The position numbers were made by a program, and so were the translations under genes. A stretch of DNA of 64,000 nt, from the NCBI GenBank assembly GCA_947481635.1, contig CANKHJ010000003.1, positions 5,353 through 69,352 of the forward strand, written 5' to 3'. How positions within the stretch are numbered: the first letter of the stretch is position 1; every line of letters begins with the position of its first letter. This DNA is from Bradyrhizobiaceae bacterium. GTDB taxonomy: Bacteria > Pseudomonadota > Alphaproteobacteria > Rhizobiales > Xanthobacteraceae. Below, one piece after another: positions 1 through 64,000 of this stretch. The notes under the pieces are model-generated. The model saw only the letters and a list, made by a program, of their open reading frames with translations, was not told where the DNA came from and did not search any database.

Positions 1-462
1 CTGACCGAACGGCCCGAACTGTTCTGGGGCATGATTGCCAGCATGTGGGTCGGCAACCTGATGCTAGTGATCATCAACCTTCCGCTGATCGGCATCTGGA
101 TCAAATTGCTGCAGGTGCCGTATCGCCTGCTGTTCCCCTGCATCCTGGTGTTGTGTTGCGTCGGCGCCTACAGCATCAGCTCGAGCACATTCCTGGTGAT
201 GATGATGGCAGGCTTCGCCCTGCTTGGTTACGTGTTCGCCAAGATCGGCTGCGAAGGCGCGCCGTTCCTGCTCGGCTTCGTGCTCGGCCCGCTGATGGAG
301 GAGAATTTCCGGCGTTCGATGGTGCTCTCCTTCGGCGATCCGGTCATTTTCGTGCAGCGCCCGATCTCGCTGACGATCCTGCTCGCCGCGGTCGCGCTGA
401 TCCTGCTGATCGTCATCCCACAATTCCGCTCGACCCGTGAGGTCGCTTTCCAAGATCCTTGA
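1..462 (+). CDS. tctA: Tripartite tricarboxylate transporter large permease TctA, C-terminal part (5' end lies outside the window)
   Basis: The frame is open from base 1 (LTERPELFWGMIASMWVGNLMLVIINLPL...). The sequence is hydrophobic and typical of a TctA C-terminus. Confidence 0.8.
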   Translation: MTERPELFWGMIASMWVGNLMLVIINLPLIGIWIKLLQVPYRLLFPCILVLCCVGAYSISSSTFLVMMMAGFALLGYVFAKIGCEGAPFLLGFVLGPLMEENFRRSMVLSFGDPVIFVQRPISLTILLAAVALILLIVIPQFRSTREVAFQDP

Positions 463-543
463 TGTCAGCCCCTTGATCTCGAGACCCGTGACCTGCGTAA
501 TCGCAACGCCCTTGCCCTCGCGAGATGTGATAATTGAGCGGCC

Positions 544-1716
544 ATGACTGAAAACATGCCGCTCCAGAAGCTTCGCGTCATCGATCTCACACGTGTTCGC
601 GCCGGGCCGACCTGTGTGCGCCAGCTCGCTGATTGGGGCGCCGACGTCATCAAGGTCGAAGGGCCGGAAATCGACAGTTTCGGTGGCGCGCGCGATGGCC
701 CGGACTTCCAGAACCTGCACCGCAATAAGCGGAGCCTGACCCTCAACCTGAAGGAAGCCGAGGGCCGCGCGATCCTGATCAAACTGGTCGAGCAGGCCGA
801 CGTGCTGGTCGAAAACTATCGGCCGGACGTGAAGGACCGCCTGAAGATCGACTACGAGACACTGCGGCAGATCAACCCACGACTGATCTACGCGAGCATC
901 TCGGGCTTCGGTCAGGATGGTCCCTACCGCGACCGACCGGGCGTCGACCAGATTGCCCAGGGCATGGGCGGCCTGATGTCGATCACTGGAGAGCCCGGCC
1001 GCGGACCGATGCGCGTCGGTATCGCCATCGCCGACGTCAGCGCCGGCGTTTTCGCAGCCATGGGTGTCCTGCTCGCGATCATCGAGCGCCAGACATCCGG
1101 CCAAGGCCAATGGGTGCAGTCGTCGCTGCTCCAGGCGCAGATTGCGATGCTCGACTTCCAGGCCGCGCGCTGGCTGCTCAAAAACGAGGTGCCCGAGCAG
1201 GTCGGCAACGATCATCCGACCGGCGTGCCGACCAGCGCCTATCCGACCACAGACGGCTACATCAATGTCGCGGCGCCGGCGGACTATGCGTGGAAACGCC
1301 TTTGCAATGCCATCGGCGCCCCCCACCTGATCGACCGGCCGGGCTTCGATACCTTCCTCGGCCGCCAGAAGAACCGGCATGCGATCAACGACGCGCTTGC
1401 GGCGATCTTCAAGACCCGCGACAGCGACACGTGGGTATCACTGCTCAACGAAGCCGGCGTGCCATGCGGGCCGATCTACACCATGGATCAGGTGTTCGAC
1501 GATCCGCAGGTGAAGCACTTGGGCATCGCGCAGGACGTCCCGCATCCCACCCTCGGCAAGCAGACCCTGGTCGGACAGGCGGTAACGCTGTCGCGGACAC
1601 CGAGCCAGTTGCGTACCCCGACGCCGGGCATGGGCGAACACAATGCGGATATCCTCGGCGAACTCGGCTACGACGGCGATGCGATCGCGGATCTGAAACG
1701 CCGCGGCGTTATCTAG
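544..1716 (+). CDS. Family III CoA-transferase (CaiB/BaiF type)
   Basis: N-terminus LRVIDLTRVRAGPTCVRQLADWGADVIKVE is the characteristic family-III signature. Length is 390 aa. Confidence 0.85.
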   Translation: MTENMPLQKLRVIDLTRVRAGPTCVRQLADWGADVIKVEGPEIDSFGGARDGPDFQNLHRNKRSLTLNLKEAEGRAILIKLVEQADVLVENYRPDVKDRLKIDYETLRQINPRLIYASISGFGQDGPYRDRPGVDQIAQGMGGLMSITGEPGRGPMRVGIAIADVSAGVFAAMGVLLAIIERQTSGQGQWVQSSLLQAQIAMLDFQAARWLLKNEVPEQVGNDHPTGVPTSAYPTTDGYINVAAPADYAWKRLCNAIGAPHLIDRPGFDTFLGRQKNRHAINDALAAIFKTRDSDTWVSLLNEAGVPCGPIYTMDQVFDDPQVKHLGIAQDVPHPTLGKQTLVGQAVTLSRTPSQLRTPTPGMGEHNADILGELGYDGDAIADLKRRGVI

Positions 1717-1745
1717 CGAGAACACACGCAGCGCGGAGACAGGCG

Positions 1746-2537
1746 ATGGCCATGACCGACAAGATGATCGCGCGCCGCGACGGCGTGATCGGCTGGATGA
1801 CCTTCAACAATCCAGCACGCCACAACGCCATGTCGATGGACATGTGGGAAGCGGTCAGCGAGATCATAGGACAATTCGAGGCAGACCCGGAGGTGCGCGT
1901 CATCGTGCTCCATGGCGCCGGCGAAAAGGCCTTCGTCTCCGGCGCCGACATTTCGCAATTCGACACCATGCGCTCGAACAAGGAAGAGGTCGCGCGCTAT
2001 GACGCCGTCGCCGACTTGGCGAATAACGCGCTGACAAACACGACCAAGCCGACCATCGCGATGATCCGCGGCTATTGCATCGGCGGCGGCCTCGGTGTCG
2101 CGTTGCGTTGCGATCTGCGCATCGCGGCGGAAGGTTCGCGCTTCGCCATTCCGGCCGCGAAGCTCGGCCTCGGCTATGGCTATCCGGGCGTCAAATTGCT
2201 GACCGACCTGGTGGGACCATCGGTCGCGAAGGACATCTTCTTCACTGCGCGCCAATACGAGACCACCGAGGCGCTGCGCATCGGGCTGATCAATCATGTC
2301 GTCCCGACCGCGGAGCTGGAAACATTCACGCGCGCCTATGCGGAAAACATCGCGCGCAATGCGCCGCTCACGGTCAAGACCGCCAAGATGGCCGTGAATG
2401 CCGCCACCGAAGACGAGTCGACGCGTGACCTTGCCGCTGTCGAGGCCGCGGTCGCGGTCTGTTTCGCCAGCGCCGACTACAAGGAAGGCCGCGCCGCTTT
2501 CATGGAAAAGCGCAAACCGAACTTCCGGGGCGCTTGA
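1746..2537 (+). CDS. Enoyl-CoA hydratase/isomerase (crotonase family)
   Basis: An internal ATG at 1746 lies within the 1110..2537 ORF. Crotonase motifs are present: VIVLHGAGEKAFVSGADI and GYCIGGGLGVAL. Confidence 0.85.
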   Translation: MAMTDKMIARRDGVIGWMTFNNPARHNAMSMDMWEAVSEIIGQFEADPEVRVIVLHGAGEKAFVSGADISQFDTMRSNKEEVARYDAVADLANNALTNTTKPTIAMIRGYCIGGGLGVALRCDLRIAAEGSRFAIPAAKLGLGYGYPGVKLLTDLVGPSVAKDIFFTARQYETTEALRIGLINHVVPTAELETFTRAYAENIARNAPLTVKTAKMAVNAATEDESTRDLAAVEAAVAVCFASADYKEGRAAFMEKRKPNFRGA

Positions 2538-3658
2538 CGGTGGCCGCCGGTCCTCCGTTTCGCGCCGAACATATCGGAAGCCTGGTCCGCCCGGCCGCGT
2601 TGCTGGCGGCGCGGCGCGACCACGCAGACGGCAAGCTCTCGCGCGAGGACCTCACGCGCGCCGAGAACGACGCGATCCGTGACGTCGTGAAACTGCAGGA
2701 AGAGGCCGGCCTGCAGGTGATCACCGACGGCGAATTCCGCCGCGGCACCTACTCAGACAGCTTCACCACCGCCGGCATTTCCGGCGTGCAGGTGGAGATG
2801 ACCGAAGATCTTGGCTTTGCCGTCTCGGCGACGCATGGCCACCGCATGGCGCGCCGCATCCCGAAGGTGGTCAGCAAACTCGCATGGAAGGGACCGCAGA
2901 ACGCGGCCGATTTCCGGTTTGTGAAATCGCTGACCAGCCGCACGCCGAAGGTCACCCTGCCCGGCCCCGCCTACATTCACTACCGCGCCGGTCGTGCCAA
3001 TATCAGCCGCGACGCCTATCCCGATCTCGATGGCTTCTGGGCCGACCTGATCGCTGCCTATCACCAGGAACTGCGCTCGTTGCGCGATGCCGGCTGCACC
3101 TATCTCCAGATCGACGAGACCTCGCTGGTGAAGCTCGGCGATCAGCGGGTGCGCCAATTGCTGACCGAACGCGGCGACGACTGGCGCGACCTATTGAAAG
3201 TCTACATCGAAGCGATGAACGCGCTGGTCGCCGGCGCGCCGGACGGCATGACCATCGGAATCCACATCTGCCGCAGCCAGGACCCAAGCTGGCAGGCGGA
3301 CACCGGCTATGATCCGATCGCGGAGCCGATGTTCAATGACATGAAGATTGGCCTCTATTGGCTCGAATATGACAATTCCCGTTCCGGCGGCTTTGCGCCG
3401 CTGAGCACAGTGCCGAAGGGCAAGCGGGTCGTGCTTGGCCTGGTCTCATCAAAGTTGCCGGAAATCGAGTCCGCCGACCTGCTCAAGCGGCGCATCGAAG
3501 AGGCCAGCACGCAGATCGATCTCGATCAGCTCGCTCTCTCGCCGCAATGCGGCTTCTCGACCAGCGCGACCGACAAGGGCGCGATGACGGAAACGATCGA
3601 GCAGGCCAAGCTCAAGCGCGTAGCGGATGTCGCGCGCGACGTCTGGGGAGAGACATGA
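2534..3658 (+). CDS. MetE C-terminal-domain-like (cobalamin-independent methionine synthase family) Zn protein
   Basis: Motifs AEHIGSLVRP, VITDGEFRR, IHICRS (His-x-Cys) and SPQCGFS are present. The TTG start overlaps the upstream stop codon. Confidence 0.75.
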   Translation: MTVAAGPPFRAEHIGSLVRPAALLAARRDHADGKLSREDLTRAENDAIRDVVKLQEEAGLQVITDGEFRRGTYSDSFTTAGISGVQVEMTEDLGFAVSATHGHRMARRIPKVVSKLAWKGPQNAADFRFVKSLTSRTPKVTLPGPAYIHYRAGRANISRDAYPDLDGFWADLIAAYHQELRSLRDAGCTYLQIDETSLVKLGDQRVRQLLTERGDDWRDLLKVYIEAMNALVAGAPDGMTIGIHICRSQDPSWQADTGYDPIAEPMFNDMKIGLYWLEYDNSRSGGFAPLSTVPKGKRVVLGLVSSKLPEIESADLLKRRIEEASTQIDLDQLALSPQCGFSTSATDKGAMTETIEQAKLKRVADVARDVWGET

Positions 3659-3659
3659 C

Positions 3660-4364
3660 ATGACGCTGGAAGAAACCATCGCAAAACTGGTCGACGCCAA
3701 TCACATCCTGGCGCAAGAACGCGTGGTCGACGCCTTCGGCCATATCAGCGTGCGTCATCCGGAACGGCCGGACCGTTTCCTGCTGTCCTGCTCGCGCAGC
3801 CCTGAACTGGTCACGCCGCGCGACATCATGGAATTCACGCTCGACGGCATTCCGGTCGATGCGGCGGGCCGCAAGCCGTATTTCGAACGCTTCATCCATG
3901 GCGCGATCTTCGCGATCCGCCCCGAGGTCCACTCGGTCGTCCACAATCATTCCTATGACGTGATTCCGTTCGCGGTGAGCAAGACGCCGTTGCGGCCGGT
4001 GTTCCACGGTGCCGGAAACCTCGGCAAGAGCATGCCGGTCTGGGATATCCGCACCAAGTTCGGCGCCACCAACATGCTGGTGAACGACATCGACAAGGGC
4101 CGCGACATGGCGACCGCTTTGGGCAGCAACACCGTCGTCCTGATGCGCGGCCATGGCTGCACGGTCGTCGGTCAAACGATCGAAGAGGCGGTGCTGTCCT
4201 CGGTCTATCTTCAGGTCAATGCGCGGCTTCAGACCACGGCGATGCAGTTCGGCGACGTCTCCTATCTGCATGACGACGAGATCGACGTCATGCAGGCCGC
4301 GCGTGCCGCCGCACCGGGCAACGATCGGGCGTGGGAATATCTGCTTGCGCGCAGCCGGCGCTAG
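3660..4364 (+). CDS. Class II aldolase/adducin-domain protein
   Basis: DAFGHISVRHPERPDRFLLS and NHSYDVIPF are typical of the family. The ATG at 3660 lies 2 nt after the upstream stop (the ORF track starts at 3627). Confidence 0.8.
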   Translation: MTLEETIAKLVDANHILAQERVVDAFGHISVRHPERPDRFLLSCSRSPELVTPRDIMEFTLDGIPVDAAGRKPYFERFIHGAIFAIRPEVHSVVHNHSYDVIPFAVSKTPLRPVFHGAGNLGKSMPVWDIRTKFGATNMLVNDIDKGRDMATALGSNTVVLMRGHGCTVVGQTIEEAVLSSVYLQVNARLQTTAMQFGDVSYLHDDEIDVMQAARAAAPGNDRAWEYLLARSRR

Positions 4365-4515
4365 GTTCGATCCAAGCGGCCGGGCATCCGGATATCCGGA
4401 AATCCGCCCGGCCACTTTGGGTCGATACTCAAGCCGACTGGCCTTCGGTAAGATTCGTCCAACAAGAGCGGGTGCAGCCCCCGCCGGCCGATTCGCGCAG
4501 GGAGGCGCTCCGGGC

Positions 4516-5493
4516 ATGATCACACAACGCGCTTTGCAGGTGGCCGCTCTGGTGGCCTGTTCGCTGTTTGCGGGCGGCAGTGCAACGCCAGCCGACGCGC
4601 AGGCCTATCCGTCGAAGCCGATCCGGACCATCGTGCCGTTCCCGGCCGGCACCGGCATGGACATTCTCGCGCGTCAACTGTCCGAGGGGATCAAGGCACG
4701 CACCGGCCAGGTGCTGGTGGTGGAGTCGCGGGTCGGCGCCGGCGCCACCGTTGCCATGGGCGTGCTGGCCCGGGCCAAACCCGACGGTTACACGATCGCG
4801 GTGTCTCCGGGCGTCAGCGCCAGCATCTATACGGTCAAGGAAATCCCCTACGAGCCGGTGAAGGATTTCGAGCGCGTCGCGACACTGGTCAAGGTGCCCT
4901 ACTTCCTGCTGATCAATCCGGAAAAGACGCCGGTCTCGTCGGTCAAGGAATTGACGGCGCTGCTCAAGGCCAAGAACGGCAAGGTGACATTCGGTTCGCC
5001 GAACACGCCGTCGCTGGTCGCAGCGAAGCTGTTTGCCAAGAATGCCGGCATCGATGCACAGCCGGTCGCCTATAAGAGCATGATGGACGCGATGCGCGAC
5101 CTGCAAGGCGGCGACTACGACTTCATGTTCAGCGACACCGGCTTCGCGCTCGGCGCGATGAAGACCGGCAAGGTGAAGGCACTCGGCGTCACGCTGGCGA
5201 ACCGGCTGGCGAGCGCGCCCGACGTTCCTACCATGGGCGAAGCCGGCGTGGCGGGCATCGATTTCTACGGCTGGATCGGCGTCTATCTCCCGGCCGGTGG
5301 ACCGCCGGAATTGACCGAGCAATTGAGCAAACTGGTCAACGATGTCGCCGCGTCGCCGGAGATGCAGAAATTCTACGTCGATAACGGCTATCAGCCGTTC
5401 GCGACCGGGCCGAAAGCCTTCACGGAATTCGAGGCGGAAAACTTCAAGCTGTGGGCGGACCTCGCCAAGCTCGCCGGCATTCAGCCGCAATAA
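4516..5493 (+). CDS. Bug-family (TctC-like) periplasmic substrate-binding protein
   Basis: A signal peptide is followed by AQAYPSKPIRTIVPFPAGTGMDILAR and KPDGYTI. The internal ATG at 4516 is in frame with the 4153..5493 ORF. Confidence 0.85.
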   Translation: MITQRALQVAALVACSLFAGGSATPADAQAYPSKPIRTIVPFPAGTGMDILARQLSEGIKARTGQVLVVESRVGAGATVAMGVLARAKPDGYTIAVSPGVSASIYTVKEIPYEPVKDFERVATLVKVPYFLLINPEKTPVSSVKELTALLKAKNGKVTFGSPNTPSLVAAKLFAKNAGIDAQPVAYKSMMDAMRDLQGGDYDFMFSDTGFALGAMKTGKVKALGVTLANRLASAPDVPTMGEAGVAGIDFYGWIGVYLPAGGPPELTEQLSKLVNDVAASPEMQKFYVDNGYQPFATGPKAFTEFEAENFKLWADLAKLAGIQPQ

Positions 5494-5519
5494 CCGAATT
5501 CAAACAGGAAGCGAGCCGC

Positions 5520-6272
5520 ATGCGTCTGGAAGGCCGACGTGCCATCGTCACCGGCGCGGCGCAAGGCGTCGGCCTTGCGATCACGCGCGCGCTGCTCGCC
5601 GAGGGTGCGCGCGTCTCCATGCTCGACCGGCAGGCCGACGTGTTGCGCGCCGCGGCCGCCGCGCTCGGCAAGGCTGCGCATGCCATTCCTTGCGACGTTG
5701 CGGTGGACCGCGAGATCGAGGACGCGGTCGACGCTGCCAGCAAGACGATGGGTGGGATCGATGCGGTGGTGAACTGCGCCGGCATTGCGATGTTCACCCC
5801 CTTCGACCAGGTCAGCAACGAGCAATGGTCGAACATCCTGCGGGTGAATCTCGATGGCCCGTTCAAGCTCTGCAAGGCGGCGCTGCCGCATCTGCGCGCC
5901 GCCGGGACCAGCACGATCGTGAATATCGGATCGACCGTCGGCATCCGGCCGACACCGAACCGCACGCCCTATTGCGTCTCCAAGGCCGCGTTGATCATGC
6001 TGAGCAAGTCGCTGGCGCTCGACCTCGCCAAGGACGGCATCCGGGTCAACGTCGTCGCGCCGGGCCGGCTCGAGATGAGCGACATGGAAGACAAATTCCA
6101 GGGCGCCGAGGCGCTGGCCGCGCGGATGCGCGAGATGCGCCAGAACTCCGCGATCCAGCGGCTCGGTCTCGCCGCGGAAGTAGCGCAGGCGGTGGTGTTC
6201 CTGACCAGCCACGAGTCCTCGTTCACCACTGGATCGACCCTGGTTGTCGATGGCGGCGCCGCTTACGCCTGA
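5520..6272 (+). CDS. SDR-family oxidoreductase
   Basis: Motifs AIVTGAAQGVGLA (TGxxxGxG), NCAG and YCVSKAA (YxxxK) are present. Confidence 0.85.
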   Translation: MRLEGRRAIVTGAAQGVGLAITRALLAEGARVSMLDRQADVLRAAAAALGKAAHAIPCDVAVDREIEDAVDAASKTMGGIDAVVNCAGIAMFTPFDQVSNEQWSNILRVNLDGPFKLCKAALPHLRAAGTSTIVNIGSTVGIRPTPNRTPYCVSKAALIMLSKSLALDLAKDGIRVNVVAPGRLEMSDMEDKFQGAEALAARMREMRQNSAIQRLGLAAEVAQAVVFLTSHESSFTTGSTLVVDGGAAYA

Positions 6273-6360
6273 CCCTGCTCCCGGCTTCGCCCAACCATTT
6301 GACAGCGCCGCGGCGGCGTCGGATTGATGCGTGGTTCGGTGAGAATTCAGGGAGGACGCC

Positions 6361-7407
6361 GTGGCGAAATTCAAGGTCGTGACCCCGAAAGGACTGAGCT
6401 TCGCGGTCGGCACCGGCGGCGGCTATCATTTCGAGAATGAAGCGCTGACCGCGCTCGATGCCGAGATCGTGGAGATCGATGCGTCGTCCGAAAACGCCTT
6501 CATCGACGCGGCGCATGACGCCGACGCCGTCTATGCCAAGGGCATGAAATTCACCAAGCGCATGATCGATGGCCTGCAGCGCTGCAAGATCATCGCGCTC
6601 GGCACGGTCGGCTCCGACTATGTCGACATCGAAGCCGCGACCGCCAAGGGCATCCCGGTCACCAACGTGCCGGACACCTTCATCGAGGAGGTGGCCGACC
6701 ACGCCATGATGCTGCTGCTCTCGTCGTGGCGGCGGCTGGTCGTGCAGGACCGGATGGTGCGCGATGGCCGCTGGAAGGAAGGCCGCCCTGCCCTCAACCA
6801 GGATCGCCTGATGGGCCGCACGCTCGGCTTCATCGCCTTCGGCCACGTCGCGCGCCATGTCGCGATGCGCGCCCGCCCGTTCGGCTTCCGGATGATGGCT
6901 TATGATCCGTATATCGAGGAGCTGGTGATGAGCCCCTACGGCGTCGAACCGGCGTCACTGGAGGAGGTGCTGCGCAACTCGGACTATGTCTCGATGCATG
7001 CGCCGGACACGGTCAGCGCGCGGAAAATGCTCACCGAGAAGCACTTCAAGATGATGAAGCCGAGCGCGATCTTCATCAATACCGGGCGCGGGCCGACGGT
7101 CGACGAGGCGGCGCTGATCAAGGCGCTGCAGGAGGGCTGGATCGCAGGCGCCGGCCTCGACGTGCTGGAGACCGAACCGCCGCACCCTGACAATCCGCTG
7201 CTCAAGATGGACAACGTGATCCTGACCGCTCACGTCGCCTCGGCCTCGGCGCGCTTCGATCCCGCACGGCGGCGCCGCGTCGGCCACGAGATCGCGCTGG
7301 CGCTGCAAGGCTATTGGCCGCGCGCCGCAGTTAATCCGAACGTGCTGGAAAAGGGCGACCTGCGCCGTTGGCAGCCCTATTCGATGGAGCGCGGCCCGGC
7401 GACCTGA
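6361..7407 (+). CDS. D-isomer-specific 2-hydroxyacid dehydrogenase (CtBP-like)
   Basis: Motifs GRTLGFIAFGHVARHVA (NAD fold), FINTGRGPTVDE and TAHVAS are present. The start codon is GTG. Confidence 0.8.
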   Translation: MAKFKVVTPKGLSFAVGTGGGYHFENEALTALDAEIVEIDASSENAFIDAAHDADAVYAKGMKFTKRMIDGLQRCKIIALGTVGSDYVDIEAATAKGIPVTNVPDTFIEEVADHAMMLLLSSWRRLVVQDRMVRDGRWKEGRPALNQDRLMGRTLGFIAFGHVARHVAMRARPFGFRMMAYDPYIEELVMSPYGVEPASLEEVLRNSDYVSMHAPDTVSARKMLTEKHFKMMKPSAIFINTGRGPTVDEAALIKALQEGWIAGAGLDVLETEPPHPDNPLLKMDNVILTAHVASASARFDPARRRRVGHEIALALQGYWPRAAVNPNVLEKGDLRRWQPYSMERGPAT

Positions 7408-7611
7408 GCCAAATTTGGCCCGGTTGCCAACAGCTGCCCACCCCTGCGTCGAAGTGGGCTGAACTGCCGCCTCGGCGACGGGGCTGACGAGGCTCTGAAC
7501 CCTCGTCCGGGGCTTGACCCGCGCGGCCTTCTTCAATGTAACAAGCCACCTGACGAGGATGGATCGCGGCAACGGACCGGCGACGCCCTGGGTCGGATGA
7601 GGAGTTTCCCC

Positions 7612-9258
7612 ATGAAAGTCGGCGCCGCCATCGCGGAAATCATGAAGCGCGAGGGCATCGAGATCCTCACCGCCTATCCCGTCAACCACCTGATCGAACA
7701 CGCGGCGAATATCGATATCCGCCCGGTGATCGTGCGCCAGGAGCGCATCGGCCTGCACATGGCGGATGCGATCTCGCGGGTCACCTCCGGCGACAAGCTC
7801 GGCGCCTTCTGCATGCAGCACGGCCCCGGCACCGAGAATGCCTATGGCGGCATCGCGCAGGCCTTTAGCGAGTCGATCCCGATCCTGGTCGTGCCGGGCG
7901 GCTATCCGCGCCGCACCGCGCAGGTCGGCGCCAATTACAGCGCGGTGCGCGAGATGCGCGGCATCTCCAAGTCGGCGGAGTCGATCATGACCGCCGACGA
8001 AGTCTCCAACGTGATGCGCCGCGCCTTCACCAAGATGCGCAACGGGCGCGGCGGTCCCGCGATCGTCGAGGTCCCGTCGGACCTCTGGAACGCCGAACTC
8101 GAGGGCGAGCTCAATTATCAACCGGTGGTGAAATTCAAATACACCGCCGATCCTGCGATGGTGAAGCAGGCCGCAAAGATGCTCACCAAGGCGAAGCGGC
8201 CGGTGCTGTATGTCGGCCAGGGCGTGCATTGGGCGAAGGCCTGGCCGCAGGTGAAGGAGCTGGCTGAGCTTCTCGCCATCCCGGTGACGACCAGCATCGA
8301 GGGCAAGAGCGCGTTCGACGAAACCCACCCGCTCTCGCTCGGCTCGGGCGGCGTCGCCGTGCCGAAGGCGGTGCGCAAATTCCTCGATACCTCGGACCTG
8401 ATCTTCGGCATCGGCGTGAGCTTCACCGAGACCTCGTTCGGCGTGCCGATGCCGGGTAACGCGGGCCGCAAGTTCATCCAGAACACGCTCGACCCGAACC
8501 ACGTCAACAACACAGTGATCGTCGACACCGTGCTGCTCGGCGATTCCGCGCTGACGCTCGATGCGCTGCTTGCGGAAATCAAGCTGACCGTCACCAAGCC
8601 GAAATCCTCCAAGAAGGTCGCTGACGAGATCAAGAGCTACAACGATCCGTGGCGCAAGGAATGGGAAGCGAAGCTCCACGACAACACCGCGCCGCTCTCG
8701 CCTTACCGCGTGATCAACGATCTCTGGCACAATGTCGACGTCGCCAACACCATCATCACGCATGATGCCGGCTCGCCGCGCGACCAGCTGACGCCGTTCT
8801 GGAAATGCACCAAGCCGCTGACTTACATCGGCTGGGGCAAGACCACGCAGCTCGGCTACGGCCTCGGCCTCGCGATGGGTGCGAAACTGGCGCGTCCCGA
8901 CCAGCTCTGTATCAACGTGTGGGGCGACGCGGCGATCGGCTTCACCGGGATGGATTTCGAAACCTGCGTGCGCGAGCGCATCCCGATCATGTCGATCCTG
9001 CTGAACAATTTCTCAATGGCGATCGAAATCCCGATCATGCCGATCTCGCAGAAGAAGTATAAGTCGACCGACATCTCTGGAAACTATGCCTTGATGGCCC
9101 AGGCCTTCGGCGGCTATGGCGAGCGCGTCGAGAAGCCCGAGGATATCATCCCGGCGATCAAGCGCGGCATCGAGCAGACCAAGAAGGGCGTTCCGGTGCT
9201 GCTCGAATTCATCACCAAGAAGGAAACCGCGATCTCACGCTACCAGATCGAGAAGTAG
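7612..9258 (+). CDS. Thiamine-diphosphate-dependent enzyme (acetolactate-synthase-like family)
   Basis: ThDP N-domain motifs QHGPGTENAYGGIAQAF and C-terminal GWGKTTQLGYGLGLAMGA...WGDAA are present. GAGGAG lies 7 nt upstream of the ATG at 7612 (an alternative ATG is at 7597). Confidence 0.8.
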   Translation: MKVGAAIAEIMKREGIEILTAYPVNHLIEHAANIDIRPVIVRQERIGLHMADAISRVTSGDKLGAFCMQHGPGTENAYGGIAQAFSESIPILVVPGGYPRRTAQVGANYSAVREMRGISKSAESIMTADEVSNVMRRAFTKMRNGRGGPAIVEVPSDLWNAELEGELNYQPVVKFKYTADPAMVKQAAKMLTKAKRPVLYVGQGVHWAKAWPQVKELAELLAIPVTTSIEGKSAFDETHPLSLGSGGVAVPKAVRKFLDTSDLIFGIGVSFTETSFGVPMPGNAGRKFIQNTLDPNHVNNTVIVDTVLLGDSALTLDALLAEIKLTVTKPKSSKKVADEIKSYNDPWRKEWEAKLHDNTAPLSPYRVINDLWHNVDVANTIITHDAGSPRDQLTPFWKCTKPLTYIGWGKTTQLGYGLGLAMGAKLARPDQLCINVWGDAAIGFTGMDFETCVRERIPIMSILLNNFSMAIEIPIMPISQKKYKSTDISGNYALMAQAFGGYGERVEKPEDIIPAIKRGIEQTKKGVPVLLEFITKKETAISRYQIEK

Positions 9259-9300
9259 CCGCGTATCGCTTCCGCTGACATCATCCGAGACGACAACCAA

Positions 9301-9330
9301 ATGCCCGGCTTACGCCGGGCATTTTGCATT
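9301..9330 (+). terminator. Rho-independent terminator-like hairpin after the ThDP enzyme gene
   Basis: Stem GCCCGGC, loop ttac, stem GCCGGGC, followed by ATTTTGCATT. Confidence 0.55.
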
Positions 9331-9367
9331 CAAGACGGCGGATCACCGTGGAAGCCAAAACCGCGGC

Positions 9368-9453
9368 GTCATGCCCGGCCTTGTGCCGGGCATCCACGTC
9401 TTCATGGTCGGAGAAGCAAGACGTGGATGGCCGGGGCAAGCCCGGCCATGACG
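9368..9453. repeat. REP-like intergenic element made of three consecutive hairpins
   Basis: Three hairpins are visible: GCCCGGCcttgtGCCGGGC, CCACGTCTT..(15 nt)..AAGACGTGG and TGGCCGGGgcaagCCCGGCCA. The ends gtcatgcccggcc / ggcccggccatgac are mutually inverted. Confidence 0.6.
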
Positions 9454-9484
9454 GCGCAGGGAATCCAGCTGTCGTCTCAGCGGA

Positions 9485-10258
9485 TCACAGAAACCGCGTC
9501 GGCCACATCAGCGTGCGCCACATGTGGGCGGAGGAGCTGTTGTCGAAGCCGAGGCCTTCCTTGGGCTGTTTCCAGTTGCGGCCGATGATGTCGACGAAGT
9601 CTTCGAGCTCGCACTTCACGTTCGGATCGAACGAATAGACATCGTTCACCGTGATCATGCGCGAGGTCATGTACCACTTGTGGTTCCGCGCGCGCTCATA
9701 CTCGGCGTAGATATACGGCTCGGGCTTATAATGCTCGCCGAACAGCTTGATGTATTGATCCGGGTAGGTGTAGCCGACCGACTCGTCGGGGAAAAAGCGC
9801 AGCGACTGGTGCATGCGGATTGCCCAGCTCACCTCTTCATCGACATAAGGTGCAATGAGCTGCTCGCCCCAATAGCCATGATCCGGGCGGATGAAGCCGA
9901 TCACGCCGATGTCGTGCAGCAGGCAGGCCATCACGACCTTTTCCGGCAGGCCTTTGATACGCGCGAGACGCGCGCTCTGCAGCAGATGCTGCGCGGTGAA
10001 GAAGCGCATCGTGAAGAAGTCGATCAGCGTCGGCTTCTCCGGCATCTTCTTCAGCTTCGGGTCGTCGCGCATCACCATGAACTTGCCGGGATTTTCGGCG
10101 CGCAACGCGTTGCCGTTCTCCATCTGCACATGGCCTTCCTTGGCCAGGCGGAACAGAACGGAATTGGTGACGATCGTGTTGAGCTGGTCGGTCAGATCGT
10201 GCTCGTGCTGATCGGCGAGATCAGACAGACTGACGGCTGCGGCTGATTGCGGTCCCAT
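9485..10258 (-). CDS. HD-domain metal-dependent phosphohydrolase-like protein
   Basis: VMACLLHDIGVIGF carries an HD motif. GGAGA lies 5 nt upstream of the ATG. Confidence 0.65.
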   Translation of the reverse strand: MGPQSAAAVSLSDLADQHEHDLTDQLNTIVTNSVLFRLAKEGHVQMENGNALRAENPGKFMVMRDDPKLKKMPEKPTLIDFFTMRFFTAQHLLQSARLARIKGLPEKVVMACLLHDIGVIGFIRPDHGYWGEQLIAPYVDEEVSWAIRMHQSLRFFPDESVGYTYPDQYIKLFGEHYKPEPYIYAEYERARNHKWYMTSRMITVNDVYSFDPNVKCELEDFVDIIGRNWKQPKEGLGFDNSSSAHMWRTLMWPTRFL

Positions 10259-10325
10259 CGGCGTCTCCGGCCTTTCCTAAGGCTATGCGTGATTTTGGCC
10301 CAACCTATTGAAAGGTGGGCGGTTG

Positions 10326-11873
10326 TCAACGCGGCGCGAGCCAGCGTGCACCGGCCAACACGCCAATGGCGGTCAGCCCTGCGAAAACCGCAAGCCAGGT
10401 TTCATTGGCGGCCAGCGCCGCCGTGCCGGCCCAGGAAATTGACGAAAACGCTTCGGCGAAGGTGGCCAAGCGCGACGAGGTCTGGCGGCGGCGGAAATGG
10501 CTGCGCTTGGCCTGCGCCCGGAACCAGAGCTGGATGAAAGTAGCCGAAGTGGCCGCTGCCAGGATGCCCACACCGGCCACCAGGGCGTGGAAGGCCGAAA
10601 ACGGCAGCAAGGCCGCCAGGAACGGCGCGAAAACAATGGCGATACAGCCGAGCACCGCCTCGACCTTGGCGCGGACCACGCGGCGCGGCGTCACCGGGGC
10701 GGTCGCGACCAGCTCCGGGGCGTCCTCGCCCGAGATCGCCAGCCAGGCCAGCCCGCCGGCCAATTGGCCGGACACCATCACCAGCACCGGCACCAGCACG
10801 ATCAGCGCGCCCGAGCCCTCCCGATGGCTGAGCCAGAGCAGCAGCGCCGGCGGCAGCAGGTAGAGCACCTGCATCAGCGACTGCGACATCAGCCACGGGT
10901 CGCGCAGCAGCAGCGTCCATTCCTTGCGCCGCAGCACGCGCGATGGCGACATCTGGCGGAAACGGTAGAAGCTTTGCGTCCGGCGCGACGCCGGGGCCTG
11001 CGAGGCGCCGGCGGCGGCCATGGCGTGGTCGCCGAAGCGGCGCGAGAATATCGCGATCGAGAAACCAATCGCCAGCAGGCAGGCCGCTACGACGACTGAG
11101 AGCGCAAAGGGATCGCCGAGCATCGCGCGCGCCGGCAGCCACAGCGGGCTGTCGATCGATGGCAACCCGTCGGACAGCGCCCCGGTCTCGAACAGATAGA
11201 GGCGCGACAGCGTGCCGTAGGACAGGATCGCCGCGATCTGGAGGCCGATCACGAAGGACGCACCGATTACCGCGGCGACGATCTGCGCCAGTAGCCGCGT
11301 ACGGCGGGGACCGAACATCCGGAACAGTGCAACTGTAATCGCAATCGCGATCGCGGCGGCGGCGACGCCGAGCGCCAGTACCACGCCGTAAGCGGCGATC
11401 CAGCGCGCGCCACCGCGCAGCACTAGGATATTGATGAACGGCGACGCGATCAGCACCGACATCAGCCCGACCGAGCAGGCCACCGCCGCGAGCCGCACCG
11501 CGAAGACGACGCGCGACGCCACCGGCGAAGAAAGGATCAGGTCGAGATCGGAGCGTGCATAGAAGGCGCGGGTCACCGATTCCATCGCCTGCGACAGCAC
11601 CAGGCACCATGACAGCAGTGCGGCGCCCGAGATGATCACGAGCGCGTCGTGATTGTCTGGGCCGACCTTGGCGTGCTTGCCGACCATCGAATTGGCGAGG
11701 AAATGCATGAACACCGCGAACAGCGCGAGACCGATCACGACATTGCGCGTGCGCCAGCGCTGGCCGGCGGTCATCATCGAGAACCAGTCACGCCAGGCAA
11801 TCCGCGCCTCGTGGCGGGCAAACCAAGCCATGGTGCCGGTGTTGCTGGCCGCGGACACTAGAGCGCGATCCAT
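10326..11873 (-). CDS. Polytopic membrane protein, putative permease partner of the upstream ABC ATPase
   Basis: The 515-aa protein has many hydrophobic segments. It lies co-directionally 67 nt downstream of the ABC ATPase gene. Confidence 0.6.
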   Translation of the reverse strand: MDRALVSAASNTGTMAWFARHEARIAWRDWFSMMTAGQRWRTRNVVIGLALFAVFMHFLANSMVGKHAKVGPDNHDALVIISGAALLSWCLVLSQAMESVTRAFYARSDLDLILSSPVASRVVFAVRLAAVACSVGLMSVLIASPFINILVLRGGARWIAAYGVVLALGVAAAAIAIAITVALFRMFGPRRTRLLAQIVAAVIGASFVIGLQIAAILSYGTLSRLYLFETGALSDGLPSIDSPLWLPARAMLGDPFALSVVVAACLLAIGFSIAIFSRRFGDHAMAAAGASQAPASRRTQSFYRFRQMSPSRVLRRKEWTLLLRDPWLMSQSLMQVLYLLPPALLLWLSHREGSGALIVLVPVLVMVSGQLAGGLAWLAISGEDAPELVATAPVTPRRVVRAKVEAVLGCIAIVFAPFLAALLPFSAFHALVAGVGILAAATSATFIQLWFRAQAKRSHFRRRQTSSRLATFAEAFSSISWAGTAALAANETWLAVFAGLTAIGVLAGARWLAPR

Positions 11874-11894
11874 CGCACTCTAGCCTTTTGCTTG

Positions 11895-11941
11895 AGCATG
11901 ATCTTTTCGGAAAACCGGGGTCCACTTTTCCGGATCATGCT
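11895..11941. repeat. Nested-palindrome REP-like element between the ABC ATPase and permease genes
   Basis: Outer inverted repeat AGCATGATC / GATCATGCT encloses an inner CGGAAAA / TTTTCCG repeat around the core AACCGGGGTCCACTT. A related core occurs at 48.87 kb. Confidence 0.6.
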
Positions 11942-12714
11942 TACGCCGCCTGCGCCCGCTCGGCGATGAGCGCGAGGAAGGTATCCTCCAGGCTGCGCGC
12001 CTTGTCGGCATCGCGGCCGTTGGTCTTTTCCGAAAGCTCGTGCAGTTCCTGCAAGGTGCCTTCCGCGATCAACTTGCCGCGCGCGATCACCCCTATGCGG
12101 TCGGCCATCCGTTCGGCGACTTCGAGGATATGTGTGGTCATGATCACGGTGCCGCCGGCGGTGACGCGCTCGCGCAGCACGTCCTTCACCTGGCGCGCCG
12201 AAGCGGCATCGAGGCCGGTGAGCGGTTCGTCGAGAATGATCAGGCGCGGGTCATGCACCAGCGCGCCGGCCAATGCCACTTTCTGACGCATGCCGCGCGA
12301 AAATCCCTCGCAGCGCTCATGCGCATGCGGCCCGAGCCCAAGCAGCGCGATCAGATCGCGGGCGCGGGTCTCGGCGCCCCGCGCATCGATGCCCCAGAGG
12401 CCGGCGACGAATTCGAGATATTCGTAAGGCGTGAGCTTGTCATAGATCATCGGCTCGTCGGACACCCAGGCGAGGATGCGCTTGGCCTCGACCGGATCGC
12501 GCCGCGCGTCGATCCCGAACACCGAGATCGCGCCGGCGTCAGGCTGCATCAGCCCGGCGACCATGCGCAAAGTGGTGGTCTTGCCGGCCCCGTTGGGGCC
12601 AAGCAGCGAATAGAATTCGCCGGCGCGTACCGTGAGGTCGAGTTGGTCGACCGCGGGGCGGTCGAACCGCTTCACCAGGCCGCGGATTTCGAGGGCAGGA
12701 AGGGCTGGGGTCAT
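11941..12714 (-). CDS. ABC transporter ATP-binding protein
   Basis: Walker A GPNGAGKTT, signature SRGMRQKV and Walker B LIILDEP are present. Confidence 0.9.
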   Translation of the reverse strand: MTPALPALEIRGLVKRFDRPAVDQLDLTVRAGEFYSLLGPNGAGKTTTLRMVAGLMQPDAGAISVFGIDARRDPVEAKRILAWVSDEPMIYDKLTPYEYLEFVAGLWGIDARGAETRARDLIALLGLGPHAHERCEGFSRGMRQKVALAGALVHDPRLIILDEPLTGLDAASARQVKDVLRERVTAGGTVIMTTHILEVAERMADRIGVIARGKLIAEGTLQELHELSEKTNGRDADKARSLEDTFLALIAERAQAA

Positions 12715-12884
12715 GATGCCCTCAGGCTAGCCGAGAGAAGTTTCGCCGCGGTGAATGCCGCCACAAAAACCGGCGATGCCCCGGAAATCGCACGGAAATT
12801 TGAGTTGATTCACTGTGCCTTGCTCCGCCCACGGCTTGTTTTGGGAATCGCACTGGCCGATCCTTGCCATTTGGGGGAGTTCCA

Positions 12885-13085
12885 ATGAGCGGCGTCGCCG
12901 TCTTTCTCTGGCTGGTCGGGGCCTACGTGGCGATCGGCATCGCCATGGCGCTGGCCTTCGTGACGATCGGGCTGGGGCGCGTCATGCCGCATACGCGCGT
13001 GACGACCGGCGCGCGCATCCTGTTCGCGCCCGGCGCCGCCGCGCTGTGGCCGCTGATCCTGTCGCGCTGGCTGGCCGCGCGATGA
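12885..13085 (+). CDS. Small two-helix membrane protein (66 aa), unknown function
   Basis: GGGGGAG lies 6 nt upstream of the ATG at 12885. There are two hydrophobic stretches. The stop overlaps the next ATG (ATGA). Confidence 0.4.
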   Translation: MSGVAVFLWLVGAYVAIGIAMALAFVTIGLGRVMPHTRVTTGARILFAPGAAALWPLILSRWLAAR

Positions 13086-13180
13086 GGCGTTCGCTGCGCA
13101 GGACGCACCGCAGGCTCTGGCCGCTGCTGCTGATCGTGGTGGGGCTCGGCTTCGCGCTCGCTTTGGGCCTGCGCTCGTGA
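13082..13180 (+). CDS. Mini membrane peptide (32 aa), tentative
   Basis: A basic N-terminus is followed by one TM helix (LWPLLLIVVGLGFALALGL). It overlaps upstream by ATGA and downstream by GTGA. Confidence 0.25.
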   Translation: MRRSLRRTHRRLWPLLLIVVGLGFALALGLRS

Positions 13181-14217
13181 GCGCCGGCTTCCAGGCGGTG
13201 CAATGGGGCCGCGCGAAATATATCTACGACGCAATTCTGCTCGGCTGCGTCACGGCCTATGTCGGCGGCTTTGCCCTGATCGCGTGGCGGGTCACGCCGC
13301 CGAAAAATCTTGCCGATCAGATCGACATCTTCATCCGTGCTTTTGGAAGCTGCGCCTTCCTGATGCTGACGGCGATCCTGTGCATCGGGCCGCTGGCGCG
13401 GCTCGACCAGCGCTGCCTCAAGGCATTGTATAACCGCCGTCATTTCGGCGTGCTGACATTCCTGGTCGCGGCGACGCATGCCTGGCTGATGATCGAGTGG
13501 TACCTCGCGCAGGGCAACCTGCAAAACCTCGGCAACGAACTCATCACCTGGGCGGATTACGCCAAGTTCATCGGCTTCCCGTTCAAGACGCTCGGCATGG
13601 CCGCGCTACTGGTGCTGTTCCTGATGGCGGCGACCAGCCATGACTTCTGGCTCGCCTTCCTCGGTCCGAAGGTGTGGAAGGCGCTGCATATGGCGCTTTA
13701 TGTTGCCTATGGGCTGGTGGTGATGCATGTCGCGCTCGGCATCATGCAATATGAGCGCACGCCGTTGGTCCCGATCATGCTGATCGGGGGCTTCGGCGCC
13801 GTCGTGACGCTGCACCTGATCGCGGCCTTTCGCGAACACAAAGCCGACCGCGGCAAACCCGCGCGCGACGGCTGGCTCGCGGTCGGGCCGCCGCTCTCGA
13901 TTCCCGACAAATGCGCGCGCATCGTAGTGGCCGACGGCGGCGAGCGCATCGCGGTGTTCCGCGACGGCACGCAGGTCGGTGCGCTGACCAACCTCTGCGC
14001 GCATCAGAATGGACCGCTCGGCGAAGGACGCATCATCGACGGCTGTGTCACCTGCCCGTGGCATGGGTGGCAATACCGGCTGGCCGACGGACGCGCGCCG
14101 GAACCCTTCACCGAAAAGGTCGCGACGCATCGCGTTCGGCTGGTCGACGGCATCATCGAGGTCGACGTCAATCCATTGCCGCCGGGCACGCCAGCGGCCA
14201 TTCAGGTTCCGCTCTAG
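13177..14217 (+). CDS. Ferric-reductase-type (heme-b) six-TM domain fused to a C-terminal Rieske [2Fe-2S] domain
   Basis: There are six hydrophobic helices. His pairs occur in helix 3 (RHFGVLTFLVAATH) and helix 5 (LHMALYVAYGLVVMH). The C-terminus carries CAH-x16-CPWH. Confidence 0.75.
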   Translation: MSAGFQAVQWGRAKYIYDAILLGCVTAYVGGFALIAWRVTPPKNLADQIDIFIRAFGSCAFLMLTAILCIGPLARLDQRCLKALYNRRHFGVLTFLVAATHAWLMIEWYLAQGNLQNLGNELITWADYAKFIGFPFKTLGMAALLVLFLMAATSHDFWLAFLGPKVWKALHMALYVAYGLVVMHVALGIMQYERTPLVPIMLIGGFGAVVTLHLIAAFREHKADRGKPARDGWLAVGPPLSIPDKCARIVVADGGERIAVFRDGTQVGALTNLCAHQNGPLGEGRIIDGCVTCPWHGWQYRLADGRAPEPFTEKVATHRVRLVDGIIEVDVNPLPPGTPAAIQVPL

Positions 14218-14230
14218 TCAAGGACACGGC

Positions 14231-15337
14231 ATGGCAGGCGAAGATTGGATCGATCTCGGCGCGAGTGCGGAGCTGTCGACGATGCCGCTGCGGCCGGTGA
14301 CGGCGCGTAGCACCAGCATCGCGCTCTCGTATCGCGACGGTGAATTCGGGGCGGTGTCGAATACCTGCAATCACGTTGGCGGTCCGCTCGGCGGCGGCAC
14401 GCTCGACGGCGACTACATCGTCTGCCCGTGGCATGCGTGGAAATTCCATCGCCGCAGCGGCGCGGGCGAGCCGGGCTTCGAGGATGACTGCGTGCCGTCC
14501 TATCCGGTCAAGGTCGAGAACGGCCGCGTGCTGGTCAATCTCGCCGCCGCGAGCAAACGCAACAGGAAGCCGCATGCGGCGCATCCGCTGACGCGCGATG
14601 TCACGCGCGCGCCGGGAAAGCTCCGGCTCGCGGGCATCTCGACCACCGTGATGGATCCCGGCCTGCCACGCTTCTCGGGATCGGACCATCTGCTCGACGC
14701 CGCGCTGACGGAAGCTCGCACGCTCGGAGCGGAGACACAGATCATCCGCCTCAACGACCTGAAATTCCGTGCCTGCGAGGGCTATTATTCCAAGGGCGCA
14801 CAGGCCTGCACCTGGCCCTGCTCGATCACCCAGATGGATTCGACCGACCAGATGGACCAGGTCTACGAGGCGCTGGTGCATTGGGCCGACGCGATCATCG
14901 TGGCGTCGCCGATCCGCTGGGGCGCTGCGTCATCGCTCTATTTCAAGATGGCCGAGCGGCTCAATTGCGTGCAGAATGCGATCACGACGCGTAACCGTGT
15001 CCTGATCCGCAACAAGGTGGCCGGCTTCATCATTGTCGGCGGTCAGGACAATATCCAGGGCGTCGCCGGACAAATGCTCGGCTTCTTCGCCGAGCTCGGC
15101 TTCATCTTTCCGCAATTTCCCTATATCGCCCATTCGCGCGGCTGGTCGCGCGAGGATATGGAACGGAATATCGAAGTGGTGCGGACATCGAAAGAACTGG
15201 CCGAAGGCGCTTCGATGCTGGCGAAACGCTGCCTCGATCTCGCCGCACACCTGATCGCGCAGGACGAGGCGCCCGCCTCGATCGAACGCGGCGGTCGCAA
15301 AGCCCATCTGATCGATACCGATGCATCCATTGGGTGA
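14231..15337 (+). CDS. Rieske [2Fe-2S] domain fused to an NADPH-dependent FMN-reductase/flavodoxin-like domain
   Basis: The N-terminus carries CNH-x16-CPWH. The C-terminal part (LRLAGISTT...ADAIIVASPIRWG...GFIIVGGQDN) is typical of Isf/FMN-reductase-like flavoproteins. The ATG at 14231 is in frame with the 14009..15337 ORF. Confidence 0.75.
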   Translation: MAGEDWIDLGASAELSTMPLRPVTARSTSIALSYRDGEFGAVSNTCNHVGGPLGGGTLDGDYIVCPWHAWKFHRRSGAGEPGFEDDCVPSYPVKVENGRVLVNLAAASKRNRKPHAAHPLTRDVTRAPGKLRLAGISTTVMDPGLPRFSGSDHLLDAALTEARTLGAETQIIRLNDLKFRACEGYYSKGAQACTWPCSITQMDSTDQMDQVYEALVHWADAIIVASPIRWGAASSLYFKMAERLNCVQNAITTRNRVLIRNKVAGFIIVGGQDNIQGVAGQMLGFFAELGFIFPQFPYIAHSRGWSREDMERNIEVVRTSKELAEGASMLAKRCLDLAAHLIAQDEAPASIERGGRKAHLIDTDASIG

Positions 15338-16115
15338 CGTGACCGACGATTTATGGACCGAGGTTCCGGCACTGTTGCGTACCGGGACAGCGCCGCTGCC
15401 CGCGCCGTGGGAAGGCCGGTTCGGCCCGCTGCGCGCGGGCGTGACCGACGATCTCGTCGTGGTCGCGCAAATGGGCCAATCGCTTGACGGCCGCGTCGCG
15501 ACGCGCAGCGGGCATTCGCACTATATCAACGGACCGAGTGGTCTGGCGCATCTGCACCGGCTGCGCGCGGTGACCGACGCGGTGGTGGTCGGCGTCGGCA
15601 CCGCCATCGCCGACGATCCGCAGCTCACCGTGCGCCACTGCGCCGGCCCCTGCCCGGCCCGCGTGGTGATCGATCCGCGCGGCCGGCTGCCGGATACGGC
15701 GCGGCTGCTCGCAGATGACGGCGCGCGCCGCATCGTCGTGACCGGCAACAATCTCGGGCGGACCTGGCCGGCTGGCGTCGAGGCGATCGCGCTGGCGCGC
15801 GAGAACGGCTCGATCGAGCCGGCCGAAATTCTCGCCGCGCTGGCGCAACGCGGCCTCACGCGCATCCTGATCGAAGGCGGCGGCAACACCGTCGCGCGCT
15901 TTCTGGTGGCGCGATGCCTCGACCGGCTGCATATCGTGGTCGCGCCGCTGATCTTCGGCAGCGGACGGCCGAGCCTCTCGCTGGCGCCGATCGACAATGT
16001 CGACGAAGCGCTGCGGCCGCCGATGGGAATCCACGACCTCGGCGGCGAAGTGCTGTTCGACTGCGACTTGGCGGCCTACCGGCGCCCGATCGGGCGCGCA
16101 AAAAAATCGATGTGA
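15321..16115 (+). CDS. RibD C-terminal-domain (DHFR-like fold) reductase
   Basis: Motifs MGQSLDGRVAT, HRLRAVTDAVVVGVGTAIADDPQLTVR and ILIEGGGNT are present. The gene overlaps the upstream gene by 17 nt. Confidence 0.75.
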   Translation: MHPLGDVTDDLWTEVPALLRTGTAPLPAPWEGRFGPLRAGVTDDLVVVAQMGQSLDGRVATRSGHSHYINGPSGLAHLHRLRAVTDAVVVGVGTAIADDPQLTVRHCAGPCPARVVIDPRGRLPDTARLLADDGARRIVVTGNNLGRTWPAGVEAIALARENGSIEPAEILAALAQRGLTRILIEGGGNTVARFLVARCLDRLHIVVAPLIFGSGRPSLSLAPIDNVDEALRPPMGIHDLGGEVLFDCDLAAYRRPIGRAKKSM

Positions 16116-16879
16116 CCGACGCGCAGCTCGCTTGATCCCGCGCTGATCAATTCGCGGCGGCGCGTGAACCAGCCGGCGACAATGGCAAGCGATGTATCCA
16201 TGCTGCGCGCGATACCGGCATAGCCGTTCAACAATTCAAGTTGGATGGCCTTGTCCGAACGATCGAGCACCCAATCGCTCTCTTTGAGATCGACCTTGTA
16301 TCCGACCCGGCGGAAACGCCGCACCGCCGTCATGGCGGCTTCGGGTCCAAGCGCTGCGCCGAAGCCTTTCTCGCTACGCTGATGCCGGTTCACCGCGGAG
16401 ACGACAGTGGCATCCCCATCCTCCTCCGGCGTGAAAATGATGCGGCCGTCATAGTTCAGCGTTGCGTAGAACGGGAGATGCCGCGCGGCCAATTCGGTCA
16501 CGAGACGATCGAGCCATTCCTGCGACACGAGATCGAGCAATGCCGAGGTGGTGACGAGATCGACCGCCCCATCCAGCGCCGCCTCGAGATCATGCGCAAG
16601 ATCCACCGGCGTGGTCGCGACAGCCACGCGGGATGAAGGCGGCGCGGACACGCGCGCCAGCAGGCTGAGGTCGTTGTCGACCAGCCGCCAGCGCTGATGC
16701 ATCGGCAGGTGGGGGGACAGGGCGCGCATCGCGGCGCCGGTCCCGCTGGCGAGATCAACGACTGAAATCGAATGACGTTCAGAGGCCCAGGCTTTGACCG
16801 CCTCCAGCAGCAGGGGGTTGCGCGCACGCTCATCATACGGTTCGCGCAGCGCCAGCCAGTCTGACGAAAAGCCGCTCAA
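16076..16879 (-). CDS. Class I SAM-dependent methyltransferase
   Basis: VVDLASGTGAA is a motif-I-like sequence. The gene overlaps the upstream GT4 gene by 4 nt. Confidence 0.7.
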   Translation of the reverse strand: MSGFSSDWLALREPYDERARNPLLLEAVKAWASERHSISVVDLASGTGAAMRALSPHLPMHQRWRLVDNDLSLLARVSAPPSSRVAVATTPVDLAHDLEAALDGAVDLVTTSALLDLVSQEWLDRLVTELAARHLPFYATLNYDGRIIFTPEEDGDATVVSAVNRHQRSEKGFGAALGPEAAMTAVRRFRRVGYKVDLKESDWVLDRSDKAIQLELLNGYAGIARSMDTSLAIVAGWFTRRRELISAGSSELRVGHIDFFARPIGRR

Positions 16880-17928
16880 ATCACCGCCTCGATCGCGCGC
16901 GCGACGCGCGCGGCGGCGTCGCTCCAGGTCGGGAAATTTTGCGCGGCCTTACGCGCCGCAGCGGAAAACCTCCGTCGCTCGTCAGGGCTTGCGATCAGGC
17001 GGCGCAACGCCGCGGCCAGTGCCGGAACGTCGCCAGGGGGGACCAGAAGGCCGGCGCCGTGCGGCACCGCCTCAGGAATAGCGCCCCCGGTGGTGCCGAT
17101 CACCGGCAGGCCATGCGCCAGCGCTTCGGTATAGGCCATACCATAGCCTTCGTAATGCGAGGCCAGCACGAACAGATCCGCGCCATCGTAAAGCTCGGCG
17201 AGACGTTCATGCGAGACACCGCCGGCGAGAACAACGCGGTCGCCCAATCCAAAATGGGCGATGTCGGCCTTGAGCTGACGCAGCATCTCGGCACTGCGGT
17301 CGGGATCCCCGGCGATGATGAGGTTCCAAGGCAGGTCGGTCAGCGTCGCCAGCGCCGCGACCAGCAGATCATGCCCCTTGCGCGGCACGATGGCGCCGAC
17401 GCTGAGCAGCGATACGCTATCCGCGTGGCTGCCGCGCGCGGCCTGGAAACGGTCGGTGCCAGGCAGCGCAACGGTGATGCGCCCGCGCGGCACGCCGTAA
17501 CTCTCGACCAGGATGCGCTCGGTGGTCACGCTGGTCGCGATCACGGCGCGCGCACAGGCAAGCGCGTCGCGCTCGCTATTAAGCAAACGCGCGGCATCGG
17601 CCCTGCTCCATCCCGTCTCCAATGCGAGCGGATGATGCACCAGCGCGATCAGCGGATGCGAAAGCTGCAAGTCTGCGACAATCTCCGGAATGAGGCCGTA
17701 GACCAGACCATCGATCAGCAGCGGGGTGCCTGAAGGCACCGATGCGAGTTGCTGCCGTGTGGTCGCGAGCGTCGCCGTGTCGGGCCGCGGATAACCGCTG
17801 CCGACATCGAGGAAATCCGCGTCCCAGCCGATACCTCGCAGCTCCTCGATCACGCGACGGTCATAAGCATAGCCGCCAGTCAGTTGCGCGTAGTCGCCGG
17901 AAATGCCGAACGCAACCCGCTTCACCAC
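16876..17928 (-). CDS. GT4-family (group 1) glycosyltransferase
   Basis: The C-terminal half contains PRKGHDLL and LFVLASHYEGYGMAYTEALAHGLPVIGT (an EX7E-type motif). Confidence 0.8.
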   Translation of the reverse strand: MVKRVAFGISGDYAQLTGGYAYDRRVIEELRGIGWDADFLDVGSGYPRPDTATLATTRQQLASVPSGTPLLIDGLVYGLIPEIVADLQLSHPLIALVHHPLALETGWSRADAARLLNSERDALACARAVIATSVTTERILVESYGVPRGRITVALPGTDRFQAARGSHADSVSLLSVGAIVPRKGHDLLVAALATLTDLPWNLIIAGDPDRSAEMLRQLKADIAHFGLGDRVVLAGGVSHERLAELYDGADLFVLASHYEGYGMAYTEALAHGLPVIGTTGGAIPEAVPHGAGLLVPPGDVPALAAALRRLIASPDERRRFSAAARKAAQNFPTWSDAAARVARAIEAVI

Positions 17929-18323
17929 AAGGCGGCCTCATACCACGCGCGCGCCACATGGGATTCCGAGATCGTGATGCGGATGGCGGCGAGTTCGCGG
18001 CCCTCACGGCCCAAGGCGCCGGAACGTGCGGCGGCCGCCAGATGATCGAAGATATGCTTGGTCAGGAACTCGGTAGTGGTGTTCTTGCCTTCCAGGCCGG
18101 GCGCGGTATCGAGATTGCGATAATTCAGCGGCGCCAGCGTTTCCTTGAGCACCTCATGCGCGCGGCCGATGTCGATAACGATGCCGTTGGCATCGAGTGC
18201 CTCGGACATGAATGCGGCATCGATGACGAAGGTCGCGCCATGCAGCGCCTGCGCCGGGCCGAACACCGCCCCGCGAAATGAATGGGCGATCATGATGTGG
18301 TCACGGACTTCGACGGCAAACAC
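17922..18323 (-). CDS. 6-pyruvoyl-tetrahydropterin synthase / QueD-family protein, atypical
   Basis: FAVEVRDHIMIAHSF...LHGATFVID has the family architecture. A GTG start at 18323 has GAGG 8 nt upstream. The longer 166-aa ORF is rejected. Confidence 0.65.
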   Translation of the reverse strand: MFAVEVRDHIMIAHSFRGAVFGPAQALHGATFVIDAAFMSEALDANGIVIDIGRAHEVLKETLAPLNYRNLDTAPGLEGKNTTTEFLTKHIFDHLAAAARSGALGREGRELAAIRITISESHVARAWYEAALW

Positions 18324-18348
18324 GGAAAAGACCTCGGAGTTTAAGTGG

Positions 18349-19326
18349 CTAATAATCGATGCGCTGGCACAAAACGCCGCTGCCAGGCGCAAGGATGTGC
18401 GGCAGGCGCACCGGCAGGTCAACGAAATTCACCGCCGGCGCGATCAGGCTTTCGAGAACCGGATCGGCCAACAGCGCGAGCGCGGCTGCGAGGCGGCGGC
18501 GATGCGACCAGCGCGCGCGATGCGATGGCGCGACCTGCCCGACCTGGCTCGACATGAGCTTCAGGCGGCGGCTGTGATATGCGCCACCGAGCGGCAGCGT
18601 CACGTGATCGGCGCCATACCAGCTGATATCGAGGATCGTTGCCTCGTCGCCCGCGAGCGTCAGCGCGGTGGCCAGCCCCTTGCCGCTGCCGCTCGCATGG
18701 ACCACCAGATCGCAATCCCCCGGCGCATCTTCCGGAAGGGCGAAGCCGACCCCAAGCGTGGTTGCCAGCGCGGCGCGCGCGGGGTTGACGTCGATCAGCG
18801 TGACCCGCGCACCGGGCAGCTTTCCGCATAGCCAGGCGACCAGTGCCCCGACCACGCCGGCCCCGATGACGGCAATGTGATCGGCCGGCCCGGGCGCGGC
18901 ATCCCACACCGCATTCAGCGCCGTCTCCATGTTGGCCGCTAGAATGGCGCGGGCGGGCGGCACGTTGTCGGGGAGCGGCACCGCCGCGTCCGAGGGAATG
19001 ACGAAGCGGGTCTGGTGTGGGTGGAGCACAAAGACCTTGCGGCCGATCAATGCGGACGGGCCGGCCTCGACCACCCCGACGGTGGAATAGCCGTATTTCA
19101 CCGGGAACGGAAAGCTGCCGCCCATGTACGGAGCACGCATTCGCTGGTGTTCGCTGGGCGGCACCCGCGCCGCGAAAATCAGCGCCTCGGTGCCGCGGCT
19201 GACCGCGCTATGCAGCGCCGCCACGCGGACATCGCCGGCGCCGACCGGCGCCACCGCCTCCTCCCGCAACTCGACGCGGCCGGGGGCCGAGTACCATAAT
19301 GCGCGCGCCGTATCGTTTGCTGCCAC
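18349..19326 (-). CDS. Zn-binding/medium-chain dehydrogenase-reductase (MDR) family protein
   Basis: GxGxxG is present (VIGAGVVGALVAW) with MDR-like layout. I chose the GTG start at 19326. The Arg/Pro-rich N-terminal extension of the 488-aa ORF is rejected. Confidence 0.7.
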   Translation of the reverse strand: MAANDTARALWYSAPGRVELREEAVAPVGAGDVRVAALHSAVSRGTEALIFAARVPPSEHQRMRAPYMGGSFPFPVKYGYSTVGVVEAGPSALIGRKVFVLHPHQTRFVIPSDAAVPLPDNVPPARAILAANMETALNAVWDAAPGPADHIAVIGAGVVGALVAWLCGKLPGARVTLIDVNPARAALATTLGVGFALPEDAPGDCDLVVHASGSGKGLATALTLAGDEATILDISWYGADHVTLPLGGAYHSRRLKLMSSQVGQVAPSHRARWSHRRRLAAALALLADPVLESLIAPAVNFVDLPVRLPHILAPGSGVLCQRIDY

Positions 19327-19400
19327 ACTCGCCCCATCATGGTTTTGCGGTTGCCGACCGGCTATATCCTGCCCGAAGAATACGGAATTCGGAACCGAAG

Positions 19401-21923
19401 ATGCTGGAGCGCACACAGGCGCATATGTCAGTGGGCGCAACGCGGTCACTTGCCGCCCGGCGGGCGCTGTTTGCCGCGCTGGTGGCCGCGACCTGCGTGG
19501 CGGTGCTGGCGCTGTTCGCCCTGGTCTTGTCCCCCGGCGGAATCGGCCTCGTCGACGGCGTGATGATCGCGCTGCTGGCGATCCCGCTGCCATGGTCGGC
19601 AATCGGCTTCTGGAACGCGACCATCGGCCTGATCCTGATGCGCTTCGCCCGCGATCCGGTCGGCGCTGTATGCCCGCCCGCAATCCGCGTGCATGACGAC
19701 GCGCCGGTGCTGGCCTCGACCGCAATCCTGATGTGCATCCGCAACGAGGATCCGGATGTCGTGTTGCGCAACCTCGACGTGATGCTGACGCAACTCGCGG
19801 CGACCGGCGAGGCACGGCGGTTTCATCTCTATGTGCTGAGCGATACCAACCTGCCGGCTATCGCGGCGCAAGAGGATGCTCGGTTCGGCGCCTTGACCGC
19901 ACAATGGCTCGAGCGCGTCGCGATCACCTACCGGCGACGCGACAGCAACGAGGGGTTCAAAGCCGGCAACATCAAGGATTTCTGCGAGCGCTGGGGCGCG
20001 CAGCACGACTTCGCGATCACGCTCGACGCCGACAGCGTGATGCCGGCCGCCGCGATGCTGCGCCTGGTGCGCATGATGCAGAACGAGCCGCGCATCGGCA
20101 TCCTGCAAGGCCTGGTGATCGGGATGCCCTCGACCAGCGCCTTTGCACGGCTGTTCCAGTTCGGCATGCGGCTCGGCATGCGCTCCTACACGCTCGGAAG
20201 CGCGTGGTGGCAGGGCGATTGCGGGCCCTATTGGGGGCACAATGCGATCCTGCGGCTTGCGCCGTTCATTGCCCATTGCCAGATCCCTGACACGCCGGCG
20301 CGCGGACCGCTCGGCGGTCCGATCCTGAGCCACGACCAGATCGAAGCGGTGCTGATGCGCCGCGCCGGATATGAAGTGCGGGCAGTGCCGCGCGAGGACC
20401 TCGGCTGGGAGGAGAACCCGCCAACGCTGCTCGAATTCCTGCGCCGCGACCTGCGCTGGTGTCACGGCAACATGCAATATTGGCGCTTCCTGCGGATGCC
20501 GGGCCTGTTGCCGACCAGCCGAGTGCAACTCGTGCTGGCGATGCTGATGTTTGTCGGATCGCCGGTCTCGGCAGTGATGGTGCTGCTGATCTGCGCGAGG
20601 CTGCTATTGTCCAACGAGCCGTTCCTGCGCGTCGACGCGGCGATCGGGTTATTCGCCGTGATGCTGACGATGGCTTTCGCGCCCAAGATCGCAACCGTAA
20701 TCGACGTGCTGATGCGCGCCGACCTGCGCAAGGGCTATGGCGGCGCACCGCGTTTCATCGCGAGTGTGGCCGCAGAGACGGTATTCGCGACGTTGCTTGC
20801 GCCGGTGATGTGGTTCGCGCACTCGATCTATCTCGGCGGGCTCCTGCTCGGGCGCACCATTGGCTGGAACGCGCAGACGCGTAGCGACCATGCGGTGCCG
20901 TTCTCGCTCGCTGTACAGACTTTGTGGCCGCACACATTATATGGCGGCCTGGTCCTGGCGATGATCGCCGCAAGCGCACCGGGCGCCCTGCCCTACGCGC
21001 TCTATTTTGTCGCTGGACTGGCCTTGGCCATTCCGTTTGCGATGCTGACGGCGTCACCCGCCCTCGGACGCCTTCTTGTCCGTACCGGCCTTGGACGGCT
21101 GCCGGAGGAAACCGACCCGCCGCCCGCGCTGCGGGCGCTGCGGCTGCCCGCCATCGAAGCAGCGTCATCGTCGGCGAGACTGCGGGACAGGATCCGGAGC
21201 GCGCGCGGCGTGATCCGTTCGCTGCGCATCTATTACGGCCATCGCGCGCGACGTGAGGCGATGGACCGCCTCTACGCGCAATTCATCAAACCGGGCGATC
21301 TGGCCTTCGACATCGGCGCCCATGTCGGCGACCGCATTGGGTGTTTCCGGCGGCTCGGAGCCAAGGTGGTCGCTGTCGAGCCCCAGCCGCCGCTGATACG
21401 GACGCTACGCCTGCTCTATGGCCGCGATGCCGCGGTCGCGATCGAGCCAGCAGCAGTCGGGGCCGTGGCTGGCACGACGCTGCTCAGGCTCAATGTCGAC
21501 AATCCGACGATCTCGACCGCGTCCGAGGACTTCATTGCCGCGGCGAATGATGGAGCGGGCTGGCAGGGCCAGACCTGGGATCGCACGATCGAGGTCGCGA
21601 CCACTACGCTCGATGACCTGATCGCACGTCACGGCATGCCGGCCTTCATCAAGATCGACGTCGAGGGTTTCGAACTGCAGGCGCTGACGGGGCTGAATCA
21701 TTCCGTCGCTGCGCTGTCATTCGAGTTCACCACGATCCAACGCGACGTCGCGCTGGCCTGCGTCGACCGTTGCGTTGCCTTGGGTTACCGTTCATTCGGC
21801 GCGGCGCTCGGCGAAAGCCAGGTGTTGATCGAACGGCGCCGCAGCGCCGAAGAGATCAAAAGCTGGCTAACGGGCCTGCCCGAAGACGCCAATTCCGGGG
21901 ACATTTATGCGACCCTGGCGTGA
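19401..21923 (+). CDS. opgH: OpgH/MdoH-like GT2 glucan glucosyltransferase fused to a C-terminal FkbM-family methyltransferase domain
   Basis: The GT2 part carries LSDTN, DADS and RRDLRWCHGNMQYW plus multiple TM helices. The C-terminal roughly 200 aa carry FDIGAHVGD and IKIDVEGFELQAL (FkbM). It is one continuous frame. Confidence 0.75.
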   Translation: MLERTQAHMSVGATRSLAARRALFAALVAATCVAVLALFALVLSPGGIGLVDGVMIALLAIPLPWSAIGFWNATIGLILMRFARDPVGAVCPPAIRVHDDAPVLASTAILMCIRNEDPDVVLRNLDVMLTQLAATGEARRFHLYVLSDTNLPAIAAQEDARFGALTAQWLERVAITYRRRDSNEGFKAGNIKDFCERWGAQHDFAITLDADSVMPAAAMLRLVRMMQNEPRIGILQGLVIGMPSTSAFARLFQFGMRLGMRSYTLGSAWWQGDCGPYWGHNAILRLAPFIAHCQIPDTPARGPLGGPILSHDQIEAVLMRRAGYEVRAVPREDLGWEENPPTLLEFLRRDLRWCHGNMQYWRFLRMPGLLPTSRVQLVLAMLMFVGSPVSAVMVLLICARLLLSNEPFLRVDAAIGLFAVMLTMAFAPKIATVIDVLMRADLRKGYGGAPRFIASVAAETVFATLLAPVMWFAHSIYLGGLLLGRTIGWNAQTRSDHAVPFSLAVQTLWPHTLYGGLVLAMIAASAPGALPYALYFVAGLALAIPFAMLTASPALGRLLVRTGLGRLPEETDPPPALRALRLPAIEAASSSARLRDRIRSARGVIRSLRIYYGHRARREAMDRLYAQFIKPGDLAFDIGAHVGDRIGCFRRLGAKVVAVEPQPPLIRTLRLLYGRDAAVAIEPAAVGAVAGTTLLRLNVDNPTISTASEDFIAAANDGAGWQGQTWDRTIEVATTTLDDLIARHGMPAFIKIDVEGFELQALTGLNHSVAALSFEFTTIQRDVALACVDRCVALGYRSFGAALGESQVLIERRRSAEEIKSWLTGLPEDANSGDIYATLA

Positions 21924-22839
21924 CGCGCTCGGCGCCGTAGCGATCTCGCTCCTGTTCGCTGGGACCTCGCATGGCGAACCGCTTGCGGTGCGGGTGATCA
22001 ATGCCAGCAAGCCGACGCAATGCGCCGAGACCGACAACGTCTATCTCAAGCTGACATCGCGCGCGACCCGGCGCTTCACCATCGAGGCGCGGCATCCCGG
22101 CTACATCACGGATATCGTCAAAGACAGCATGGATCCGGACTTCGGCCGCTGCGACATGTCGCGCGATCCTTCTTTCAAGTTCGAGCCGCGCAAGGTGACG
22201 TTGTACCAGGATCAGGACTGGATGCTGGTCGGCTACACTTTCCCGACCAACTGGCGGCCAACCAAAGTCCCGGTGCGCGTCGGCGACCGTACCGAGGACG
22301 GGCTGCACCTGGTGCAGGTGTGGAAACGCGTCGGCGCGGATTTTTATGAAGCGCTGGTGGTGTATCCGTCCGACGGCTATTGGCGCGCGAGGCCGCTGGC
22401 GCCGCCAAACTTGAAGGAGGCCGGTTATGGTTCGTCATTCCTGATCGGCCCGATCGAATTCGGTGGACGACCGCTGGTCGCGTTCCGCGAGATCGCGTTC
22501 GATCCGGCCGCGCGCACGATCCGCGTCGCTTTCGCACGCGGCGGCACGGCCACACTGCGCATCGACGCGCTCACCAGCGAACGACAGACGCTGGACGTTC
22601 GGTTCGACCGGGCAATCGCCGGATCGTTCGCCGCGTTGCGCTCGATGTTCGTCAGCGAGACCAATGCCGACGTGGCGCAAATCGCGTGGCACCGCAAAGG
22701 CACCACGCCGCAGCCTAAAATGCCGATCATGGACTTCAAGCGCGCGCGTGCGGCCGAGGTTTGGACCGGGCGCACCACGCCATCGCTCCACAACATGAGC
22801 GCGCCGGACACCGTGTTCAAGGATTTCGCGACCCGCTAG
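21907..22839 (+). CDS. Exported protein of unknown function (310 aa)
   Basis: The signal peptide is MRPWRDALGAVAISLLFAGTSHG. The gene overlaps opgH-fkbM by 17 nt. I recognise no motif. Confidence 0.6.
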   Translation: MRPWRDALGAVAISLLFAGTSHGEPLAVRVINASKPTQCAETDNVYLKLTSRATRRFTIEARHPGYITDIVKDSMDPDFGRCDMSRDPSFKFEPRKVTLYQDQDWMLVGYTFPTNWRPTKVPVRVGDRTEDGLHLVQVWKRVGADFYEALVVYPSDGYWRARPLAPPNLKEAGYGSSFLIGPIEFGGRPLVAFREIAFDPAARTIRVAFARGGTATLRIDALTSERQTLDVRFDRAIAGSFAALRSMFVSETNADVAQIAWHRKGTTPQPKMPIMDFKRARAAEVWTGRTTPSLHNMSAPDTVFKDFATR

Positions 22840-22845
22840 GGCGGG

Positions 22846-24612
22846 CTATTCCGCCGCCGCATCCGCGGTCATGAATTGCGCACGCGCCAGTGCGGCGAAG
22901 GCGCCCCCACGCGCGAATAATTCATCGAAGCTGCCGCTCTCGATGATCCGGCCATTCTCGAAGACCAGAATGCGCGTCGCCTTGCGCACCGTTGCGAGGC
23001 GATGCGCGATCACGAAGGTGGTGCGGTTTTTCATCACCTCGTCGAGCGCCGCCAACACCTTGGCCTCAGTCGTTGCATCCAGCGCGCTGGTGGCCTCGTC
23101 GAGAATCAGGATCGGCGGATCCTTGAGCAAGGCTCGCGCGATCGACAAGCGCTGACGCTCGCCACCGGACAGCATCCGGCCGCGCTCGCCGACGCGCGAC
23201 TGGAAGCCGTCCGGCGCGCGCTCGATGAAATCCAGCGCCTGGGCGCGTTGCGCGGCGGAACGCATCTCCTCCTCGGTCGCGTCGGGCTTTCCGGCATGCA
23301 GATTGTCCGCGATCGAGCGGTTGAACAGCAGCGTCTCCTGGAACACGACGCCGATATTGCGCCGCAGCGCGCCGAGCTTGAGCTCGGGCAGGTCGACGCC
23401 GTCGATCTTGATCGAACCGGATTGCGGATCGAAGGCGCGGTGCAGCAGCGCGAGCGAGGTGGATTTGCCGGCGCCGGTCGGGCCGACCAGCGCGATCATT
23501 TCGCCAGGCTTTGCGGTGAAGTTCAGTTCCGCCACCGCCGGCATGCGTCCGTCATAGGAGAACGACACGTTCGAAAACGCGACCTCGCCGACCGCACGGC
23601 CGGGATCGATCGAATCCGGCCGGTCGCGCAGGCTCGGCCTAGTGTCGAGCACCTCGAAGAATTCGCGCAGCCGCGGCGCGTCCCAAACCATCCGGTTGAC
23701 GAAGCCGATGGTGCTTTCCATGCGGCCGATCACCATGACCGCGAAGTTCATGAAGGTGACCATCTCGCCGATGGTCGCGAGGCCTTGTAGCGAGAGCCAG
23801 GTGCCGATGATGATGATGCAGAGAATGGTGATCGTGGTTCCGGCGCGGGTGAGCACGGTCGCGAGCGCCCACCACGACAGCACCGGGATCTGCGCCGCCA
23901 GCAACCGCTCGGCGACGCTGCGCAGCCCCGAGACCTCGGCTTCGATGCGCGCGTAGCTTTGCACCAGCGCGATATTGCCGAGCGTGTCGGACGCGCGTTC
24001 GGCAAGATCGCTGTAATGGCGCTCGACCGCGCTCTGCATCTTGTCGGTCTTGCGCACCAGCAGGATCGCCAGCAGCGCAAAGCCTGCGCACAGCACGACC
24101 AGCAGCAATGCGAGCCGCCAGTTGAGAAACAGCGACAGCGGCAGCAGCACCAGCAGCGAGATGAACGCGGACATATGCTCGCGGAAAAAGCCGAGCCACA
24201 TCGCCCAGAGCGAATCCGTGCCTTGCAGCATCACCTTCATCAGGCGGCCGGAATGCGTGCCCGAGTGATAGGCCAGCGGAAGCTGCAGCACATGCTCGAA
24301 ATAATCGGTCAGCACCGCCTGGCGGCGGCGATGCGCCAGCCGGTCGGCATGCAGCGCCACCAGCGTCCCGCACAGGATTGAGAACAGGCCGAAGCCGGCC
24401 CAGGCGGCCAGCAGCACAATCAGCGTCGTCAGGACCGCGTTGTTCTTATCCGCCTGGATCATGGTCAGCGCGTCGATGATGCGGCCGAACAGGATCGGTT
24501 CGGCGAATTGCGCGGACGCCAGCGCCACGTTGGCGAGCGCGAGCGTCCAGCCGAGCCGCCGTTCCGACCCGAGCTCGCGCAGCACCCGTTGATACAGACG
24601 AACGAAATCCAT
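22846..24612 (-). CDS. ndvA: NdvA/ChvA-like glucan exporter (fused ABC permease-ATPase, 588 aa)
   Basis: The N-terminal [13 protein letters not shown] box matches what I remember of NdvA/ChvA. Walker [10 protein letters not shown], signature LSGGERQR and Walker [10 protein letters not shown] are present. Confidence 0.7.
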
Positions 24613-24645
24613 CCGATCCTCGATCGTCTCAAGTCTAGTCGAAAC

Positions 24646-25644
24646 TCATGGGATCAGCAGCGCCGAGCCTGACACCTGGCGGCTTTCAATATCCCGATGC
24701 GCCTTTGCCCCGTCCTGCAACGGATAAGTGCGGCTGACCTCGATCTTGAGTACGCCGCGCTTGACCAGGTCGAACAACTCGACCGCGGCGGTTCGCATCG
24801 TCGGCACGTCGCGGATATAGCTCGACAGGCCGGGCCGCGCCGCGGTGATCGACTTCGGCGCGAGCAGCAGCAGGTTCATCGGCGGCACGTGGCCCGAGGC
24901 GTTGCCGTAATTCACCGCGGTGCCGAACGGCCGGATGCAGGGGATCGACTGGATGAAGGTGTCCTTGCCGACGCCATCAAACACCGCGGTGACGCCCTCC
25001 GGCACGATCGCCTTCACCGCGGCGACAAAATCCACGTCGCGATACAGGATGGCGTGGTCCGCGCCATGCTGCTTGATCAGGTCCGCCTTATCCTGCGACC
25101 CCACCGTGCCGATGACGGTTGCGCCGAGATGCTTCGCCCATTGGGTGAGAAGGAGGCCGACGCCGCTCGCCGCCGCATGGATCAGGATGATGTCGCTCGC
25201 CTTGGGCCGATACATGCGGTTGACGATCAGCGAGGCGGTGAAGCCCTTGGTCATCATCGCGGCGGCTTCCTGGTCGCTGACGCCATCAGGAATTTTCACC
25301 AGCCGGTCGGCGAAGACGTTGCGTTCCTCGGTGTAGGACCCGGTATTCTCGAAGAACTCGCCATGCATGCCGCAATAGACCACGCGGTCGCCGGGCTTGG
25401 CGTCGGTGACGCCGGGGCCGACGGCCTGCACGACCCCCGCCGCCTCGTTGCCCAGCACCAGCGGGAATGGCGGCTTGTGGTTCAGATAGAAGCCGCCACG
25501 CCGCACGTTGATGTCGGAATAATTGATGCCGATGGCGGTATGGCGCACGCGCGCCTCGCCGGCGGCGGGGGCCGCGACGTCAATGTCCTCCCAGCGCAGA
25601 ACGTCGGGCTCGCCGTGGGCATGGATGCGCAGCGCTTTGGTCAT
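24646..25644 (-). CDS. NADPH:quinone oxidoreductase (MDR family)
   Basis: The start is MTKALRIHAHGEPDVLRWED. Motifs AIGINYSDINVRRG and AAASGVGLLL are present. Confidence 0.8.
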   Translation of the reverse strand: MTKALRIHAHGEPDVLRWEDIDVAAPAAGEARVRHTAIGINYSDINVRRGGFYLNHKPPFPLVLGNEAAGVVQAVGPGVTDAKPGDRVVYCGMHGEFFENTGSYTEERNVFADRLVKIPDGVSDQEAAAMMTKGFTASLIVNRMYRPKASDIILIHAAASGVGLLLTQWAKHLGATVIGTVGSQDKADLIKQHGADHAILYRDVDFVAAVKAIVPEGVTAVFDGVGKDTFIQSIPCIRPFGTAVNYGNASGHVPPMNLLLLAPKSITAARPGLSSYIRDVPTMRTAAVELFDLVKRGVLKIEVSRTYPLQDGAKAHRDIESRQVSGSALLIP

Positions 25645-25730
25645 GAGATGCAGCCTGTGGGGATCAGAATGGAGGGCGGGCTTATGGCTTGTGCCATTGT
25701 GGCTGAGGCCGATCAACACCCCTGCCGATC

Positions 25731-26798
25731 CTAGCCCGGCGGATCACCGGCAAAGGCGCGCGCAATCAGTGCACGGATCGCAGCGCGCTCGACCGGCTGG
25801 GGATTCCAGTAGGGGTTTTTCACCGCGAGATCGGCGGCGCGGCCGATGCCGCTTTCTGGCATGCCGAGCTCGCGCAACGAGCGCGGCGCGTGCAGACGGC
25901 CGGCAAGGTCATAGAGCGCCAACGCGGCATCCTTTGCCTGCAACGCCCGGGACAGGCGCATCATCGTGTCCGGGACCGCGGGCGCGTTGTAGGCCAGCGC
26001 ATGCGGCAGCACGACAGTGTGAGTTTCTGCATGCGGGAGATCGAAGGTGCCACCGAGCGTGTGACAGAGCTTATGATGCAGCGCCATGCCGACAGTGCCG
26101 AGGCAGATGCCGCATAGCCACGCCCCATAGAGCGCATCGGTGCGGGCGGATTTGTCCGACGGAGTCTCGACAATGCGCGGCAACGACCGCGCCAATGCGG
26201 CAGTCCCCTCCTCCGCCATCAGCGCGATAATCGGGTTACGGTCTTTCGCATAGAGCGCCTCGACCGCGTGGGCGATGGCATTCATGCCGGACGTGGCCGA
26301 GAGGCTTGGCGGCAGCGAGAGCGTGAGATCGACATCGTAGATCACGACCTCAGGCAGCACCTTGCGCGTGGTCTGCGTCGCCTTCACGCCGTCCCTGGTC
26401 TCGCCGATGATCGGTGTCATTTCCGAGCCGGCATAGGTGGTCGGCAGCACGATCTGCGGCAGGTCGGTGCGCAACGCCAGCGCCTTGCCAAGACCGGTGG
26501 TCGAGCCGCCGCCGACCGCGACGAAGCCGTCGGCCTTGAGGTCTGTGACGACCGCCAGCGCGCGTTCGGTGGTCTCGATCGGCGTGTGCATCGCAGCGAG
26601 GGCAAAGACTCCGGCCGTCCGTGCGCCCAGCCTGGCCGCGATCTCTCGCGCGAGGCCTTCCTGCTGCGGGGTCGACAGGACCAGCACGCGCGCAAGGCCC
26701 AGCCGCTCCGCCTCCTCGGCAAGACGCGCGACCGTGCCGCTGCCAAAGATCACGCGCGACGGCAGCGCCTCGTAGACGAAAGTAGGAATGTCAGTCAT
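25731..26798 (-). CDS. Maleylacetate reductase / iron-containing alcohol dehydrogenase family
   Basis: Motifs VAVGGGSTTGLGKA, LPTTYAGSEMT and AIAHAVEALY are present. Confidence 0.75.
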   Translation of the reverse strand: MTDIPTFVYEALPSRVIFGSGTVARLAEEAERLGLARVLVLSTPQQEGLAREIAARLGARTAGVFALAAMHTPIETTERALAVVTDLKADGFVAVGGGSTTGLGKALALRTDLPQIVLPTTYAGSEMTPIIGETRDGVKATQTTRKVLPEVVIYDVDLTLSLPPSLSATSGMNAIAHAVEALYAKDRNPIIALMAEEGTAALARSLPRIVETPSDKSARTDALYGAWLCGICLGTVGMALHHKLCHTLGGTFDLPHAETHTVVLPHALAYNAPAVPDTMMRLSRALQAKDAALALYDLAGRLHAPRSLRELGMPESGIGRAADLAVKNPYWNPQPVERAAIRALIARAFAGDPPG

Positions 26799-26840
26799 GC
26801 ACCGGCCGCCAGCCGTGCCATGACGGCACGCGGCGGCAGG

Positions 26841-27343
26841 TTAGCGGGTTTTTCCCGATAGGCTCAATCCCTGCAGGCCGAACTTGACCCGCGACCACAG
26901 CCGCTCGTGGGTATAGGACAGCACGACTTTGGCGATGATTTCTGCCGCACCGATCGCGGCCGATACGCGCAGGTCGCCCGTGATCGCGTAAGCAACCGCC
27001 ATGGTGGTCGCCGAGCCGATCACACGCCACGACGCCACCTTGGCGACGCTGCGGATCGGATGCTCGGCGCTGGAGCGCAGCCATTCCATGGCGTCCGCTA
27101 GCCAGAGCCGCTGCTGCACGGGCGTGTCGCCCTGACCGACGATCAGCCCGAGCGCGGAGGTGTTGAACGACTCGCGATCGATCAGGATGAAACCGCCGGC
27201 ATCGCGATTGACGTCATAGAGCTCGAAGCAGACCGGCCGCGCCAGCGTGATCAGCACCTCGCCGATGTCGTTCATCTCCAGCGCCGCCGCGGGCGCGGAT
27301 TTCGCTGTCTCGATATCGAGCCGCGCTTTGATCGCCGTCCATG
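26841..27343 (-). pseudogene. cysN: CysN C-terminal remnant fused in frame to a DUF2061-like membrane domain; no N-terminal GTPase domain and no obvious start
   Basis: [10 protein letters not shown]...[48 protein letters not shown] matches only the last CysN beta-barrel domain. It is followed by RSVAKVASWRVIGS...THERLW (DUF2061-like). Confidence 0.55.
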
Positions 27344-28062
27344 ATGAGGAGGCCGTCACGCTCCACCACCGGCCGCTGCGCGGCGAAGTAGAGCGGCACG
27401 ATCGGAATGCTCTCGCGCAGGATGTACAGCCAGATATCCGCCTCGGTCCAATTGGACAGCGGGAACACACGCATGCTCTCGCCCTTGCGCTTGCGGCTGT
27501 TATAAAGCCGCCACGGCTCAAGGCGCTGCGCCTTGGGATCCCAGCGATGCGACGCGCTGCGCAGCGAGACAATGCGTTCCTTGGCGCGCGATTTCTCTTC
27601 GTCCCGCCGGGCACCACCGAATGCGGCGTCGAAGCCGAAGCGGTCGAGCGCCTGGCGCAGCGCGCGTGTCTTCATCACTTCGGTGTGGACTTCCGAACCA
27701 TGCGAGATCGGACCGATGCCGCGCGACAGGCCATCCGCATTGGTGTGAATCAGCAGGCGCAGGTCGAGCTCACGCGCGCGCTGATCGCGGAACGCGATCA
27801 TCTCGCGGAATTTCCAGGTCGTATCGACATGCAGCAGCGGAAACGGGATCTTGCCCGGATAGAACGCCTTCTGCGCCAGATGCAGCAGCACCGAGGAATC
27901 CTTGCCGATCGAATAGAGCAACACCGGATTCTCACTCTCGGCGACGATCTCGCGCATGATGTGAATGCTCTCGGCCTCGAGTTTGTCGAGATGCGAAAGG
28001 CGGCGCGATGCGGCAATGGGCGTGTCGGCGATAAGGGCGTTGGTCTGTATTTGGGTCAGCAC
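27338..28062 (-). pseudogene. cysD: Sulfate adenylyltransferase subunit 2 (CysD), 3'-truncated by a deletion into cysN
   Basis: [24 protein letters not shown] and [16 protein letters not shown] are canonical CysD. After ERDGLLIM the frame runs into unrelated sequence. The RFRTLGCYPLTGA motif is absent. Confidence 0.65.
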
Positions 28063-28076
28063 TGGGTATCGATCCT

Positions 28077-28805
28077 TCAGACCGTGATGCTGGGGCGGCG
28101 CGCCCGGCATGCAGGCCACATTCCTTCTTGGCTTCTTCTTCCCACCCAACAGCGCCCGGCGCGCTCCGGCTCGCCGACGCGCACCGCACGCGTACAGGGC
28201 GCGCAGCCGATGGAGGGGAAGCCGCGATCATGCAGCAGGTTGTAGGGAATGGAATTGTCGGCGACGAAGGCTGCGAGATCGATCCGCGTCCAGTCGACAA
28301 TCGGGTTGATCTTGGTGAGCGCATGCGGAGCATCATGCTCGGCGAATGGCATATCGCTGCGGCCGGCGGATTGCTCGGCACGCAGTCCGGTCACCCAGCC
28401 GCTTGCGCCCTGCAGTGTGCGGCCGAGCGGCACCACTTTGCGGACATTGCAGCAGGCCTTGCGCGCGTCGATCGAGGCGCGGAAACCGTCGATCCCCTGC
28501 CCGGCGACCAGATCCTCGACCTGGGCCCGTTCGGGATAGAATGCAGGGATGCGGGTCCCGTAGCGCTCCTCGGTCCGGCTACAGACGTCATAGGTCTCGG
28601 AAAACAGCCGGCCGGTATCGAGCGTCACGATCTCAATATCGAGCTTCCGGTCCAGAATGGCATGGGTGACCGCCTGGTCTTCGAGCCCGAAACTGGTGGT
28701 AAATACGATCCGGCCCGGAATTTCGCGCCGCGCCAGCGCCAAACGGTCGCCAAGCGACAGGGCGCCGAACGCACTACAAAGGCGCTGGACCTGGGCGTCG
28801 AGCAC
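28077..28805 (-). pseudogene. cysH: APS/PAPS reductase CysH with an apparent +1 frameshift near the C-terminus
   Basis: [13 protein letters not shown]...ERAGR is in frame. The expected WWWE...KECGLH follows as [13 protein letters not shown] in the adjacent frame, around 28141-28156. Confidence 0.6.
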
Positions 28806-29252
28806 GTCACGCTCTCCTGGCTCGCGTCAGGGTCGCTGGGCTGGAAAACACTCAGTCGATCCGATGCTTAGCCAGGAAACTAAGAAGGACGGGTGCGGCG
28901 TTCAAACGCATAGACTCGCAATTTTTGTGCGCGTGCGAAAACAATCGTTTGCGAATGGCCCACCGGATGGAACAGGCGTTTCGTTTGCCTTTTCCGGAGG
29001 CTGGACCGGCCAAATACGGCCCACGGGTTGAAAGATTCACGAAGATGGGCCATATACGTCCGCAGAGTGGATGATGACTCGTCGCTGAGTCTCAAACGGG
29101 CCGCGTGAACGAAGCCTCCTCAAAGGGGGATTTCGGCCCCAATCTGCTCACCGACCGGCAGCCCAGATCATGCGGGATGTCTACATCATCCGCGACATGC
29201 GCCGCCAGCTCAGAGAGCCTCGGTTCCGTATCGCCAGACAGAAAGCTTTTAT

Positions 29253-30689
29253 TTGACCTCGTTTCAAGGATTCGGCCTCGCCGAGCCTCTCGCTCGTGCG
29301 CTCGCCGAAGAAAACTACGTAACCCCCACCCCGATTCAGACCCAGACCATTCCGATCGCCATCGAAGGGCGCGACGTCATCGGTATCGCCCAGACCGGCA
29401 CCGGCAAGACCGCCGCTTTCGCTCTGCCGATCCTGCATCGGATCATGGCGAACCGCACACCGCTCGAGAAGAAGTCCTGCCGCGTGTTGGTGCTCAGCCC
29501 GACGCGCGAGCTTTCAGGCCAGATCCTCGAAAGCTTCCTGGCCTATGGCCGCCACGCTCGCATCAGCGCCACGCTCGCGATCGGCGGCGTGCCAATGGGC
29601 AAGCAGGTTCGCGCGTTGCAAAACGGCGTCGACATCCTGGTGGCGACACCGGGCCGGCTGCTCGACCTGGTGCGCGGCAATGCGCTGCGCCTCAACAAGG
29701 TCGACTTCCTGGTGCTCGACGAAGCCGACCGGATGCTCGACATGGGCTTCATCCATGACATCCGTCAGGTCGTCGCCAAGCTGCCGAAAGAACGCCAGAC
29801 CCTGTTCTTCTCCGCCACCATGCCGCAGGCAATCGCGGAATTGGCTGGCCAGATGCTGCGCAATCCCGCGTCGGTTTCGGTGACGCCGCAGGCCTCGACC
29901 GCCGAGCGCATCGTGCAGCGTGTCATTCATGTCGATCGCGGCGCCAAGCCCGCGATGCTGGTCGAACTGCTCAAGGGCGAGAGCGAGACCATGGACCGCG
30001 CGCTGATCTTCACCCGCACCAAGCACGGCGCCGACAAGGTCGTGAAGAGCCTGCTCAAGGCCGGCATCCCGGCCGAGGCGATCCACGGCAACAAGTCGCA
30101 GAACCAGCGTGAGCGCGTGCTCGCGGCGTTCCGTCAGGGCGCGATCCGCACCCTGATCGCCACCGACATCGCCGCACGCGGCATCGACGTCGACGGCATC
30201 TCGCATGTCGTCAATTTCGACCTGCCGAATATTCCGGAAAGCTACGTCCACCGCATCGGCCGCACCGCGCGCGCCGGGGCTGAGGGCGTCGCGATCTCGT
30301 TCTGCGATGCGGACGAGCGGGCGTTTCTGCGCGATATCGAAAAGCTGATCCGCGCGCAGATCCCGTCGACCGACCGGCGCACCGGCAACCCGCAGCCTGT
30401 GGCTGCCGAAGAGCATCACCGGCCGAGGCAACAGCAGAATCGCGGACGTCCGTCGCAGCAACAGCGCCGGCCACGTCCTGACGGAGCGCCGCGGCAACAG
30501 CGGCCTGATGGCGCACCACGCCAGCAGCAAGCTCAGCGGCCGCAACAGCGGCCCCAGGGTCAATCCGCGGGCACGACATCAAACGAGATTACCGGCGTCG
30601 CCTTCATGCAGCGCGGTGCACGCCGCGCGGACGATCGCCGTCCGCAGCGCGGAGAGAACGGGGAAACAGCATGGCGAAGGAAGAGCTGA
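29253..30689 (+). CDS. rhlE: DEAD-box ATP-dependent RNA helicase (RhlE-like) with an Arg/Gln/Pro-rich tail
   Basis: Motifs [24 protein letters not shown] and [10 protein letters not shown] are present. The start codon is TTG. Confidence 0.85.
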
Positions 30690-30949
30690 TCGAACTGGAA
30701 GGCCTGGTCACGGAAATCCTGCCGGACGCACGTTATCGCGTGAAGCTGGATGCCGGGCATGAGATCGTCGCCTACACAGCGGGCAAGATGAAGAAGAACC
30801 GCATCAAGACGCTGGCGGGCGATCGGGTGACGGTCGAAATGTCACCTTACGATCTCGAAAAAGGGCGACTGATCTTCCGCCACAAGGACGAACGCGCGGC
30901 GTCCACCGCGCGCCGTGCCCCTCCCCGGCAGCAATTTCGGCGGCGTTGA
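30671..30949 (+). CDS. infA: Translation initiation factor IF-1 with a roughly 20-aa basic C-terminal extension
   Basis: [70 protein letters not shown] is a canonical S1-like IF1 sequence. Confidence 0.9.
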
Positions 30950-31010
30950 CCGCCGAAACCTGTGCTAAGCTGCGCGCAATCAAGCGCCGACCTGCCGAAA
31001 GGGCAACCGC

Positions 31011-31241
31011 ATGCGCATCTTCATGTTCAAGTCCGCAGCTAAAAACGATCTGCGTGCGTTTGCCGGTGACTCCGCGGGCAGCAAGCTGCCGCAGAAGCAC
31101 GGTCCATGGCATGCAACCGGCGTGATCCGTCCCGAGAAGGAACCGCCGCATGGTCTTTCGCGCTCGTCGGTCGAGAAGGCGATCGAGAATGACGGCTTTC
31201 AGCTCTATCGCGTGAAAACGAAAAGCAAGGTCGACGCCTAG
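31011..31241 (+). CDS. Small conserved hypothetical protein (76 aa)
   Basis: It is a clean ORF between infA and a strong terminator. The sequence type (MRIFMFKS...GPWHATGVIRPEKEPP) is familiar from Rhizobiales hypotheticals. Confidence 0.5.
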   Translation: MRIFMFKSAAKNDLRAFAGDSAGSKLPQKHGPWHATGVIRPEKEPPHGLSRSSVEKAIENDGFQLYRVKTKSKVDA

Positions 31242-31269
31242 CCTCATCGCCCGTTTCGATTTCAAAATC

Positions 31270-31305
31270 AAAAAAGCCCGCCGAGCGATCGGCGGGCTTT
31301 TCGTA
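31270..31305. terminator. Bidirectional rho-independent terminator
   Basis: AAAAA, stem GCCCGCC, loop gagcgatc, stem GGCGGGC, then TTTT. It lies between convergent genes. Confidence 0.75.
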
Positions 31306-31331
31306 TTTTCAAATCGAGAGCGTCGCGACGA

Positions 31332-31541
31332 TCAGACCGACTTGAGCTGATCGGCCGAGCTCTTGCCGCTGCGACGGTCTTCGGTGATTTCGTAGGAAAT
31401 CTTCTGACCTTCGTGCAGGGTCGACAGGCCGGCGCGCTCGACGGCGCTGATATGAACGAACACGTCCTTGCCGCCGTCATCAGGTTGGATGAATCCAAAA
31501 CCCTTCTGACCATTAAACCACTTCACTGTTCCGGTGCTCAT
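31332..31541 (-). CDS. cspA: Cold-shock protein, CspA family
   Basis: [31 protein letters not shown] carries the RNP1 and RNP2 motifs. Confidence 0.9.
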
Positions 31542-31772
31542 AGAAGTCCTTTCGACTGACGAGCGTTAGGCAAGCCTCATCTTTCAGGAATGAGGCGGCT
31601 TTCGATGTTCAGGTAGAGCGCGTCAGTCAGCCTCAGGATAAGTCCGGTGGCATGGCCAAATCGTCCGGCCGAAACTTCGAGAGTCCTACATAGTCCCGAA
31701 CCGCTTTTCGCACAAGCTGACGCGGTCACGCGGGATGCAAGCGTCAATGGCGACAGCATGATTTACGTGAGG

Positions 31773-32606
31773 CTACAGCATCTCCAGCGGACGCGACCGC
31801 GTCGGAGGCGGAAACGCCGCGTCGAGCTCTGCGTTATCCGCCGCCGTGAGTTGCAGATCGAGCGCGGCAAGATTGTCGCGGACGTGAGCCGGGTTCGACG
31901 CTTTCGGAATCGCAACCACGCCGTCCTGCTGCATCACCCAGGCGAGCGCGACCTGCGCGGGCGTGACGCCGTGACGATCCGCGATCATACGCAATTCGCG
32001 CCGACCGAGAATGCGCCCCTGCTCGATCGGCGAATAGGCCGTGATCGGGACATGCCGCTTGCGGGACCACGGCAACAGGTCGAATTCGATGCCGCGTCGC
32101 GTCAGGCTGTAGAGCACCTGGTTGGTGGCGCAGGCTTTTCCCTCACGCAGGTCGGACAGTTCCGCCATGTCCGAGATATCGAAATTGCTGACGCCCCAGT
32201 GAGCGATCTTGCCGGCCTGCACCAGCGTGCCGAATGCTTCGACGGTCTCGTCGAGCGGAATGTCGCCCCGCCAATGCAGCAGATAGAGATCGATGCGATC
32301 GGTCTTCAGGTGACGCAGGCTGCGCTCGCAGGCGGCGATCGTGCCTTTGCGCGACGCGTTCTGCGGCAGCACCTTGCTGACCAGGAATATCTCGTCGCGA
32401 CGGCCGGCCATGGCTTCCCCGACGATCACCTCCGCACCGCCATTGCCATACATCTCGGCGGTATCGATCATGGTCATGCCGAGTTCGATGCCGAGCCGTA
32501 AAGCCGCGACCTCCTCGTCGCGCCGCCGTTTGTCTTCACCCATGCGCCAGGTGCCCTGTCCGAGCACCGGCATCTCTCCGCCCGACGGCAGCGCGACGCT
32601 CCGCAT
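31773..32606 (-). CDS. Aldo/keto reductase
   Basis: Motifs MPVLGQGTW, IDTAEMYGNG, LYLLHW and GVSNF are present. The start is the internal ATG of the 441-aa ORF. Confidence 0.85.
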   Translation of the reverse strand: MRSVALPSGGEMPVLGQGTWRMGEDKRRRDEEVAALRLGIELGMTMIDTAEMYGNGGAEVIVGEAMAGRRDEIFLVSKVLPQNASRKGTIAACERSLRHLKTDRIDLYLLHWRGDIPLDETVEAFGTLVQAGKIAHWGVSNFDISDMAELSDLREGKACATNQVLYSLTRRGIEFDLLPWSRKRHVPITAYSPIEQGRILGRRELRMIADRHGVTPAQVALAWVMQQDGVVAIPKASNPAHVRDNLAALDLQLTAADNAELDAAFPPPTRSRPLEML

Positions 32607-32608
32607 GG

Positions 32609-33382
32609 TCAGCGCCCCTTGAACACCGGTTTGCGCTTTTCGACGAATGCGGCCTGCGCCTCGCGCGCATCCTCGGTATGCGACAGCGCGACCGTGATGC
32701 CCTGCTCGAAACGATAAGCATCGCGGCGCGGCATTTCCGCGATCGTGTTGAAGGCGCGCTTGGCCTCGCGCATCGCGACCGGGCTCTTGGCCGCAATGAT
32801 GCGCGCCATATCGAGCGCCGCCGGGAGCAATTGATTGCGCGGCAGGCAGGCCTCGATCACGCCGCGGCGGTAGAATTCCTCGGCCGGAACGCGGCGGCCG
32901 GTGAAATACATACCGCGCGCGAACGAGCGCCCGAGATACTGCGTGATAAAGGCGCCGCCACCGGCAAGGCCCACGTCGATTTCCGGCATCGAGAAGAAGG
33001 CGTCCTCGGCGGCGAGGATGATATCGCAGGACAGGATCAGCGCGAGACCCGCGCCCATTGCTGGACCATTGGCAGCGGCGATTACAGGCTTGGTGCAATC
33101 GGTAACGGCGTAGAAGAACTCGCGGGTCAGGCGGTTGTGGCGGATATAGTCGCCGGGCTCCTTGGCGATGCCCTGCCGCTCCTTGATGTCCGCACCGGCC
33201 GAAAACATCTTGCCGGCGCCGGTGAGCACCACGACACGCACGTCGTCGGTGTCGCTCAACATGTCGAAGACCTGGATCAGTTCTTCGCGCGACTGCCGGT
33301 TCATGGCGTTGACCGGGGGACGGTCAAACGTGACCGTGGCGACGCCTTCGGTCACCGCTACCTTATATTGCTCGAAGTCCAT
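32609..33382 (-). CDS. Enoyl-CoA hydratase/isomerase
   Basis: Motifs VVVLTGAGKMFSAGADI and ANGPAMGAGLAL are present. The stop abuts the AKR start. Confidence 0.85.
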   Translation of the reverse strand: MDFEQYKVAVTEGVATVTFDRPPVNAMNRQSREELIQVFDMLSDTDDVRVVVLTGAGKMFSAGADIKERQGIAKEPGDYIRHNRLTREFFYAVTDCTKPVIAAANGPAMGAGLALILSCDIILAAEDAFFSMPEIDVGLAGGGAFITQYLGRSFARGMYFTGRRVPAEEFYRRGVIEACLPRNQLLPAALDMARIIAAKSPVAMREAKRAFNTIAEMPRRDAYRFEQGITVALSHTEDAREAQAAFVEKRKPVFKGR

Positions 33383-33490
33383 CGCGGTTCCTTTCGTGGC
33401 GGGCGCCCGCCGGCGCGGCGAGATACCCCATTTCATATCGTGCAATCACCTGCGAAACTACCGTGCGCAGGCAGTCGCGACCGGAGCACC

Positions 33491-34363
33491 ATGAAGGCGT
33501 CCATTGGCGACATCGAAATCACCTGTATCGAGGAACTCGTGGTCCCCGAGGCGACGACGCTGTTCGCACAGTGGAATGACGATGTCCTGGCGCAGCATCG
33601 CGACCTGCTGGTGCCGCACTGCTTCGACCCCGCGCAGAACGCCTTCCTCGCAAGCATCCGAAGCTATCTGGTCAAGACGCCGAACCGGACGATTCTGGTC
33701 GACACCGGCGCCGGCAATAACAAGCCGCGCCCTGGGTCGATGCGCTTCGACAACCTCGACACCGATTATATCGCCCGGCTCGCGACCACCGGCGTGAGCC
33801 CGGATCAGGTCGACATGGTGATCTGCACCCACCTCCATGTCGACCATGTCGGCTGGAACACCCGCCTGGTCAACGACCGCTGGGTGCCGACTTTCCGGAA
33901 CGCCACCTATGTCTTCCCGCGTATCGAAGTCGACTGGCGCGATCCTGTCCTGGGCGCGGCCGACAGGCCGCCGGCAACGCAGCTTCCGTTCAAGGACAGC
34001 GTGAAGCCGATCATCGATTCCGGAATGGCTAGGCTGGTTGAAGGCGACGAGCAGTTGATCGAGGGGGTCGACCTGATGCCGGTGCCCGGTCATGCGCCGG
34101 GCCAGATGGCGGTGCGACTGCGCTCGCAAGGCAAAGAAGCGCTGATGATCGCGGACGTGATGCATCAGCCGATCCAGGTCCATTACCCGAGCTGGAATTC
34201 CAAATATTGCGAGGATCCGGTCATCGCCACCCAGACCCGGCGCCGGGTGCTGGACCATTGCGCCGACCACGGAAGCCTGATGCTTCCGACCCATTTCAAC
34301 TTTCCGCTCGGCGGATACGTGACGCGCAGCCCAGGCGGCTTCACCTTCACGCCGCATATGTAA
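33491..34363 (+). CDS. MBL-fold metallo-hydrolase (lactonase-like)
   Basis: The motif ICTHLHVDHVGWN (HxHxDH) is present. Confidence 0.75.
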   Translation: MKASIGDIEITCIEELVVPEATTLFAQWNDDVLAQHRDLLVPHCFDPAQNAFLASIRSYLVKTPNRTILVDTGAGNNKPRPGSMRFDNLDTDYIARLATTGVSPDQVDMVICTHLHVDHVGWNTRLVNDRWVPTFRNATYVFPRIEVDWRDPVLGAADRPPATQLPFKDSVKPIIDSGMARLVEGDEQLIEGVDLMPVPGHAPGQMAVRLRSQGKEALMIADVMHQPIQVHYPSWNSKYCEDPVIATQTRRRVLDHCADHGSLMLPTHFNFPLGGYVTRSPGGFTFTPHM

Positions 34364-34404
34364 CGCCACCGCCCCTCCCTTGAGGGAGGGGCGAGAGCAA
34401 GACA

Positions 34405-35370
34405 TCAATTCGCGCGCATCCCGGCGGCGTCGATCAGCTGCAGCATCCGCTTGGCGTCGCTCTGGACATAGGCGGCATAGGCGTCCGGTCCCTTGTAGAA
34501 CATCTCAGCGCCGGCCTTGACGAGCTTCTCTTTCGCGCCCGGCGTTTTCAGCGCCTGGTCGATCGCGGCGTTCAGCTTGTCGACGATCGCACGCGGGGTC
34601 CCCGCCGGCGCCGAGATGCCGTACCAGGTGCTGATCTCGAAATCCGGATAGCCGAGTTCGGTCATGGTCGGCAGGTTCGGCAGCGCGTCAGAGCGCACCT
34701 CGTTGGCGATCGCCAGCGCGCGAACCGTGCCGGCCTGGATATGCGGCAGCAGCGGCGGCAGGTTGAGGAAGCCGAGGTCGATGCGGCCGGCAAGGATGTC
34801 GGTCGAGGCCGGCGCCGCGCCGCCATAGGGCACATGGATCAGCTTGAGGTCGCCGACCTGTTGCAGCTTCAGCCCGAGCAGTTGCGGCAGACTACCCTGC
34901 CCGACCGAGGCGAAATTCATCGCGCCATTCGCGGCCTTGGCCGCGGCGATCAGTTCCTTGACGGTCTGATAGGGCCGGTCCTTCGGCACCACCAGCACGT
35001 TCGGCACGTTGCCGACGGTCGCGATGAAGACGAAATCCTTGATGCCGTCGAACTTCGCGTCCTTGGTGATCGCGGGCGCAATGACATGCGTCGGCGAGCC
35101 GGCGATCAGCAATGTGTAGCCGTCCGGCTCCGCACGCGCCACGAAGGCCCCGGCGATGACGGTGCCGGCGCCGACCTTGTTCTCGACCACCACCGGCTGC
35201 CCGAGCGATGCGGCCATGCCTTCCGCGACGGTGCGCGCCAGCAGATCGGCCGGACCGCCGGCAGCGTAGGGATTGACCAGCGTGATCGCACGCGTCGGGT
35301 AATTCTGCGCGGCGGCGCCCCCCGCGAATGACATGGACGCAAGTGCGATCGCGACAACCAGACGCTTCAT
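34405..35370 (-). CDS. Bug-family (TctC-like) substrate-binding protein
   Basis: A signal peptide is followed by AQNYPTRAITLVNPYAAGGPADLLAR and EPDGYTL. Confidence 0.85.
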   Translation of the reverse strand: MKRLVVAIALASMSFAGGAAAQNYPTRAITLVNPYAAGGPADLLARTVAEGMAASLGQPVVVENKVGAGTVIAGAFVARAEPDGYTLLIAGSPTHVIAPAITKDAKFDGIKDFVFIATVGNVPNVLVVPKDRPYQTVKELIAAAKAANGAMNFASVGQGSLPQLLGLKLQQVGDLKLIHVPYGGAAPASTDILAGRIDLGFLNLPPLLPHIQAGTVRALAIANEVRSDALPNLPTMTELGYPDFEISTWYGISAPAGTPRAIVDKLNAAIDQALKTPGAKEKLVKAGAEMFYKGPDAYAAYVQSDAKRMLQLIDAAGMRAN

Positions 35371-35470
35371 TGTTTCCTCCCTGACACGGCAAATATGCGC
35401 CACGCGCATTTGACGGATTTGATGAAATGGACAATAGGCTAGATGAGTGACCCTTTGCAACGAGGGGGCA

Positions 35471-36517
35471 ATGATAGGACCAACAAACGTGCTGCTGCCA
35501 ACAACCCTGGTCGGAAGCTATCCCCAGCCGGACTGGCTGATCGATCGCAAACGTCTCGTCGAAATCGTGCCGCCGCGGGCCCGCGCCCGTGAGTTGTGGC
35601 GCATGGAGGGCCCCCTGCTCGAACAGGCGCAGGACGACGCCACTATTCTCGCGATCCGTGACCAGGAGCGCGCCGGCATCGACGTCGTGACCGACGGCGA
35701 GGTCCGCCGCGAAAGCTATTCCAACCGTTTCGCGACCGCGCTGGCCGGCATGGACAGCGACAACCCCGCGGAGGTGCCGTCGCGCACGCCGGGCCGCGTC
35801 CAGATCGTCCCGCGCGTGGTCGGGCCGCTCAAACGCACCGCCCCGGTGCAGGTGCGCGACGTCGAATTCCTGCGCGCCCAGACCGACCGGCCGATCCGGA
35901 TCACGATCCCCGGCCCGTTCACGATGACGCAGCAATTATTCGACGAATACTACAAGGACGAGACCGCGCTCGCGATGGACTGCGCGGCGGCGTTGAACGA
36001 GGAGATCAAGGCGCTGTTCGCCGCCGGCGCGGACGTGGTGCAGCTCGACGAGCCGTTTCTCCAGGCGCAGCCGGAAAAGGGGCGACAATTCGGGCTGGCC
36101 GCGATCAACCGCGCGGTCGAAGGCGTCACCGGCACCACGGCGCTGCATCTGTGTTTCGGCTACGCCGCCCGCGTCTCGGTCAAGCCGTCCGGCTATTCAT
36201 TCCTGCCCGAGCTCGAGGGCTGCAAGGTCGACCAGATTTCGGTGGAAACCGCCCAGCCCAAGCTCGACTGCGCGGTGCTGGCGGCACTGCCGAGCAAACA
36301 CATCATCATCGGCGTGCTCGACCTCGGCGATCCTGTGGTGGAAACGCCGCAGATGGTGGCAGAACGGATTCGCCGCGCGCTGCCTTATGTTTCAGCAGAC
36401 CGGATCATTCTCGCGCCGGATTGCGGAATGAAATACATGCCGCGCGAGATCGCATTCGGGAAGCTGAAGGCGATGGTGGATGGCGCTGCGATCGTGCGGC
36501 ACGAAATCGGCGGCTGA
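35471..36517 (+). CDS. MetE C-terminal-domain-like Zn protein (methionine synthase II-type)
   Basis: Motifs TTLVGSYPQPDWL, VVTDGEVRRESY, LHLCFGY and APDCGMKY are present. GAGGGGG lies just upstream of the ATG at 35471 (the ORF track starts at 35447). Confidence 0.75.
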   Translation: MIGPTNVLLPTTLVGSYPQPDWLIDRKRLVEIVPPRARARELWRMEGPLLEQAQDDATILAIRDQERAGIDVVTDGEVRRESYSNRFATALAGMDSDNPAEVPSRTPGRVQIVPRVVGPLKRTAPVQVRDVEFLRAQTDRPIRITIPGPFTMTQQLFDEYYKDETALAMDCAAALNEEIKALFAAGADVVQLDEPFLQAQPEKGRQFGLAAINRAVEGVTGTTALHLCFGYAARVSVKPSGYSFLPELEGCKVDQISVETAQPKLDCAVLAALPSKHIIIGVLDLGDPVVETPQMVAERIRRALPYVSADRIILAPDCGMKYMPREIAFGKLKAMVDGAAIVRHEIGG

Positions 36518-36697
36518 AACGTACGGTTGCAGACACAAATTCGTTGCCGGGCCAGCAGCTTCGCCGTCAAAGTCGGGGTTTCCATTCTCGACACCATTCG
36601 CCCCAGCGTGCGGACATCGTGACGCGCCTTACTGGACGGTCGTGGCACGCTAGTTGCTTTTTCCTTCAGCAGATATTGCTCAAGGAAGGAACGCAGC

Positions 36698-37708
36698 ATG
36701 CGCTTCAGCCCGGTTTCAGTCGGCTCCACGATCGCGGCCGCCATCACGGTCACCACCCTGCTCGGCTCGCCCGCTTTGGCTCAGGACGCCTTTCGGTTCG
36801 GCACCAGCTGGTCCGCCGACGGCGAGCGCGGTGGCTTCTACCACGGCGTCGCTACCGGAATTTATAAGAAATACGGCCTCGACGTGACCATCGTTCCCGG
36901 CGGTCCGCAGACCAACAATCCGCAGCTTCTTGCCGCTGGAAATCTCGACGGCGTGATGCTCGGCGGAATGATTGAAGGCGTCAATTACGTCAAGAGCGGC
37001 GTTCCGCTGGTCTCGGTTGCAGCGATCTATCAGCGGCACCCGCAGGTGCTGATCGCGCATGCCTCGCAGGGTTACAAGACACTGGCGGATCTGAAGGGCA
37101 AGCCGATCCAGATTTCGTCGCTGGCGCGCAACGGCTATTGGGCCTGGCTCAAATCCAAATTCGGTTACTCCGACGATCAGATCCGTCCCTACACCTTCAA
37201 CCTTGGTAATTTCGTCAACGATCCGACGGCGATCCAGCAGGGCTACGCCACCTGGGAACCGATGGCGGTGAAGGAAATGGGGGTCGAGGCGACCACCTTC
37301 GTGATGGCCGATGCCGGATACAAGGATTACACGTCGCTGCTCACGGTCCGGCGCGAGACGCTGGAGAAGAAGCGCGACATGGTTCAGCGCTTCGTCGATG
37401 CATCGATCGAGAGCTGGTACGCGTTCCTCTATAACGACCCGGCACCGGCCATCGCGCTCATCAAGCAAAGCAACCCGACGATCACTGACGCCCTGATCCT
37501 TCGCTCACGGAAGGCCCTCATCGATTACGGCATCGTCGATTCGGGCGACGCGCTCACCTCGGGTATCGGCGCCATGACCGAAACACGTTGGCGCGAGTGG
37601 TTTGCTGAACTGGTGAAGGCAGGCCTGTTCGAAGCGGGCGACAAGATCGATCCCGCCTTCGATACCAGCCTGGTGAACAAGAAGGTCGGCATGAGCCTGA
37701 AGAACTGA
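36698..37708 (+). CDS. NMT1/THI5-like ABC-type periplasmic binding protein
   Basis: It has a signal peptide (..LLGSPALAQD), AAGGAAGGAA upstream as RBS, and SsuA/NMT1-like composition. Confidence 0.65.
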   Translation: MRFSPVSVGSTIAAAITVTTLLGSPALAQDAFRFGTSWSADGERGGFYHGVATGIYKKYGLDVTIVPGGPQTNNPQLLAAGNLDGVMLGGMIEGVNYVKSGVPLVSVAAIYQRHPQVLIAHASQGYKTLADLKGKPIQISSLARNGYWAWLKSKFGYSDDQIRPYTFNLGNFVNDPTAIQQGYATWEPMAVKEMGVEATTFVMADAGYKDYTSLLTVRRETLEKKRDMVQRFVDASIESWYAFLYNDPAPAIALIKQSNPTITDALILRSRKALIDYGIVDSGDALTSGIGAMTETRWREWFAELVKAGLFEAGDKIDPAFDTSLVNKKVGMSLKN

Positions 37709-37722
37709 ACAAGGCAACCTCA

Positions 37723-39105
37723 ATGTTTCGGATCTCGGACGCCATCCTGCCAGAGACCAGCAAGTATTGGCTCAAGCGCGCCCGTGTGCCGAGCCGTCTC
37801 CTTTGCGTCCCGGCTGATCAAAGCAACCGGGATGCGGATGGGTCGGTGCTGGTCGACATCCTGGTGAAAGATGGAAGGATCGCCGCGGTCACCACGCCCG
37901 GCAACCCTTCCTTCGAGGAGGCCTCGTTCGACCTGCATGGCCGGATCGTACTGCCGACTCTGATCGACGCCCATGTCCATCTCGACAAAGGACAGGTGAT
38001 CCCCCGCGTGAATCCCGACGGCACGCTTGACGGTGGCCGGCTTCAGACCGGAAACGACCGGCAACATTGGAGCGAGGAGGATATCCGCAGGCGCTTCACC
38101 TTCGGCCTGCGGTGCGCCTATGTGCATGGTGTCGGCGCGATCCGCACGCATATCGATTCTTACGACCCGGTACTGGAACGGAGCTGGAACCTGTTCCAGA
38201 GCCAGAAGCAGGAATGGGCCGGAAAGATCGAGCTCCAGGCCGTGTCGCTGGTGCCGATCCAGATGTATCTGACGGACTACAGCAAACGGCTGGCCGACAT
38301 CACCGCGCAATTCGGCGGCATCCTCGGGGCCGCGACCAACGACATCGATCACACAATCCCCAAGACCGCGGAAGAGACCGACCGTGGGCTCGACGTCCTG
38401 TTCACGCTCGCAGCGGAGCGTGGCCTGGATGTCGACATGCATGTCGATCAGATCGGCGACCTGACAGCGTTCTCATTGCCGCGGATCGCCAAGGCCGTGA
38501 TGCGCAACGGCTTCAAGGGACGCGTGACCTGCGATCACTGTGTCAATCTTGCGCTGCAGCCCGACGATGTCATCCGCGAGACCATCCAGCTCTGCAAGGA
38601 TGCAGGCATCGCGATCACGACCATGCCGACGCCGATGATCTATTTGCAGGACCGCGCCGCCGGACGGACGCCGCGCTGGCGCGGCGTCACGCTGGTGCAT
38701 GAATTGACCGCAGCCGGCATTCAGGTCGCGATCGGCGGCGATAATTGCCGGGATGCCTGGTTCCCCTATGGCGATCACGACATCCTGGACACGTTCCAGC
38801 AGGGCGTCCGGATTTTCCACCTCGACGACAACCTGAACGATGCGTTGGCGATGGTCGGCCCGATTCCGGCGTCGATCATGGGGCTGAAAGGCGTGGGCTC
38901 GATCTCGATCGGCGCGCCGGCCAACCTCATCCTGTTCCAGGCGCGGACGCTGAACGAATTCATCTGCCGGCCACATGCCGGCCGGACGGTGCTGAACCAC
39001 GGCAAGCGGGTGACCGAGCAATTGCCCGACTATTCGGAACTCGATGCGAATGTGCCAGCCGTCGCGGCGACGGAACCTACCCCATCAGCCGCGGCAGGAA
39101 TGTGA
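37723..39105 (+). CDS. Cytosine-deaminase-like amidohydrolase
   Basis: Motifs LPTLIDAHVHLDK (HxH metal motif) and DMHVDQ are present, with amidohydrolase-superfamily layout. Confidence 0.7.
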   Translation: MFRISDAILPETSKYWLKRARVPSRLLCVPADQSNRDADGSVLVDILVKDGRIAAVTTPGNPSFEEASFDLHGRIVLPTLIDAHVHLDKGQVIPRVNPDGTLDGGRLQTGNDRQHWSEEDIRRRFTFGLRCAYVHGVGAIRTHIDSYDPVLERSWNLFQSQKQEWAGKIELQAVSLVPIQMYLTDYSKRLADITAQFGGILGAATNDIDHTIPKTAEETDRGLDVLFTLAAERGLDVDMHVDQIGDLTAFSLPRIAKAVMRNGFKGRVTCDHCVNLALQPDDVIRETIQLCKDAGIAITTMPTPMIYLQDRAAGRTPRWRGVTLVHELTAAGIQVAIGGDNCRDAWFPYGDHDILDTFQQGVRIFHLDDNLNDALAMVGPIPASIMGLKGVGSISIGAPANLILFQARTLNEFICRPHAGRTVLNHGKRVTEQLPDYSELDANVPAVAATEPTPSAAAGM

Positions 39106-40390
39106 TCAGGCCTGGGAAAAACGCGAACAGCAGCATTCCGAGGCAGATGATCCACACGAACGGCCAGGATGCGCGATAGATCACTCTGATCGGAACATCG
39201 GGGGCCGCGCTCTTCAGCGCGAACAGCACATAACCGAAAGGCGGCGTCAGTCCGCCGACCGTCGCCACGATCAGGAACAGCGTCCAGAACCAGATGTCGT
39301 CGAAACTATAGATCTTGATGATCGGCTGGTAGATCGGAACCAGCACCAGCATCAGGGCGATCTGGTCGAGGAACATGAACAAGACGAACGGCACCGCCAT
39401 CATCATGAAGACCATGACGGCGGCCGAGAGGTCGAGGCCGACGACCAGTTGTCCGAGCGTGCGGGCAGCGCCGGTCACCGTCAGCAACTGACTGAACATC
39501 ACCGCCGAACACATGATGATCAGCAGCAGCGACGCTACGGTCGCAGCGGCGAAAAACGCATCGATGATCATCTTGCGGGTGAGCCGGCGATACATCGCCG
39601 CGAGCATGATCGCGCCGAGCACGCCGGTTGCCGCCGCTTCTGTCGGCGTCGCGATGCCGAGCATGATCAGGCCCATCACCATGAAGAACACAAACAGCGA
39701 AGGAATCATGCGCGCCAGCGCAAGCAGCGCACTACCGCCGGTGTTGCGGTCCGCGGCGTCAACCGAAACATCGGGCGCGAGGCTCGGCTTGAAATGGAGG
39801 CGGATCAGTACATAGGCCAGGAACATCCCGGTGAGGACGACACCCGGAATGATGCCGGCGATCAGCATCTTGCCGATCGAGACGTCGGCTGCGGTGGCGA
39901 CCAGAACAGCCAGCACGCTCGGCGGGATGATCGGATCGAGGCTTGCGCCGGCCAGGATCGTACCCGCGGAAAACTCCGTGTCATAGCCGCGCCGGCGCAT
40001 GGCGGGAAACAATGAGCGTCCGAGCAGTCCCGCGACCGCCATCGCGGCGCCCGACAGCGCGCCGAGAATCGCCGAAAGCAGGATGCAGACGATATATTGC
40101 CGGCCGCGAATCTTGCCGACCAGCCGGTCAAGCGAGTCGAACAGCACCTCCATTGCGCCCGAGCGGAACAGAATCTCACCCATGGCAATGAACAGCGGCA
40201 CCGCGGTGAGCGTGCCGGACGTCGCCGTCGAATAAATGCTGTTCGTGAACAGCCCGAAGCCCGACGTGCCACATAACATCAGCACGCCGGCGAGATTGAG
40301 GATCAGAAACGAAACGAAGATCGGAATGCTGAGCATCAGCAGGATCAGCAGCAGTGCGATCCCACCGGCCAGTGGGGCCCACCAGGTCAT
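39077..40390 (-). CDS. dctM: TRAP transporter large permease (DctM)
   Basis: It is a 437-aa polytopic protein with PLFIAMGEILFRSGA. The start overlaps the dctQ stop (ATGA). Confidence 0.85.
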   Translation of the reverse strand: MTWWAPLAGGIALLLILLMLSIPIFVSFLILNLAGVLMLCGTSGFGLFTNSIYSTATSGTLTAVPLFIAMGEILFRSGAMEVLFDSLDRLVGKIRGRQYIVCILLSAILGALSGAAMAVAGLLGRSLFPAMRRRGYDTEFSAGTILAGASLDPIIPPSVLAVLVATAADVSIGKMLIAGIIPGVVLTGMFLAYVLIRLHFKPSLAPDVSVDAADRNTGGSALLALARMIPSLFVFFMVMGLIMLGIATPTEAAATGVLGAIMLAAMYRRLTRKMIIDAFFAAATVASLLLIIMCSAVMFSQLLTVTGAARTLGQLVVGLDLSAAVMVFMMMAVPFVLFMFLDQIALMLVLVPIYQPIIKIYSFDDIWFWTLFLIVATVGGLTPPFGYVLFALKSAAPDVPIRVIYRASWPFVWIICLGMLLFAFFPGLITFLPRLMG

Positions 40391-40896
40391 GCGATCGCCT
40401 CATCGCCACGCGAAGGCGCCGGCGCCTCGCCGAAAAACTGGCGCAGGAAATGGAGACCGCTGCTCAACAGCCCATACGGAATGAAGATCGAAATGATCCA
40501 TTTCTGGATCGGCCATGCCGTGATGGTCTCGACGCCGCGAGCGTATTGCCGCCATGTCTCGGCGCCGGTGATCCAGGCCGCTGCCAGGCAGACCAGTGCC
40601 GCGGCAAGCAGGACCAGCCGGCCGATCAACACGCGGCGCTGTTCTGGCAGCGCATCGACAAGATAGGCAACGACGATATGCGCACGCTGCCGCGCCATTT
40701 CCGGGATCGAGAGGAAGATCATCGGGCACAGCGCATAAGACGCGAAATCATAGGCCCAGTTGGTCGGCGCATTGAAGAAATAGCGCGCGGTCACCTCATA
40801 CCAGAACGATCCGGCGATGACGGCGACGCTCAGAGCCCCACCGGCAAAGCCGACAGCGGTCACGCGGTCATGGACATTTCGTAGGCTGTTCAACAT
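40387..40896 (-). CDS. dctQ: TRAP transporter small permease (DctQ)
   Basis: It has a four-TM profile. I prefer the ATG at 40896 with GAGG upstream (the ORF track GTG is at 40914). Confidence 0.75.
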   Translation of the reverse strand: MLNSLRNVHDRVTAVGFAGGALSVAVIAGSFWYEVTARYFFNAPTNWAYDFASYALCPMIFLSIPEMARQRAHIVVAYLVDALPEQRRVLIGRLVLLAAALVCLAAAWITGAETWRQYARGVETITAWPIQKWIISIFIPYGLLSSGLHFLRQFFGEAPAPSRGDEAIA

Positions 40897-40981
40897 CCCC
40901 GCCTCGCCCCACACGAGCCATCAAACGCGAACGGGGCATCGGCCGTGACCATTGCCCCGCCGTCACATCACAACATGACGA

Positions 40982-41974
40982 TCACTTTGCCAGACCGGCC
41001 TTCTTGGCGATCTCGTGAAGCGCCTTGCCGTCCTCGCCGCAGCACGCCTCGGCGAGGCCCCAGTTGCTGGTCTCGAACACGGCCTTGATCTCGTCGCCCT
41101 TCGCCTGCGGCAGGGTCTGCACCTGCACGCCGAGGCCATCGAGCGTCTTGTTCTCCTTGGCGAGAATCTCGTCGCCCAGGCGCGCGACTTCCTTTTCGGT
41201 GTCGATGCCGACCTGGGTCAGCATCTTCTGCTGGTCCGGTGAGAGCGCCTTCCACTTATCGAGGTTCATGCCGATCATCGAAACCAGCAGTCCGAAGCGC
41301 GGCTCGACGCGGTACTTCGCCACTTCGTGGTGCTTGGTGGCGAGCATCACGTTGGCCGGCGCGCAGGCTCCGTCAACGACACCCTTCTCGATCGAGGTGT
41401 AAACATCGCCCATCGGCATCACGACCAGCACGCCGCCCAGCGCCTTGATGACGCCGCCGTGGGGCGCGACGCCGCGGATCTTGCGGCCGTTCCAGTCGCC
41501 GGCGGCGGAGAGCGGCGCCTTGAGGTAGCAATGATAGCCCTCGGAGCCGACCGCGACGAAGGCCAGGATCTTTAGGTTGTGGGTCTTCTGATAGAACTTG
41601 TCGACATGCTCCCACACGCCCGAGGAGCGGATCTTCTCGAGGCCGAATGGCAGGATCTCGAGCACGCCGGCGAGGCCCTTCGGGTGATAAGCCGGGTGCG
41701 TGTAGACCATGTCGAAGGCGCCGGCCGACACCGGCTGCATCTGCTCGAATGGCGGCACTGCTTCCGGGCCGCTGATCGTGATGGCGATCTTGCCGCCGCT
41801 CGCCTTGTCCGCCTGCTGCTTGAACACCAGACCCGGCATATAGGCAGTGGTGTTGGATTCGCTCCAGCCGCCGAGCATCTTGAATGTCTGCGCCTGGACC
41901 GGCGATGCCAGCGCGAGTCCAAGTCCGAGACCCAGTCCAGCAAGAACGCGAGCCGACGTGATACGGGCAACCAT
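40982..41974 (-). CDS. dctP: TRAP transporter substrate-binding protein (DctP)
   Basis: GGGAGGGA lies upstream of the ATG at 41974. It has a signal peptide ending in AQT and a DctP-like sequence. Confidence 0.8.
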   Translation of the reverse strand: MVARITSARVLAGLGLGLGLALASPVQAQTFKMLGGWSESNTTAYMPGLVFKQQADKASGGKIAITISGPEAVPPFEQMQPVSAGAFDMVYTHPAYHPKGLAGVLEILPFGLEKIRSSGVWEHVDKFYQKTHNLKILAFVAVGSEGYHCYLKAPLSAAGDWNGRKIRGVAPHGGVIKALGGVLVVMPMGDVYTSIEKGVVDGACAPANVMLATKHHEVAKYRVEPRFGLLVSMIGMNLDKWKALSPDQQKMLTQVGIDTEKEVARLGDEILAKENKTLDGLGVQVQTLPQAKGDEIKAVFETSNWGLAEACCGEDGKALHEIAKKAGLAK

Positions 41975-42119
41975 GTTTCCCTCCCAGTTTGAACGGATTT
42001 TTCCGTGTCGTGCATGCTGCACGGCCGCGCCTTTGGGCGCGTTGAACTAAAGAGCTATGCTAATGGCTTTAGTGGCCCGGTCAAGTCGCCGCGCGCGGAC
42101 AAACCACCCGTTCGCGCTG

Positions 42120-42872
42120 CTATTTCAGCTTCATATCGATGCGCACCTGGTCACCGCGATAAAGTCCCTCACCGATGAAAACCAGGCTGCCGGCGCTATC
42201 GACCACCGAGCGGTGGACGCAGGCGACCGGCGCATTGAGCGGCAGATTCAGCGACTCCGCCGTCTCGACGTCGGCGGTGCCGATGGTCATGGTCTGCCGC
42301 GCATCCTTAATCTTGAGGCCGGGTATGTCGGCAATCAGACGGAGCGCGGTCTTGGTCTCCAGCACCTTGCGGGGAATCTGGCGGCTCAGACGCTCGTCGA
42401 TATAGAGATCGGCGATCAGGAATTGCGATCCGTTGCGCGAATGGCGGCGGCGCACCCGGCGATAGGATGGCGCGACCTCACCGATCGGGTGCGGCACCTG
42501 GGGCGGCTGCGTGCCGCGCTCATCCGACAACACTTCGATCACCGCGCCGTCGCGCGACATCAGCAGGCCGGACCAGTCGGTCGCGACCTCACACCAGAGC
42601 TGCTCCTGCGACCGCTGCTTGACGAAGGTGCCTTTCGCCCGATAGCGCTCGATCAATCCCTCGGCTTCGAGCAGGCCCAGCGCCTGGCGAATGGTGGCGC
42701 GCGCAACGCCGCACTCGGCGCCGAGCTCCTCGACGGTTGGAATCTGCTGGCCGACATTCCACTGGTTGGACTGGATGCGGCGCCGGAACAGGCTCGCGAG
42801 TTGAATATAGCGCGCCACCGCGCTGCGGCTGAAGTCGACCGCCGCCTTCTCGCTCGCGCCCTTTGCCGCCAT
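42120..42872 (-). CDS. GntR-family transcriptional regulator (HutC/UTRA type)
   Basis: The wHTH IPTVEELGAECGVARATIRQALGLLEAEGLIERYRAKGTFV is followed by a UTRA-like C-terminus. Confidence 0.85.
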   Translation of the reverse strand: MAAKGASEKAAVDFSRSAVARYIQLASLFRRRIQSNQWNVGQQIPTVEELGAECGVARATIRQALGLLEAEGLIERYRAKGTFVKQRSQEQLWCEVATDWSGLLMSRDGAVIEVLSDERGTQPPQVPHPIGEVAPSYRRVRRRHSRNGSQFLIADLYIDERLSRQIPRKVLETKTALRLIADIPGLKIKDARQTMTIGTADVETAESLNLPLNAPVACVHRSVVDSAGSLVFIGEGLYRGDQVRIDMKLK

Positions 42873-42957
42873 TCCAGCCCCCGTGCCGCCTCGTCGCGGC
42901 TTTAGCCCTTAAGAATTAGCTTATTGTTCTTTCGGGCCGGAGGGTCAAGCGAGGCCG

Positions 42958-43905
42958 TCAGCCTTGCGCCGCGGCGTCGTGGAACGGACGGCCCGCAAGG
43001 AAGGCGTCGAGGTCGCGCGACAGCCGGGCCAGCATCGCCGCGCGGGTCTCGTGGGTGATCGAGGTCGAGTGCGGCGACAGCACGACGTTCTGCATCGCGA
43101 GGAAGCGCGGATCGAGATTCGGCTCGGAGGCAAAGACATCAAGCCCGGCGCCGGCAATAGCGCCATTGGTGAGCGCCTCGATCAGCGCCGCCTCGTCGAC
43201 GACGAAGCCGCGCGACACGTTGATGAAATAACCCTTGGGACCAAGCCTTTCGAGCACGCTCTCGCCGACGAGATTGCGCGTCGCTTCATTCGCCGGACAG
43301 GACAACACCAGCACGTCCGACAGTTCCGCGAGCTGGTGCATGTCGGCGACGAACGGATACCGCGCATCGATCTGCGCATGACGGCCGGTATAGAGCACCT
43401 TCATGCCGATCCCGGTTGCGAGCATCGCGGCACGGCGGCCGATCTTGCCCAATCCGATGATGCCCATGGTCTTGCCGTGGACGCGCGTCGCGGGCGCGAT
43501 GCGCTCCTTCTGCCAGCGGCCGGCGCGGACGAACCGATCCGCCTCGGCAACGCGCCGCATGATGCCGTAGGTCATCGCGATCACGGCCTCGCCGACGTCG
43601 TCGGCCAACTCGTCCGGCGTGTTGCAGATCGCGACGTTGCGGGCGCGCGCCGCAGCGAGGTCGATCTTGTCGAGCCCCGCCCCATTGCAGATGACGATCC
43701 GGACATCGGGCAGCGCGTCGAGCGTCGCGGCGGTAAGGCCGGCCATGCTGGTGGTCGCGGCCACGGTGAAGCCCGGCGCAGGCGTCGCCGGCCACGACGG
43801 CACGGCGGTGTGGTCGAGCGTCTCGCAACGCTGCGCGATCGCGGCGCGCAGGTCCGGCGGAATGGTGGTGATGCTCAAGGCCTTCGGCCTCATCTGGTCC
43901 GTCAT
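42958..43905 (-). CDS. D-2-hydroxyacid dehydrogenase (glyoxylate/hydroxypyruvate reductase-like)
   Basis: Motifs GIIGLGKIGRRAA, INVSRGFVVDE and SPHSTS are present. Confidence 0.8.
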   Translation of the reverse strand: MTDQMRPKALSITTIPPDLRAAIAQRCETLDHTAVPSWPATPAPGFTVAATTSMAGLTAATLDALPDVRIVICNGAGLDKIDLAAARARNVAICNTPDELADDVGEAVIAMTYGIMRRVAEADRFVRAGRWQKERIAPATRVHGKTMGIIGLGKIGRRAAMLATGIGMKVLYTGRHAQIDARYPFVADMHQLAELSDVLVLSCPANEATRNLVGESVLERLGPKGYFINVSRGFVVDEAALIEALTNGAIAGAGLDVFASEPNLDPRFLAMQNVVLSPHSTSITHETRAAMLARLSRDLDAFLAGRPFHDAAAQG

Positions 43906-44012
43906 GGGCCCTCGTCCGCGTGCATGGATTTGCGATACTTGTTAGAGCAGCCAAGTCCATATAGCTAGTGTATCGGGCTTTAGGGAGACGGTCGCGCGAG
44001 CGGCCTCGGAGA

Positions 44013-44888
44013 ATGCCGGTGGCCATCACCTACGACATCATCAAATCGATCGCCGCGGAGCTTTACGGCTCCTGCCTGAAGAAAATCCCCGAGGACACCA
44101 AGGATGCGCTGAAACGGGCGCATGAGGCCGAGACCAACGAGGGCGCGCGCAAGATCCTGGCGCTGATGCTGCGCAGCGCGATCACGGCCGAGACCACCAA
44201 CCGCCATGTCTGTTCAGACGCGGGCGTCCCGGTCTATTTCGTGAAGATCGGCACCGCGGCGCGGCTCGACGGCAACATCAAGCAGGCGATCTCGGACGGC
44301 TTCGACCACCTGGTCGAGACTATCGACCCACCGATCCTCAAGCACGTGACCAACCCGCTGACGCGCGAGCGCGGCTATAAGGGCAAGGACATGCCGCTGG
44401 TGAGTTATGACCTCATCGACGGAGCAGATTATGTCGAGATCAGTTGCTCGCCGAAAGCGCTGGGCTCCGGGCGCTGGGCGGCTTTGGAGATTTTCAGCTT
44501 CCCGACGCTCGACGTGATCGAGAAATACGTCATGGATTGCGTGCTCAAGGCCGGTTCGCAGCATTGCCCGCCGGTCGTAATCGGCGTCGGCATCGGCGGC
44601 ACCTTCGATCACTGCGCCAAGATCGCCAAGATCGCGACGCTACGCCCCTACGGCCAGAGCAATCCCGAACCGGTCGTCGCCGCAATGGAGGAGCGCCTGC
44701 TCGCGGCCGTGAACAAGACCGGCTTCGGCCCGATGGGCACCGGCGGCGACACCACCGCGCTCGCGGTGAATGTCGAGTATGCCGCCGGACACGGCTTCAC
44801 GCCGGTGGCGGTCTGCTTCAATTGCTGGATCAACCGCCGCGCCGGCGCGCGCATCTACAATGACGGCCGCATCGAGCGGTTCGAGTGA
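44013..44888 (+). CDS. Fe-S hydro-lyase alpha subunit (class I fumarase / L-tartrate dehydratase TtdA-like)
   Basis: Motifs CSDAGVPVYFVKIG, IGVGIGGT and FGPMGTGGDTT are present. The start is the ATG at 44013 or the GTG at 44019. Confidence 0.75.
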   Translation: MPVAITYDIIKSIAAELYGSCLKKIPEDTKDALKRAHEAETNEGARKILALMLRSAITAETTNRHVCSDAGVPVYFVKIGTAARLDGNIKQAISDGFDHLVETIDPPILKHVTNPLTRERGYKGKDMPLVSYDLIDGADYVEISCSPKALGSGRWAALEIFSFPTLDVIEKYVMDCVLKAGSQHCPPVVIGVGIGGTFDHCAKIAKIATLRPYGQSNPEPVVAAMEERLLAAVNKTGFGPMGTGGDTTALAVNVEYAAGHGFTPVAVCFNCWINRRAGARIYNDGRIERFE

Positions 44889-45547
44889 TCGCCATGGACC
44901 CAAAAGCCGATAGTTGGATGGACGGCGCGATCCGCCTGCAATTGCCGATTTCGGAAGCCGACGTGCGCAAGCTCAAGGCCGGCGACTTCGTGCTGCTCGA
45001 CGGTGAAATCGTACTCACCGCGGGGCTGCCAACCTTCGAGCGCATCCAGGATTATGTGGCCGCGAACCAGCCGCTTCCGATCGACATCACCGGCGGCACG
45101 CTGTTCCACCTCGGCAGCTATAGCCAGGAGGTCGATGGCAAGTTCGAAGTGCTCTACATGAACCCGACCACCAGCACGCGCTTCAACCCGTTCATGCCGG
45201 ATTTTATCCGGCATTTCGGCCTGCGCATGGTCGGCGGCAAGGGCGGCCTCGACCAGGCCAGCGCCGACGCGATGAAGGAGGTCGGCTGCGTCTACCTCTC
45301 CTTCCTCGGCGGCGGCGCCGCGCTGCATTCGGCCGCGATCAAGGCCGTGGTGCAGGTCGCGTGGGACGACCTGGTTGCGCATTACCGGCTGGTGAAGCTG
45401 CGCGTCGAAGCGCTTGGGCCGCTGGTCGTCGGCATCGACAGCCACGGCAACAGCTCGTTCGAACAGCTCAGCCGCCAGGCCGAGGACCGGATGCCGGAGA
45501 TTCTGCGCGGGTTGGATGAGGCACGGGCGAAGACTGAGACGAAGTAA
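44885..45547 (+). CDS. Fe-S hydro-lyase beta subunit (TtdB / fumarase C-terminal domain-like)
   Basis: Motifs GDFVLLDGEIVLTAG and GKGG...GCVYLSFLGGGAAL are present. The start overlaps the alpha-subunit stop. Confidence 0.75.
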   Translation: MIAMDPKADSWMDGAIRLQLPISEADVRKLKAGDFVLLDGEIVLTAGLPTFERIQDYVAANQPLPIDITGGTLFHLGSYSQEVDGKFEVLYMNPTTSTRFNPFMPDFIRHFGLRMVGGKGGLDQASADAMKEVGCVYLSFLGGGAALHSAAIKAVVQVAWDDLVAHYRLVKLRVEALGPLVVGIDSHGNSSFEQLSRQAEDRMPEILRGLDEARAKTETK

Positions 45548-46108
45548 TTACGCGGCTGCAGAGGCGAAAGGCGGGCGCGCACCGTCCGGCAGCGGGATGC
45601 CGTGCGCATTCAACGTCATCGCCACCATGGTATAATAGCCGACCAGCGCGGTCAGCTCGACGACGCCGATCGGCTCCCAGCGCTTCAACACGCGCTGATA
45701 GACCTCGTCGCTGACATTCTTCAGGCGGTTCAGCTCGTCGGCATAGTCGTGAATCGCCAGGGATTCGGCATCGGCGCTCGCGGGCCGCTTTCCGACGCGC
45801 AGATCTTCAATGATCGCGCGTTCGAGGCCGGCCTTGAGCGCCATCTCCTCGTGGATATGCCATTCGAGCTCGCATTGGCAGTAGCGCGCCGTCACCAGAA
45901 TCGCCAACTCGCTCAGCCGCGCCGGCAGCGACGTGCGGTAGCGCAGCAATTCGCCGAATTGCGACCATTTGTCGGCGAGCTCCGGCCGATGCAAAGCCGC
46001 GCGCAGCGGCCCCCGCAACTCGCCGCGCGGACCCGACACCACGGAGTCATAAACGCGACGCTGCTCCGGCGTCATCGTCTCGAGGGTCGGCAACGGAATC
46101 CGTGGCAA
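45548..46108 (-). CDS. Carboxymuconolactone decarboxylase (AhpD-like) family protein
   Basis: LAILVTARYCQCELEWHIH is a CMD-type helical motif. Confidence 0.7.
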   Translation of the reverse strand: MPRIPLPTLETMTPEQRRVYDSVVSGPRGELRGPLRAALHRPELADKWSQFGELLRYRTSLPARLSELAILVTARYCQCELEWHIHEEMALKAGLERAIIEDLRVGKRPASADAESLAIHDYADELNRLKNVSDEVYQRVLKRWEPIGVVELTALVGYYTMVAMTLNAHGIPLPDGARPPFASAAA

Positions 46109-46151
46109 GTGCTGTCTCCTGAAAAGGGTGTGAAGTGGGGTTCAATCTGGT

Positions 46152-46769
46152 TCAGGAATCGTCGACCGCCTCGGTGGCAATGAAGGACGCCCGCGTCGCG
46201 ACCGTCGCATGCCACGCCGCGAGCCGCGGATATTCCTCGCGCCATTTGTCGCCGATAAAGCGGAAGTCGATATAGAACAGCGCACAACCGATCGCCGCAT
46301 GACCGATCGAGAACGGCATCGCGGCCAGCGCATCGGCCTCGCGCTCCAGCGATGCCAACGTCGACGCGCGTTTGATGACATAGCTCGCGAGATGCACCTC
46401 GGACTGATGTTCCTTGGGCCGACCGAGCTCATTGCGCCACAGCAGCATGAAATCCATCATGCCGTCGCCGAGCGCCTGCCAGCGCAGCGCGGTAAGGCGC
46501 GCCTTCCCGTCGGCCGGATGCAGCTTCGGCTTGCCTTGCAGATTGTCGAAATATTCGCAGATCACCGGCGAGTCGTAGATCACGGTCCCATCGTCGAGCA
46601 CCAGGGTCGGAATCTTCGACAGCGGATTGTCGACCATGATGTCCGGATTGGGCTTCAGAATCGCGGCGACGGTGCGCACGCAATGGAGCTGCCCGGCGAT
46701 CCCCAATTCGTGGGCGACCACCATGACCTTGCGCACGAACGGCGAGCGCGGCGACCAATGTAGCTTCAT
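46152..46769 (-). CDS. Glutathione S-transferase
   Basis: The N-terminal thioredoxin-like part contains SPFVRKV and KIPTLVLDDGTVIYDSPVICEY. Confidence 0.8.
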   Translation of the reverse strand: MKLHWSPRSPFVRKVMVVAHELGIAGQLHCVRTVAAILKPNPDIMVDNPLSKIPTLVLDDGTVIYDSPVICEYFDNLQGKPKLHPADGKARLTALRWQALGDGMMDFMLLWRNELGRPKEHQSEVHLASYVIKRASTLASLEREADALAAMPFSIGHAAIGCALFYIDFRFIGDKWREEYPRLAAWHATVATRASFIATEAVDDS

Positions 46770-46854
46770 TCCAACCTTCCGCTCATTGCCTTCGCGATTT
46801 CATGTAAAAGGCCAGTCTATTGACTTTAATCCGGGCGGCAAGCCGCGTCTCGCG

Positions 46855-47508
46855 CTAGCGCACGGCCGTCGGATCATTCGACTGCTCCGGCGCCTCGTCC
46901 TCGTGCGGCTTGCCCGGCCGCTGCATGCTGAAAATTTTGTCGACCACGCTGTAATCCATATAGCCGAGACGCGCGATCGGCTTCATCAGCGTCAAATCGA
47001 CATGGCCGTTCACGATCACGGAATCATCGATATGAACGCCGATCACCTCGCCGATGATAATCGCCGACGGATTGAGCTTGCCGTCGGACGAGAACATCTC
47101 GACCGTTTTGTTATATTTGCACTCGATAGCCACCGGCGAGCGGGCGACGCGCGGCGGCTTGACGTTGTTGCACGGCAGCATGTCCAGGCCGACGCGCTCC
47201 GGCTCGCTGACGTCATCGGCGAAATCGGCGGAGGACGCGTTCACCGCCTCACGCAGGTCCCAAGTCGCCATGTTGGCGACGAATTCACCGGTCTCCTCGG
47301 CATTGATCTGCGAATGCTAGCGCGGGTTGCTGGAGAAGATGAGGAATGGCGGATAGGACGACACGATGTTGAAGAAGCTGTAGGGCGCGAGATTCACCAC
47401 ACCGGCCTTGCTGACCGTGGAAATCCATCCGATCGGACGCGGCCCCACCAGCGCGGTCCAGGGATTATGCGGCAGTTTATGGTTGTTGCGGCGCGGGTCG
47501 TAGAACAT
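46855..47508 (-). pseudogene. Flavin reductase (FMN-binding split-barrel) gene interrupted by one in-frame TAG
   Basis: The two ORFs 47508..47317 and 47271..46855 share a frame (654 nt = 218 codons). The sequence reads ...FSSNPR*HSQINAEETGEFVANMATWD... with TAG at 47317-47319. Confidence 0.7.
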
Positions 47509-47527
47509 GTCACCAGTTTCCGGCGTG

Positions 47528-48745
47528 TCAGATCACGCCGTCCTGCTTGAGTGATGCGATGGCGCCGTCGTCGAGGTCGAGCTCACGCAGGATCTCCGCG
47601 GTGTGCTCGCCGAGACCCGGCGCCGGCTTGTCATAAACGATGGCCGCGTCCGCGTAGCGGATCGGGTTCGCGATCTGCTTCACTTTTCCCGCGACCGGAT
47701 GATCCAGCTCGAACACCGTATTGCGGTGCTTGATCTGCACGTCGGCCAGCGCATCCGGGATTGAATTGATCGGCCCCGACGGCACGCCCGCATTTTCCAA
47801 GGCCGCCAGCAGGTCGCCCCGCTTCCAGGTGGCGAAGGATAAGGTCAGATAGCCATACATGTCGGTGCGGTTCTGCACGCGCCCGGAATTGCGCGCGAAG
47901 CGTTGGTCGCGCAGTTCCGGCACACCCAGGATCTCGGCCAGCTTGGCATATTGGCTGTCATTGCCGACCGCGAGCACGATCTCGCCGTCGGCGCATTTGA
48001 ACACCTGCTGCGGCATGATGTTCGGATGGCCGTTGCCGTGGCGCTTCGGCGCGTTGCCGGTGAGCAGGTAATTCATCGCCTGGTTGGCGAGCATCGTGGC
48101 CTGCACATCGAGCATCGCGAGATCGATGAAGTCGCCCTTCCCGGTCTGCTCGCGGCGTGACAGCGCGGCGAGCACTGCGACTGCCGAATACATTCCAGTC
48201 ATCAGGTCGACGATCGGCACGCCGACCTTCTGCGGCCCGCCGCCCGGCTGGCCGTCGGGCTCGCCGGTGATGCTCATCAGGCCGCCCATCGCCTGGATCA
48301 TGAAATCATAGGCGACGGCGTCCTTGCGCGGTCCGTCCTGGCCGAAGCCGGTGATCGAGCAATAGATCAGCTTGGGATTGACCGCCTTGAGGCCGGCATA
48401 GTCGAGGCCATAGCGGGTCAGCGTCCCGACCTTGAAATTCTCGAACACGATATCGGATTTCGCCGCGAGCTTGCGGACGATCTCCTGCCCCTTCGGCTTG
48501 GTGATGTCGATGGTCAGCGAACGCTTGGCGCGATTGGTGGACAGGTAATAGCCGGACTCGTCGGTGTTGGTGCCGTCCTTGCGTTTCAGGAAGGGCGGAC
48601 CCCACGTACGCGTGTCGTCGCCGACGCCTGGACGCTCGACCTTGATCACGTCGGCGCCGAGATCGGCGAGCAGCTGCGTCGCCCATGGCCCGGCCATCAC
48701 GCGGCTCAGGTCGAGCACACGAACATGCGACAGCGGTCCCGCCAT
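47528..48745 (-). CDS. Family III CoA-transferase (CaiB/BaiF type)
   Basis: VRVLDLSRVMAGPWATQLLADLGADVIKVERP is the family signature. AGGGTGAG lies upstream of the ATG at 48745. Confidence 0.85.
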   Translation of the reverse strand: MAGPLSHVRVLDLSRVMAGPWATQLLADLGADVIKVERPGVGDDTRTWGPPFLKRKDGTNTDESGYYLSTNRAKRSLTIDITKPKGQEIVRKLAAKSDIVFENFKVGTLTRYGLDYAGLKAVNPKLIYCSITGFGQDGPRKDAVAYDFMIQAMGGLMSITGEPDGQPGGGPQKVGVPIVDLMTGMYSAVAVLAALSRREQTGKGDFIDLAMLDVQATMLANQAMNYLLTGNAPKRHGNGHPNIMPQQVFKCADGEIVLAVGNDSQYAKLAEILGVPELRDQRFARNSGRVQNRTDMYGYLTLSFATWKRGDLLAALENAGVPSGPINSIPDALADVQIKHRNTVFELDHPVAGKVKQIANPIRYADAAIVYDKPAPGLGEHTAEILRELDLDDGAIASLKQDGVI

Positions 48746-48800
48746 GAGGCTCACCCTTCGATACGCCGGCAGGCCGACGAATTTGCAACGCTGCAACGTC

Positions 48801-48903
48801 TAGAGCCTTCTCGGCCTTGATGTAATCAAAACCGAGAAGGCTCTATATTCTTGTCTGACGCGTTTTCTTCACGCGAACCGGCGTCCACTTCGCTTGAAAA
48901 CGC
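48801..48903. repeat. Intergenic palindromic elements: a 14-bp perfect inverted repeat plus a REP-like hairpin with the same core as the 11.9-kb element
   Basis: TAGAGCCTTCTCGG, 17 nt, CCGAGAAGGCTCTA spans 48801-48845. GCGTTTTC...AACCGGCGTCCACTT...GAAAACGC spans 48860-48903. Confidence 0.6.
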
Positions 48904-49014
48904 TATAACGCGCAGCCGGCCTAGTTTGCAATGCTCTAAAAGTCAGGTTATTGGCTTAACATGATACGCCGCACGCGCAACGCGCGAAGACGGCGATATG
49001 ACAGGGAGGATTGC

Positions 49015-49986
49015 ATGACGCGCGGTCGCATGGTCGGAGGCCTGCTGGGTGTCGCAGGCGCGCTGTTCGCCGGGTCGGTTCAGGCTCAGGATTATCCCAC
49101 ACGGCCGATCCGGCTGATCGCGCCATTTGCCGCAGGCGGTCCGGTCGACATCATTGCGCGCATCTTCGCGCCGGCCTTCAGCGCCGCGCTGAAGCAGCCA
49201 GTGATCATCGAAAACCGCGCCGGCGCGGGCGGGGCCACCGGCGTCGATGCAGTCGCCAAGGCCGAACCGGATGGCTACACGCTGGTGCTCTCCGGCCCCG
49301 GCGCGCTGGTGATCATCCAGCACATGAGCAAGCTGCCCTATGATCCGGTGAACGACCTAGCACCGATCACCGTGGTGTCGCGCGTCAACGGCACGATCGT
49401 CGCGGCCGCGAATTCCAACTACAAGACGCTGGCGGACGTTGTCGCTGACGCCAAGGCCAATCCGACCAAGGTCAACTTCGCTTCCGCCGGCTCCGGAACG
49501 TCGACGCACCTCGCCGGCGAGCTCCTCAACATGGAAGCCGGCACCAAGATGCAGCACATCCCCTACAAGGGCGCTGCGCCGGCCATGACCGACATGATGT
49601 CGGGCCAAGTCCAGCTGTTGCTGCCCGACCTGCCGATCGCGCTCGGCCAGGTGCGCGGCGGCACGATGCGGGCGCTTGCCGTCAGCAGCCCGAAGCGCTC
49701 GCCGTTCCTGCCTGACGTGCCGACCACGGCGGAAGCCGGTTATCCCGGCGTGCAATCCGACGGCTGGTATGGCCTGCTCGCTCCGGCCAAGACGCCGCCC
49801 GCGGTGTTGGCGAAGATCCACGCCGCCGCGATGGAAGCGCTGAAGTCCCCGGAAGTCGCCAAGCAGTTCGAGGCGCAGGGCGGCTTGCTCGACCCGATGA
49901 CCCAAGACCAGTTCAAAACCATGATCGCCGGCGAGTCGGCGAAGTGGGAGAAGGTGGTCAAGGCGACCGGCGCGAAGCTGGAATAG
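49015..49986 (+). CDS. Bug-family (TctC-like) substrate-binding protein
   Basis: GGGAGGA lies upstream of the ATG at 49015. A signal peptide is followed by AQDYPTRPIRLIAPFAAGGPVDIIAR and EPDGYTL. Confidence 0.85.
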   Translation: MTRGRMVGGLLGVAGALFAGSVQAQDYPTRPIRLIAPFAAGGPVDIIARIFAPAFSAALKQPVIIENRAGAGGATGVDAVAKAEPDGYTLVLSGPGALVIIQHMSKLPYDPVNDLAPITVVSRVNGTIVAAANSNYKTLADVVADAKANPTKVNFASAGSGTSTHLAGELLNMEAGTKMQHIPYKGAAPAMTDMMSGQVQLLLPDLPIALGQVRGGTMRALAVSSPKRSPFLPDVPTTAEAGYPGVQSDGWYGLLAPAKTPPAVLAKIHAAAMEALKSPEVAKQFEAQGGLLDPMTQDQFKTMIAGESAKWEKVVKATGAKLE

Positions 49987-50227
49987 TCACGGTCGGTTTC
50001 GTGTCCAGGACCAGCGAGCGAAGCGAGCGCAGAGCCGGGAGCCAGGAGGCATTTCGCGCGTGGCGCGACAATACGGTCGCTCTGCGAATCTTGCGCCGGG
50101 TCGGCCGCGTCGCCAAGGACGTGCTGCCGGCGATCCAGCAGCTTGGCGACCGCGACTATGCCGGCGCCACAACGAAGCAGATGGCGGTCCATTAAGGTTC
50201 AACGACGTACCAGCAGCAAATAGCGCC

Positions 50228-51019
50228 TCAGGCCGGCACCAGTTCGAACGTCAGCAATTCGGGCGCGGCCTTGAAATAAGCCTCGCGGAACGTCGCGACG
50301 TCCGGGAACGTGCTCACCGGCAATCGCCTGCACACCACAGAAAATGGCAGCGTCGGCGTGTCGAACGGATACGGATCGATCGCGACGCGCGGCCCACCCA
50401 GCGGCCGCAGCGTCATCGGGGCGCCGACCCCTGCCCCGTCCGAATAGCGCGCCGGCACCGGATCGATATAGTCCTCACCCGGCGGGCGCATGCAGAAATA
50501 GAGCGAGAGCAGGTCCCACACCTGGAGCCAGTGGAAATTGACCCGGAATTCCGCCTCGTCGAATGCCTTGATCTCCTGCGCCTGGCGCGCCTCGTTGCGA
50601 AGGGTGAAGTGCTCGACCGCAGGGTCCGGGTTCCGGGCGGTGAAGCCCGCCGGATGACGTACGGTGTTGTAGCGGTCACGCCACAGGCCGGTGCGGTGTT
50701 TGCTGATCAGCAGTCCGGCATACGGATCGATATTGGTGAGCCAGTCGATCACCCATTGGAATGCTTCGAGTTGCTCGGGATCGAGCGGCACTTGCATGAA
50801 ATTCGCGGCCTTGCCGCTGTCGCCCATCAGCCGGGGCGCCGTCTGATAACGGTACCAGCCACTGTCGTGGAAAGTCGCCGCTCGCACCGTCGATTCGTAG
50901 CGACGCGGCCGGTCGAAGCGTGCGTTACCCCAACGCGCCGCGAACACCCCGGAAACCGTGGCGTGGTCGGGCTGCGCGATCAGGATGAGCGATCCGTCCG
51001 GCTCTTCGCGCACGATCAT
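50228..51019 (-). CDS. DUF3891-like protein
   Basis: The N-terminus is MIVREEPDGSLILIAQPDHATVSG. It lies 4 nt downstream of the MetE-like gene in the same operon. Confidence 0.55.
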   Translation of the reverse strand: MIVREEPDGSLILIAQPDHATVSGVFAARWGNARFDRPRRYESTVRAATFHDSGWYRYQTAPRLMGDSGKAANFMQVPLDPEQLEAFQWVIDWLTNIDPYAGLLISKHRTGLWRDRYNTVRHPAGFTARNPDPAVEHFTLRNEARQAQEIKAFDEAEFRVNFHWLQVWDLLSLYFCMRPPGEDYIDPVPARYSDGAGVGAPMTLRPLGGPRVAIDPYPFDTPTLPFSVVCRRLPVSTFPDVATFREAYFKAAPELLTFELVPA

Positions 51020-51023
51020 GAGT

Positions 51024-52187
51024 TCAGGCCGCCTGTTTCCACAATGCCTTGCTCGCGAGCCGTGCGCCCTCGACCAGCGCCTTGAATTTTTCCCACATCA
51101 CCTTGGGATGAACCTCGGTCTTGTAGCAGGCCTGCGACGAGAAACCGCAATCCGCCGCCGGCATCACGTTGTCGCGCCCAACCAGATTGGCAAACCGCGT
51201 GATGCGCTCCGCGATCAGCAACGGATGCTCGACGATGTTGCTGGCGTGCGTGATGACGCCTGGAATGATCGCCTTGCCGTCAGGCAATTTCACGTCTTCC
51301 CAGAGATGATACTCGTGCTCATGGCGGCAATTCGCCGCCTCGAACGAATAGGCACCGGCGTTGATTGCGAGCATATGGCCGACGACCTCGGACAGCGCGG
51401 CCTCGTGAATACGCGGGCCTTCATTCACGCCATAGCAGGTGTGGAAGCGCACCCGCTCCGGCGGAATGCCGCGCAGACTATGATTGATCGCTTCTACATA
51501 GATCTTGGCCTTGCGCTGCTTCTGCGCGTCGTCCAACCCGGGCTCAACGAAGATATCGGACAGGAACGGATCGTCGACCTGCACCTGGAACCCGGCCTCG
51601 ACGATCGCGAGATATTCCGTGCGCAGCGCCTCGCCGACCGCGAACATGAATTCTTCGTCGGTGCGATAATAGTCGTTGTATCCGACGCCGCTCGGCGCCA
51701 CCGCAGGAACGAATGCGTCGAGATGCGACACGTCAGCCAGCGCGGCCTTGAGGTTGTCGAGGTCTTGCTTCAACGCCGCCTGGCCGCGATATTTCACCGG
51801 TCCGATGCAGAACATCGGCTGCATCGGCGCGACGCCGCCGCCCAGCATGGCGCGCTTGAAATAGTCCTCGTAATACTCGGGAAAGGCCGCGACCTCGGCG
51901 GCGAACAGCTTTGGCCCCCGGCCGGGACGCGGCTCGAACCCCTCCAGCCGCTCCTTCACATAGACGAAGAAGCCGGGCTTCGACATCTCGCCGTCGGTGA
52001 GGACATCGAGGCCGCAATCCGCCTGCTGACGGACATTCTCGATCACCGCGCGGCGCACCCGCGCATCGTAAGCGTTGCGGTCATAACCCTCGCCGCCTAG
52101 CCTGGCTTTCATCATGTCCAGGAGGTCTGTGGGCCGCGGCAGGCTGCCGACATGCGTCGTCACGATCCGGTTCGCGCCATAAGCCAT
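51024..52187 (-). CDS. MetE C-terminal-domain-like Zn protein
   Basis: Motifs THVGSLPRP, VLTDGEMSK, FHTCYG and AADCGFSS are present. GGGAG lies upstream. Confidence 0.75.
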   Translation of the reverse strand: MAYGANRIVTTHVGSLPRPTDLLDMMKARLGGEGYDRNAYDARVRRAVIENVRQQADCGLDVLTDGEMSKPGFFVYVKERLEGFEPRPGRGPKLFAAEVAAFPEYYEDYFKRAMLGGGVAPMQPMFCIGPVKYRGQAALKQDLDNLKAALADVSHLDAFVPAVAPSGVGYNDYYRTDEEFMFAVGEALRTEYLAIVEAGFQVQVDDPFLSDIFVEPGLDDAQKQRKAKIYVEAINHSLRGIPPERVRFHTCYGVNEGPRIHEAALSEVVGHMLAINAGAYSFEAANCRHEHEYHLWEDVKLPDGKAIIPGVITHASNIVEHPLLIAERITRFANLVGRDNVMPAADCGFSSQACYKTEVHPKVMWEKFKALVEGARLASKALWKQAA

Positions 52188-52239
52188 TGCCGTTGCTCCC
52201 TTCGGACGGGGATAGTTTCGTCATGAAAACGTGTCCACT

Positions 52240-52543
52240 GGTCGAACATTATCCCCGCCAACAGCCGGCGGCGCAATGCGCGCCATGATGCCGCGCCGAC
52301 CATCCTGATGCTCGACGAGCCGTCGCTCGGGCTGTCACCGCTGCTCTGCATCGAATTGTTGGGTTCATCGGCGCGCATCGAGGAAACCGGCGTCGGGATC
52401 ATCATGGTCGAACAGAACTCCAGGCAGAACCTCAAGATCGCGGACCGCGGCTACCTGCTCGACAACGGGCACATCGTCGGTTCAGATACGGCGATGCCTT
52501 GTCGAATGACGAGAGGGTCAAGACTGCCTATCCGGGCGAATAG
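52240..52543 (+). pseudogene. livF: Decayed 5'-truncated livF-like branched-chain amino-acid ABC ATPase remnant
   Basis: ILMLDEPSLGLSP (Walker B) and IIMVEQNSRQNLKIADRGYLLDNGHIV are in one frame. RAMMPR upstream and ALSNDERVKTAYPGE* downstream are in other frames. There is no Walker A. Confidence 0.65.
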
Positions 52544-52570
52544 AGCAACGCTTTAGCTGCGGAGCGAATC

Positions 52571-53371
52571 GTGGATCTGGAACTCAAGGGTAAAGTCGCC
52601 ATCGTCACCGGCGGAAGCCGCGGAATCGGCAAGGCGATCGCGCGCGAACTGGCCCGCGAGGGCGTGAATGTCGCGCTGGCGGCGCGCGACGCGGCGGCGC
52701 TCAAGGCCGCGGCCGAGGAGATCGGGGCCGAAACCGGCAGCCAGGTGCTCGGATTCAAGGCCGAGACCGGCGACGACGCTTCCGTAAAGGCCCTGGTCGC
52801 CGACGTGATCGCCGCCTTTGGGCAGATCGACATCCTGGTGAATTGCGCGGCGGTGGCCGGCAGTCAGCAGAAGCCCCCGGTCCTCGCGGAGGTGACCGCG
52901 GAAGGATTCTGGGGCGACTTCAACGTCAAGGTGATGGGCTATATCCGCACCGCGCGCGAGGTCGCGCCGCATATGAAGCAGCGGCGCAGCGGCCGTATCA
53001 TCAACATCAGCGGGACCGCAGCGCGCAACACCGGCACGATCACCGGTTCGATCCGCAATGTCGGCGTGGTCGCGATGACCAAGAACCTCGCCGACGAACT
53101 CGCCCCCTTCGGCATTTCGGCGGTCTGCGTGCATCCCGGCACAACACGCACCGAGAAGACAGCCGGCGTGATCGAGCGCCGCGCCAAGGCCGAGGGCGTC
53201 AGCACCGAGGAGGTCGAAAAGAAGATGGGACGCGCAAACCTCGCCGGCCGGATGATCTCGGCCCAGGAAATCGGTTATGTGGTGACCTTCCTCGCCTCAC
53301 CGAAATCGGCATCGATCAACGGCGACGTGATCTCGGTCGCCGGCGGCGTCCCCGGCCCGATTTATTATTGA
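52571..53371 (+). CDS. SDR-family oxidoreductase
   Basis: Motifs VAIVTGGSRGIGKAIA and NCAA are present. The start is GTG with GGAG 7 nt upstream. Confidence 0.85.
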   Translation: MDLELKGKVAIVTGGSRGIGKAIARELAREGVNVALAARDAAALKAAAEEIGAETGSQVLGFKAETGDDASVKALVADVIAAFGQIDILVNCAAVAGSQQKPPVLAEVTAEGFWGDFNVKVMGYIRTAREVAPHMKQRRSGRIINISGTAARNTGTITGSIRNVGVVAMTKNLADELAPFGISAVCVHPGTTRTEKTAGVIERRAKAEGVSTEEVEKKMGRANLAGRMISAQEIGYVVTFLASPKSASINGDVISVAGGVPGPIYY

Positions 53372-53413
53372 TCTTCCTACTTACCCTCGCTCGCCACGGG
53401 AGGGTAAAAAAAG

Positions 53414-54601
53414 CTACGCCGCCCGTACCGCCGACGGGAACAGCACCTTGCTGGCCAGCCGCGCGCCCTCGACCAACGCGTCGAGCTTCGCCCAGCAGAT
53501 CGACGGCGTCGCGGTGCGATTGCCGAGGCCGCAATCCGTGCTGCCGATCAGGTTCTCGCCACCGACCAGCTTGCCGTAACGGACCAGTCGTTGCGCGACC
53601 AGTTCGGGATGCTCGATGAAGTCGGTGCAATGGCCGACGACGCCGGGAACGAGAACCGCGCCCTCCGGCAGCTTGAAGTCCTCGAACACCTGCCATTCGT
53701 GCTCGTGGCGCGGATTGGCGGCCTCGATCGAGAATTCACGCGCATTCACCTTGAACAGCACGTCGACGATGTCCTTGAGCGGCAGGTCGAATTCATGCGG
53801 GCCGTGATAGCTGCCCCAGCACACGTGGAGGCGGATTTTTTCCTTCGGAATGCCGCGCAGCGCGTGGTTCAGCGCCTCGACCCGCAGCATCGCGTATTTG
53901 CGATATTGCTCGACCGTCATGTCCGGATACATCTGCCAGCCATCGGCAAGGTCCGGATCGTCGATCTGCAGCATGAAGCCGGCGTCGATGATCGCCTTGT
54001 ATTCCTCGCGCATCATGTCGCCGATGGCGTAGAGGAATTCCTCCTGGGTCTTGTAATGCTCGTTATCGATCCAATGCTCAAGCACGCCGAGTGTCACCGC
54101 CGGGAGGAACGGTGCCGGCGCATTGGTGCCGGCGATCGCCGCTTTGAAATTCTCGATGTCCTGCCTGGTTTTCTCGGTCCCGACATAAGTGAGCGGCTCG
54201 ACGCAGACATGCTGGCGGATCTTCGGCCGCTCGTTTTCCTTGCCACCACTGGCAAAACCGCCACGCCCGCTGGTGAAGTAATCGGCAAACTTGACCTTGT
54301 CGCGCGCCGTGATGCTGAGCGGCGCGGGGCCTTCACCGGCGTAATATTCGCGGACTTCCATCCCGCTGACGCGCTCGGTGACGTAATGCATGAAATTGGA
54401 CTTGCTGAGCTCGCCGTCATTGATGCTGTCGAGCCCACACGCGATCTGGCGGCGCACCGCATCCTTCACGGAAGCGCTCAGCGTCCTTTCAAGCAACGCC
54501 TCATCGACCGGCGCACCTGCTGAACGGCCGCGGATCAGCGTGGTGAGTTCGGCCGAGCGCGGCAATGCGCCAGCATGGGTGACGCGGACTTTGTTGCTCA
54601 T
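53414..54601 (-). CDS. MetE C-terminal-domain-like Zn protein
   Basis: Motifs THAGALPRS, INDGELSK, LHVCWG and STDCGLGN are present. Confidence 0.75.
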   Translation of the reverse strand: MSNKVRVTHAGALPRSAELTTLIRGRSAGAPVDEALLERTLSASVKDAVRRQIACGLDSINDGELSKSNFMHYVTERVSGMEVREYYAGEGPAPLSITARDKVKFADYFTSGRGGFASGGKENERPKIRQHVCVEPLTYVGTEKTRQDIENFKAAIAGTNAPAPFLPAVTLGVLEHWIDNEHYKTQEEFLYAIGDMMREEYKAIIDAGFMLQIDDPDLADGWQMYPDMTVEQYRKYAMLRVEALNHALRGIPKEKIRLHVCWGSYHGPHEFDLPLKDIVDVLFKVNAREFSIEAANPRHEHEWQVFEDFKLPEGAVLVPGVVGHCTDFIEHPELVAQRLVRYGKLVGGENLIGSTDCGLGNRTATPSICWAKLDALVEGARLASKVLFPSAVRAA

Positions 54602-54900
54602 GCGTCTCTATACTTTCCTGCCCTGAAGCGATGGCCGCAGAATGCGGTTGAACGCTTCTGAGTCAATCCGAGGTGGCGACAGCGACGCGCCGCAGTCAGG
54701 CGGGAAGGCTTCACAAAGGGCAGCGAAATCAGCGCTGTGCCGGCTTGCTGCAGGGTTTTCCGGCATCTCGGAAATGACCCGCCGACCGGGGATCGGATTT
54801 GAACCCCCGCACCCTGGAGGTCATAATCCTTCCAAAGAAAAGCGCGGCGATCCGCCGTGCGGATCACGGTTGGAAACTCTACAAGGGGAACATTACACCC

Positions 54901-55896
54901 ATGCCGATCAGCCACCCAGTGACGCCTTCGTCGCGATCCACCTGGATCAGGTCAGCCGCTGTCGGCTGCATCGCGGCGATGGTGGCGGCTTTGCCCGCCG
55001 CGGCGCAGGACTATCCGAACAAGCTGATCCACGTCTACATGGGCTTCCCGGCCGGGACCTATCTCGACATCGTCACGCGGCATTTCACCGACCGCCTGCA
55101 AAAGCTCGCCGGCCAGACCGTTGTGGTTGAGAACAAGGTCGGCGCCGGCAGCATGATCGCGATGGAAGCTGCCGCGCGCTCCAAGCCGGACGGCTACACG
55201 ATCGTGTTCGGTCCCGGCGCTTCGGCCGCTGCCGTGCAATTCAAGAGCCTACCCTTCGACCCGGTGAAGGACTTCGTCCGTATCGGCGCGGTGGTCGCGT
55301 TCCCGTTCGTGCTGGTGGTCAATCCGCGCACCACGCCGGTCAACACCGTCGAGGAACTCGCCGCGTTCCTGAAGAAGAAAGACAAGGTCTCCTACGGTGC
55401 GCCGAACACGCTGTCGCTGGTCGGTGGCGCGCTGTTCTCCGACGCCCGTGGGCTGAAGGCGGAGCCGATCAACTACAAGAGTGCCGCCGACGGGATCCGC
55501 GACCTCAATGCCGGCGATATCGATTTCATCTTCAACGACGCCGGCTTTGCCTTCGCACAGATGCGCGAAGGCAAACTCAAGGGCCTCGCGATCACCTTCT
55601 CGAAGCGCTCGGCGAATGCGCCAGATCTGCCGACGATGCTCGAGTCCGGCTTCCCCGGATTCGACTTCCACGACTGGATGGGAGCCTATGCGCCGGCCGG
55701 CACGCCGCCCGACGCCGTCGCCAAGCTCGAAAAGTGGTTCCTCGAGATCGCCAAGTCAGAAGAGACTACGGCCTTTTTCAAGCGCATCGGCGCCGAGCCC
55801 TTCGCGCTGAACGCTGCGGAATTCACCAAATGGGAGGACGCGGAATTCGCGGCGTGGCGTGATCGCGCCAAGATCGCGGACATCAAGCCAAACTGA
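54901..55896 (+). CDS. Bug-family (TctC-like) substrate-binding protein
   Basis: A signal peptide is followed by AQDYPNKLIHVYMGFPAGTYLDIVTR and KPDGYTI. The ATG at 54901 is in frame with the 54799 ORF. Confidence 0.85.
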   Translation: MPISHPVTPSSRSTWIRSAAVGCIAAMVAALPAAAQDYPNKLIHVYMGFPAGTYLDIVTRHFTDRLQKLAGQTVVVENKVGAGSMIAMEAAARSKPDGYTIVFGPGASAAAVQFKSLPFDPVKDFVRIGAVVAFPFVLVVNPRTTPVNTVEELAAFLKKKDKVSYGAPNTLSLVGGALFSDARGLKAEPINYKSAADGIRDLNAGDIDFIFNDAGFAFAQMREGKLKGLAITFSKRSANAPDLPTMLESGFPGFDFHDWMGAYAPAGTPPDAVAKLEKWFLEIAKSEETTAFFKRIGAEPFALNAAEFTKWEDAEFAAWRDRAKIADIKPN

Positions 55897-55915
55897 TCGT
55901 CTTCCCAGGACTCCA

Positions 55916-55947
55916 AATGCCCGGCCTCGCGCCGGGCATTTTTTTAT
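55916..55947. terminator. Bidirectional rho-independent terminator
   Basis: AAAT, stem GCCCGGC, loop ctcgc, stem GCCGGGC, then ATTTTTTT. It overlaps the stop codon of the convergent dehydrogenase gene. Confidence 0.7.
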
Positions 55948-56747
55948 CCGCGGCGCATCGCGTCGATCACGGCGCCGACGGCGCGCAACAGCGCCGGATC
56001 CATGTTGGTGTCATCAAGCCGCGCCAGCACCGTCGCGATGTCCTTTGCGAGATTGTCCGACGGAACGAAGTCCCCTGCCCCAATTTGCGCGCCGAAGGCC
56101 GCGCGCACGCGTGAGTCCGCGCCTGAATTCGTCAGCGCATCGACCAGCCGGGACGGATCGAGCCCACCGTCTTGCGCGAGCTTCATGGCGTCGGACCACA
56201 GCGCGATGGTGCCGCACACGATCGCCTGATTGACCAGCTTCGCCCATTGCCCGCAGCCGCTGGGGCCGAGCCAGGTCTGGCGGTCGGCGAAACAGGCGAG
56301 CCAGGGCTGCGCCGCTTTTGCGTCTTCCTCCGCGCCCCCGACAAATGCGACCAGCGCGCCCTCCCCGGCGGCGCGCACGCCGCCCGAGACCGGCGCGTCC
56401 ACCCAGCGTCCGCCGAAGCCGCGCAGCCGCGCGGCGAGATCGCGCGTCAGCACCGGATCGATGCTCGACGTGTCGATCAGCAACTTTCCGGCCATGCCGC
56501 CCGCGACGCAGCCTTCGGTTCCGAACACCACATCCGTCACGGCGTTTCCACCGGGAAGATTGAGAATGACCACGTCGCAATCGCGCCCGAGCGCGGCCGG
56601 CGACGCGGCGAGGGCCACTCCGGACTGCTCTGCCTGCGCGGCGCGGGCAGCATCCTTGTCGAGGGCGATGACGCGATGCCCGGCGCGCGCAACGCGCAGC
56701 ATCATCGGAAGCCCGATACCGCCGATGCCGATCCAGCCGATCCGCAT
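55944..56747 (-). CDS. NAD(P)-dependent oxidoreductase, 3-hydroxyisobutyrate/6-phosphogluconate dehydrogenase family
   Basis: The protein starts MRIGWIGIGGIGLPMM (GxGxxG). The start shares one base with the iclR stop (TGATG). Confidence 0.8.
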   Translation of the reverse strand: MRIGWIGIGGIGLPMMLRVARAGHRVIALDKDAARAAQAEQSGVALAASPAALGRDCDVVILNLPGGNAVTDVVFGTEGCVAGGMAGKLLIDTSSIDPVLTRDLAARLRGFGGRWVDAPVSGGVRAAGEGALVAFVGGAEEDAKAAQPWLACFADRQTWLGPSGCGQWAKLVNQAIVCGTIALWSDAMKLAQDGGLDPSRLVDALTNSGADSRVRAAFGAQIGAGDFVPSDNLAKDIATVLARLDDTNMDPALLRAVGAVIDAMRRG

Positions 56748-57499
56748 CAGCCGGCGATTCCGGACAGGCGCTCGGCGCGCTCGCGCAGCATCGTCGCGAT
56801 GCGCATTGTGTTGCACTCGATCCGTTCGGCGGGGCCAGCGATGCCGATCGCAAGCTGGCGACCATGGCGCAGGTCCGGCAGCAGGATCGCAACGACCGCG
56901 GCGTCGGGATTAATGCTGTCGCGCGCGGCGACATAGCCATTGCGACGGCAGAACTCGATGCGGTCCTTCAGCTTGTCGAATGGCACATCCTTGCGCGCGA
57001 TCAGCCCGGACGCGATCGAGCGGCGCCAGACGCGGTCGATAGCATCGTCATCCGACTTGCTCAGCACCAGCCAGCCGACGCCCGACTTGACCAGCGGCCG
57101 CCGGCCATTCGGCTTTTCCAGATAGCGCGGACCATGCGGGCCTTCGAGCACGAACAGATATTGGATCTCCAGATCATTCGGTGTGCCGAGCAGAATCGTC
57201 TCGCCGGTCTCCGCGCGCAATTCTCCCAGGGCTTCGTAGGGATCGCCATTCGGAAGGATTTCCGGGCCGACCCAATCGCCTAGCGCCGCCAGGCGAGTGG
57301 TCGGGAAATAGGTCTTGGTTTCGGTATCGAAACTCAGACAGCCGATCTGCGACATGGTCTTGAGCAGATCCGCGAGGCTCGACGAGGGACAATCGAGCTC
57401 GCTGGTCAGATCCTTCAATGACAGCGGCCGGCGCAAGCGCGCGAAGACCTCGAGAATCTCGAAGGCCCGCCGCACCGACCGGACACTTGTGCTGGTCAT
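56747..57499 (-). CDS. IclR-family transcriptional regulator
   Basis: VRRAFEILEVFARLRRPLSLKDLTSELDCPSSSLADLLKTM is the wHTH, followed by an IclR effector-domain layout. Confidence 0.85.
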   Translation of the reverse strand: MTSTSVRSVRRAFEILEVFARLRRPLSLKDLTSELDCPSSSLADLLKTMSQIGCLSFDTETKTYFPTTRLAALGDWVGPEILPNGDPYEALGELRAETGETILLGTPNDLEIQYLFVLEGPHGPRYLEKPNGRRPLVKSGVGWLVLSKSDDDAIDRVWRRSIASGLIARKDVPFDKLKDRIEFCRRNGYVAARDSINPDAAVVAILLPDLRHGRQLAIGIAGPAERIECNTMRIATMLRERAERLSGIAG

Positions 57500-57662
57500 T
57501 GCGTTCCGTCCCTGACGGCACTCCTTGCCGCCGTCACAGCGTGTTTTGATGCGTTCCAGTGTTCCGGAAATCCGGAAATGGATCAAGGCGCACTGGCTTG
57601 GTTTCCAAGCCACCCTCCGGCCGATATCTTTCGGCCACGCAAGAGGTTCGGAGGACTTATCG

Positions 57663-58928
57663 ATGTTTTCCAAGGAAGACAACGAAGCAATGACGCGGAC
57701 CAGCCCCGGCACCAAGGCCGGCAAGCTGCTGCGCCAATATTGGCAGCCGGTCGCGCTCCTCGCCGACCTGCCGCCGAACGGGGCGCCGCTACCGCTCAAG
57801 GTGATGGACGAGGACCTGGTGCTGTTCAAGGATGAGACCGGCCGGCTCGGCCTGCTCGGCCTGAATTGCCCGCATCGCGGCGCCGACCTCAGCTACGGCC
57901 GCGTCGAAGGCGGCGGCTTGCGCTGCATCTACCACGGCTGGGTGTTCGACGTGACCGGCCAATGCCTGGAACAGCCGGCCGAGCCGCGCGGCCGTACCTA
58001 TTGCCAGCACGTGAAGCATCTCTCCTATCCGGTGACCACCGGTGGTGGGATGGTGTTCGCCTATATGGGCGAAGGCGAGCCTCCGGTATTGCCGCAGCTC
58101 GAATGCCTCACGGCCGCTGATGATCATCTGGCGATGTGGAAGTTCCGCGAGCGCTGCAATTACCTCCAGGGGCTCGAAGGCGACATCGACCCGTTCCACC
58201 TGAACTATCTGCACCGTGCGATGAAGAGCAAGGACGCGCGCGACGCGCCCGGCTCGTCCGACCAGTATTACGATTTCTACACCCGCGGCACGCCGCGCCT
58301 CGAGGTGGATCGCACCCGTTACGGCCTGCGCATCTTCACGATGCGTGAGCTGGACGAGCGCGCCTATCTGCGCGTCACGAATTTCATGATGCCGAATGTC
58401 GCGATCGTCGCCGGCCCGACCGGAGAGGACGGCTACACGCTGCTGTGGCATGTGCCGGTGACCGACGAAGTCCACATCAAGTATATGCTGAACTACAAGC
58501 GCAGCGGACCGATCGACCAGACCGGCCTGAAAAAGGCCTATGACATGCATGTCATTCCGGGCACCAACCTGGAGCCTCGCCGCCACAAGGAAAACCGCTG
58601 GCTGCAGGACCGCGAGGAAATGAAAACCTCCTGGTATGCCGGCCTCGGCCCGTCCTTCTCGGTGCATGACAATTGGGTGACCGAGAGCATGGGCCCGATC
58701 TACGACCGCACCAAGGAGCGGCTCGGCTACAGCGACATGGCCGTGGTCGCGGCGCGGCGCCAGATTCTCGCCGGCATTGCCGACATGGACGCGGGCAAGG
58801 AACCGGTCGGCCGTCATCACGACGAGGAATCCGCCAAGCTAAAAGAGCTTGTAGTCCGCTCCTATCTGGTCGAAGACCGCAACGACTATAAGAAGGACTT
58901 CGTGGCTCAGACCGAAGCCGCCGAATAA
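57663..58928 (+). CDS. Rieske non-heme-iron oxygenase, alpha subunit (phthalate/KshA-type, homo-oligomeric class)
   Basis: The Rieske motif is CPHRGADL...CIYHGW. The iron-binding motif is DPFHLNYLH (D-x2-H-x4-H). Confidence 0.8.
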   Translation: MFSKEDNEAMTRTSPGTKAGKLLRQYWQPVALLADLPPNGAPLPLKVMDEDLVLFKDETGRLGLLGLNCPHRGADLSYGRVEGGGLRCIYHGWVFDVTGQCLEQPAEPRGRTYCQHVKHLSYPVTTGGGMVFAYMGEGEPPVLPQLECLTAADDHLAMWKFRERCNYLQGLEGDIDPFHLNYLHRAMKSKDARDAPGSSDQYYDFYTRGTPRLEVDRTRYGLRIFTMRELDERAYLRVTNFMMPNVAIVAGPTGEDGYTLLWHVPVTDEVHIKYMLNYKRSGPIDQTGLKKAYDMHVIPGTNLEPRRHKENRWLQDREEMKTSWYAGLGPSFSVHDNWVTESMGPIYDRTKERLGYSDMAVVAARRQILAGIADMDAGKEPVGRHHDEESAKLKELVVRSYLVEDRNDYKKDFVAQTEAAE

Positions 58929-58954
58929 CAAGACGAACAACACAGGAGCCGCTC

Positions 58955-59368
58955 TTGGCCTTATCCCTCCCGACCAAACCTCAGCTCACCATGGATGCAG
59001 CGCGCGCCATCGCGGACGCCGCGGTGGCTGAGGCCACCAAGCAGAACCTGAAAATGGCGATCGCGATCGTCGATGATGGCGGCCATCTGCTTTACTTCAT
59101 GCGGATGTCAGAGCAGATCGCCCCCGGTGCGGTCGAGGCCGCGCTAAGCAAGGCGCAATCGGCAGCGATGTTCAAGCGCGCGACCGCGTCGTGGGAAGAA
59201 GCCGCCAAGGAGCGTCACGTCGTGATGAAGATCCCGAACGTGATGCCGCTCGGCGGCGGCGTGCCACTGCTGGTCAATGGCGTCGGTGTCGGCGCTATCG
59301 GTGTGTCGGGTGCGTCGTCGGCCAAGGATGACGAGATCGGCCGGGCCGGAGCCGCGCTGCTGGCTTAA
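58955..59368 (+). CDS. GlcG/HbpS-like (DUF336) heme-binding protein
   Basis: Motifs AIAIVDDGGHLLYFMRM and GGVPL...GAIGVSG are present. The start is TTG with AGGAG upstream. Confidence 0.7.
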   Translation: MALSLPTKPQLTMDAARAIADAAVAEATKQNLKMAIAIVDDGGHLLYFMRMSEQIAPGAVEAALSKAQSAAMFKRATASWEEAAKERHVVMKIPNVMPLGGGVPLLVNGVGVGAIGVSGASSAKDDEIGRAGAALLA

Positions 59369-59435
59369 TCGCGCGTCCCCGCCGATGGATCGACACTTGC
59401 GCCGCCCGATGACAGGCTCCGGCAGGGGCACATTG

Positions 59436-60428
59436 TCACGGATGCAGCACGATCTTGCCGAGCACCGCGCCGTCTTCCAGCAGACGGTGCGCTTCGGCGG
59501 CTTGCGCCATCGGCAGACGGGCGCCGACACGTGGCTTGATCTTGCCGCTCGCGTGTAACGCGATCACCTCGCGAGTCAGCCGGCGGCGCTCGGGCGGGTT
59601 CTTGTCGTAGGTGTGGATGTTGAAGCAGCGCAGCGCCGGGCTTTTGGTCGACAGCGCGCAGATCTCGCGGAACACGTCCTTCTCGGGCATCGGCGCGTGG
59701 ATATTGTAGAATACCAGCGTGCCCAGGTCGGCAAGGATGTGCAGGTAGTCGGTGAATGTCGGCCCGATGATGTGATCGAAGGCGACATCGACACCGCGCC
59801 CGCCGGTCAGTTCCATCACGCGATCGATCATCGGATCGGTGCGATAATTGATCACATGATCCGCGCCGAGTGCGCGGGCTTGCGCCGCTTTCTCCTCCGA
59901 GCCCGCGCTGCCGATCACTTCGAGGCCGCGGGCCTTAGCAAGCTCGACCAGCGCGCCACCGACGCCGCCCGAGGCGCCCGCCACGAAGACGCTGCGCAGG
60001 CCTGAGCGGAAGCCCATGTCGTTCAGCATCGCGTAGGCGACGAGATAGGTCGGCAGCACCACCGCCTGATCGAAATCGACGCCGTCCGGCAGGAGATAGA
60101 CCGCGGTGGCAGGGACCGCGATGAACTCGGTGTAGCAACCGCCGCGTACCGGCATATCGCGCGCGCTGAGAAGCACCGCCTGTCCGGGGCGGATCGCATC
60201 GACGCCGGCCCCAACCGCTTCGACAATGCCGGTGAGCTCATTGCCAGGGCTCGCCGGCATCGGCGGCATCCAGGTGTAAACGCCCTTGCGGATCAGGATA
60301 TCCGGCCGGCTCACGCCCATCGCCTTGGTGCGGATCAGCACCTCGCCGGCGCCGGGCTTCGGCATCGGTTGTTCAGCGAGCTCCAGCACATCGGGCCCGC
60401 CGTAGCTCCTGATCAATACGGTCCTCAT
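59436..60428 (-). CDS. Quinone oxidoreductase / MDR-family NADPH-dependent reductase
   Basis: The protein starts MRTVLIRSYGGPDVLEL. The motif AGASGGVGGALVELAK is present. Confidence 0.8.
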   Translation of the reverse strand: MRTVLIRSYGGPDVLELAEQPMPKPGAGEVLIRTKAMGVSRPDILIRKGVYTWMPPMPASPGNELTGIVEAVGAGVDAIRPGQAVLLSARDMPVRGGCYTEFIAVPATAVYLLPDGVDFDQAVVLPTYLVAYAMLNDMGFRSGLRSVFVAGASGGVGGALVELAKARGLEVIGSAGSEEKAAQARALGADHVINYRTDPMIDRVMELTGGRGVDVAFDHIIGPTFTDYLHILADLGTLVFYNIHAPMPEKDVFREICALSTKSPALRCFNIHTYDKNPPERRRLTREVIALHASGKIKPRVGARLPMAQAAEAHRLLEDGAVLGKIVLHP

Positions 60429-60793
60429 GCGCGGAACGGCATGAAGCCAGCGATCAGACAGACCGCGGCCCAGAACAGCATGTATTCGATACCGGGGTGC
60501 TGCCAGCGCCATTTCAAACCGTTGATGGTGGCGATCGCGTAGGACGCCACCACCAGGATGGTCGCCGCGATCAGCGCACCGATGCGTGGGTAGAGCCCGG
60601 AAATCAGGCCGAAGGCGGCCACGAATTCCATGATCGCCGTGAACACGACAAAGGCGCGCGCCGGCCGCAAGCCGATGGTGTTGAACATGACCGATGCCCG
60701 ATCGATGTAGCGCAGCTTGGCGATGGTATGCGGCAGGAAATACACGCCGCACAGCACGCGCAGCAAGGTCTGCGCATCGAATGAAAATTCCAC
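60425..60793 (-). CDS. DoxX-family membrane protein
   Basis: It is a four-helix small membrane protein with LLRVLCGVYFLPHTIAK. The stop overlaps the reductase start (ATGA). Confidence 0.7.
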   Translation of the reverse strand: MEFSFDAQTLLRVLCGVYFLPHTIAKLRYIDRASVMFNTIGLRPARAFVVFTAIMEFVAAFGLISGLYPRIGALIAATILVVASYAIATINGLKWRWQHPGIEYMLFWAAVCLIAGFMPFRA

Positions 60794-60817
60794 GTCACGT
60801 TCCCCCTCGTCGTCCGA

Positions 60818-61729
60818 TCAGGCTTTCGCCGCCTCTGCTCGATAACTATCGTCCAGCACAGCACCGGCGCCCGCCACCAGGGCATCATCCGCGAGCCCGG
60901 CCTTCTGCATCAATTCCAGCGATTTCGTGAACGCCACCGGCGGAATCGCGAGGTCGCGCGGAAACACCGCCTTCTCGCGCATATAGACCAGCGCCTGTCG
61001 ACCATACTTTCCTTCGGCTTGGGTGATCTCGGTGGTCAGCGCCACCAGCGCGTCGTCATTGGCGCTGTCATAGACCCAGCGCGTCGCCTCGATCACGCCG
61101 CGCAGGAAGGCAACGATCTCGGTACGATGTGCCGCGGCCCAGTCCTTGTCGGCAATCAGCGCGGTGAACACGATCTCCGGAATGTAATCGGTGACCTCGC
61201 CGAGATTAGGCCAGCCGGCATCGATCGCGACGAAATTCAGCGGGATGAGCTGCACGGCCGCATCGATGGTGCCTTCCTGCAACGCCTTCCAGCGCGCCGG
61301 ATGCACGCCGACCACCGCGAATTCATAATCGCCCGGATAATGCAGCCCGTGCTGGCGCAGCACTTCCATGGTGTAGAGCGCGGTGCCCTCGGTGAGCGAC
61401 GATGTACCGAGCTTTGCGCCTTTCAGTTCTTCGATCGCCTTGAAGCGCGGATGGGCGATCAGCGAAAGCGGCAGCCGGTTCACATTCCCGGAGATGATCC
61501 GCAGATTGCCGCCGGCGGCGCAATCGCGGATCGCGCCCTCGGGCGGCGTGATCGCGATATCCAGCTCGCCGGCTTTCACCGCGGCGGTGACCTTGTCGAC
61601 CGCACCCAGCCGCTTGATCTCGATCTCCAGGCCGTGATTGGCAAACAATCCCTGACGCTGGGCGACCACGACCGGCAGCCAGTTGAACCCGACAGCCCCG
61701 CCCCCGATCACCAGTTTCTTCAACGCCAT
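60818..61729 (-). CDS. NMT1/THI5-like binding-protein-fold protein without a signal peptide
   Basis: GFNWLPVVVAQRQGLFANHGLEIEI is typical of the SsuA/NMT1 fold. The N-terminus lacks an export signal. Confidence 0.6.
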   Translation of the reverse strand: MALKKLVIGGGAVGFNWLPVVVAQRQGLFANHGLEIEIKRLGAVDKVTAAVKAGELDIAITPPEGAIRDCAAGGNLRIISGNVNRLPLSLIAHPRFKAIEELKGAKLGTSSLTEGTALYTMEVLRQHGLHYPGDYEFAVVGVHPARWKALQEGTIDAAVQLIPLNFVAIDAGWPNLGEVTDYIPEIVFTALIADKDWAAAHRTEIVAFLRGVIEATRWVYDSANDDALVALTTEITQAEGKYGRQALVYMREKAVFPRDLAIPPVAFTKSLELMQKAGLADDALVAGAGAVLDDSYRAEAAKA

Positions 61730-61927
61730 TTCCGCCCCTCAATGTCCTCGCTGGCTGCGGCAATTGGCTACGACCGCGCGCGGGACGGCGGACTATCAAA
61801 AAATATCCCCCTTGGGTCAATCGACTGGACCATGGACCCAATGTTGAATGCGCCGCGATCCCCGTCTAGACTTTGGCGAACGCTTGCTCGATCCGAGACA
61901 AAAGCGACGTCATCACAGGGAGGGACT

Positions 61928-62896
61928 ATGCCACGACCGATCCTCGGCCTGGCGCTTGCGGCCATTCTGGCTGTCGCGTCCGGTGCAGCATCCGCTCAGG
62001 ATTTTCCGTCACGTCCGATCAAGATCCTGCAAGGCTTCGCGCCGGGCGGCAATGCGGACGCGATCTCGCGCGTGCTGGCCGATGAATTGTCCAAGAGCCT
62101 CGGCCAGGCCGTCACGGTCGAAGCGCGCGCCGGGGCCGGCGGCAACCTGGCAACCGCCGAGGTCGTGAAGTCGCAGCCTGACGGCTATACGCTGGTCTTG
62201 CTCACCACCGGTCACGTGATCTCGGCGGCGCTCTATAAGTCGCTGCCCTTCGATCCGGTCAACGACCTTCAATTCATCACCACCGTTTCCGAATTGCCGC
62301 ATTTCATCGTGGTCAATGCCGGCAAGTCGCCGCATAAGACCATCCAGGACTTGATCGCAGCCGCGAAGGCGAAGCCCGGCGGCGTGACTTTCGGCACCGC
62401 CGGCATCGGCACCGGCCAGCATCTCGGCGCCGAGCTTTTGAACGCATCGATCGGCGCCAAGATGGTGCATGTGCCCTATCGCGGCGATTCCGGATCGGTG
62501 ACCGGTCTGCTCTCCGGCGACGTCGATTTCATCGTGGCTCCGCTCCCAGCGGTGCAAGGCAACATCGATGCGGGCACCTTCCGCGCGCTCGCCCAGACCG
62601 CGGCCAAGACCTGGCCGACCATGCCGAACGTGCCGCCGATCAGCTCCGCGATTCCGAATTTCGAGGTCATGGCCTGGACCGGTGTCGCGACCACCAAGGG
62701 CGTGCCGGCACCAGTCGTCGCCAAGCTCAACCAGGAGCTTCGCCGGATCATCGCCCTGCCTCAGGTCGAGAAGAAGCTGCGTGACTTCGGCGGCGAACCG
62801 GCCTCATCCACGCCGGAACAGATCACCGACAAGACCAGGTCCGAGATCGCCAAGTGGACCAAGGTGATCGCCGAGGCGGATATTCCGAAGCAGTAG
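61928..62896 (+). CDS. Bug-family (TctC-like) substrate-binding protein
   Basis: A signal peptide is followed by AQDFPSRPIKILQGFAPGGNADAISR and QPDGYTL. The ATG at 61928 is in frame with the 61019 ORF. Confidence 0.85.
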   Translation: MPRPILGLALAAILAVASGAASAQDFPSRPIKILQGFAPGGNADAISRVLADELSKSLGQAVTVEARAGAGGNLATAEVVKSQPDGYTLVLLTTGHVISAALYKSLPFDPVNDLQFITTVSELPHFIVVNAGKSPHKTIQDLIAAAKAKPGGVTFGTAGIGTGQHLGAELLNASIGAKMVHVPYRGDSGSVTGLLSGDVDFIVAPLPAVQGNIDAGTFRALAQTAAKTWPTMPNVPPISSAIPNFEVMAWTGVATTKGVPAPVVAKLNQELRRIIALPQVEKKLRDFGGEPASSTPEQITDKTRSEIAKWTKVIAEADIPKQ

Positions 62897-62997
62897 CATC
62901 GAAGGATCCGGATCGATGGCGCCACTGCGTCGTCGATCCAAAGGCCGCCTCGTGCCGATCGTCCAGATCAGACGCCGTTCGGCCGGCTGCCAAGCGG

Positions 62998-63534
62998 CTA
63001 AGGATGAATGACGCCGCTTTCGCGCGAGACGACAAAGCGGTTCTTCGAGACCATGAATTCCCGCAACAACGCGGCGACAGCCTCGGGACGCTCATTGTCC
63101 ATCCCGGCAGTCGCATCATAGACGAACATCAGATTGCATCCCGCGATCGCACGTCGATAGGCGGCGCTGGACTGCGGCGGGCTGGAACGGTCCCTGGTGC
63201 CGAACAGCGCCATGGCGGGGACCTTGGTTTCGCCCCACCGCTTGCCGAGGGCGGCGACGCCGGCGTCGTCCAGCACCGGCGGCGCGATCAACGCGATCGC
63301 TTCCACGCGGTCTGGGAATGCCAATGCCAGAGCGATGGCCTGCTCGGCCGCGTCACCTTGCGCGATGACGCTGAATTTCTCCGCCCCGCCGAACCCATCG
63401 ACCATGCTCTTCGCCGCATCCGGAGCGGCGGTCAGAACACGAAAATCGCGCCCCAGGAGAGCACTGGCCTTGGTGGCGCCGCTCTTGCTCAGATAGAGCA
63501 GTACAGCCGATTGTTGTTCAGACGCGTCAGCCAT
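62998..63534 (-). CDS. Short alpha/beta-hydrolase-fold-like protein, probably degenerate
   Basis: It has an ABH-like layout (...FRVLTAAPD..., ...PAMALFGTRD...). It is only 178 aa and I see no GxSxG or HG motif. Confidence 0.45.
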   Translation of the reverse strand: MADASEQQSAVLLYLSKSGATKASALLGRDFRVLTAAPDAAKSMVDGFGGAEKFSVIAQGDAAEQAIALALAFPDRVEAIALIAPPVLDDAGVAALGKRWGETKVPAMALFGTRDRSSPPQSSAAYRRAIAGCNLMFVYDATAGMDNERPEAVAALLREFMVSKNRFVVSRESGVIHP

Positions 63535-63546
63535 CTCAGATCCAAC

Positions 63547-64000
63547 TCACATGTCGCGGATGCGCGGCAGGACTTTTTCGCCGATCATCTCAATGGCGCG
63601 CAGCGTCTTCTCGCCGAGGTCATAGGCGATCGTCAGATCGAGAATGCCCGCACCCAGTTCTCGGTGGATATTCTCGATCTGCTTCACCACGGTATCGGGG
63701 CTGCCCAGCAGCACCTGGCCGGTTTCGATGCGCTCGCGCAGATCCTTCGGCATCAGCCGCGCGCGTTGCGCCTCCCGATCTCGGCCGTAATAGCCGGCGT
63801 CCGCGACGGCGCCTTCCAGCACCCGGTTGGCCATCGTTACGCCGGTCTGAGGCCCGATCTTGCCGGCGTCCGTGAATTCCTGCAGCGCCAGATCGTCGGT
63901 CTCGGCGACATGAATGATGACGCGGTAGATGATGTCGTCGGGCGTCGGCGTCCACCCGGCGCGAGTAGCCTGCTCGCGGAAATAATCGGCGGCAGTTTTC
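63547..64000 (-). CDS. Luciferase-like (LLM-class) flavin-dependent oxidoreductase, C-terminal part (5' end lies outside the window)
   Basis: The frame stays open to the window edge (KTAADYFREQATRAGW...LLGSPDTVVKQIENIHRELGAGILDL). The C-terminus is typical of the LLM class. Confidence 0.65.
   Translation of the reverse strand, partial: KTAADYFREQATRAGWTPTPDDIIYRVIIHVAETDDLALQEFTDAGKIGPQTGVTMANRVLEGAVADAGYYGRDREAQRARLMPKDLRERIETGQVLLGSPDTVVKQIENIHRELGAGILDLTIAYDLGEKTLRAIEMIGEKVLPRIRDM

Follow-up and report, generated by a model that had tools for sequence, protein, structure and literature searches.

A membrane electron-transfer module built around a Rieske-fused, MsrQ-type cytochrome b

Here, we show that five packed genes of an alphaproteobacterium include real genes for a membrane electron-transfer module that is uncharacterised yet widespread. 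This finding rests on the domains identified, on conserved ligands and gene order, and on gene fusions. Judged from gene order, the conserved core is made of three genes (p1-p2-p3), which encode two very small membrane proteins and a cytochrome b with its own Rieske domain. We favour, by a modest degree, the view that the locus is a pared-down form, specific to its clade, of a widespread transmembrane module, in which p1-p2-p3 would form a complex, p4 would be its partner and p5 would lie outside. We found no characterised system with the p3/p4 architecture in the literature or among database names, in agreement with an earlier interpretation of this DNA (hereafter the sequence-only reading).

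Results

The genes lie as follows in the window, i.e. the whole stretch of 64 kb that was analysed.

12885-13085, plus strand: p1, 66 aa; ORF with GGGGAG upstream (RBS)
13082-13180, plus strand: p2, 32 aa; ATGA overlap with p1
13177-14217, plus strand: p3, 346 aa; GTG start; GTGA overlap with p2
13219-13833, plus strand: transmembrane region of p3, residues ~15-219; six helices
13873-14163, plus strand: Rieske domain of p3, residues ~233-329; ferredoxin/NirD-type
14231-15337, plus strand: p4, 368 aa; 13-nt gap after p3
15321-16115, plus strand: p5, 264 aa; 17-nt overlap with p4

The sequence-only reading had described five packed plus-strand ORFs joined by these overlaps and this gap. All its coordinates match, and public assemblies of the same organism (L089, L090) have the same five genes called identically, with p1 at 66 aa and p5 at 100% identity. 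The histidine pairs and Rieske motifs that it had listed are likewise all present in the p3 and p4 translations where it placed them. No terminator or promoter signal rises above chance across the five genes.

By its sequence, p3 joins a six-helix cytochrome b of the MsrQ/YedZ ferric-reductase-domain (FRD) type to a C-terminal Rieske domain. FRD proteins have six transmembrane helices, and helices 2-5 form the bundle that binds the cofactors. Pfam PF01794 (Ferric_reduct) matches residues 57-181 with 46.7 bits (gathering cut-off 28), and the translation has six hydrophobic segments, just as the earlier interpretation had expected. The AlphaFold2 (AF2) model of a long form, P0127, which is 51% identical to p3 (pLDDT 90, pTM 0.89), has helices at 12-39, 45-73, 84-107, 133-149, 153-189 and 193-222. 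In MsrQ, H91 and H164 are the heme ligands, and R77, R78, S135, W147 and H151 form the FMN pocket (PMC12525009). Profile alignment of p3 with E. coli MsrQ (hhalign, 96% probability) maps the former to p3 H101 and H184, the latter to R87, R88, S154, W167 and H171, and sets p3 H89 opposite MsrQ Leu79. The counterparts of MsrQ H91/H164 in NOX2 are H115/H222, its surface-proximal heme ligands. Against the MsrQ equivalog NF003831 of NCBIfam, p3 scores 41.3 bits, for a cut-off of 130.

These positions are strongly conserved. Among 283 p3-family sequences, R87, R88, H89, H101, S154, H155, W167, H171 and H184 are each at least 96% conserved, and the equivalents of the FMN pocket (R87, R88, S154, W167, H171) at least 97%. 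The ligands of the outer heme are found in 278 (H101) and 281 (H184) of the 283; one outlier, P0181, has both changed to Tyr. The sequence-only reading depended on the conservation of the helix-3 and helix-5 histidines, i.e. the pairs H89/H101 (H-x11-H) and H171/H184 (H-x12-H), and all four are at least 97% conserved in the family. One outer heme on H101/H184 is well supported, and the membrane domain looks more like the single-heme, flavin-binding MsrQ than like a classic two-heme protein. A putative inner pocket would be lined by R87, R88, H89, S154, H155, W167 and H171. Its cofactor may be either a flavin or a second heme.

The histidine pairs had previously been taken as ligands of two b hemes. 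This inference is unsupported because H-x11-H differs from the canonical motif and Arg87 holds the site of the inner histidine. Bis-heme NOX/FRE proteins have H-x13-H in TM3, where p3 has an invariant Arg87, and H89 lies 12 residues before H101, versus 14 for the canonical inner histidine. According to PMC3591440 and PMC12525009, MsrQ Arg77 falls where NOX has its inner-heme histidine, and single-heme MsrQ and STEAP both have an Arg there. One might nevertheless picture a dedicated five-gene operon with a NOX/FRE-like bis-heme p3 (H89/H171 inner, H101/H184 outer), with NAD(P)H as the donor to p4 and with p5 taking part in the function. The conservation of all four histidines fits this picture, as do the invariant H89 and H155, which MsrQ lacks and which lie in the bundle at cytoplasmic level and could ligate a second heme. 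The genes are tightly packed, with no terminator or promoter signal above chance, and probably co-transcribed here. Yet, with Arg87 placed as in single-heme proteins, a Leu at the MsrQ position of H89, p4 behaving as an accessory and p5 co-conserved with another gene set (see below), we consider such an operon improbable.

The C-terminal domain of p3 matches PF00355 on residues 233-309 (52 bits, cut-off 20.3). Its ligands, C274-A-H276-x16-C293-P-W-H296, are kept in 271-277 of the 283 family sequences. In the PDB its profile matches the Rieske ferredoxins CarAc, NDO ferredoxin and BphA3 (E 1e-13 to 1e-14), to which the P0127 model aligns with TM 0.8-0.89 (Foldseek), the CarAc-CarAa complex 2de5 being among the structural matches. 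A second Rieske domain lies in p4, a soluble protein (residues 6-91, 51.1 bits, cut-off 20.3; ligands C46-N-H48-x16-C65-P-W-H68), and its PDB matches are also Rieske ferredoxins. FMN_red (PF03358) follows on residues 150-300 (44.7 bits, cut-off 24); this flavodoxin part has only remote relatives in the PDB, 5mji, a 'BRAMP domain protein' (E 1e-6), and WrbA (E 0.14), none of its close homologues being characterised. The earlier description of p4 as a Rieske domain followed by a flavodoxin/FMN-reductase-like domain therefore stands, both families being above cut-off. Pfam also agrees that p3 and p4 each have a Rieske domain, and finds no oxygenase catalytic domain in either. A cytoplasmic place for both Rieske domains is supported by the distribution of positive charges (positive-inside), by the FRD topology of six helices and by the lack of a signal peptide in p4. 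The choice of NAD(P)H as donor to p4 is unsupported beyond the name of its Pfam family, and the FMN_red fold takes in proteins without NAD(P)H dependence too. A third, unrelated Rieske oxygenase lies in the window at 57525-58928, so the background of Rieske genes in a single window is not negligible.

We surveyed gene order around ~84 p3 loci, which represent six phyla or more; the p3 family itself occurs in at least 592 species-level genomes. p1 has two transmembrane helices and the motif G..R.L..PG..LWP...L.RW (P49, W55 and P56 are invariant in the alignment); in 68 of 83 loci, belonging to different phyla, tblastn places a relative of it immediately before p3. A p2-like peptide is upstream of p3 in 78/84 loci from several phyla (HMM). 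It has one transmembrane helix, and its N-terminus keeps a basic/His/Trp motif, M-[KR]-R-x-H-R-x-x-H-x-x-x-W, in which the window's copy has Leu for the first His. Acidobacteriota, KSB1 and Bacteroidota have versions longer by ~110 aa, and p1 and p2 are fused into a single ORF in six loci. In the window, the overlaps couple p1, p2 and p3 in translation. The curated families say little about either protein: p1 matches none in Pfam or NCBIfam, and p2 has a sole Pfam match, LiaI-LiaF-like_TM1, at 21.3 bits for a cut-off of 27. The two very small transmembrane proteins noticed earlier are therefore real, given their conservation upstream and their fusions. On these comparisons they are conserved core subunits and not artefacts of high GC.

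The survey does not bear out the co-conserved five-gene operon of the sequence-only reading: p1-p2-p3 are kept, p4 comes and goes, and p5 travels with other genes. Directly after p3, p4 is found in 8 of the 16 close loci (the window, WIN, and L002, L005, L008, L011, L013, L014 and L084); the 63 more distant loci all lack it there. In the remaining eight close loci p3 is followed by unrelated genes, often on the opposite strand, and three p4 orthologues (L085-L087; 77-79% identical) have no p3 in their neighbourhood but genes for DUF5996/ATP synthase or PQQ-repeat proteins. Could p1-p2-p3 be self-contained and p4 an unrelated flavoprotein that is downstream by chance? In that case the p3 Rieske domain would get its electrons elsewhere, e.g. 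from a soluble reductase such as Fre, which serves MsrQ. The scattered p4 orthologues and the eight loci without p4 point that way. Still, we hold this to be unlikely. The spacing between p3 and p4 is tight (13-100 nt), on the same strand, and recurs in several species, and in other clades the operon position of p4 is taken by Rieske-fused GltS-like and TPP enzymes. Moreover, the Rieske domains of p4, of the TPP type and of p3 are mutually detectable relatives (29-35% identity). In our preferred reading p4 is a clade-specific accessory and the most likely candidate for the cytoplasmic redox partner of p3.

Other neighbours recur more broadly. Three non-homologous redox enzymes with an N-terminal Rieske domain are found beside the module, usually on the same strand: the FMN_red type in 8 loci, and the GltS-like FMN and/or TPP-enzyme types in 23. 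Their recurrence supports a hand-off from Rieske to Rieske. Directly downstream in 63/84 loci is a gene for a periplasmic tandem-OB Cys/His protein of ~250 aa, which in forms of ~600 aa is fused to p3. The AF2 model of the long form confidently shows the FRD, the Rieske domain, a seventh transmembrane helix and then beta-barrels. The tandem-OB domain is absent from the window (tblastn) and missing from its clade. E. coli MsrP also has no counterpart in the 64-kb window (tblastn, best E 0.59), as the sequence-only reading had noted, nor in the annotated neighbourhoods L001, L002 and L084.

Discussion

These results suggest how the module might work. p1, p2 and p3 would assemble into a three-subunit membrane complex. 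Electrons would start from the flavin of p4, pass to its [2Fe-2S] cluster and from there to that of p3; they would then move from the p3 Rieske domain to the inner cofactor of the membrane domain, a flavin as in MsrQ and STEAP or a second heme with non-canonical ligands, to the outer b heme on H101/H184 and finally to a periplasmic acceptor. In most relatives, this acceptor would probably be the tandem-OB Cys/His protein, which is anchored in the membrane and either encoded next to p3 or fused to it. We infer the contact between p3 and p4, the direction of the electrons, the donor to p4 and the acceptor. The hand-off would have a precedent in oxygenases whose Rieske cluster receives its electrons from a Rieske ferredoxin, as CarAa does from CarAc.

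Outward flow is assumed from MsrQ, STEAP and NOX. Sequence results do not fix the direction, and electrons might go inward: the heme domain would draw them from the quinol pool or from a donor in the periplasm, and the Rieske domain of p3 would hand them on to cytoplasmic enzymes with a Rieske tag (p4 here, GltS-like ones elsewhere). GltS-type FMN domains are typically reductive enzymes. Furthermore, PMC12525009 reports that MsrQ binds ubiquinone, a proposed electron acceptor, so quinone coupling is present in the superfamily. We nevertheless judge inward flow very unlikely. According to PMC3591440 and PMC12525009, all characterised FRD members, i.e. NOX, FRE, STEAP and MsrQ, send electrons outward. 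POX-like TPP enzymes donate electrons. Ferredoxin-type Rieske clusters and flavins are low-potential, which favours outward flow.

The closest known system is MsrQ (YedZ) of the E. coli MsrPQ pair. It shares with p3 PF01794, the six-helix topology, the outer-heme ligands, the FMN-pocket residues and, presumably, electron transfer from cytoplasm to periplasm. But p3 has a fused Rieske domain, the extra invariant H89 and H155 and two mini-subunits, which MsrQ lacks, it has no MsrP partner in the window, and its equivalog score is 41 bits against 130. STEAP and NOX/FRE proteins resemble p3 in fusing a transmembrane FRD core to a cytoplasmic electron-input domain; the input is an FNO-like or FNR-like NADPH/FAD domain in STEAP and NOX/FRE and a Rieske [2Fe-2S] domain in p3. 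STEAP has the same Arg as p3 at the inner TM3 site and holds a single heme and a flavin, whereas the NOX H-x13-H is missing from p3.

Two surveys came near to this module. The FRD-Rieske fusion was catalogued in 2013 and has never been characterised: among the electron-transfer domains fused to bacterial FRD, a figure legend of Zhang et al. (2013, PLoS One 8:e58126) includes Rieske, labelled M4. This is the domain combination of p3, listed there as an architecture only, with no partner genes or experiments. The MsrQ-like section of Meheust et al. (2021, eLife 10:e66878) describes extracytosolic systems with ApbE flavinylation, in which a PF01794 protein has a modular cytoplasmic donor and an extracytosolic acceptor. 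Unlike the p3 locus, those clusters have ApbE, FMN-binding proteins and NAD-binding or NuoF-like donors, and that section mentions no Rieske fusion, p1/p2 or tandem-OB protein.

In three-component Rieske oxygenase chains (CarAd, CarAc, CarAa; BphA4, BphA3, BphA1), electrons go from a flavoprotein to a Rieske ferredoxin and then to a second Rieske domain, as proposed here for p4 and p3, whose Rieske domains have their closest sequence relatives among the ferredoxins of these chains. The terminal Rieske domain belongs to a membrane cytochrome in p3 versus a non-heme-iron oxygenase in those chains.

Among bacterial members of the FRD superfamily, biochemical work has dealt mainly with MsrQ and, more recently, also with NOX enzymes such as SpNOX. 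The p3 family would add the injection of electrons into a membrane cytochrome by a Rieske [2Fe-2S] cluster, instead of a pyridine-nucleotide domain or a free flavin reductase. Rieske-to-Rieske docking, if true, would account for three orphan families of fusion proteins together; two mini-subunits and a periplasmic OB-fold protein of Cys/His type would be newly defined as well. One might speculate further, though we find this wider view rather doubtful, that p1-p2-p3 are the core of an unrecognised broad electron conduit, with the p3 Rieske domain as a universal socket for Rieske enzymes of the FMN_red, GltS-like FMN and POX-like TPP/FAD types. The acceptor would be a new periplasmic tandem-OB Cys3/His class, which the window's Hyphomicrobiales clade would have lost while gaining p4, and H89, H155 and the His/Trp motif of p2 could form a cofactor site absent from MsrQ, STEAP and NOX.

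The fifth gene, p5, encodes a RibD_C protein (pyrimidine reductase, DHFR-like fold; Pfam, 136 bits). In two loci that have neither p3 nor p4 (L092, L093) it accompanies the methyltransferase, GT4 and PTPS genes, and only two relatives' loci have it near p3 (L005, L013), with a GTP cyclohydrolase II gene between p4 and p5. Despite its 17-nt overlap with p4, these gene neighbourhoods make p5 a part of the adjacent RibD_C/methyltransferase/GT4/PTPS cluster and not of the redox module. The RibD_C gene is thus to be assigned to a neighbouring cluster of pterin/pyrimidine type.

A Rieske-fused cytochrome at the centre of the gene block

The sequence-only reading had proposed five packed plus-strand genes at 12885-16115, and both the arrangement and the junctions were borne out by ORF translation and junction reading:

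12885-13085, +, p1, mini-membrane protein, 66 aa, preceded by GGGGAG
13082-13180, +, p2, mini-membrane protein, 32 aa, ATGA overlap with p1
13177-14217, +, p3, ferric-reductase-domain (FRD) cytochrome fused to a Rieske domain, 346 aa, GTG start, GTGA overlap with p2
14231-15337, +, p4, Rieske plus flavodoxin-like FMN_red protein, 368 aa, 13-nt gap after p3
15321-16115, +, p5, RibD_C pyrimidine reductase, 264 aa, 17-nt overlap with p4

These five genes, at exactly these lengths, are also the gene calls in public assemblies of this organism (L089-L091; GCA_947479345.1, ENA scaffolds), where p5 is 100% identical. A scan for promoters and terminators across 12400-16400 gave counts not above shuffled expectation, and no Rfam element matched in 10000-20000.

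Pfam confirmed the domains predicted for p3 and p4. The cytochrome carries Ferric_reduct (residues 57-181, 46.7 bits, cut-off 28) and Rieske (residues 233-309, 52 bits, cut-off 20.3), and p4 carries Rieske (residues 6-91, 51.1 bits, cut-off 20.3) and FMN_red (residues 150-300, 44.7 bits, cut-off 24). As had been claimed, neither has an oxygenase catalytic domain in Pfam. Both Rieske domains keep the full C-x-H-x16-C-x-x-H ligand set and are of the ferredoxin/NirD type, their closest solved relatives being the CarAc, NDO, BphA3 and toluene dioxygenase ferredoxins. NCBIfam matches, to Rieske ferredoxins, NirD and MsrQ, are all below threshold. Six hydrophobic segments can be read from the p3 sequence, with positive charges at the N-terminus, in the TM2-3 and TM4-5 loops and in the linker after TM6, a pattern that puts the Rieske domain in the cytoplasm.

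The family of p3 is large. A word-indexed search returned about 8000 clusters, of which the best 120 all combine PF01794 and PF00355 at 70-98% identity, and scanning the 50%-identity representatives exhaustively with HMMER yielded 231 clusters at E <=1e-30. Relatives are encoded in at least 592 GTDB species representatives, across Alpha- and Betaproteobacteria, Planctomycetota, Acidobacteriota, Gemmatimonadota, Nitrospirota, KSB1 and Bacteroidota. Databases name them "Rieske 2Fe-2S domain-containing protein" or give composite COG strings, and name the relatives of p1 and p2 "hypothetical protein". Full-text searches turned up a single relevant paper, Zhang et al. 2013 (PMC3591440), which names Rieske as one of the domains that extend FRD proteins in bacteria (architecture M4) and gives neither partner genes nor experiments for it. 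The earlier remark that no characterised system with this architecture was known stands for experimental accounts, but the fusion itself was catalogued in 2013.

Heme site and inner pocket of p3

p3 belongs to the FRD superfamily. Profile alignment of its family with E. coli MsrQ (96% probability) gave the correspondences listed below, with the MsrQ roles taken from Carpentier et al. 2025 (PMC12525009), where FMN binding is shown to require R77 and R78.

Table. Residues of p3, their MsrQ counterparts and the role of the position
H101, H91: outer heme ligand
H184, H164: outer heme ligand
R87, R77: FMN binding; at the inner-heme His position of NOX/DUOX
R88, R78: FMN binding
H89, L79: no role described in MsrQ
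S154, S135: flavin pocket
W167, W147: flavin pocket
H171, H151: flavin pocket

Among 283 family sequences, R87, R88, H89, H101, S154, H155, D156, W158, W167, H171 and H184 are each at least 97% conserved, including the four helix-3 and helix-5 histidines (H89, H101, H171, H184) singled out from the sequence. In one outlier both H101 and H184 are replaced by Tyr, a paired change consistent with the two sharing one heme. Another has Gln at H171, the residue that STEAP has at this position. The outer heme is thus well supported by alignment and conservation.

The bis-heme signature proposed for these four histidines (H-x11-H, H89/H101, and H-x12-H, H171/H184) survives only in part. The outer pair, H101 and H184, aligns with the MsrQ heme ligands. 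The inner pair fails the canonical bis-heme test, since Arg87 occupies the NOX/DUOX inner His position in the profile alignment and H89 falls on MsrQ L79. Zhang et al. 2013 (PMC3591440) describe three canonical histidines and a TM3 Arg in YedZ and regard this pattern, which p3 shares, as the diagnostic mark of short forms with a single heme. Yet the p3 family has two invariant histidines without counterpart in MsrQ, H89 and H155, and these could ligate a non-canonical second heme. Judged from the alignment, the inner cofactor may be either a flavin or a heme.

p3 is expected to work like MsrQ and STEAP, and we think it very likely that it carries electrons across the membrane in the manner of MsrQ and that its Rieske domain is functional. 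It is not an MsrQ orthologue, because the equivalog score is far below cut-off (41 bits, cut-off 130), there is no MsrP partner, and p3, unlike MsrQ, has an extra domain and extra subunits. The absence of an MsrP-like partner had been noted from the sequence, and tblastn against the 64-kb window agreed.

Probable small subunits and a candidate periplasmic partner

We compared gene neighbourhoods in 80 GTDB loci, metagenome look-up loci and the window. In 68 of 83 loci tblastn found a relative of p1 immediately upstream of p3, with P49, W55 and P56 invariant in the alignment. A p2-like peptide stands between p1 and p3 in 78 of 84 (HMM); it has the motif M-[KR]-R-x-H-R-x-x-H-x-x-x-W at its N-terminus and a single TM helix after it. 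In six loci (L019, L046, L053, L071, L076, L078), about 350 nt upstream of the p3 start, the two are fused in one ORF that encodes about 120 aa and three TM helices. The two very small membrane proteins of the sequence-only reading are therefore genuine, and upstream conservation and fusion argue that they are core subunits, which we consider probable. No credible Pfam or NCBIfam family was found for either, only sub-threshold noise of the holin, COX7C and LiaI-LiaF TM kinds. In Acidobacteriota, KSB1 and Bacteroidota loci (L049, L054, L060, L067, L072, L073, L081) p2 is extended at its C-terminus by about 110 aa that presumably lie in the periplasm.

When the neighbouring ORFs were clustered de novo, a further gene appeared immediately downstream of p3 in 63 of 84 loci (L017 7054-7773, L020 7061-7837 and 61 others). 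It encodes a protein of about 250 aa, here called the tandem-OB protein, with one N-terminal TM helix and the motif G-E-I-V-D-x-K-C-x-x-G-x-M-x-P-G-x-G-K-x-H-x-x-C-A-x-x-C, in which C-x12-H-x2-C is invariant and a third Cys nearly so. In many representatives it continues the p3 chain at its C-terminal end, and these fusions are about 600 aa long (P0127, P0134, P0139 and others). The AF2 model of the long form P0127 (pLDDT 90.1, pTM 0.89) runs from the six-helix bundle through the Rieske domain and a seventh TM helix to beta-barrels, and the model of the partner alone (pLDDT 90.6) has two OB-like barrels with a helical Cys/His insert. Foldseek of the partner model against the PDB found nothing at E <1e-3; the weak best matches, a tandem-OB SSB, PriB and YgiW (all E >1e-3), would indicate fold class only. 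The full P0127 model matched only Rieske proteins in the PDB, the FRD and OB parts being swamped. In Pfam and NCBIfam the partner has no credible family, only sub-threshold noise. An RRxF in marine alphaproteobacterial copies prompted the idea of a Tat signal, which we did not adopt because the RR pair is missing from many copies and most fused forms.

The tandem-OB gene is absent from the 64-kb window (tblastn). It is also missing in the closest relatives, 17 loci mostly from Hyphomicrobiales MAGs, in which p3 is 59-73% identical to that of the window.

p4 and other Rieske-tagged enzymes

In this partner-less clade, p4 immediately follows p3 in 8 of the 16 loci with enough sequence for the check (the window's own locus, L002, L005, L008, L011, L013, L014 and L084), and in the other eight p3 is followed by unrelated genes, often on the opposite strand. 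Orthologues of p4 with 77-79% identity occur with no p3 nearby (L085-L087), and p4 was found in none of the 63 loci carrying the tandem-OB gene. p4 is an accessory and not a core component, and whether it is a partner of p3 we judge an even call. It has no signal peptide, and the nearest solved relatives of its flavodoxin part are remote (PDB); literature on one name, "BRAMP" (PDB 5mji), gave irrelevant matches only. The Pfam label "NADPH-dependent FMN reductase" is not evidence for the reductant of the p4 flavin, and the NAD(P)H step suggested earlier stays a hypothesis. The flavodoxin-like domain also holds a conserved C-x10-C-x3-C motif (FRACEGYYSKGAQACTWPCS; window 14780-14830, residues ~184-201), present in the L005 and L013 orthologues and missing from aligned PDB relatives. 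This motif may provide a further site for a metal or cluster, or its cysteines may be redox-active.

Other N-terminal-Rieske proteins, one or two per locus, flank the module in 23 of the 63 tandem-OB loci, mostly from marine Alphaproteobacteria (e.g. L019 3999-5630; L043 1614-3716, minus strand; L026 1739-5408; and about 20 others). One type, about 540 aa, joins Rieske to a GltS-like FMN domain (PF01645); it occurs in 20 loci, shares the strand of p3 in all of them and immediately precedes p1 in 14. Another, about 660 aa, joins Rieske to a TPP enzyme (TPP enzyme N/M/C, POX/ALS-like) and occurs in 16 loci. Five loci have both upstream, on the same strand as p1, p2, p3 and the tandem-OB gene. 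The Rieske domains of p3, p4 and the TPP type are mutually related at 29-35% identity. The Rieske-to-Rieske hand-off suggested earlier finds its best available support here, because three non-homologous Rieske-tagged redox enzymes recur beside the p3 Rieske domain, in counts drawn from phylogenetically non-independent loci. Ferredoxin-oxygenase complexes such as CarAc-CarAa provide a structural precedent. The window has a non-zero Rieske background, with a third Rieske protein unrelated to the module:

57525-58928, +, LigXa-like Rieske oxygenase, 467 aa, Rieske plus LigXa_C

Proposed electron path

Cytoplasmic donor domains feeding FRD cytochromes are already known. Here, p1, p2 and p3 would form a membrane complex in which single electrons enter at the cytoplasmic Rieske cluster of p3, move on by way of the inner site to the outer b heme and leave on the periplasmic side. 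We infer the outward direction by analogy with MsrQ, STEAP and NOX. In the window's clade p4 would be the best candidate donor, with electrons running from the p4 flavin by way of the p4 Rieske cluster to that of p3, and in most relatives the acceptor is plausibly the tandem-OB Cys/His protein. For the chain as a whole we lean slightly in favour. Full-text searches found no published description of the mini-subunits, the tandem-OB partner, the Rieske-tagged enzymes or an MsrQ-like pocket with extra histidines, and these would be what is new beyond the 2013 catalogue of fusions.

p5 and the flanking genes

The DHFR-like reductase recognised downstream of p4 is a RibD_C protein (residues 47-225, 136 bits in Pfam). 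RibD_C orthologues with 67% identity lie beside the same methyltransferase, GT4 and PTPS genes in L092 and L093, with neither p3 nor p4 next to them. L005 and L013 have a minus-strand GTP cyclohydrolase II gene between p4 and p5, so that p5 has its own divergent promoter region there. This gene is missing between them in the window, where p5 now overlaps p4 and is probably co-transcribed with it in this organism. Judged by these neighbourhoods, p5 is not co-conserved with p4 and is outside the redox module. The five genes hence do not hold as the one functional unit first proposed, p4 being accessory and p5 co-conserved with a different gene set. On the p5 side the window carries these genes:

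16076-16879, -, methyltransferase, convergent, 40-nt overlap with the end of p5
16876-17928, -, GT4
17922-18422, -, PTPS
18349-19815, -, ADH-like, 488-aa mechanical ORF
19299-21923, +, family-2 glycosyltransferase and FkbM-type methyltransferase fusion, 874 aa

From 15321 to 19815 the window thus holds a conserved convergent cluster of RibD_C (+) with SAM methyltransferase, GT4, PTPS/QueD-like and Zn-dehydrogenase-like genes (-), accompanied in L005, L013 and L093 by GTP cyclohydrolase II. Its gene content suggests an uncharacterised pathway to a pterin- or pyrimidine-derived compound that is both glycosylated and methylated.

On the p1 side the block is bounded by a divergent gene, itself followed immediately downstream by another:

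11941-12714, -, ABC ATPase
10326-11873, -, 515-aa polytopic membrane protein without Pfam family

The second could be an ABC permease of an unclassified kind. Both genes run divergently from p1 and show no conservation with the module, and we rejected the pair as part of the system, ABC matches elsewhere being of low identity and variably placed.

Two gene models deserve mention. In the ADH-like ORF the N-terminal ~185 aa are rich in Arg and Pro and probably untranslated; the public gene call in the same organism is 301 aa (L090 5090-5995). The glycosyltransferase-FkbM fusion, which adjoins the RibD_C/PTPS cluster, is 840 aa in the public gene call.

Follow-up and report, generated by a model that had tools for sequence, protein, structure and literature searches.

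The window analysed here, 64,000 nucleotides of a Bradyrhizobiaceae contig, contains a minus-strand operon of four genes that converges on a fifth. We re-read the locus from its open reading frames and from the sequence, and the five genes have the order, gaps and overlaps that the first-pass annotation described. With their neighbours they are as follows.

13177-14217, plus strand: ferric-reductase-type di-haem membrane domain fused to a Rieske domain (Pfam domains)
14231-15337, plus strand: Rieske domain fused to FMN reductase (Pfam domains)
15321-16115, plus strand: RibD_C-family reductase (264 aa) of the ribosylaminopyrimidine type known from the riboflavin pathway; converges on the methyltransferase gene
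16076-16879, minus strand: class I SAM-dependent methyltransferase-like protein, 267 aa, TTG start
16876-17928, minus strand: GT4 retaining glycosyltransferase, 350 aa, GTG start
17922-18323, minus strand: PTPS-IV subfamily T-fold protein (SCO6650-type), 133 aa, GTG start
18349-19326, minus strand: MDR-superfamily NAD-type oxidoreductase, BchC- or polyol-dehydrogenase-like, first gene of the operon, 325 aa, GTG start
19401-21923, plus strand: OpgH/MdoH-like membrane GT2 fused to an FkbM methyltransferase, 840 aa, divergent from the operon
21907-22839, plus strand: protein of 310 aa downstream of OpgH-FkbM, without family match
22846-24612, minus strand: ChvA/NdvA-type glucan ABC exporter (NF010178, 886 bits, cut-off 733)

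A gap of 25 nt separates the MDR gene from the PTPS-like gene, whose GTG start has a GAGG 8 nt upstream. The PTPS-like and GT4 genes overlap by 7 nt (GTGGTGA), and the GT4 and methyltransferase genes by 4 nt (TTGA). The convergent 3' ends of the RibD_C and methyltransferase genes overlap by 40 nt, and the RibD_C start overlaps the stop of the Rieske-FMN reductase gene by 17 nt.

This arrangement is not due to chance, since the four-gene operon recurs in 73-76 of the 80 species-level loci that were scanned, with its catalytic motifs at least 95% conserved. Among the 56 related loci with complete flanks, the dehydrogenase and the methyltransferase are each present in 55 and the GT4 in 52; RibD_C is present in 39 and absent from 17. 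ADH-PTPS-IV-GT4-MT is found in 52-55 of the 56, and our data support the view that the five genes form one conserved functional unit. The cluster is widely conserved, being carried by Alpha-, Beta- and Gammaproteobacteria and by Actinobacteria, and the locus in this window is a copy of the conserved 'PTPS-IV cluster' of the Streptomyces SCO6649-6655 type. The gene neighbourhood is not new, as a 2017 paper (PMC5445326) already describes PTPS-IV genes next to PF00925 and PF01872.

The PTPS-like protein matches PF01242 (PTPS) above the Pfam cut-off (71 bits), aligns with the structure of SCO6650 (PDB 3D7J) at E = 2.5e-43 and contains FGPAQ, the signature motif of PTPS-IV. Aligned to QueD of E. 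coli and to human PTPS, it retains H14, H28, T83, E85 and E120. It has A30 in place of the third zinc-binding His, no Cys loop with its catalytic Cys, and N67 and Y68 in place of the Asp-His pair; all these losses extend to the whole PTPS-IV subfamily. Judged by these residues, the protein is a PTPS-IV member and a catalytically stripped variant, not the PTPS/QueD-type pterin synthase that had been proposed. The lost catalytic and zinc residues rule against a canonical 6-pyruvoyl-tetrahydropterin or 6-carboxy-tetrahydropterin synthase. Spoonamore et al. are said to have found in 2008 that SCO6650, a close homologue, has neither zinc nor PTPS activity. The residues that anchor a 2-amino-4-oxopyrimidine ring are kept in PTPS-IV as a Glu (E120) and a Thr-Thr-Glu (T83-T84-E85). 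Automated annotation would make the gene QueD, the 6-carboxytetrahydropterin synthase of queuosine biosynthesis, and PGAP gives its homologues that name and a queuosine GO term. We find this scarcely credible: the protein reaches only 34 bits against TIGR03367 (cut-off 89), lacks the CxxxHGH motif, and has no QueC, QueE or QueF among the neighbour families found in at least 3 of the 80 loci.

The RibD_C protein scores 136 bits against Pfam RibD_C, above the cut-off, and 127 bits against TIGR00227. Its best PDB matches, 2AZN and 6P8C, are archaeal-type 2,5-diamino-6-ribosylamino-pyrimidinone 5'-phosphate reductases, and its match to DHFR is weak (E = 4e-4). T94, D98, E185, G186 and G187 are conserved in its homologues. 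Following the residue roles described for reductases of this type (PMC3631187), the specificity position is Q50, a Gln in 55 of 57 homologues, whereas bacterial enzymes have Lys. By this reading of the alignment, the protein has the complete catalytic set of the ribosylaminopyrimidine reductases of the riboflavin pathway. It resembles those enzymes, in PDB matches and residues alike, rather than the DHFR/DmrA-type dihydropterin reductase originally suggested.

These two proteins bear directly on the pathway that the first-pass annotation put forward. In that model, GTP cyclohydrolase I would lead to dihydroneopterin triphosphate, from which the PTPS-like protein would make a 6-substituted pterin; the MDR enzyme would reduce the side chain, RibD_C would reduce the dihydropterin ring in the manner of DmrA, and a methylated pterin glycoside would result once GT4 and the methyltransferase had acted. 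The gene set does resemble a PTPS, a sepiapterin reductase and a pteridine glycosyltransferase, the ring anchors of the T-fold protein are kept, and RibD_C and DHFR have a common fold. However, the catalytic and zinc residues are lost subfamily-wide, in keeping with the reported properties of SCO6650, and RibD_C has the full pyrimidine-reductase set. In addition, no GTP cyclohydrolase I, FolB, FolK, SPR or other pterin gene is among the neighbour families of at least 3 of the 80 loci, where GTP cyclohydrolase II and creatininase recur instead. The conserved gene unit stands, the functional PTPS and the dihydropterin reductase do not, and we consider a pterin glycoside pathway quite improbable.

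Genes that could act on GTP do accompany the cluster. GTP cyclohydrolase II is encoded in 17 of the 56 complete loci (tblastn finds it in 26 of the 80 that were scanned) and a creatininase-type protein in 13 of the 56; together with RibD_C they track the core across phyla. In Rhizobiales a creatininase-family enzyme serves as an AFRPP formamidase (PMC9478397). The position equivalent to RibA Tyr105 is Met in the GTP cyclohydrolase II of the Streptomyces cluster and Tyr in that of proteobacterial clusters. GTP cyclohydrolase II was not found within the 64-kb window and is missing from about two thirds of loci, and given that RibD_C is itself not universal, the GTP/pyrimidine module is not strictly required in cis.

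A cyclohydrolase II and a RibD-type reductase also constitute the ribitylaminopyrimidine branch of riboflavin and Fo, and Zallot et al. 2016 (PMC5041015), citing unpublished work, state that PTPS-IV takes part in F420 synthesis. The surroundings of the Streptomyces cluster include an F420-dependent PPOX-class gene. It nevertheless seems very doubtful that the cluster supplies deazaflavin (F420/Fo) or flavin precursors by an accessory route. The neighbour families of at least 3 of the 80 loci include no FbiC/CofGH, CofD, CofE, lumazine synthase or riboflavin synthase, there is no deaminase to give the uracil form, and GT4, the methyltransferase and the envelope partners described below have no role in F420 or riboflavin synthesis. 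Nor does the statement of Zallot et al. obviously fit an envelope role.

The remaining enzymes of the operon are assigned with differing ease. The MDR protein falls below the Pfam cut-off for ADH_zinc_N (18.6 against 31.8 bits), scores 48 bits against TIGR01202 (bchC), and in a profile search of the PDB matches galactitol-1-phosphate 5-dehydrogenase first, followed by iditol, sorbitol and xylitol dehydrogenases, mainly over the Rossmann domain. GxGxxG and D179 are kept, the zinc-binding Cys is replaced by S43 inside an invariant SRGTE motif, and GHE by G79-Y80-S81. Of the earlier label 'MDR/Zn-ADH-like', the superfamily is borne out by the PDB search, but the zinc ligands are absent. The GT4 is above its Pfam cut-off (Glycos_transf_1, 128 bits); across 71 homologues, conservation of its EX7E motif (E260...E268) and of R183/K184 is at least 95%. 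The methyltransferase is below cut-off for Methyltransf_25 (21.8 against 27 bits), with motif I (D42, G46, G48), D68/D70 and D116 invariant; its PDB profile matches are mostly SAM methyltransferases, all weak, and PGAP labels its homologues class I SAM-dependent methyltransferases. The sub-cut-off calls of both the methyltransferase and the MDR protein are thus backed by the PDB searches.

Some envelope-type neighbour is present in 48 of the 56 complete loci. The OpgH-like protein scores 517 bits against NF003958 MdoH (cut-off 419), its FkbM domain 80 bits, and an independent gene call reproduces the 840-aa product; FkbM is fused to the OpgH-like gene or encoded separately downstream of it in 20 loci. 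FkbM, OpgC-like and NdvA-like genes recur near the cluster, with an NdvA-type exporter in 12 loci. The 310-aa protein (no Pfam or NCBIfam match) has homologues at the equivalent position in about six loci. In Betaproteobacteria the cluster methyltransferase shares one operon with an OpgH-like gene and an NdvA-like ABC exporter. In Thiodictyon and Microbacterium the operon itself includes a CDP-alcohol phosphatidyltransferase gene; in Streptomyces this gene is divergent from the operon.

Embedding in polysaccharide genes had been named in advance as counting against the pterin model, and it is partly observed, as an OpgH-type glucan synthase gene adjoins the operon in 38 of the 56 complete loci. 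One could therefore envision that the operon only makes or attaches a sugar-derived substituent of an OpgH-made glucan, with the PTPS-like protein and RibD_C acting on a sugar or polyol and GTP cyclohydrolase II and creatininase being unrelated riboflavin genes. The recurring glucan-type genes and the betaproteobacterial operon are consistent with this, as is the best NCBIfam match of the GT4, the exopolysaccharide transferase EpsE, which lies well under cut-off. We think it unlikely, however: actinobacterial and some proteobacterial versions keep the core without an OpgH-like gene, RibD_C, GTP cyclohydrolase II and creatininase accompany that core across phyla, and T-fold proteins with the conserved Glu anchor are not known to have other than purine or pteridine-type ligands. 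The neighbourhood would fit both an envelope-bound product and genes that are co-regulated but separate.

The redox genes, which were thought able to use or recycle the product, are lineage-specific. The Rieske/FMN pair lies beside the cluster in only 1-2 of the 80 loci; in a sister locus the pair is separated from RibD_C by a gene for GTP cyclohydrolase II. A membrane cytochrome b561 gene takes the equivalent position, co-oriented beside RibD_C, in about 21 other loci (17 of the 56 complete loci).

The unit brings together two nucleotide-dependent oxidoreductases, a retaining GT4, a class I methyltransferase and a T-fold protein whose pocket is of the pterin/purine type, and the most economical product class for it is still a decorated GTP-derived heterocycle. 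We lean, with modest confidence, towards an orphan pathway for a glycosylated and methylated pyrimidine or pteridine compound, probably derived from GTP by riboflavin-type chemistry and tied to the envelope, in which the PTPS-like protein is non-canonical. From the families and their neighbours, GTP cyclohydrolase II would open GTP to 2,5-diamino-6-ribosylamino-4(3H)-pyrimidinone 5'-phosphate, a creatininase-type formamidase also serving this step in some lineages. The cyclohydrolase, absent from the window, is presumably encoded in another part of the genome. RibD_C would reduce the ribosyl to a ribityl group with NADPH, and the 2-amino group would be kept because no deaminase is present. The zinc-less NAD-type MDR enzyme and the zinc-less PTPS-IV protein may then transform the 2-amino-4-oxopyrimidine intermediate by a putative chemistry, and GT4 would add a sugar and the methyltransferase a methyl group. 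In this window the product would reach the envelope by way of the NdvA-type exporter and the divergently encoded OpgH-like GT2-FkbM protein; in Streptomyces, Microbacterium and Thiodictyon, and in some Proteobacteria, a CDP-alcohol phosphatidyltransferase may have that part. A gene for a membrane b-type cytochrome is often found beside the cluster, and the ferric-reductase/Rieske pair has that place here. In short, on the best reading the orphan pathway is already in the literature, and this Bradyrhizobiaceae locus is a further member of an uncharacterised cluster.

The gene set, checked by a six-frame listing of open reading frames and by direct reading of the minus strand, comprises five genes:

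15321-16115, plus strand, RibD_C gene, ATG start
16076-16879, minus strand, methyltransferase-like gene (MT), TTG start
16876-17928, minus strand, GT4 glycosyltransferase gene, GTG start
17922-18323, minus strand, PTPS-like gene, GTG start with GAGG 8 nt upstream
18349-19326, minus strand, MDR-like gene, GTG start

The arrangement described in the first-pass annotation stands. Reading along the minus strand, a 25-nt gap is followed by a 7-nt overlap (GTGGTGA) and then a 4-nt overlap (TTGA), and RibD_C and MT converge and share 40 nt. Identical metagenomic contigs, on which genes were called independently, carry the same genes. RibD_C (136 bits), Glycos_transf_1 (128 bits) and PTPS (71 bits) exceed their Pfam cut-offs. 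The MT (21.8 bits, cut-off 27) and ADH_zinc_N (18.6, cut-off 31.8) matches do not reach theirs; for this reason we aligned both families, using related loci, and ran the resulting profiles against the PDB. Cofactor motifs are intact in the conserved homologues, so all five proteins are under purifying selection. An Rfam scan of the whole window and seven diverse loci returned no riboswitch to name a sensed metabolite, and predicted promoters and terminators in 12700-19700 were no more numerous than in shuffled controls.

The cluster is widespread. With one genome taken per GTDB species, the PTPS-like protein has at least 594 species-level relatives, and the cluster is abundant in soil metagenomes. 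We analysed the best 80 of these relatives; their loci lie in Alphaproteobacteria, Betaproteobacteria (Polynucleobacter, Alcaligenaceae), Xanthomonas, an Acidobacteriota MAG and Actinomycetospora. Among plasmid records, further examples come from Methylosinus trichosporium OB3b, Agrobacterium, Rhizobium, Thiodictyon, Streptomyces, Microbacterium and Arthrobacter. Neighbours were counted in the 56 of the best 80 loci that have at least 6 kb on either side.

Neighbours of the PTPS-IV gene (loci out of 56)
MDR: 55/56
MT: 55/56
GT4: 52/56
RibD_C: 39/56
OpgH-like GT2: 38/56
GTP cyclohydrolase II (GCH II): 17/56
cytochrome b561: 17/56
creatininase family: 13/56
membrane protein, putatively sulfatase-like from its sequence, no Pfam or NCBIfam match: 8/56
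CDP-alcohol phosphatidyltransferase: 7/56
any envelope-type neighbour: 48/56

The proposal that the five genes form one set is supported: MDR, MT and GT4 accompany the PTPS-like gene in 52-55 of the 56 loci, and RibD_C does so in 39.

Judged by its residues, the PTPS-like protein is a member of the PTPS-IV class and no working PTPS or QueD. Among solved structures, the closest to it is that of Streptomyces coelicolor SCO6650 (PDB 3D7J; E = 2.5e-43 over 132 residues). It carries FGPAQ, the signature of PTPS-IV in the literature (PMC5445326), and F21-G22-P23-A24 are invariant in the subfamily alignment. When it is aligned with QueD of E. coli and PTPS of human, retained and lost residues can be told apart. 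Two zinc ligands, H14 and H28, remain; the third histidine is replaced by Ala30 (LHGATF vs LHGHSF) and is missing in 21 of 21 aligned subfamily members. Canonical members have a catalytic Cys (CxxxHGH / CxxxxxHGH) or Glu (ExxHGH); here the invariant FGPAQ stands in place of the Cys loop, and the Asp-His dyad is gone, with LNYR for LDH(H/K) giving N67 and Y68. The pterin-anchoring E120, together with T83 and E85 of the Thr-Thr-Glu loop, is invariant among PTPS-IV, E. coli QueD and human PTPS. SCO6650 itself reportedly lacks zinc and the catalytic triad, does not carry out the PTPS reaction and keeps a pterin-like pocket (work attributed to Spoonamore et al. in 2008). The QueD equivalog model TIGR03367 gives the window's protein 34 bits against a cut-off of 89, and we consider it highly improbable that the automated QueD annotation is correct.

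The central premise of the first-pass annotation was that a PTPS-family enzyme converts dihydroneopterin triphosphate. The protein has lost the catalytic apparatus, and the premise therefore does not transfer to it. The appeal of a canonical PTPS route lies in the parts list. Cyanobacterial and green sulfur bacterial pterin glycoside pathways (PTPS-II, sepiapterin reductase, BGluT/PgtA-type glycosyltransferase) draw on a member of COG0720, an oxidoreductase and a glycosyltransferase of group 1, and cyanopterin also bears a methyl group; in this broad list the cluster would match them. It differs in the parts themselves: its COG0720 member is without the PTPS catalytic apparatus, its oxidoreductase is a zinc-less MDR rather than an SDR, and no GTP cyclohydrolase I (GCH I) is linked. 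An active PTPS-II, SPR and a pteridine glycosyltransferase, fed by GCH I, would mark a pterin glycoside pathway; no active PTPS was found, and neighbour families common to at least three of the 80 loci (±10 kb) include no GCH I, FolB, FolK, SPR or PCD. The canonical route is thus left with a slim chance.

Several further features of the subfamily deserve record. In four related loci (L081, L082, L087 and L089), RefSeq/PGAP calls the PTPS-IV protein '6-carboxytetrahydropterin synthase' and attaches a GO term for queuosine, and it labels the MDR protein, which has no zinc ligands, 'zinc-binding alcohol dehydrogenase'; both names are probably over-annotations that have been widely propagated. A survey of fusions for Rosetta-stone evidence found triple-tandem PTPS-IV and longer fusions without a further Pfam domain, the sole exception being one probable ADH-PTPS read-through. 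Six proteins of 373-855 aa (P0136, P0138, P0142, P0146, P0148 and P0168) have two or three tandem PTPS-IV domains per chain, an arrangement that would amount to a covalently linked T-fold trimer; in P0136 and P0148, some 400 additional residues have no Pfam match. On a Streptomyces anthocyanicus plasmid (L088), a more distant PTPS-IV paralogue, of 48% identity, lies outside the cluster context, beside MEKHLA-domain, cupin and MBL-fold genes, which gives the subfamily at least one genomic context besides the cluster.

The RibD_C protein points to a different entry into the pathway. Its top PDB relatives, 2AZN (M. jannaschii) and 6P8C, are archaeal-type 2,5-diamino-6-ribosylamino-pyrimidinone 5'-phosphate reductases; they are followed by bacterial RibD proteins, and DHFR comes no closer than E = 4e-4. 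The residues that mutagenesis identified as needed in yeast RIB7, T79, D83, E180 and G182 (PMC3631187), match T94, D98, E185 and G187. These four, with G91 and G186, make up the G-x-G-T-x3-D and E-G-G motifs, and all six reach at least 95% conservation among the 57 homologues linked to the cluster. Reductase specificity is set at a residue that is Lys in bacterial enzymes (2-oxo substrate) and Thr in fungal or Asn in archaeal enzymes (2-amino substrate) (PMC3631187). This position is Gln50 in the window's protein and Gln in 55 of the 57 homologues, so at this position RibD_C is not of the bacterial type. Curated models place it below threshold (TIGR00227, 127 against a cut-off of 150; TIGR01508, 106 against 186), so by profile score it appears related to riboflavin pyrimidine reductases yet outside the equivalog models. 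Its residues favour a ribosylamine reductase that would accept the 2-amino form and argue against a dihydropterin reductase like DmrA, the role proposed earlier; with a pyrimidine-reductase catalytic set and archaeal reductases as nearest relatives, that assignment was not borne out.

Genes linked to RibD_C in other loci are consistent with such an entry. A tblastn search detected GCH II in 26 of the 80 scanned loci, the sister locus L002 among them, and no homologue occurs anywhere in the 64-kb window. The PTPS-IV protein of L002 is 81% identical, and the Rieske-FMN-reductase and ferric-reductase-Rieske genes that adjoin RibD_C in the window are separated from it in L002 by GCH II, which is cleanly absent at window 15321-15337 when compared with L002 12220-14324. 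As a set, GCH II, the creatininase-family protein and RibD_C are the parts of an archaeal-style entry to the riboflavin pathway. In Sinorhizobium and Brucella, the creatininase-family enzyme BrbF deformylates 2-amino-5-formylamino-6-ribosylamino-pyrimidinone 5'-phosphate (PMC9478397). Where E. coli RibA has Tyr105, the GCH II of the Streptomyces cluster carries Met, whereas proteobacterial cluster enzymes keep Tyr. The change to Met is said to make SCO6655 release the formamido product (Spoonamore et al., reportedly in 2006). That creatininase tracks the Met variant was rejected as a general rule and applies to Streptomyces only, because proteobacterial GCH II keeps Tyr with or without creatininase. 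No deaminase is present, and the 2-amino group is therefore probably retained, which fits the ring-anchoring Glu of the T-fold protein. The paper on AGeNNT labels the PF00925 neighbour of PTPS-IV 'GTP cyclohydrolase I / FolE2' (PMC5445326); in Pfam, PF00925 is GCH II, and the published neighbour is therefore RibA-type and not FolE2.

The likeness to riboflavin synthesis stops at these early steps. The archaeal and fungal steps (ArfA/GCH III, ArfB, ArfC/Rib7) and rhizobial BrbF share with the cluster a ring-opener, a formamidase and a RibD_C-type reductase, and the reductase matches ArfC/Rib7 in its catalytic residues and has archaeal proteins as its best structural relatives. In contrast, the cluster has no deaminase, lumazine synthase or riboflavin synthase, places Gln where the known enzymes have Asn, Thr or Lys, and couples the reductase to a T-fold protein, a GT4 and an MT, none of which has a riboflavin role. 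A role in supplying a precursor of F420 or flavin draws on an unpublished remark in Zallot et al. (2016; PMC5041015), a paper in which the PTPS-IV class appears. None of the neighbour families common to at least three of the 80 loci (±10 kb) belongs to queuosine or F420 synthesis or is a lumazine or riboflavin synthase, and we regard the F420/flavin role as improbable.

The remaining core enzymes would act on a polyol-like intermediate and decorate it. The MDR protein has lost its zinc ligands, with Cys replaced by Ser43 in an invariant SRGTE and GHE by GYS, and the Pfam domain ADH_N was not detected in it. Its Rossmann GxGxxG (G155, G157, G160) and D179 are invariant, and the Asp at the end of β2 suggests a preference for NAD rather than NADP. 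The MDR profile matched 85 MDR structures in the PDB, led by galactitol-1-phosphate 5-dehydrogenase (E = 1.9e-10) and with iditol, sorbitol and xylitol dehydrogenases nearby, a match that covers mainly the Rossmann domain. GT4, of the retaining type, has the GT-B C-terminal domain (PF00534, 128 bits) and keeps the EX7E motif, with E260 and E268 conserved. In the MT family alignment, motif I (VDLASGTGA), D68 and D70 are invariant, and the majority of top PDB matches to the profile are SAM methyltransferases, at a weak E of about 1e-3.

Envelope genes surround this core. Divergent from it in the window, an OpgH-like GT2 at 19401-21923 (+) passes the NF003958 and NF003962 MdoH cut-offs, but not NF003963, and carries a fused C-terminal methyltransferase domain of the FkbM family. 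Elsewhere, in about 20 related loci, FkbM forms a separate gene directly downstream; the association suggests that the glucan is O-methylated or that the product has a methyl cap. At 22846-24612, the ABC exporter exceeds the NCBIfam cut-off for glucan exporters, and OpgC-like genes occur in five loci. No OpgG partner was identified beside OpgH because the only unassigned neighbour, a protein of 310 aa, has no family match in Pfam or NCBIfam. In Betaproteobacteria, the cluster's MT has shifted into a single operon with the OpgH-like gene and an NdvA-like ABC exporter, which argues that envelope genes and core function together.

CDP-alcohol phosphatidyltransferase genes are wired to the core in several ways. 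The Thiodictyon operon reads ADH-PTPS-IV-GT4-MT-cytochrome b-RibD-CDP-alcohol phosphatidyltransferase. In Microbacterium, the phosphatidyltransferase heads the operon, and a transmembrane protein of the lysyl-PG-synthase type follows the methyltransferase. In Streptomyces fungicidicus, it is divergent from the operon, with creatininase and ribA after the operon. A protein of about 440 aa with long hydrophobic stretches lies downstream of OpgH/FkbM at 5043-6410 of locus L023 and in eight other loci (family c22); it has no Pfam match and a faint match to a putative glycosyltransferase family, and it is absent from the window.

One could envision that the cluster serves polysaccharide synthesis and nothing else. 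It shares with osmoregulated glucan (OPG) systems (OpgH/MdoH, OpgC, ChvA/NdvA) the divergent neighbour that passes MdoH cut-offs and the ABC protein that passes the glucan-exporter cut-off. It differs in that the window's OpgH is fused to, or elsewhere followed by, an FkbM methyltransferase, and to our knowledge a GTP/pyrimidine-type gene set is not known for OPG systems. A purely polysaccharide role is unlikely, though it is the rival to which we grant the most weight.

Redox genes form a second set of partners. At 13177-14217 (+), a ferric-reductase-type di-haem membrane domain is joined to a Rieske domain, and at 14231-15337 (+), a Rieske domain is joined to an NADPH-dependent FMN reductase. 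The stop of the latter overlaps RibD_C by 17 nt (15321-15337), and both redox genes are translationally coupled to RibD_C. The module, which the first-pass annotation supposed could use or recycle the product, is lineage-specific, present in 1-2 of the 80 loci, but it holds the place beside RibD_C that a di-haem cytochrome b561 occupies in about 21 other loci. The recurrence of b561 or ferric-reductase-Rieske genes beside RibD_C hints at a need for transmembrane electron transfer.

Other genes in this part of the window were noted in passing. Two tiny ORFs of 32 and 66 aa lie upstream of the redox genes in the identical contigs (L083). The redox genes are flanked (10326-12714, minus strand) by an ABC ATPase of 257 aa and by a hydrophobic protein of 515 aa; the latter has no family match in the precomputed Pfam annotation, and both are conserved in the identical metagenomic contigs with no evident link to the cluster. 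Five paralogues of about 320 aa (4534-5490, 34417-35388, 49018-49965, 55006-55884 and 61985-62893), 33-41% identical to the query by tblastn, belong to a family that recurs in related loci; we take them to be candidate Bug/TctC-type periplasmic solute-binding proteins.

We infer a pathway in which GCH II would open GTP to a diaminopyrimidine ribosyl-phosphate and RibD_C, with NADPH, would yield the ribityl form. The MDR dehydrogenase and PTPS-IV would then act on a ring-bearing polyol phosphate, GT4 and the methyltransferase would decorate the product, and the OpgH-like or CDP-alcohol-transferase partner would carry it to the envelope. A more specific version can be drawn from GCH I, which has the T-fold architecture of PTPS-IV and binds a 2-amino-4-oxopyrimidine ligand, although beyond the fold the two proteins are not similar in sequence. 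GCH I carries out ring opening, Amadori rearrangement and ring closure, and its later steps need no zinc. By analogy, the zinc-less PTPS-IV could perform later GCH I-type chemistry on the GCH II product. RibD_C would reduce C1' with NADPH and MDR would re-oxidise C2' with NAD+, a pair of steps that together equal the Amadori rearrangement of GCH I. The pyrazine ring would then close, possibly on the T-fold PTPS-IV protein, and GT4 and MT would decorate the side chain. The product may be primed onto OpgH-made glucan or linked via the CDP-alcohol phosphatidyltransferase, and the periplasmic pterin would be serviced by a membrane di-haem cytochrome, either b561 or, in the window, the ferric-reductase-Rieske protein. 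This GCH I-free route to a pterin of the dihydroneopterin-phosphate type, decorated, tethered to the envelope or exported, and redox-active in the periplasm, is speculative, and we hold it no likelier than the canonical PTPS route. If it is true, the methylated pterin glycoside of the first-pass annotation would be the right product class reached by the wrong enzymology.

The PTPS-IV class is said to go back to Phillips et al. in 2012, and the SCO6650 structure was reportedly published in 2008. In 2017, a genomic neighbourhood of PTPS-IV that includes PF00925 and PF01872 appeared in print (PMC5445326). The cluster is therefore a known orphan and the window's copy a further member. The SCO6650 cluster has the same FGPAQ, the same lost catalytic residues and the same ADH-PTPS-IV-GT4-MT order, with RibD-family, GCH II and creatininase genes nearby. 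Proteobacterial clusters differ from it in having an OpgH-like GT2 (with FkbM), often with an NdvA-type exporter, where Actinobacteria have a CDP-alcohol phosphatidyltransferase, and in a GCH II with Tyr rather than the Streptomyces Met; the window is without GCH II. Its copy is a typical member, minus the linked GTP cyclohydrolase II. We found no functional characterisation of the PTPS-IV cluster in the searchable literature. To judge by that literature, two points are new: the systematic connection with OpgH-like genes, CDP-alcohol-transferase genes and membrane cytochromes, and the residue-level case for a pyrimidine-type reductase.

Ever since the structure of SCO6650, the PTPS-IV cluster has remained an orphan of structural genomics, and RefSeq still labels it QueD, for queuosine biosynthesis. 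A feed by riboflavin-type GTP chemistry, as we infer it, and the wiring to envelope and cytochrome genes narrow the search to a glycoconjugate that derives from GTP, is associated with the envelope and is probably redox-active. The hypothesis for this widespread, mis-annotated pathway is now sharper and testable. If confirmed, it would define a new class of bacterial cell-envelope metabolite, and thousands of annotations would be corrected.

Follow-up and report, generated by a model that had tools for sequence, protein, structure and literature searches.

Gene and Domain Organization

The 64-kb stretch of DNA analyzed here (the window) carries a gene in which an OpgH-type synthase and an FkbM-class methyltransferase are joined. 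The gene, its domains, and its neighbors are as follows.

15321..16115, + strand: RibD_C-type pyrimidine reductase (PF01872)
16076..16879, − strand: second, class-I-like methyltransferase (weak PF13649)
16876..17928, − strand: GT4 (GT-B) glycosyltransferase (PF00534, PF13692)
17922..18323, − strand: T-fold protein of the PTPS family, SCO6650 homologue (PF01242)
18349..19326, − strand: ADH-like dehydrogenase (MDR superfamily, BchC-like; weak PF00107 and TIGR01202)
19327..19400, no strand: 74-bp divergent intergenic region separating the divergent ADH-like and opgH-fkbM genes, presumably a promoter region that both share
19401..21923, + strand: opgH-fkbM fusion gene, 840 aa plus stop, one frame throughout
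19443..19646, + strand: N-terminal TM helices TM1-TM2 (aa 15-82; AF2 helices 15-42 and 50-82)
19719..20495, + strand: cytoplasmic GT-A (GT2) catalytic domain (aa 107-365; PF13632, PF00535, invariant residues, Foldseek)
20511..21050, + strand: C-terminal TM bundle of the OpgH module (aa 371-550; AF2 helices 371-403, 411-438, 449-482, 501-525, and 527-550)
21147..21275, + strand: Arg-rich helical linker (aa 583-625; AF2 helices 583-612 and 615-625)
21300..21914, + strand: FkbM-class Rossmann methyltransferase core (aa 634-838; PF05050, TIGR01444, invariant motifs)
21907..22839, + strand: sec310, secreted 310-aa protein (signal peptide, two invariant Cys)
22846..24612, − strand: NdvA/ChvA-type glucan ABC exporter (NCBIfam), convergent with sec310

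The fusion gene sits in ORF 19299..21923 (+), where a start at ATG 19401, backed by the "MLER..." opening in the alignment consensus of the homologues, gives 840 aa, as do independent gene calls. The initial annotation, which had placed both parts in a single 840-aa frame, is hence correct on this point. The OpgH/MdoH GT2 module, of the short type, covers aa 12-592 and satisfies the NCBIfam MdoH equivalogs NF003958 (517 bits, cutoff 419) and NF003962 (459 bits, cutoff 328), with PF13632 at aa 206-398 (E 3e-16) and PF00535 also matched in the GT-A domain. The methyltransferase occupies aa ~596-840, with PF05050 at aa 637-774 (E 3e-13, 50.9 bits against a cutoff of 22.7) and TIGR01444 (fkbM_fam) at 80.4 bits against 37.7. 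The motifs quoted in the initial annotation are all present: TLDADSVM (aa 207-214) and RRDLRWCHGNMQYW (aa 348-361) in the GT2 half, FDIGAHVGD (aa 636-644) and IKIDVEGFELQAL (aa 750-762) in the FkbM half.

In an alignment of 47 sequences, the GT2 residues D148, D209-x-D211, H311-D312, and R349-D350-x-R352-W353 are invariant, and so are SAM motif I (D637-x-G639-x-H641-V-G643), E660-P-Q-P, and K751-x-D753-x-E755-G-x-E758 of the methyltransferase half, which includes the SAM-binding residues whose presence the initial annotation had left to be checked. Judged from these motifs, each half appears capable of catalysis. The first 590 aa make up an OpgH of the short type, predicted to synthesize beta-glucan from UDP-glucose; this module has a BcsA/Cgs-like fold and lacks an OpgG partner. 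The one gene encodes a genuine bifunctional inner-membrane enzyme, with the predicted activities of an OpgH and of an intact FkbM-class SAM methyltransferase. Public annotation calls the fused proteins just "MdoH" or "membrane glycosyltransferase", which hides the second enzyme.

Between positions 20900 and 21500 the gene frame is free of stops, whereas both other frames contain them, and the GC content at codon positions 1/2/3 is alike in the two halves (0.67/0.49/0.83 and 0.67/0.49/0.78), so that the absence of a stop or frame change between the parts, noted initially, holds. The exact 840-aa protein occurs on six contigs, and the three listed come from three different, independent ENA metagenome assemblies. 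After clustering at 90% identity, both Pfam domains were found in all but one (P0118) of the best 119 non-self clusters, which are 51-65% identical to the window protein and mostly full length (830-925 aa), a few being truncated. Over 115 protein clusters have this architecture, as do about 60 genomes at the species level, most of them from Hyphomicrobiales; identities are 42-67%, and OpgH and FkbM stand in line at 60 distinct loci. A sequencing or assembly error that merged two adjacent genes, for which no supporting point was found, is refuted with near certainty by the identical protein from three independent assemblies, by the cluster survey and the in-frame junction common to about 60 loci, and by a junction open in the gene frame only with continuous codon-position GC. 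The identical protein in three assemblies, the more than 115 clusters, the invariant motifs, the confident structure model, and the fold matches described below show that the fusion is real and under selection.

Structure Model and Comparison with Known Synthases

The AF2 model of the fusion protein has a pLDDT of 89 and a pTM of 0.76. The N-terminal hydrophobic span covers aa 16-72, and four Arg in aa 1-21 indicate a cytoplasmic N-terminus. The GT-A domain ends in an RRDLRW interface helix and lies under the TM bundle in the manner of a membrane-embedded synthase, as seen in the AF2 model and by Foldseek. The C-terminal bundle aligns to residues 508-700 of E. coli OpgH, its TM count being ambiguous from sequence alone. 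The region of aa 552-625, which includes the linker, carries 16 Lys/Arg, and aa 634-838 form a core of alternating strands and helices. The methyltransferase begins directly after a conserved "LPEE..PP" motif, in place of the C-terminal tail of E. coli OpgH; because of this position and the Lys/Arg-rich linker, it probably faces the cytoplasm.

Foldseek matches the model to BcsA (E 1e-14), Cgs, and hyaluronan synthase. The best superposition is on Cgs (8rf9), with a TMq of 0.47 and an rmsd of 6.5 Å over 649 columns, while that on BcsA is poorer (TMq 0.37-0.38, rmsd 11-12 Å). BcsA is likewise a membrane GT2 synthase with an extra C-terminal cytoplasmic domain, PilZ, which is however a cyclic-di-GMP-binding regulatory domain, whereas the FkbM domain is a predicted enzyme. 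Cgs is a GT84 enzyme that primes itself at a Tyr residue; it lacks an export channel and passes its cytoplasmic glucan to an NdvA-type exporter. As in the cyclic glucan systems (NdvA/NdvB, ChvA/ChvB, Cgt/Cgs), an NdvA/ChvA equivalog adjoins the fusion gene (NF010178, 886 bits against a cutoff of 733; TIGR01192, 592 against 585). On the other hand, the fusion protein has no Cgs-like cyclase or phosphorylase domain, and the giant cyclic glucan synthase (about 2,600-2,900 aa) of the NdvA/NdvB system is missing from the window, where the longest ORF is 874 aa and none of NdvB/Cgs size was found.

Compared with E. coli OpgH (MdoH), the protein is 33% identical over E. coli residues 190-728; the GT2 motifs are shared, and the TM helices and the GT domain follow one another in the same order. 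It lacks the N-terminal 136 aa and the periplasmic-loop insert (537-552) of the E. coli protein, and the FkbM methyltransferase takes the place of the C-terminal cytoplasmic extension. Also unlike the E. coli system, there is no opgG in the fusion operon or elsewhere in the window. The studied case of an OpgH working without OpgG is Caulobacter. This alphaproteobacterium, for which no other opg homologue is reported, has a short OpgH (CCNA_02097 of Caulobacter crescentus) that lacks both terminal extensions of the E. coli protein as well as its loop inserts, and the paper mentions no methyltransferase (PMC11389396). The short OpgH and the lack of OpgG are shared with the present locus, in which the C-terminal methyltransferase, a conserved divergent operon, and the downstream secreted protein are extra.

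The FkbM Domain and Its Relatives

Characterized members of the FkbM family include FkbM itself, the 31-O-methyltransferase of FK506 biosynthesis, and NoeI. The domain of the fusion protein passes both family cutoffs and has the KIDVEG motif in common with the FkbM structure 2PY6; this is the closest structure to the subfamily profile, at just E 4e-4, and no characterized close relative was found. Free homologues of about 250 aa are 40-62% identical over the whole domain, and the linker is also their conserved N-terminal helix (RSLRIYYG), with G, S, and Y nearly invariant. The domain belongs to a separate subfamily that has an Arg-rich helix of its own at the N-terminus, and this subfamily occurs fused to two different integral-membrane enzymes.

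In a neighbor-joining tree without support values, the OpgH-fused domains and their closest free relatives form one group, and the FkbM proteins of clusters with a CDP-alcohol phosphatidyltransferase (CDP-OH type) form its sister group, at 39-49% identity. Since the groups are this far apart, their acceptor specificity could differ. The sister group recurs in other phyla in equivalent clusters without OpgH, including actinobacterial-type loci, either free or fused to the CDP-alcohol phosphatidyltransferase. About 20 further free relatives (54-59% identical) lie in unrelated contexts, next to a dehydratase, a two-component system, UbiD, or a TRAP transporter.

A Conserved Locus with an SCO6650-Type Operon

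The operon divergent from opgH-fkbM begins with the ADH-like gene, whose start is probably GTG 19326. Its second product, the T-fold protein, matches SCO6650 of the SCO6650-SCO6655 orphan cluster of Streptomyces coelicolor (PDB 3D7J) with E 2.5e-43 over the full length, and in the same alignment has HGA where E. coli QueD (PDB 4NTK) has HGH. Work from the Bandarian laboratory (2006-2008) reportedly found SCO6650 to lack PTPS activity and SCO6655 to be a GTP cyclohydrolase II paralogue making a formylated pyrimidine; the literature searched contained no report on what the cluster makes. A Streptomyces locus with a T-fold protein 98% identical to SCO6650 also has homologues of the ADH-like protein (53% identical to that of the window), the GT4, the second methyltransferase, and GTP cyclohydrolase II. 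The ADH-like, GT4, and second methyltransferase genes (16076-19326, −) keep the same order in that locus and in metagenome loci. The divergent membrane enzyme of the Streptomyces locus is a CDP-alcohol phosphatidyltransferase, a position held here by OpgH-FkbM. The RibD_C reductase of the cluster is present in the window (TIGR00227 and TIGR01508 match below their cutoffs), whereas GTP cyclohydrolase II and the creatininase-like gene are absent from its 64 kb.

This arrangement is not peculiar to the window. The ADH-like and SCO6650-like genes are divergently adjacent in 52 of the 54 fused loci with at least 0.8 kb of upstream sequence, a count that spans OpgH identities of 42-65%. Among all 60 fused loci, the ADH-like gene (always divergent) and the T-fold gene are each found in 52, the GT4 in 51, the second methyltransferase in 42, the reductase in 33, GTP cyclohydrolase II in 27, and the creatininase-like gene in 14. 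opgH-fkbM is the membrane-bound member of a conserved locus with the SCO6650-type operon. In 13 of the 60, a gene for an NdvA/ChvA homologue (at least 38% identical) is found within 10 kb, at varying positions, making the exporter a possible, variable associate of the cluster.

The start of sec310 overlaps the stop of the fusion gene by 17 nt. The protein has no Pfam or NCBIfam match, and its AF2 model (mostly beta, pLDDT 66) gave no fold match in the PDB. In 22 of the 60 fused loci, a homologue comes directly after the fusion gene. Within the set of cluster loci examined, sec310 occurs only beside group-A FkbM genes (the OpgH-fused ones and those of L062 and L074) and never in CDP-OH-type clusters.

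In four actinobacterial-type loci (L136, L141, L142, and L144), the CDP-alcohol phosphatidyltransferase gene is divergent from an operon that starts with the ADH, T-fold, GT4, and (methyltransferase) genes and continues with a 405-aa protein, GTP cyclohydrolase II (not detected in L141), the reductase, and FkbM. The L091 operon ends in a fusion of the phosphatidyltransferase with FkbM, and a GT4 gene lies directly upstream of FkbM or of such a fusion in L076, L090, L091, L092, L112, and the P0152 contig. No homologue of the phosphatidyltransferase was detected in the window or in loci L004-L086, L076 excepted.

A tblastn search with E. coli OpgG found no OpgG/OpgD in the window or in any fused locus, and OpgG only in L116, L134, and L076: opgGH lies inside the cluster in L134 and beside it in L116, and in L076 the cluster borders on opgG. 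An OpgH that is not fused is encoded divergently from the CDP-alcohol phosphatidyltransferase in L119 and convergent with a free FkbM in Elioraea (L073). OPG genes and the SCO6650-type cluster associate repeatedly, in different arrangements.

Proposed Role of the Fusion Protein

We suggest that the glycoside of the cluster receives a methyl group from the FkbM domain at the cytoplasmic face of the membrane and that the OpgH module glucosylates and exports it, a reading to which we assign a probability of roughly 0.4. The literature searched held no paper describing such a scheme. With a GTP-derived precursor as its base, a glycoside would be assembled by the soluble cluster enzymes; the FkbM domain at the membrane would O-methylate it, the likeliest target being the sugar installed by the GT4; the OpgH module would take the glycoside as acceptor or primer, add beta-linked glucose from UDP-glucose, and deliver the product to the periplasm, where sec310 could act on it in place of OpgG. 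What the analysis shows is the architecture and its conservation, the intact catalytic motifs, the linkage to the cluster, and a probable placement of the methyltransferase in the cytoplasm; the identity of the methyl acceptor, the order of the steps, and the export route are inferred. Because the FkbM sister group recurs in equivalent clusters without OpgH, the beta-1,2-glucan backbone is the less likely methyl acceptor, and a glycoside or primer of the pathway the likelier one. In vitro, the OpgH system of E. coli reportedly needs a beta-glucoside primer (Weissborn and Kennedy, 1984), and we know of no identification of its natural primer. A comparable pairing is that of NodC with NodS/NoeI, where a membrane GT2 enzyme and methyltransferases act on a short exported oligosaccharide, although the Nod methyltransferases are separate proteins and the Nod factors are chitin oligomers exported by NodIJ.

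Several observations count against this proposal. The window has neither GTP cyclohydrolase II nor the creatininase-like gene, the two FkbM groups could differ in acceptor specificity, about 20 free FkbM relatives stand in unrelated contexts, and the synteny may partly reflect shared ancestry within Hyphomicrobiales. In channel-forming GT2 synthases, moreover, the nascent chain is hardly accessible to another cytoplasmic domain.

A wider and more doubtful extension is that the locus is the alphaproteobacterial form of a cross-phylum pathway, in which a methylated glycoside made from a GTP-derived heterocycle is presented in the envelope. One form would have the glycoside linked to lipid by a CDP-alcohol phosphatidyltransferase, in some cases fused to FkbM, with canonical OpgGH encoded nearby in some Gram-negative lineages; here, OpgH-FkbM would methylate the glycoside and use it as primer or aglycone of an exported beta-glucan, followed by processing by sec310. 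If true, a natural primer or substituent of OpgH-type synthases would come to light, and the SCO6650-type cluster would have a role. Periplasmic glucans matter for osmoadaptation, envelope integrity, virulence, and symbiosis, and OpgH is the central enzyme of their synthesis. The fusion locus links their genes to a cluster found from Streptomyces to Proteobacteria, and the fused variant, present in about 60 species and tied to an apparent glycoside operon, is a testable candidate for what such synthases act on. Two protein families without known function, the secreted 310-aa protein and the 405-aa cluster protein, are flagged as well.

Alternative Explanations

We have also considered that OpgH makes a beta-1,2-glucan whose glucose residues are O-methylated by the FkbM domain, giving O-methylated periplasmic glucans, and that the neighboring operon is functionally unrelated. 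Methyl groups could be added to the non-reducing end ahead of every elongation step, or as a cap that ends the chain. Two intact catalytic modules are physically fused here and both probably face the cytoplasm; the FkbM family includes sugar O-methyltransferases such as NoeI, which methylates Nod-factor fucose at O-2, and some O-antigen chains are ended by a methyl cap (WbdD). In a possible variant, the synthase would work like the best-superposed, channel-less Cgs; a cytoplasmic glucan passed to an NdvA-type exporter, such as the one adjoining the gene here and found in 12 other loci, would be reachable by the methyltransferase. However, this reading does not explain why the gene is almost always paired with the SCO6650-type operon, over a range of 42-65% identity; FkbM homologues occur in OpgH-less equivalent clusters and in phosphatidyltransferase fusions, OpgG is absent, and no methylated OPG was found in the literature searched, which makes the explanation rather unlikely. 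The coupling of synthesis and methylation at the cytoplasmic membrane face, suggested in the initial annotation, remains plausible because competent-looking halves and a probably cytoplasmic methyltransferase are combined in one protein, while the genomic context (no OpgG/OpgD, the SCO6650-type operon, the OpgH-less clusters) speaks against tailoring of a classical OPG. The same annotation's remark that methylated OPGs are not a described feature of this group agrees with the literature searched, which yielded no report of O-methylated OPGs or of an OpgH-FkbM fusion.

It is unlikely, too, that the two activities are independent and joined only for co-expression and membrane localization, OpgH making an ordinary glucan and FkbM methylating a small molecule or lipid head group of the pathway, the product of which would later decorate the glucan from the periplasmic side or serve a separate envelope role. 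E. coli takes phosphoglycerol and phosphoethanolamine for glucan decoration from phospholipids, and the CDP-alcohol phosphatidyltransferase in the cluster of other lineages, with canonical opgGH in L134 and L116, points to a phospho- or lipid-linked product. Free FkbM relatives evidently function unfused, with the same Arg-rich N-terminal helix. Yet the Hyphomicrobiales loci and the whole window are without the phosphatidyltransferase, so that no lipid donor route is apparent in them; a periplasmic transferase of known type is missing too, and retention of the fusion in about 60 species suggests more than convenience.

Finally, it is very improbable that the FkbM domain is a non-catalytic, SAM-sensing or regulatory module of the synthase. 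Its C-terminal position beside the GT domain does recall PilZ, which stands at the C-terminus of BcsA, and E. coli OpgH has a non-catalytic cytoplasmic extension at the same place. Against this, the full set of methyltransferase motifs is invariant across the 47 sequences, including KxDxEGxE, the stretch that matches 2PY6, and the close free homologues are ordinary 250-aa enzymes.

Reading frame and authenticity of the fusion gene

The opgH-fkbM gene (19401-21923, + strand), which encodes an OpgH/MdoH-type GT2 glucan synthase fused to an FkbM methyltransferase, lies in an open reading frame of the forward strand spanning 19299-21923, and the ATG at 19401 gives a protein of 840 amino acids. Independent gene callers place the start at the same ATG, and the consensus of the homologues likewise opens with MLER. 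The initial annotation described one ORF with neither stop codon nor frame change at the junction, and this description holds: the gene frame is the only one free of stops there, and the codon-position GC is equal in both halves. All four sequence motifs that it quoted are found, and the domain survey that it called for gives two Pfam domains, each scoring above its cutoff: PF13632 (GT2, aa 206-398) and PF05050 (FkbM, aa 637-774). Nine NCBIfam MdoH models align over aa 12-592, two MdoH equivalogs being above cutoff (NF003958, 517 bits against 419; NF003962, 459 bits against 328), while TIGR01444 (fkbM_fam) passes with 80 bits against 37.7.

The identical 840-aa protein is carried by six contigs, and the three shown belong to three different ENA metagenome assemblies. 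In a search of 5.8 billion proteins, the best 119 non-self clusters are 51-65% identical to the fusion protein; both Pfam domains are present in all but one of them, and most are full length (830-925 aa). The source names of these homologues are 'MdoH' or 'membrane glycosyltransferase'. A frameshift or assembly artefact is ruled out by the identical protein in independent assemblies, the conserved architecture in many clusters and 60 loci, and the continuous frame, and we give an artefactual origin practically no weight. The comparisons argue firmly for a real and conserved protein that is predicted to be bifunctional. The gene is under selection.

An alignment of 47 fusion homologues shows D148, D209/D211, H311-D312, and R349, D350, R352, and W353 of the GT2 part to be invariant. 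The same is true of the SAM-binding residues of the C-terminal domain (D637, G639, H641, V642, G643, and E660-P-Q-P), whose absence would have counted against the initial annotation, and of K751, D753, E755, G756, and E758. We consider it very unlikely that the FkbM domain is a regulatory pseudo-enzyme.

Predicted structure and topology

The AlphaFold2 model of the fusion protein, calculated from the 47-sequence alignment, has a pLDDT of 89.4 and a pTM of 0.76.

Domains of the fusion protein in the AlphaFold2 model, in model order
N-terminal start: two TM helices
aa 107-365: GT-A domain
aa 371-550: TM helix bundle
aa 583-625: long Arg-rich helix
aa 634-838: Rossmann domain

In a Foldseek search of the PDB, the model resembles membrane GT2 synthases. 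Cgs is the best structural match, BcsA is found with E of about 1e-14, and hyaluronan, cellulose, and chitin synthases come next. Sequence search of the PDB gave no solved relative of the OpgH part, and the FkbM part and its subfamily profile gave only a short or weak match, 2PY6.

By tblastn, the fusion protein is 33% identical to E. coli OpgH across residues 190-728 of the latter; aligned pairwise, the two match from about E. coli residue 137 to 728. Compared with the E. coli protein, it lacks the N-terminal 136 aa and the periplasmic-loop insert, and straight after the common 'LPEE..PP' motif it continues into the FkbM domain, where E. coli OpgH has a C-terminal extension. Both termini of E. 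coli OpgH are reportedly cytoplasmic, a finding attributed to Debarbieux et al. 1997. Five hydrophobic helices follow the GT domain of the fusion protein, for which a TM count from sequence is ambiguous as to the side of the C-terminus, and the linker contains 16 Lys/Arg in 74 residues. On the basis of the E. coli OpgH alignment, the positive-inside rule, and the need for SAM, the methyltransferase domain should be cytoplasmic. The OpgH of Caulobacter, a bacterium without OpgG, has the same short format and likewise none of these extensions (PMC11389396). The fusion protein can be described with confidence as a short, OpgG-independent OpgH joined to an intact FkbM methyltransferase.

A conserved locus around the fusion

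Species-representative genomes were scanned with the FkbM-domain alignment, which yielded 80 loci, and the proteins of the window were then compared with these by tblastn. OpgH and FkbM are in line at 60 distinct loci. These carry the labels Xanthobacteraceae, Pseudolabrys, Bradyrhizobium, Tardiphaga, Bosea, Microvirga, Hyphomicrobium, Hyphomicrobiaceae, Beijerinckiaceae, and Rhabdaerophilum, and are also present in MAGs labelled Rhodospirillaceae, Geminicoccaceae, and Gammaproteobacteria. Cultured strains with the gene include Bradyrhizobium sp. McL0615 and LHD-71, Rhabdaerophilum calidifontis SYSU G02060, and the Rhizobiales isolates 2SD and AFS063105. The neighbours of opgH-fkbM in the window are the following.

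18349-19326, - strand: ADH-like gene of the divergent operon
21907-22839, + strand: sec310, encoding a secreted 310-aa protein
22846-24612, - strand: ABC transporter above the NdvA/ChvA equivalog cutoff

Divergently adjacent ADH-like and PTPS-family T-fold genes are present at 52 of the 54 fused loci whose upstream sequence is 0.8 kb or longer, and this linkage persists to 42% OpgH identity. The public assemblies call an ADH-like protein of 301 aa (start 19254); the GTG at 19326 (325 aa) is the likelier start, since homology reaches further upstream than 19254. With this GTG the divergent intergenic region would be 74 bp, and no RNA element or riboswitch in it matches Rfam at gathering score.

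Other cluster genes at the 60 fused loci (tblastn)
GT4: 51
Second methyltransferase: 42
RibD_C reductase: 33
GTP cyclohydrolase II: 27
sec310 homologue directly downstream: 22
Creatininase-like: 14
NdvA-like exporter within 10 kb, in varying positions: 13

Relation to the SCO6650-type cluster

The T-fold protein of the window matches PDB 3D7J (S. coelicolor SCO6650) with E 2.5e-43, and in the same alignment its HGA stands opposite the HGH of E. coli QueD. SCO6650 is said to have neither a zinc site nor PTPS activity, and its neighbour SCO6655 is reportedly a paralogue of GTP cyclohydrolase II and forms the formylated pyrimidine. In PDB sequence searches, the ADH-like protein retrieves only distant alcohol dehydrogenases and the second methyltransferase no relatives.

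The Streptomyces locus compared, with a T-fold protein 98% identical to SCO6650, starts with a divergent CDP-alcohol phosphatidyltransferase (CDP-OH transferase), followed by ADH-like, SCO6650 homologue, and GT4 genes, a homologue of the second methyltransferase that lacks a gene call, a 405-aa protein, and GTP cyclohydrolase II. From this gene order it follows that the position of OpgH-FkbM in Hyphomicrobiales is held there by another integral-membrane transferase. No CDP-OH transferase is found in the Hyphomicrobiales loci or in the window. The opgH-fkbM gene clearly belongs to a conserved SCO6650-type locus.

The cluster crosses phyla, being seen at L087 (Streptomyces, 7980-15608) and at L091, L110, L134, L136, L137, L141, L142, L144, L156, and L166 (L-numbers are loci from the genome and metagenome scans). 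Its genes encode CDP-OH transferase, ADH-like, SCO6650-type T-fold, GT4, methyltransferase, 405-aa, GTP cyclohydrolase II, pyrimidine reductase, creatininase-like, and FkbM proteins, the first and last of these being a single fused protein in some lineages. We found no report of its product in the literature.

The FkbM subfamily

With the 245-aa FkbM domain as query, an exhaustive HMMER search gives 611 representatives at E < 1e-30. The majority, about 250 aa long, are free proteins with 40-62% identity across the domain including the Arg-rich N-terminal helix, and several are proteins of 396-575 aa in which the domain stands behind a CDP-alcohol phosphatidyltransferase (PF01066). In a neighbor-joining tree without support values, one group (group A) unites the OpgH-fused domains with the free relatives closest to them, and the domains of the CDP-OH-type clusters are its sister. 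Free domains are scattered among the fused ones in this tree, so that a single origin of the fusion is unsupported and fusion or fission has probably occurred more than once.

Metagenomes were scanned with an alignment of the CDP-OH~FkbM fusions and the loci compared by tblastn; sister-group FkbM proves to be a recurrent member of the SCO6650-type cluster, whose genes are present in about half of the longer loci and absent from the rest.

Arrangement of the cluster at individual loci
L091: GTP cyclohydrolase II, reductase, ADH-like, T-fold, GT4, CDP-OH~FkbM fusion
L136, L141, L142, L144: CDP-OH transferase, divergent from ADH-like, T-fold, GT4, (methyltransferase), 405-aa protein, GTP cyclohydrolase II (not detected in L141 by tblastn), reductase, FkbM

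The proteins of the latter four loci are 55-79% identical to those of Streptomyces, and L110, L137, L156, and L166 have a similar cluster. GT4 lies directly upstream of FkbM or CDP-OH~FkbM at L076, L090, L091, L092, and L112 and on the contig of protein cluster P0152.

The free FkbM proteins nearest to the fused domain have unrelated, heterogeneous contexts, with IlvD/Edd, a two-component system, UbiD, glyoxalase, an SbmA/BacA-type ABC transporter, DctP, and a phage integrase as neighbours. At L083 (Micromonospora palythoicola, 9938-11728), a free FkbM that is 57% identical to the alphaproteobacterial fused domain lies beside a phage-type integrase; the actinobacterial host and the adjoining integrase suggest horizontal transfer.

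Periplasmic-glucan genes, sec310, and the exporter

A canonical opgGH operon was considered for the window and rejected, as no homologue of E. coli OpgG is found there or at any fused locus. OpgG homologues that are 34-40% identical to the E. coli protein occur at three CDP-OH-type loci.

L134, 4990-8152: opgG-opgH inside the cluster
L116, 16796-19794: opgG-opgH divergent from the CDP-OH transferase
L076, 608-1996: opgG divergent from the CDP-OH transferase

These are three unrelated contigs, and they represent a second, independent kind of association between the cluster and genes for osmoregulated periplasmic glucans (OPGs). L119 pairs an unfused OpgH (47% identical) with a divergently oriented CDP-OH transferase, after which come genes for FkbM, ADH-like, and T-fold proteins. 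In L074 (7505-10705) the genes for OpgH and FkbM are separate, with about 750 nt between them, and sec310 comes next; L073 (Elioraea, 10001-12443) has an unfused OpgH facing a free FkbM in convergent orientation. OPG genes and the cluster have thus come to lie side by side in several different arrangements. Two further variants are L062 (2373-4131), with a free FkbM followed by sec310 and no OpgH nearby, and L014 (6339-8008), in which OpgH is frameshifted.

The start of sec310 overlaps the opgH-fkbM stop by 17 nt. Its product contains two invariant Cys besides a signal peptide, falls in no Pfam or NCBIfam family, and has more than 2,500 homologues, called 'hypothetical' wherever the source names them. 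The AlphaFold2 model is mostly beta (pLDDT 66), and Foldseek finds no meaningful structural neighbour in the PDB (best E 3e-3, TM below 0.25). Among the cluster loci examined, sec310 occurs only beside group-A FkbM (OpgH-fused, L062, and L074) and never in CDP-OH-type clusters. The protein may be a stand-in for OpgG.

As to the NdvA-type exporter, an NdvB/Cgs cyclic-glucan partner was sought, and the 64-kb window contains no gene of Cgs size. Cgs has no export channel and relies on an NdvA-type exporter (PMC10901819). Since this channel-less, exporter-dependent enzyme is the best structural match of the fusion protein and an NdvA equivalog is adjacent, the glucan made by OpgH-FkbM may be released into the cytoplasm.

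Proposed role of the fusion

We tentatively propose, with a probability of about 0.4, that the methyl acceptor is the glycoside of the cluster. The FkbM domain would methylate this glycoside, most likely on the sugar added by GT4, the OpgH module would glucosylate or elongate it and export the product, and sec310 would process what is exported.

In the model of the initial annotation the FkbM domain would methylate the glucan backbone itself, which we regard as unlikely. About as unlikely is a joining of independent activities for co-localization, in which glucans or lipids would be decorated by the product of the cluster via another route.

In the literature we found no paper on an OpgH-methyltransferase fusion, an O-methylated OPG, or the wider cluster. 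Both families are known, and the architecture has passed unremarked in databases as MdoH. There is a realistic, though less than even, chance that the fusion is part of an undescribed envelope pathway.

Other features of the window

In the whole 64-kb window, no tRNA gene is present and nothing reaches an Rfam gathering score. The GC content is about 0.59-0.69 across it, with no compositional island at the locus. Immediately before the RibD_C gene lies a pair of overlapping ORFs (13177-15337, + strand) whose products are unusual Rieske fusions, one of a ferric-reductase-like TM domain with a Rieske domain and one of a Rieske domain with an NADPH-dependent FMN reductase; relatives have GTP cyclohydrolase II and a creatininase-like gene at this place.
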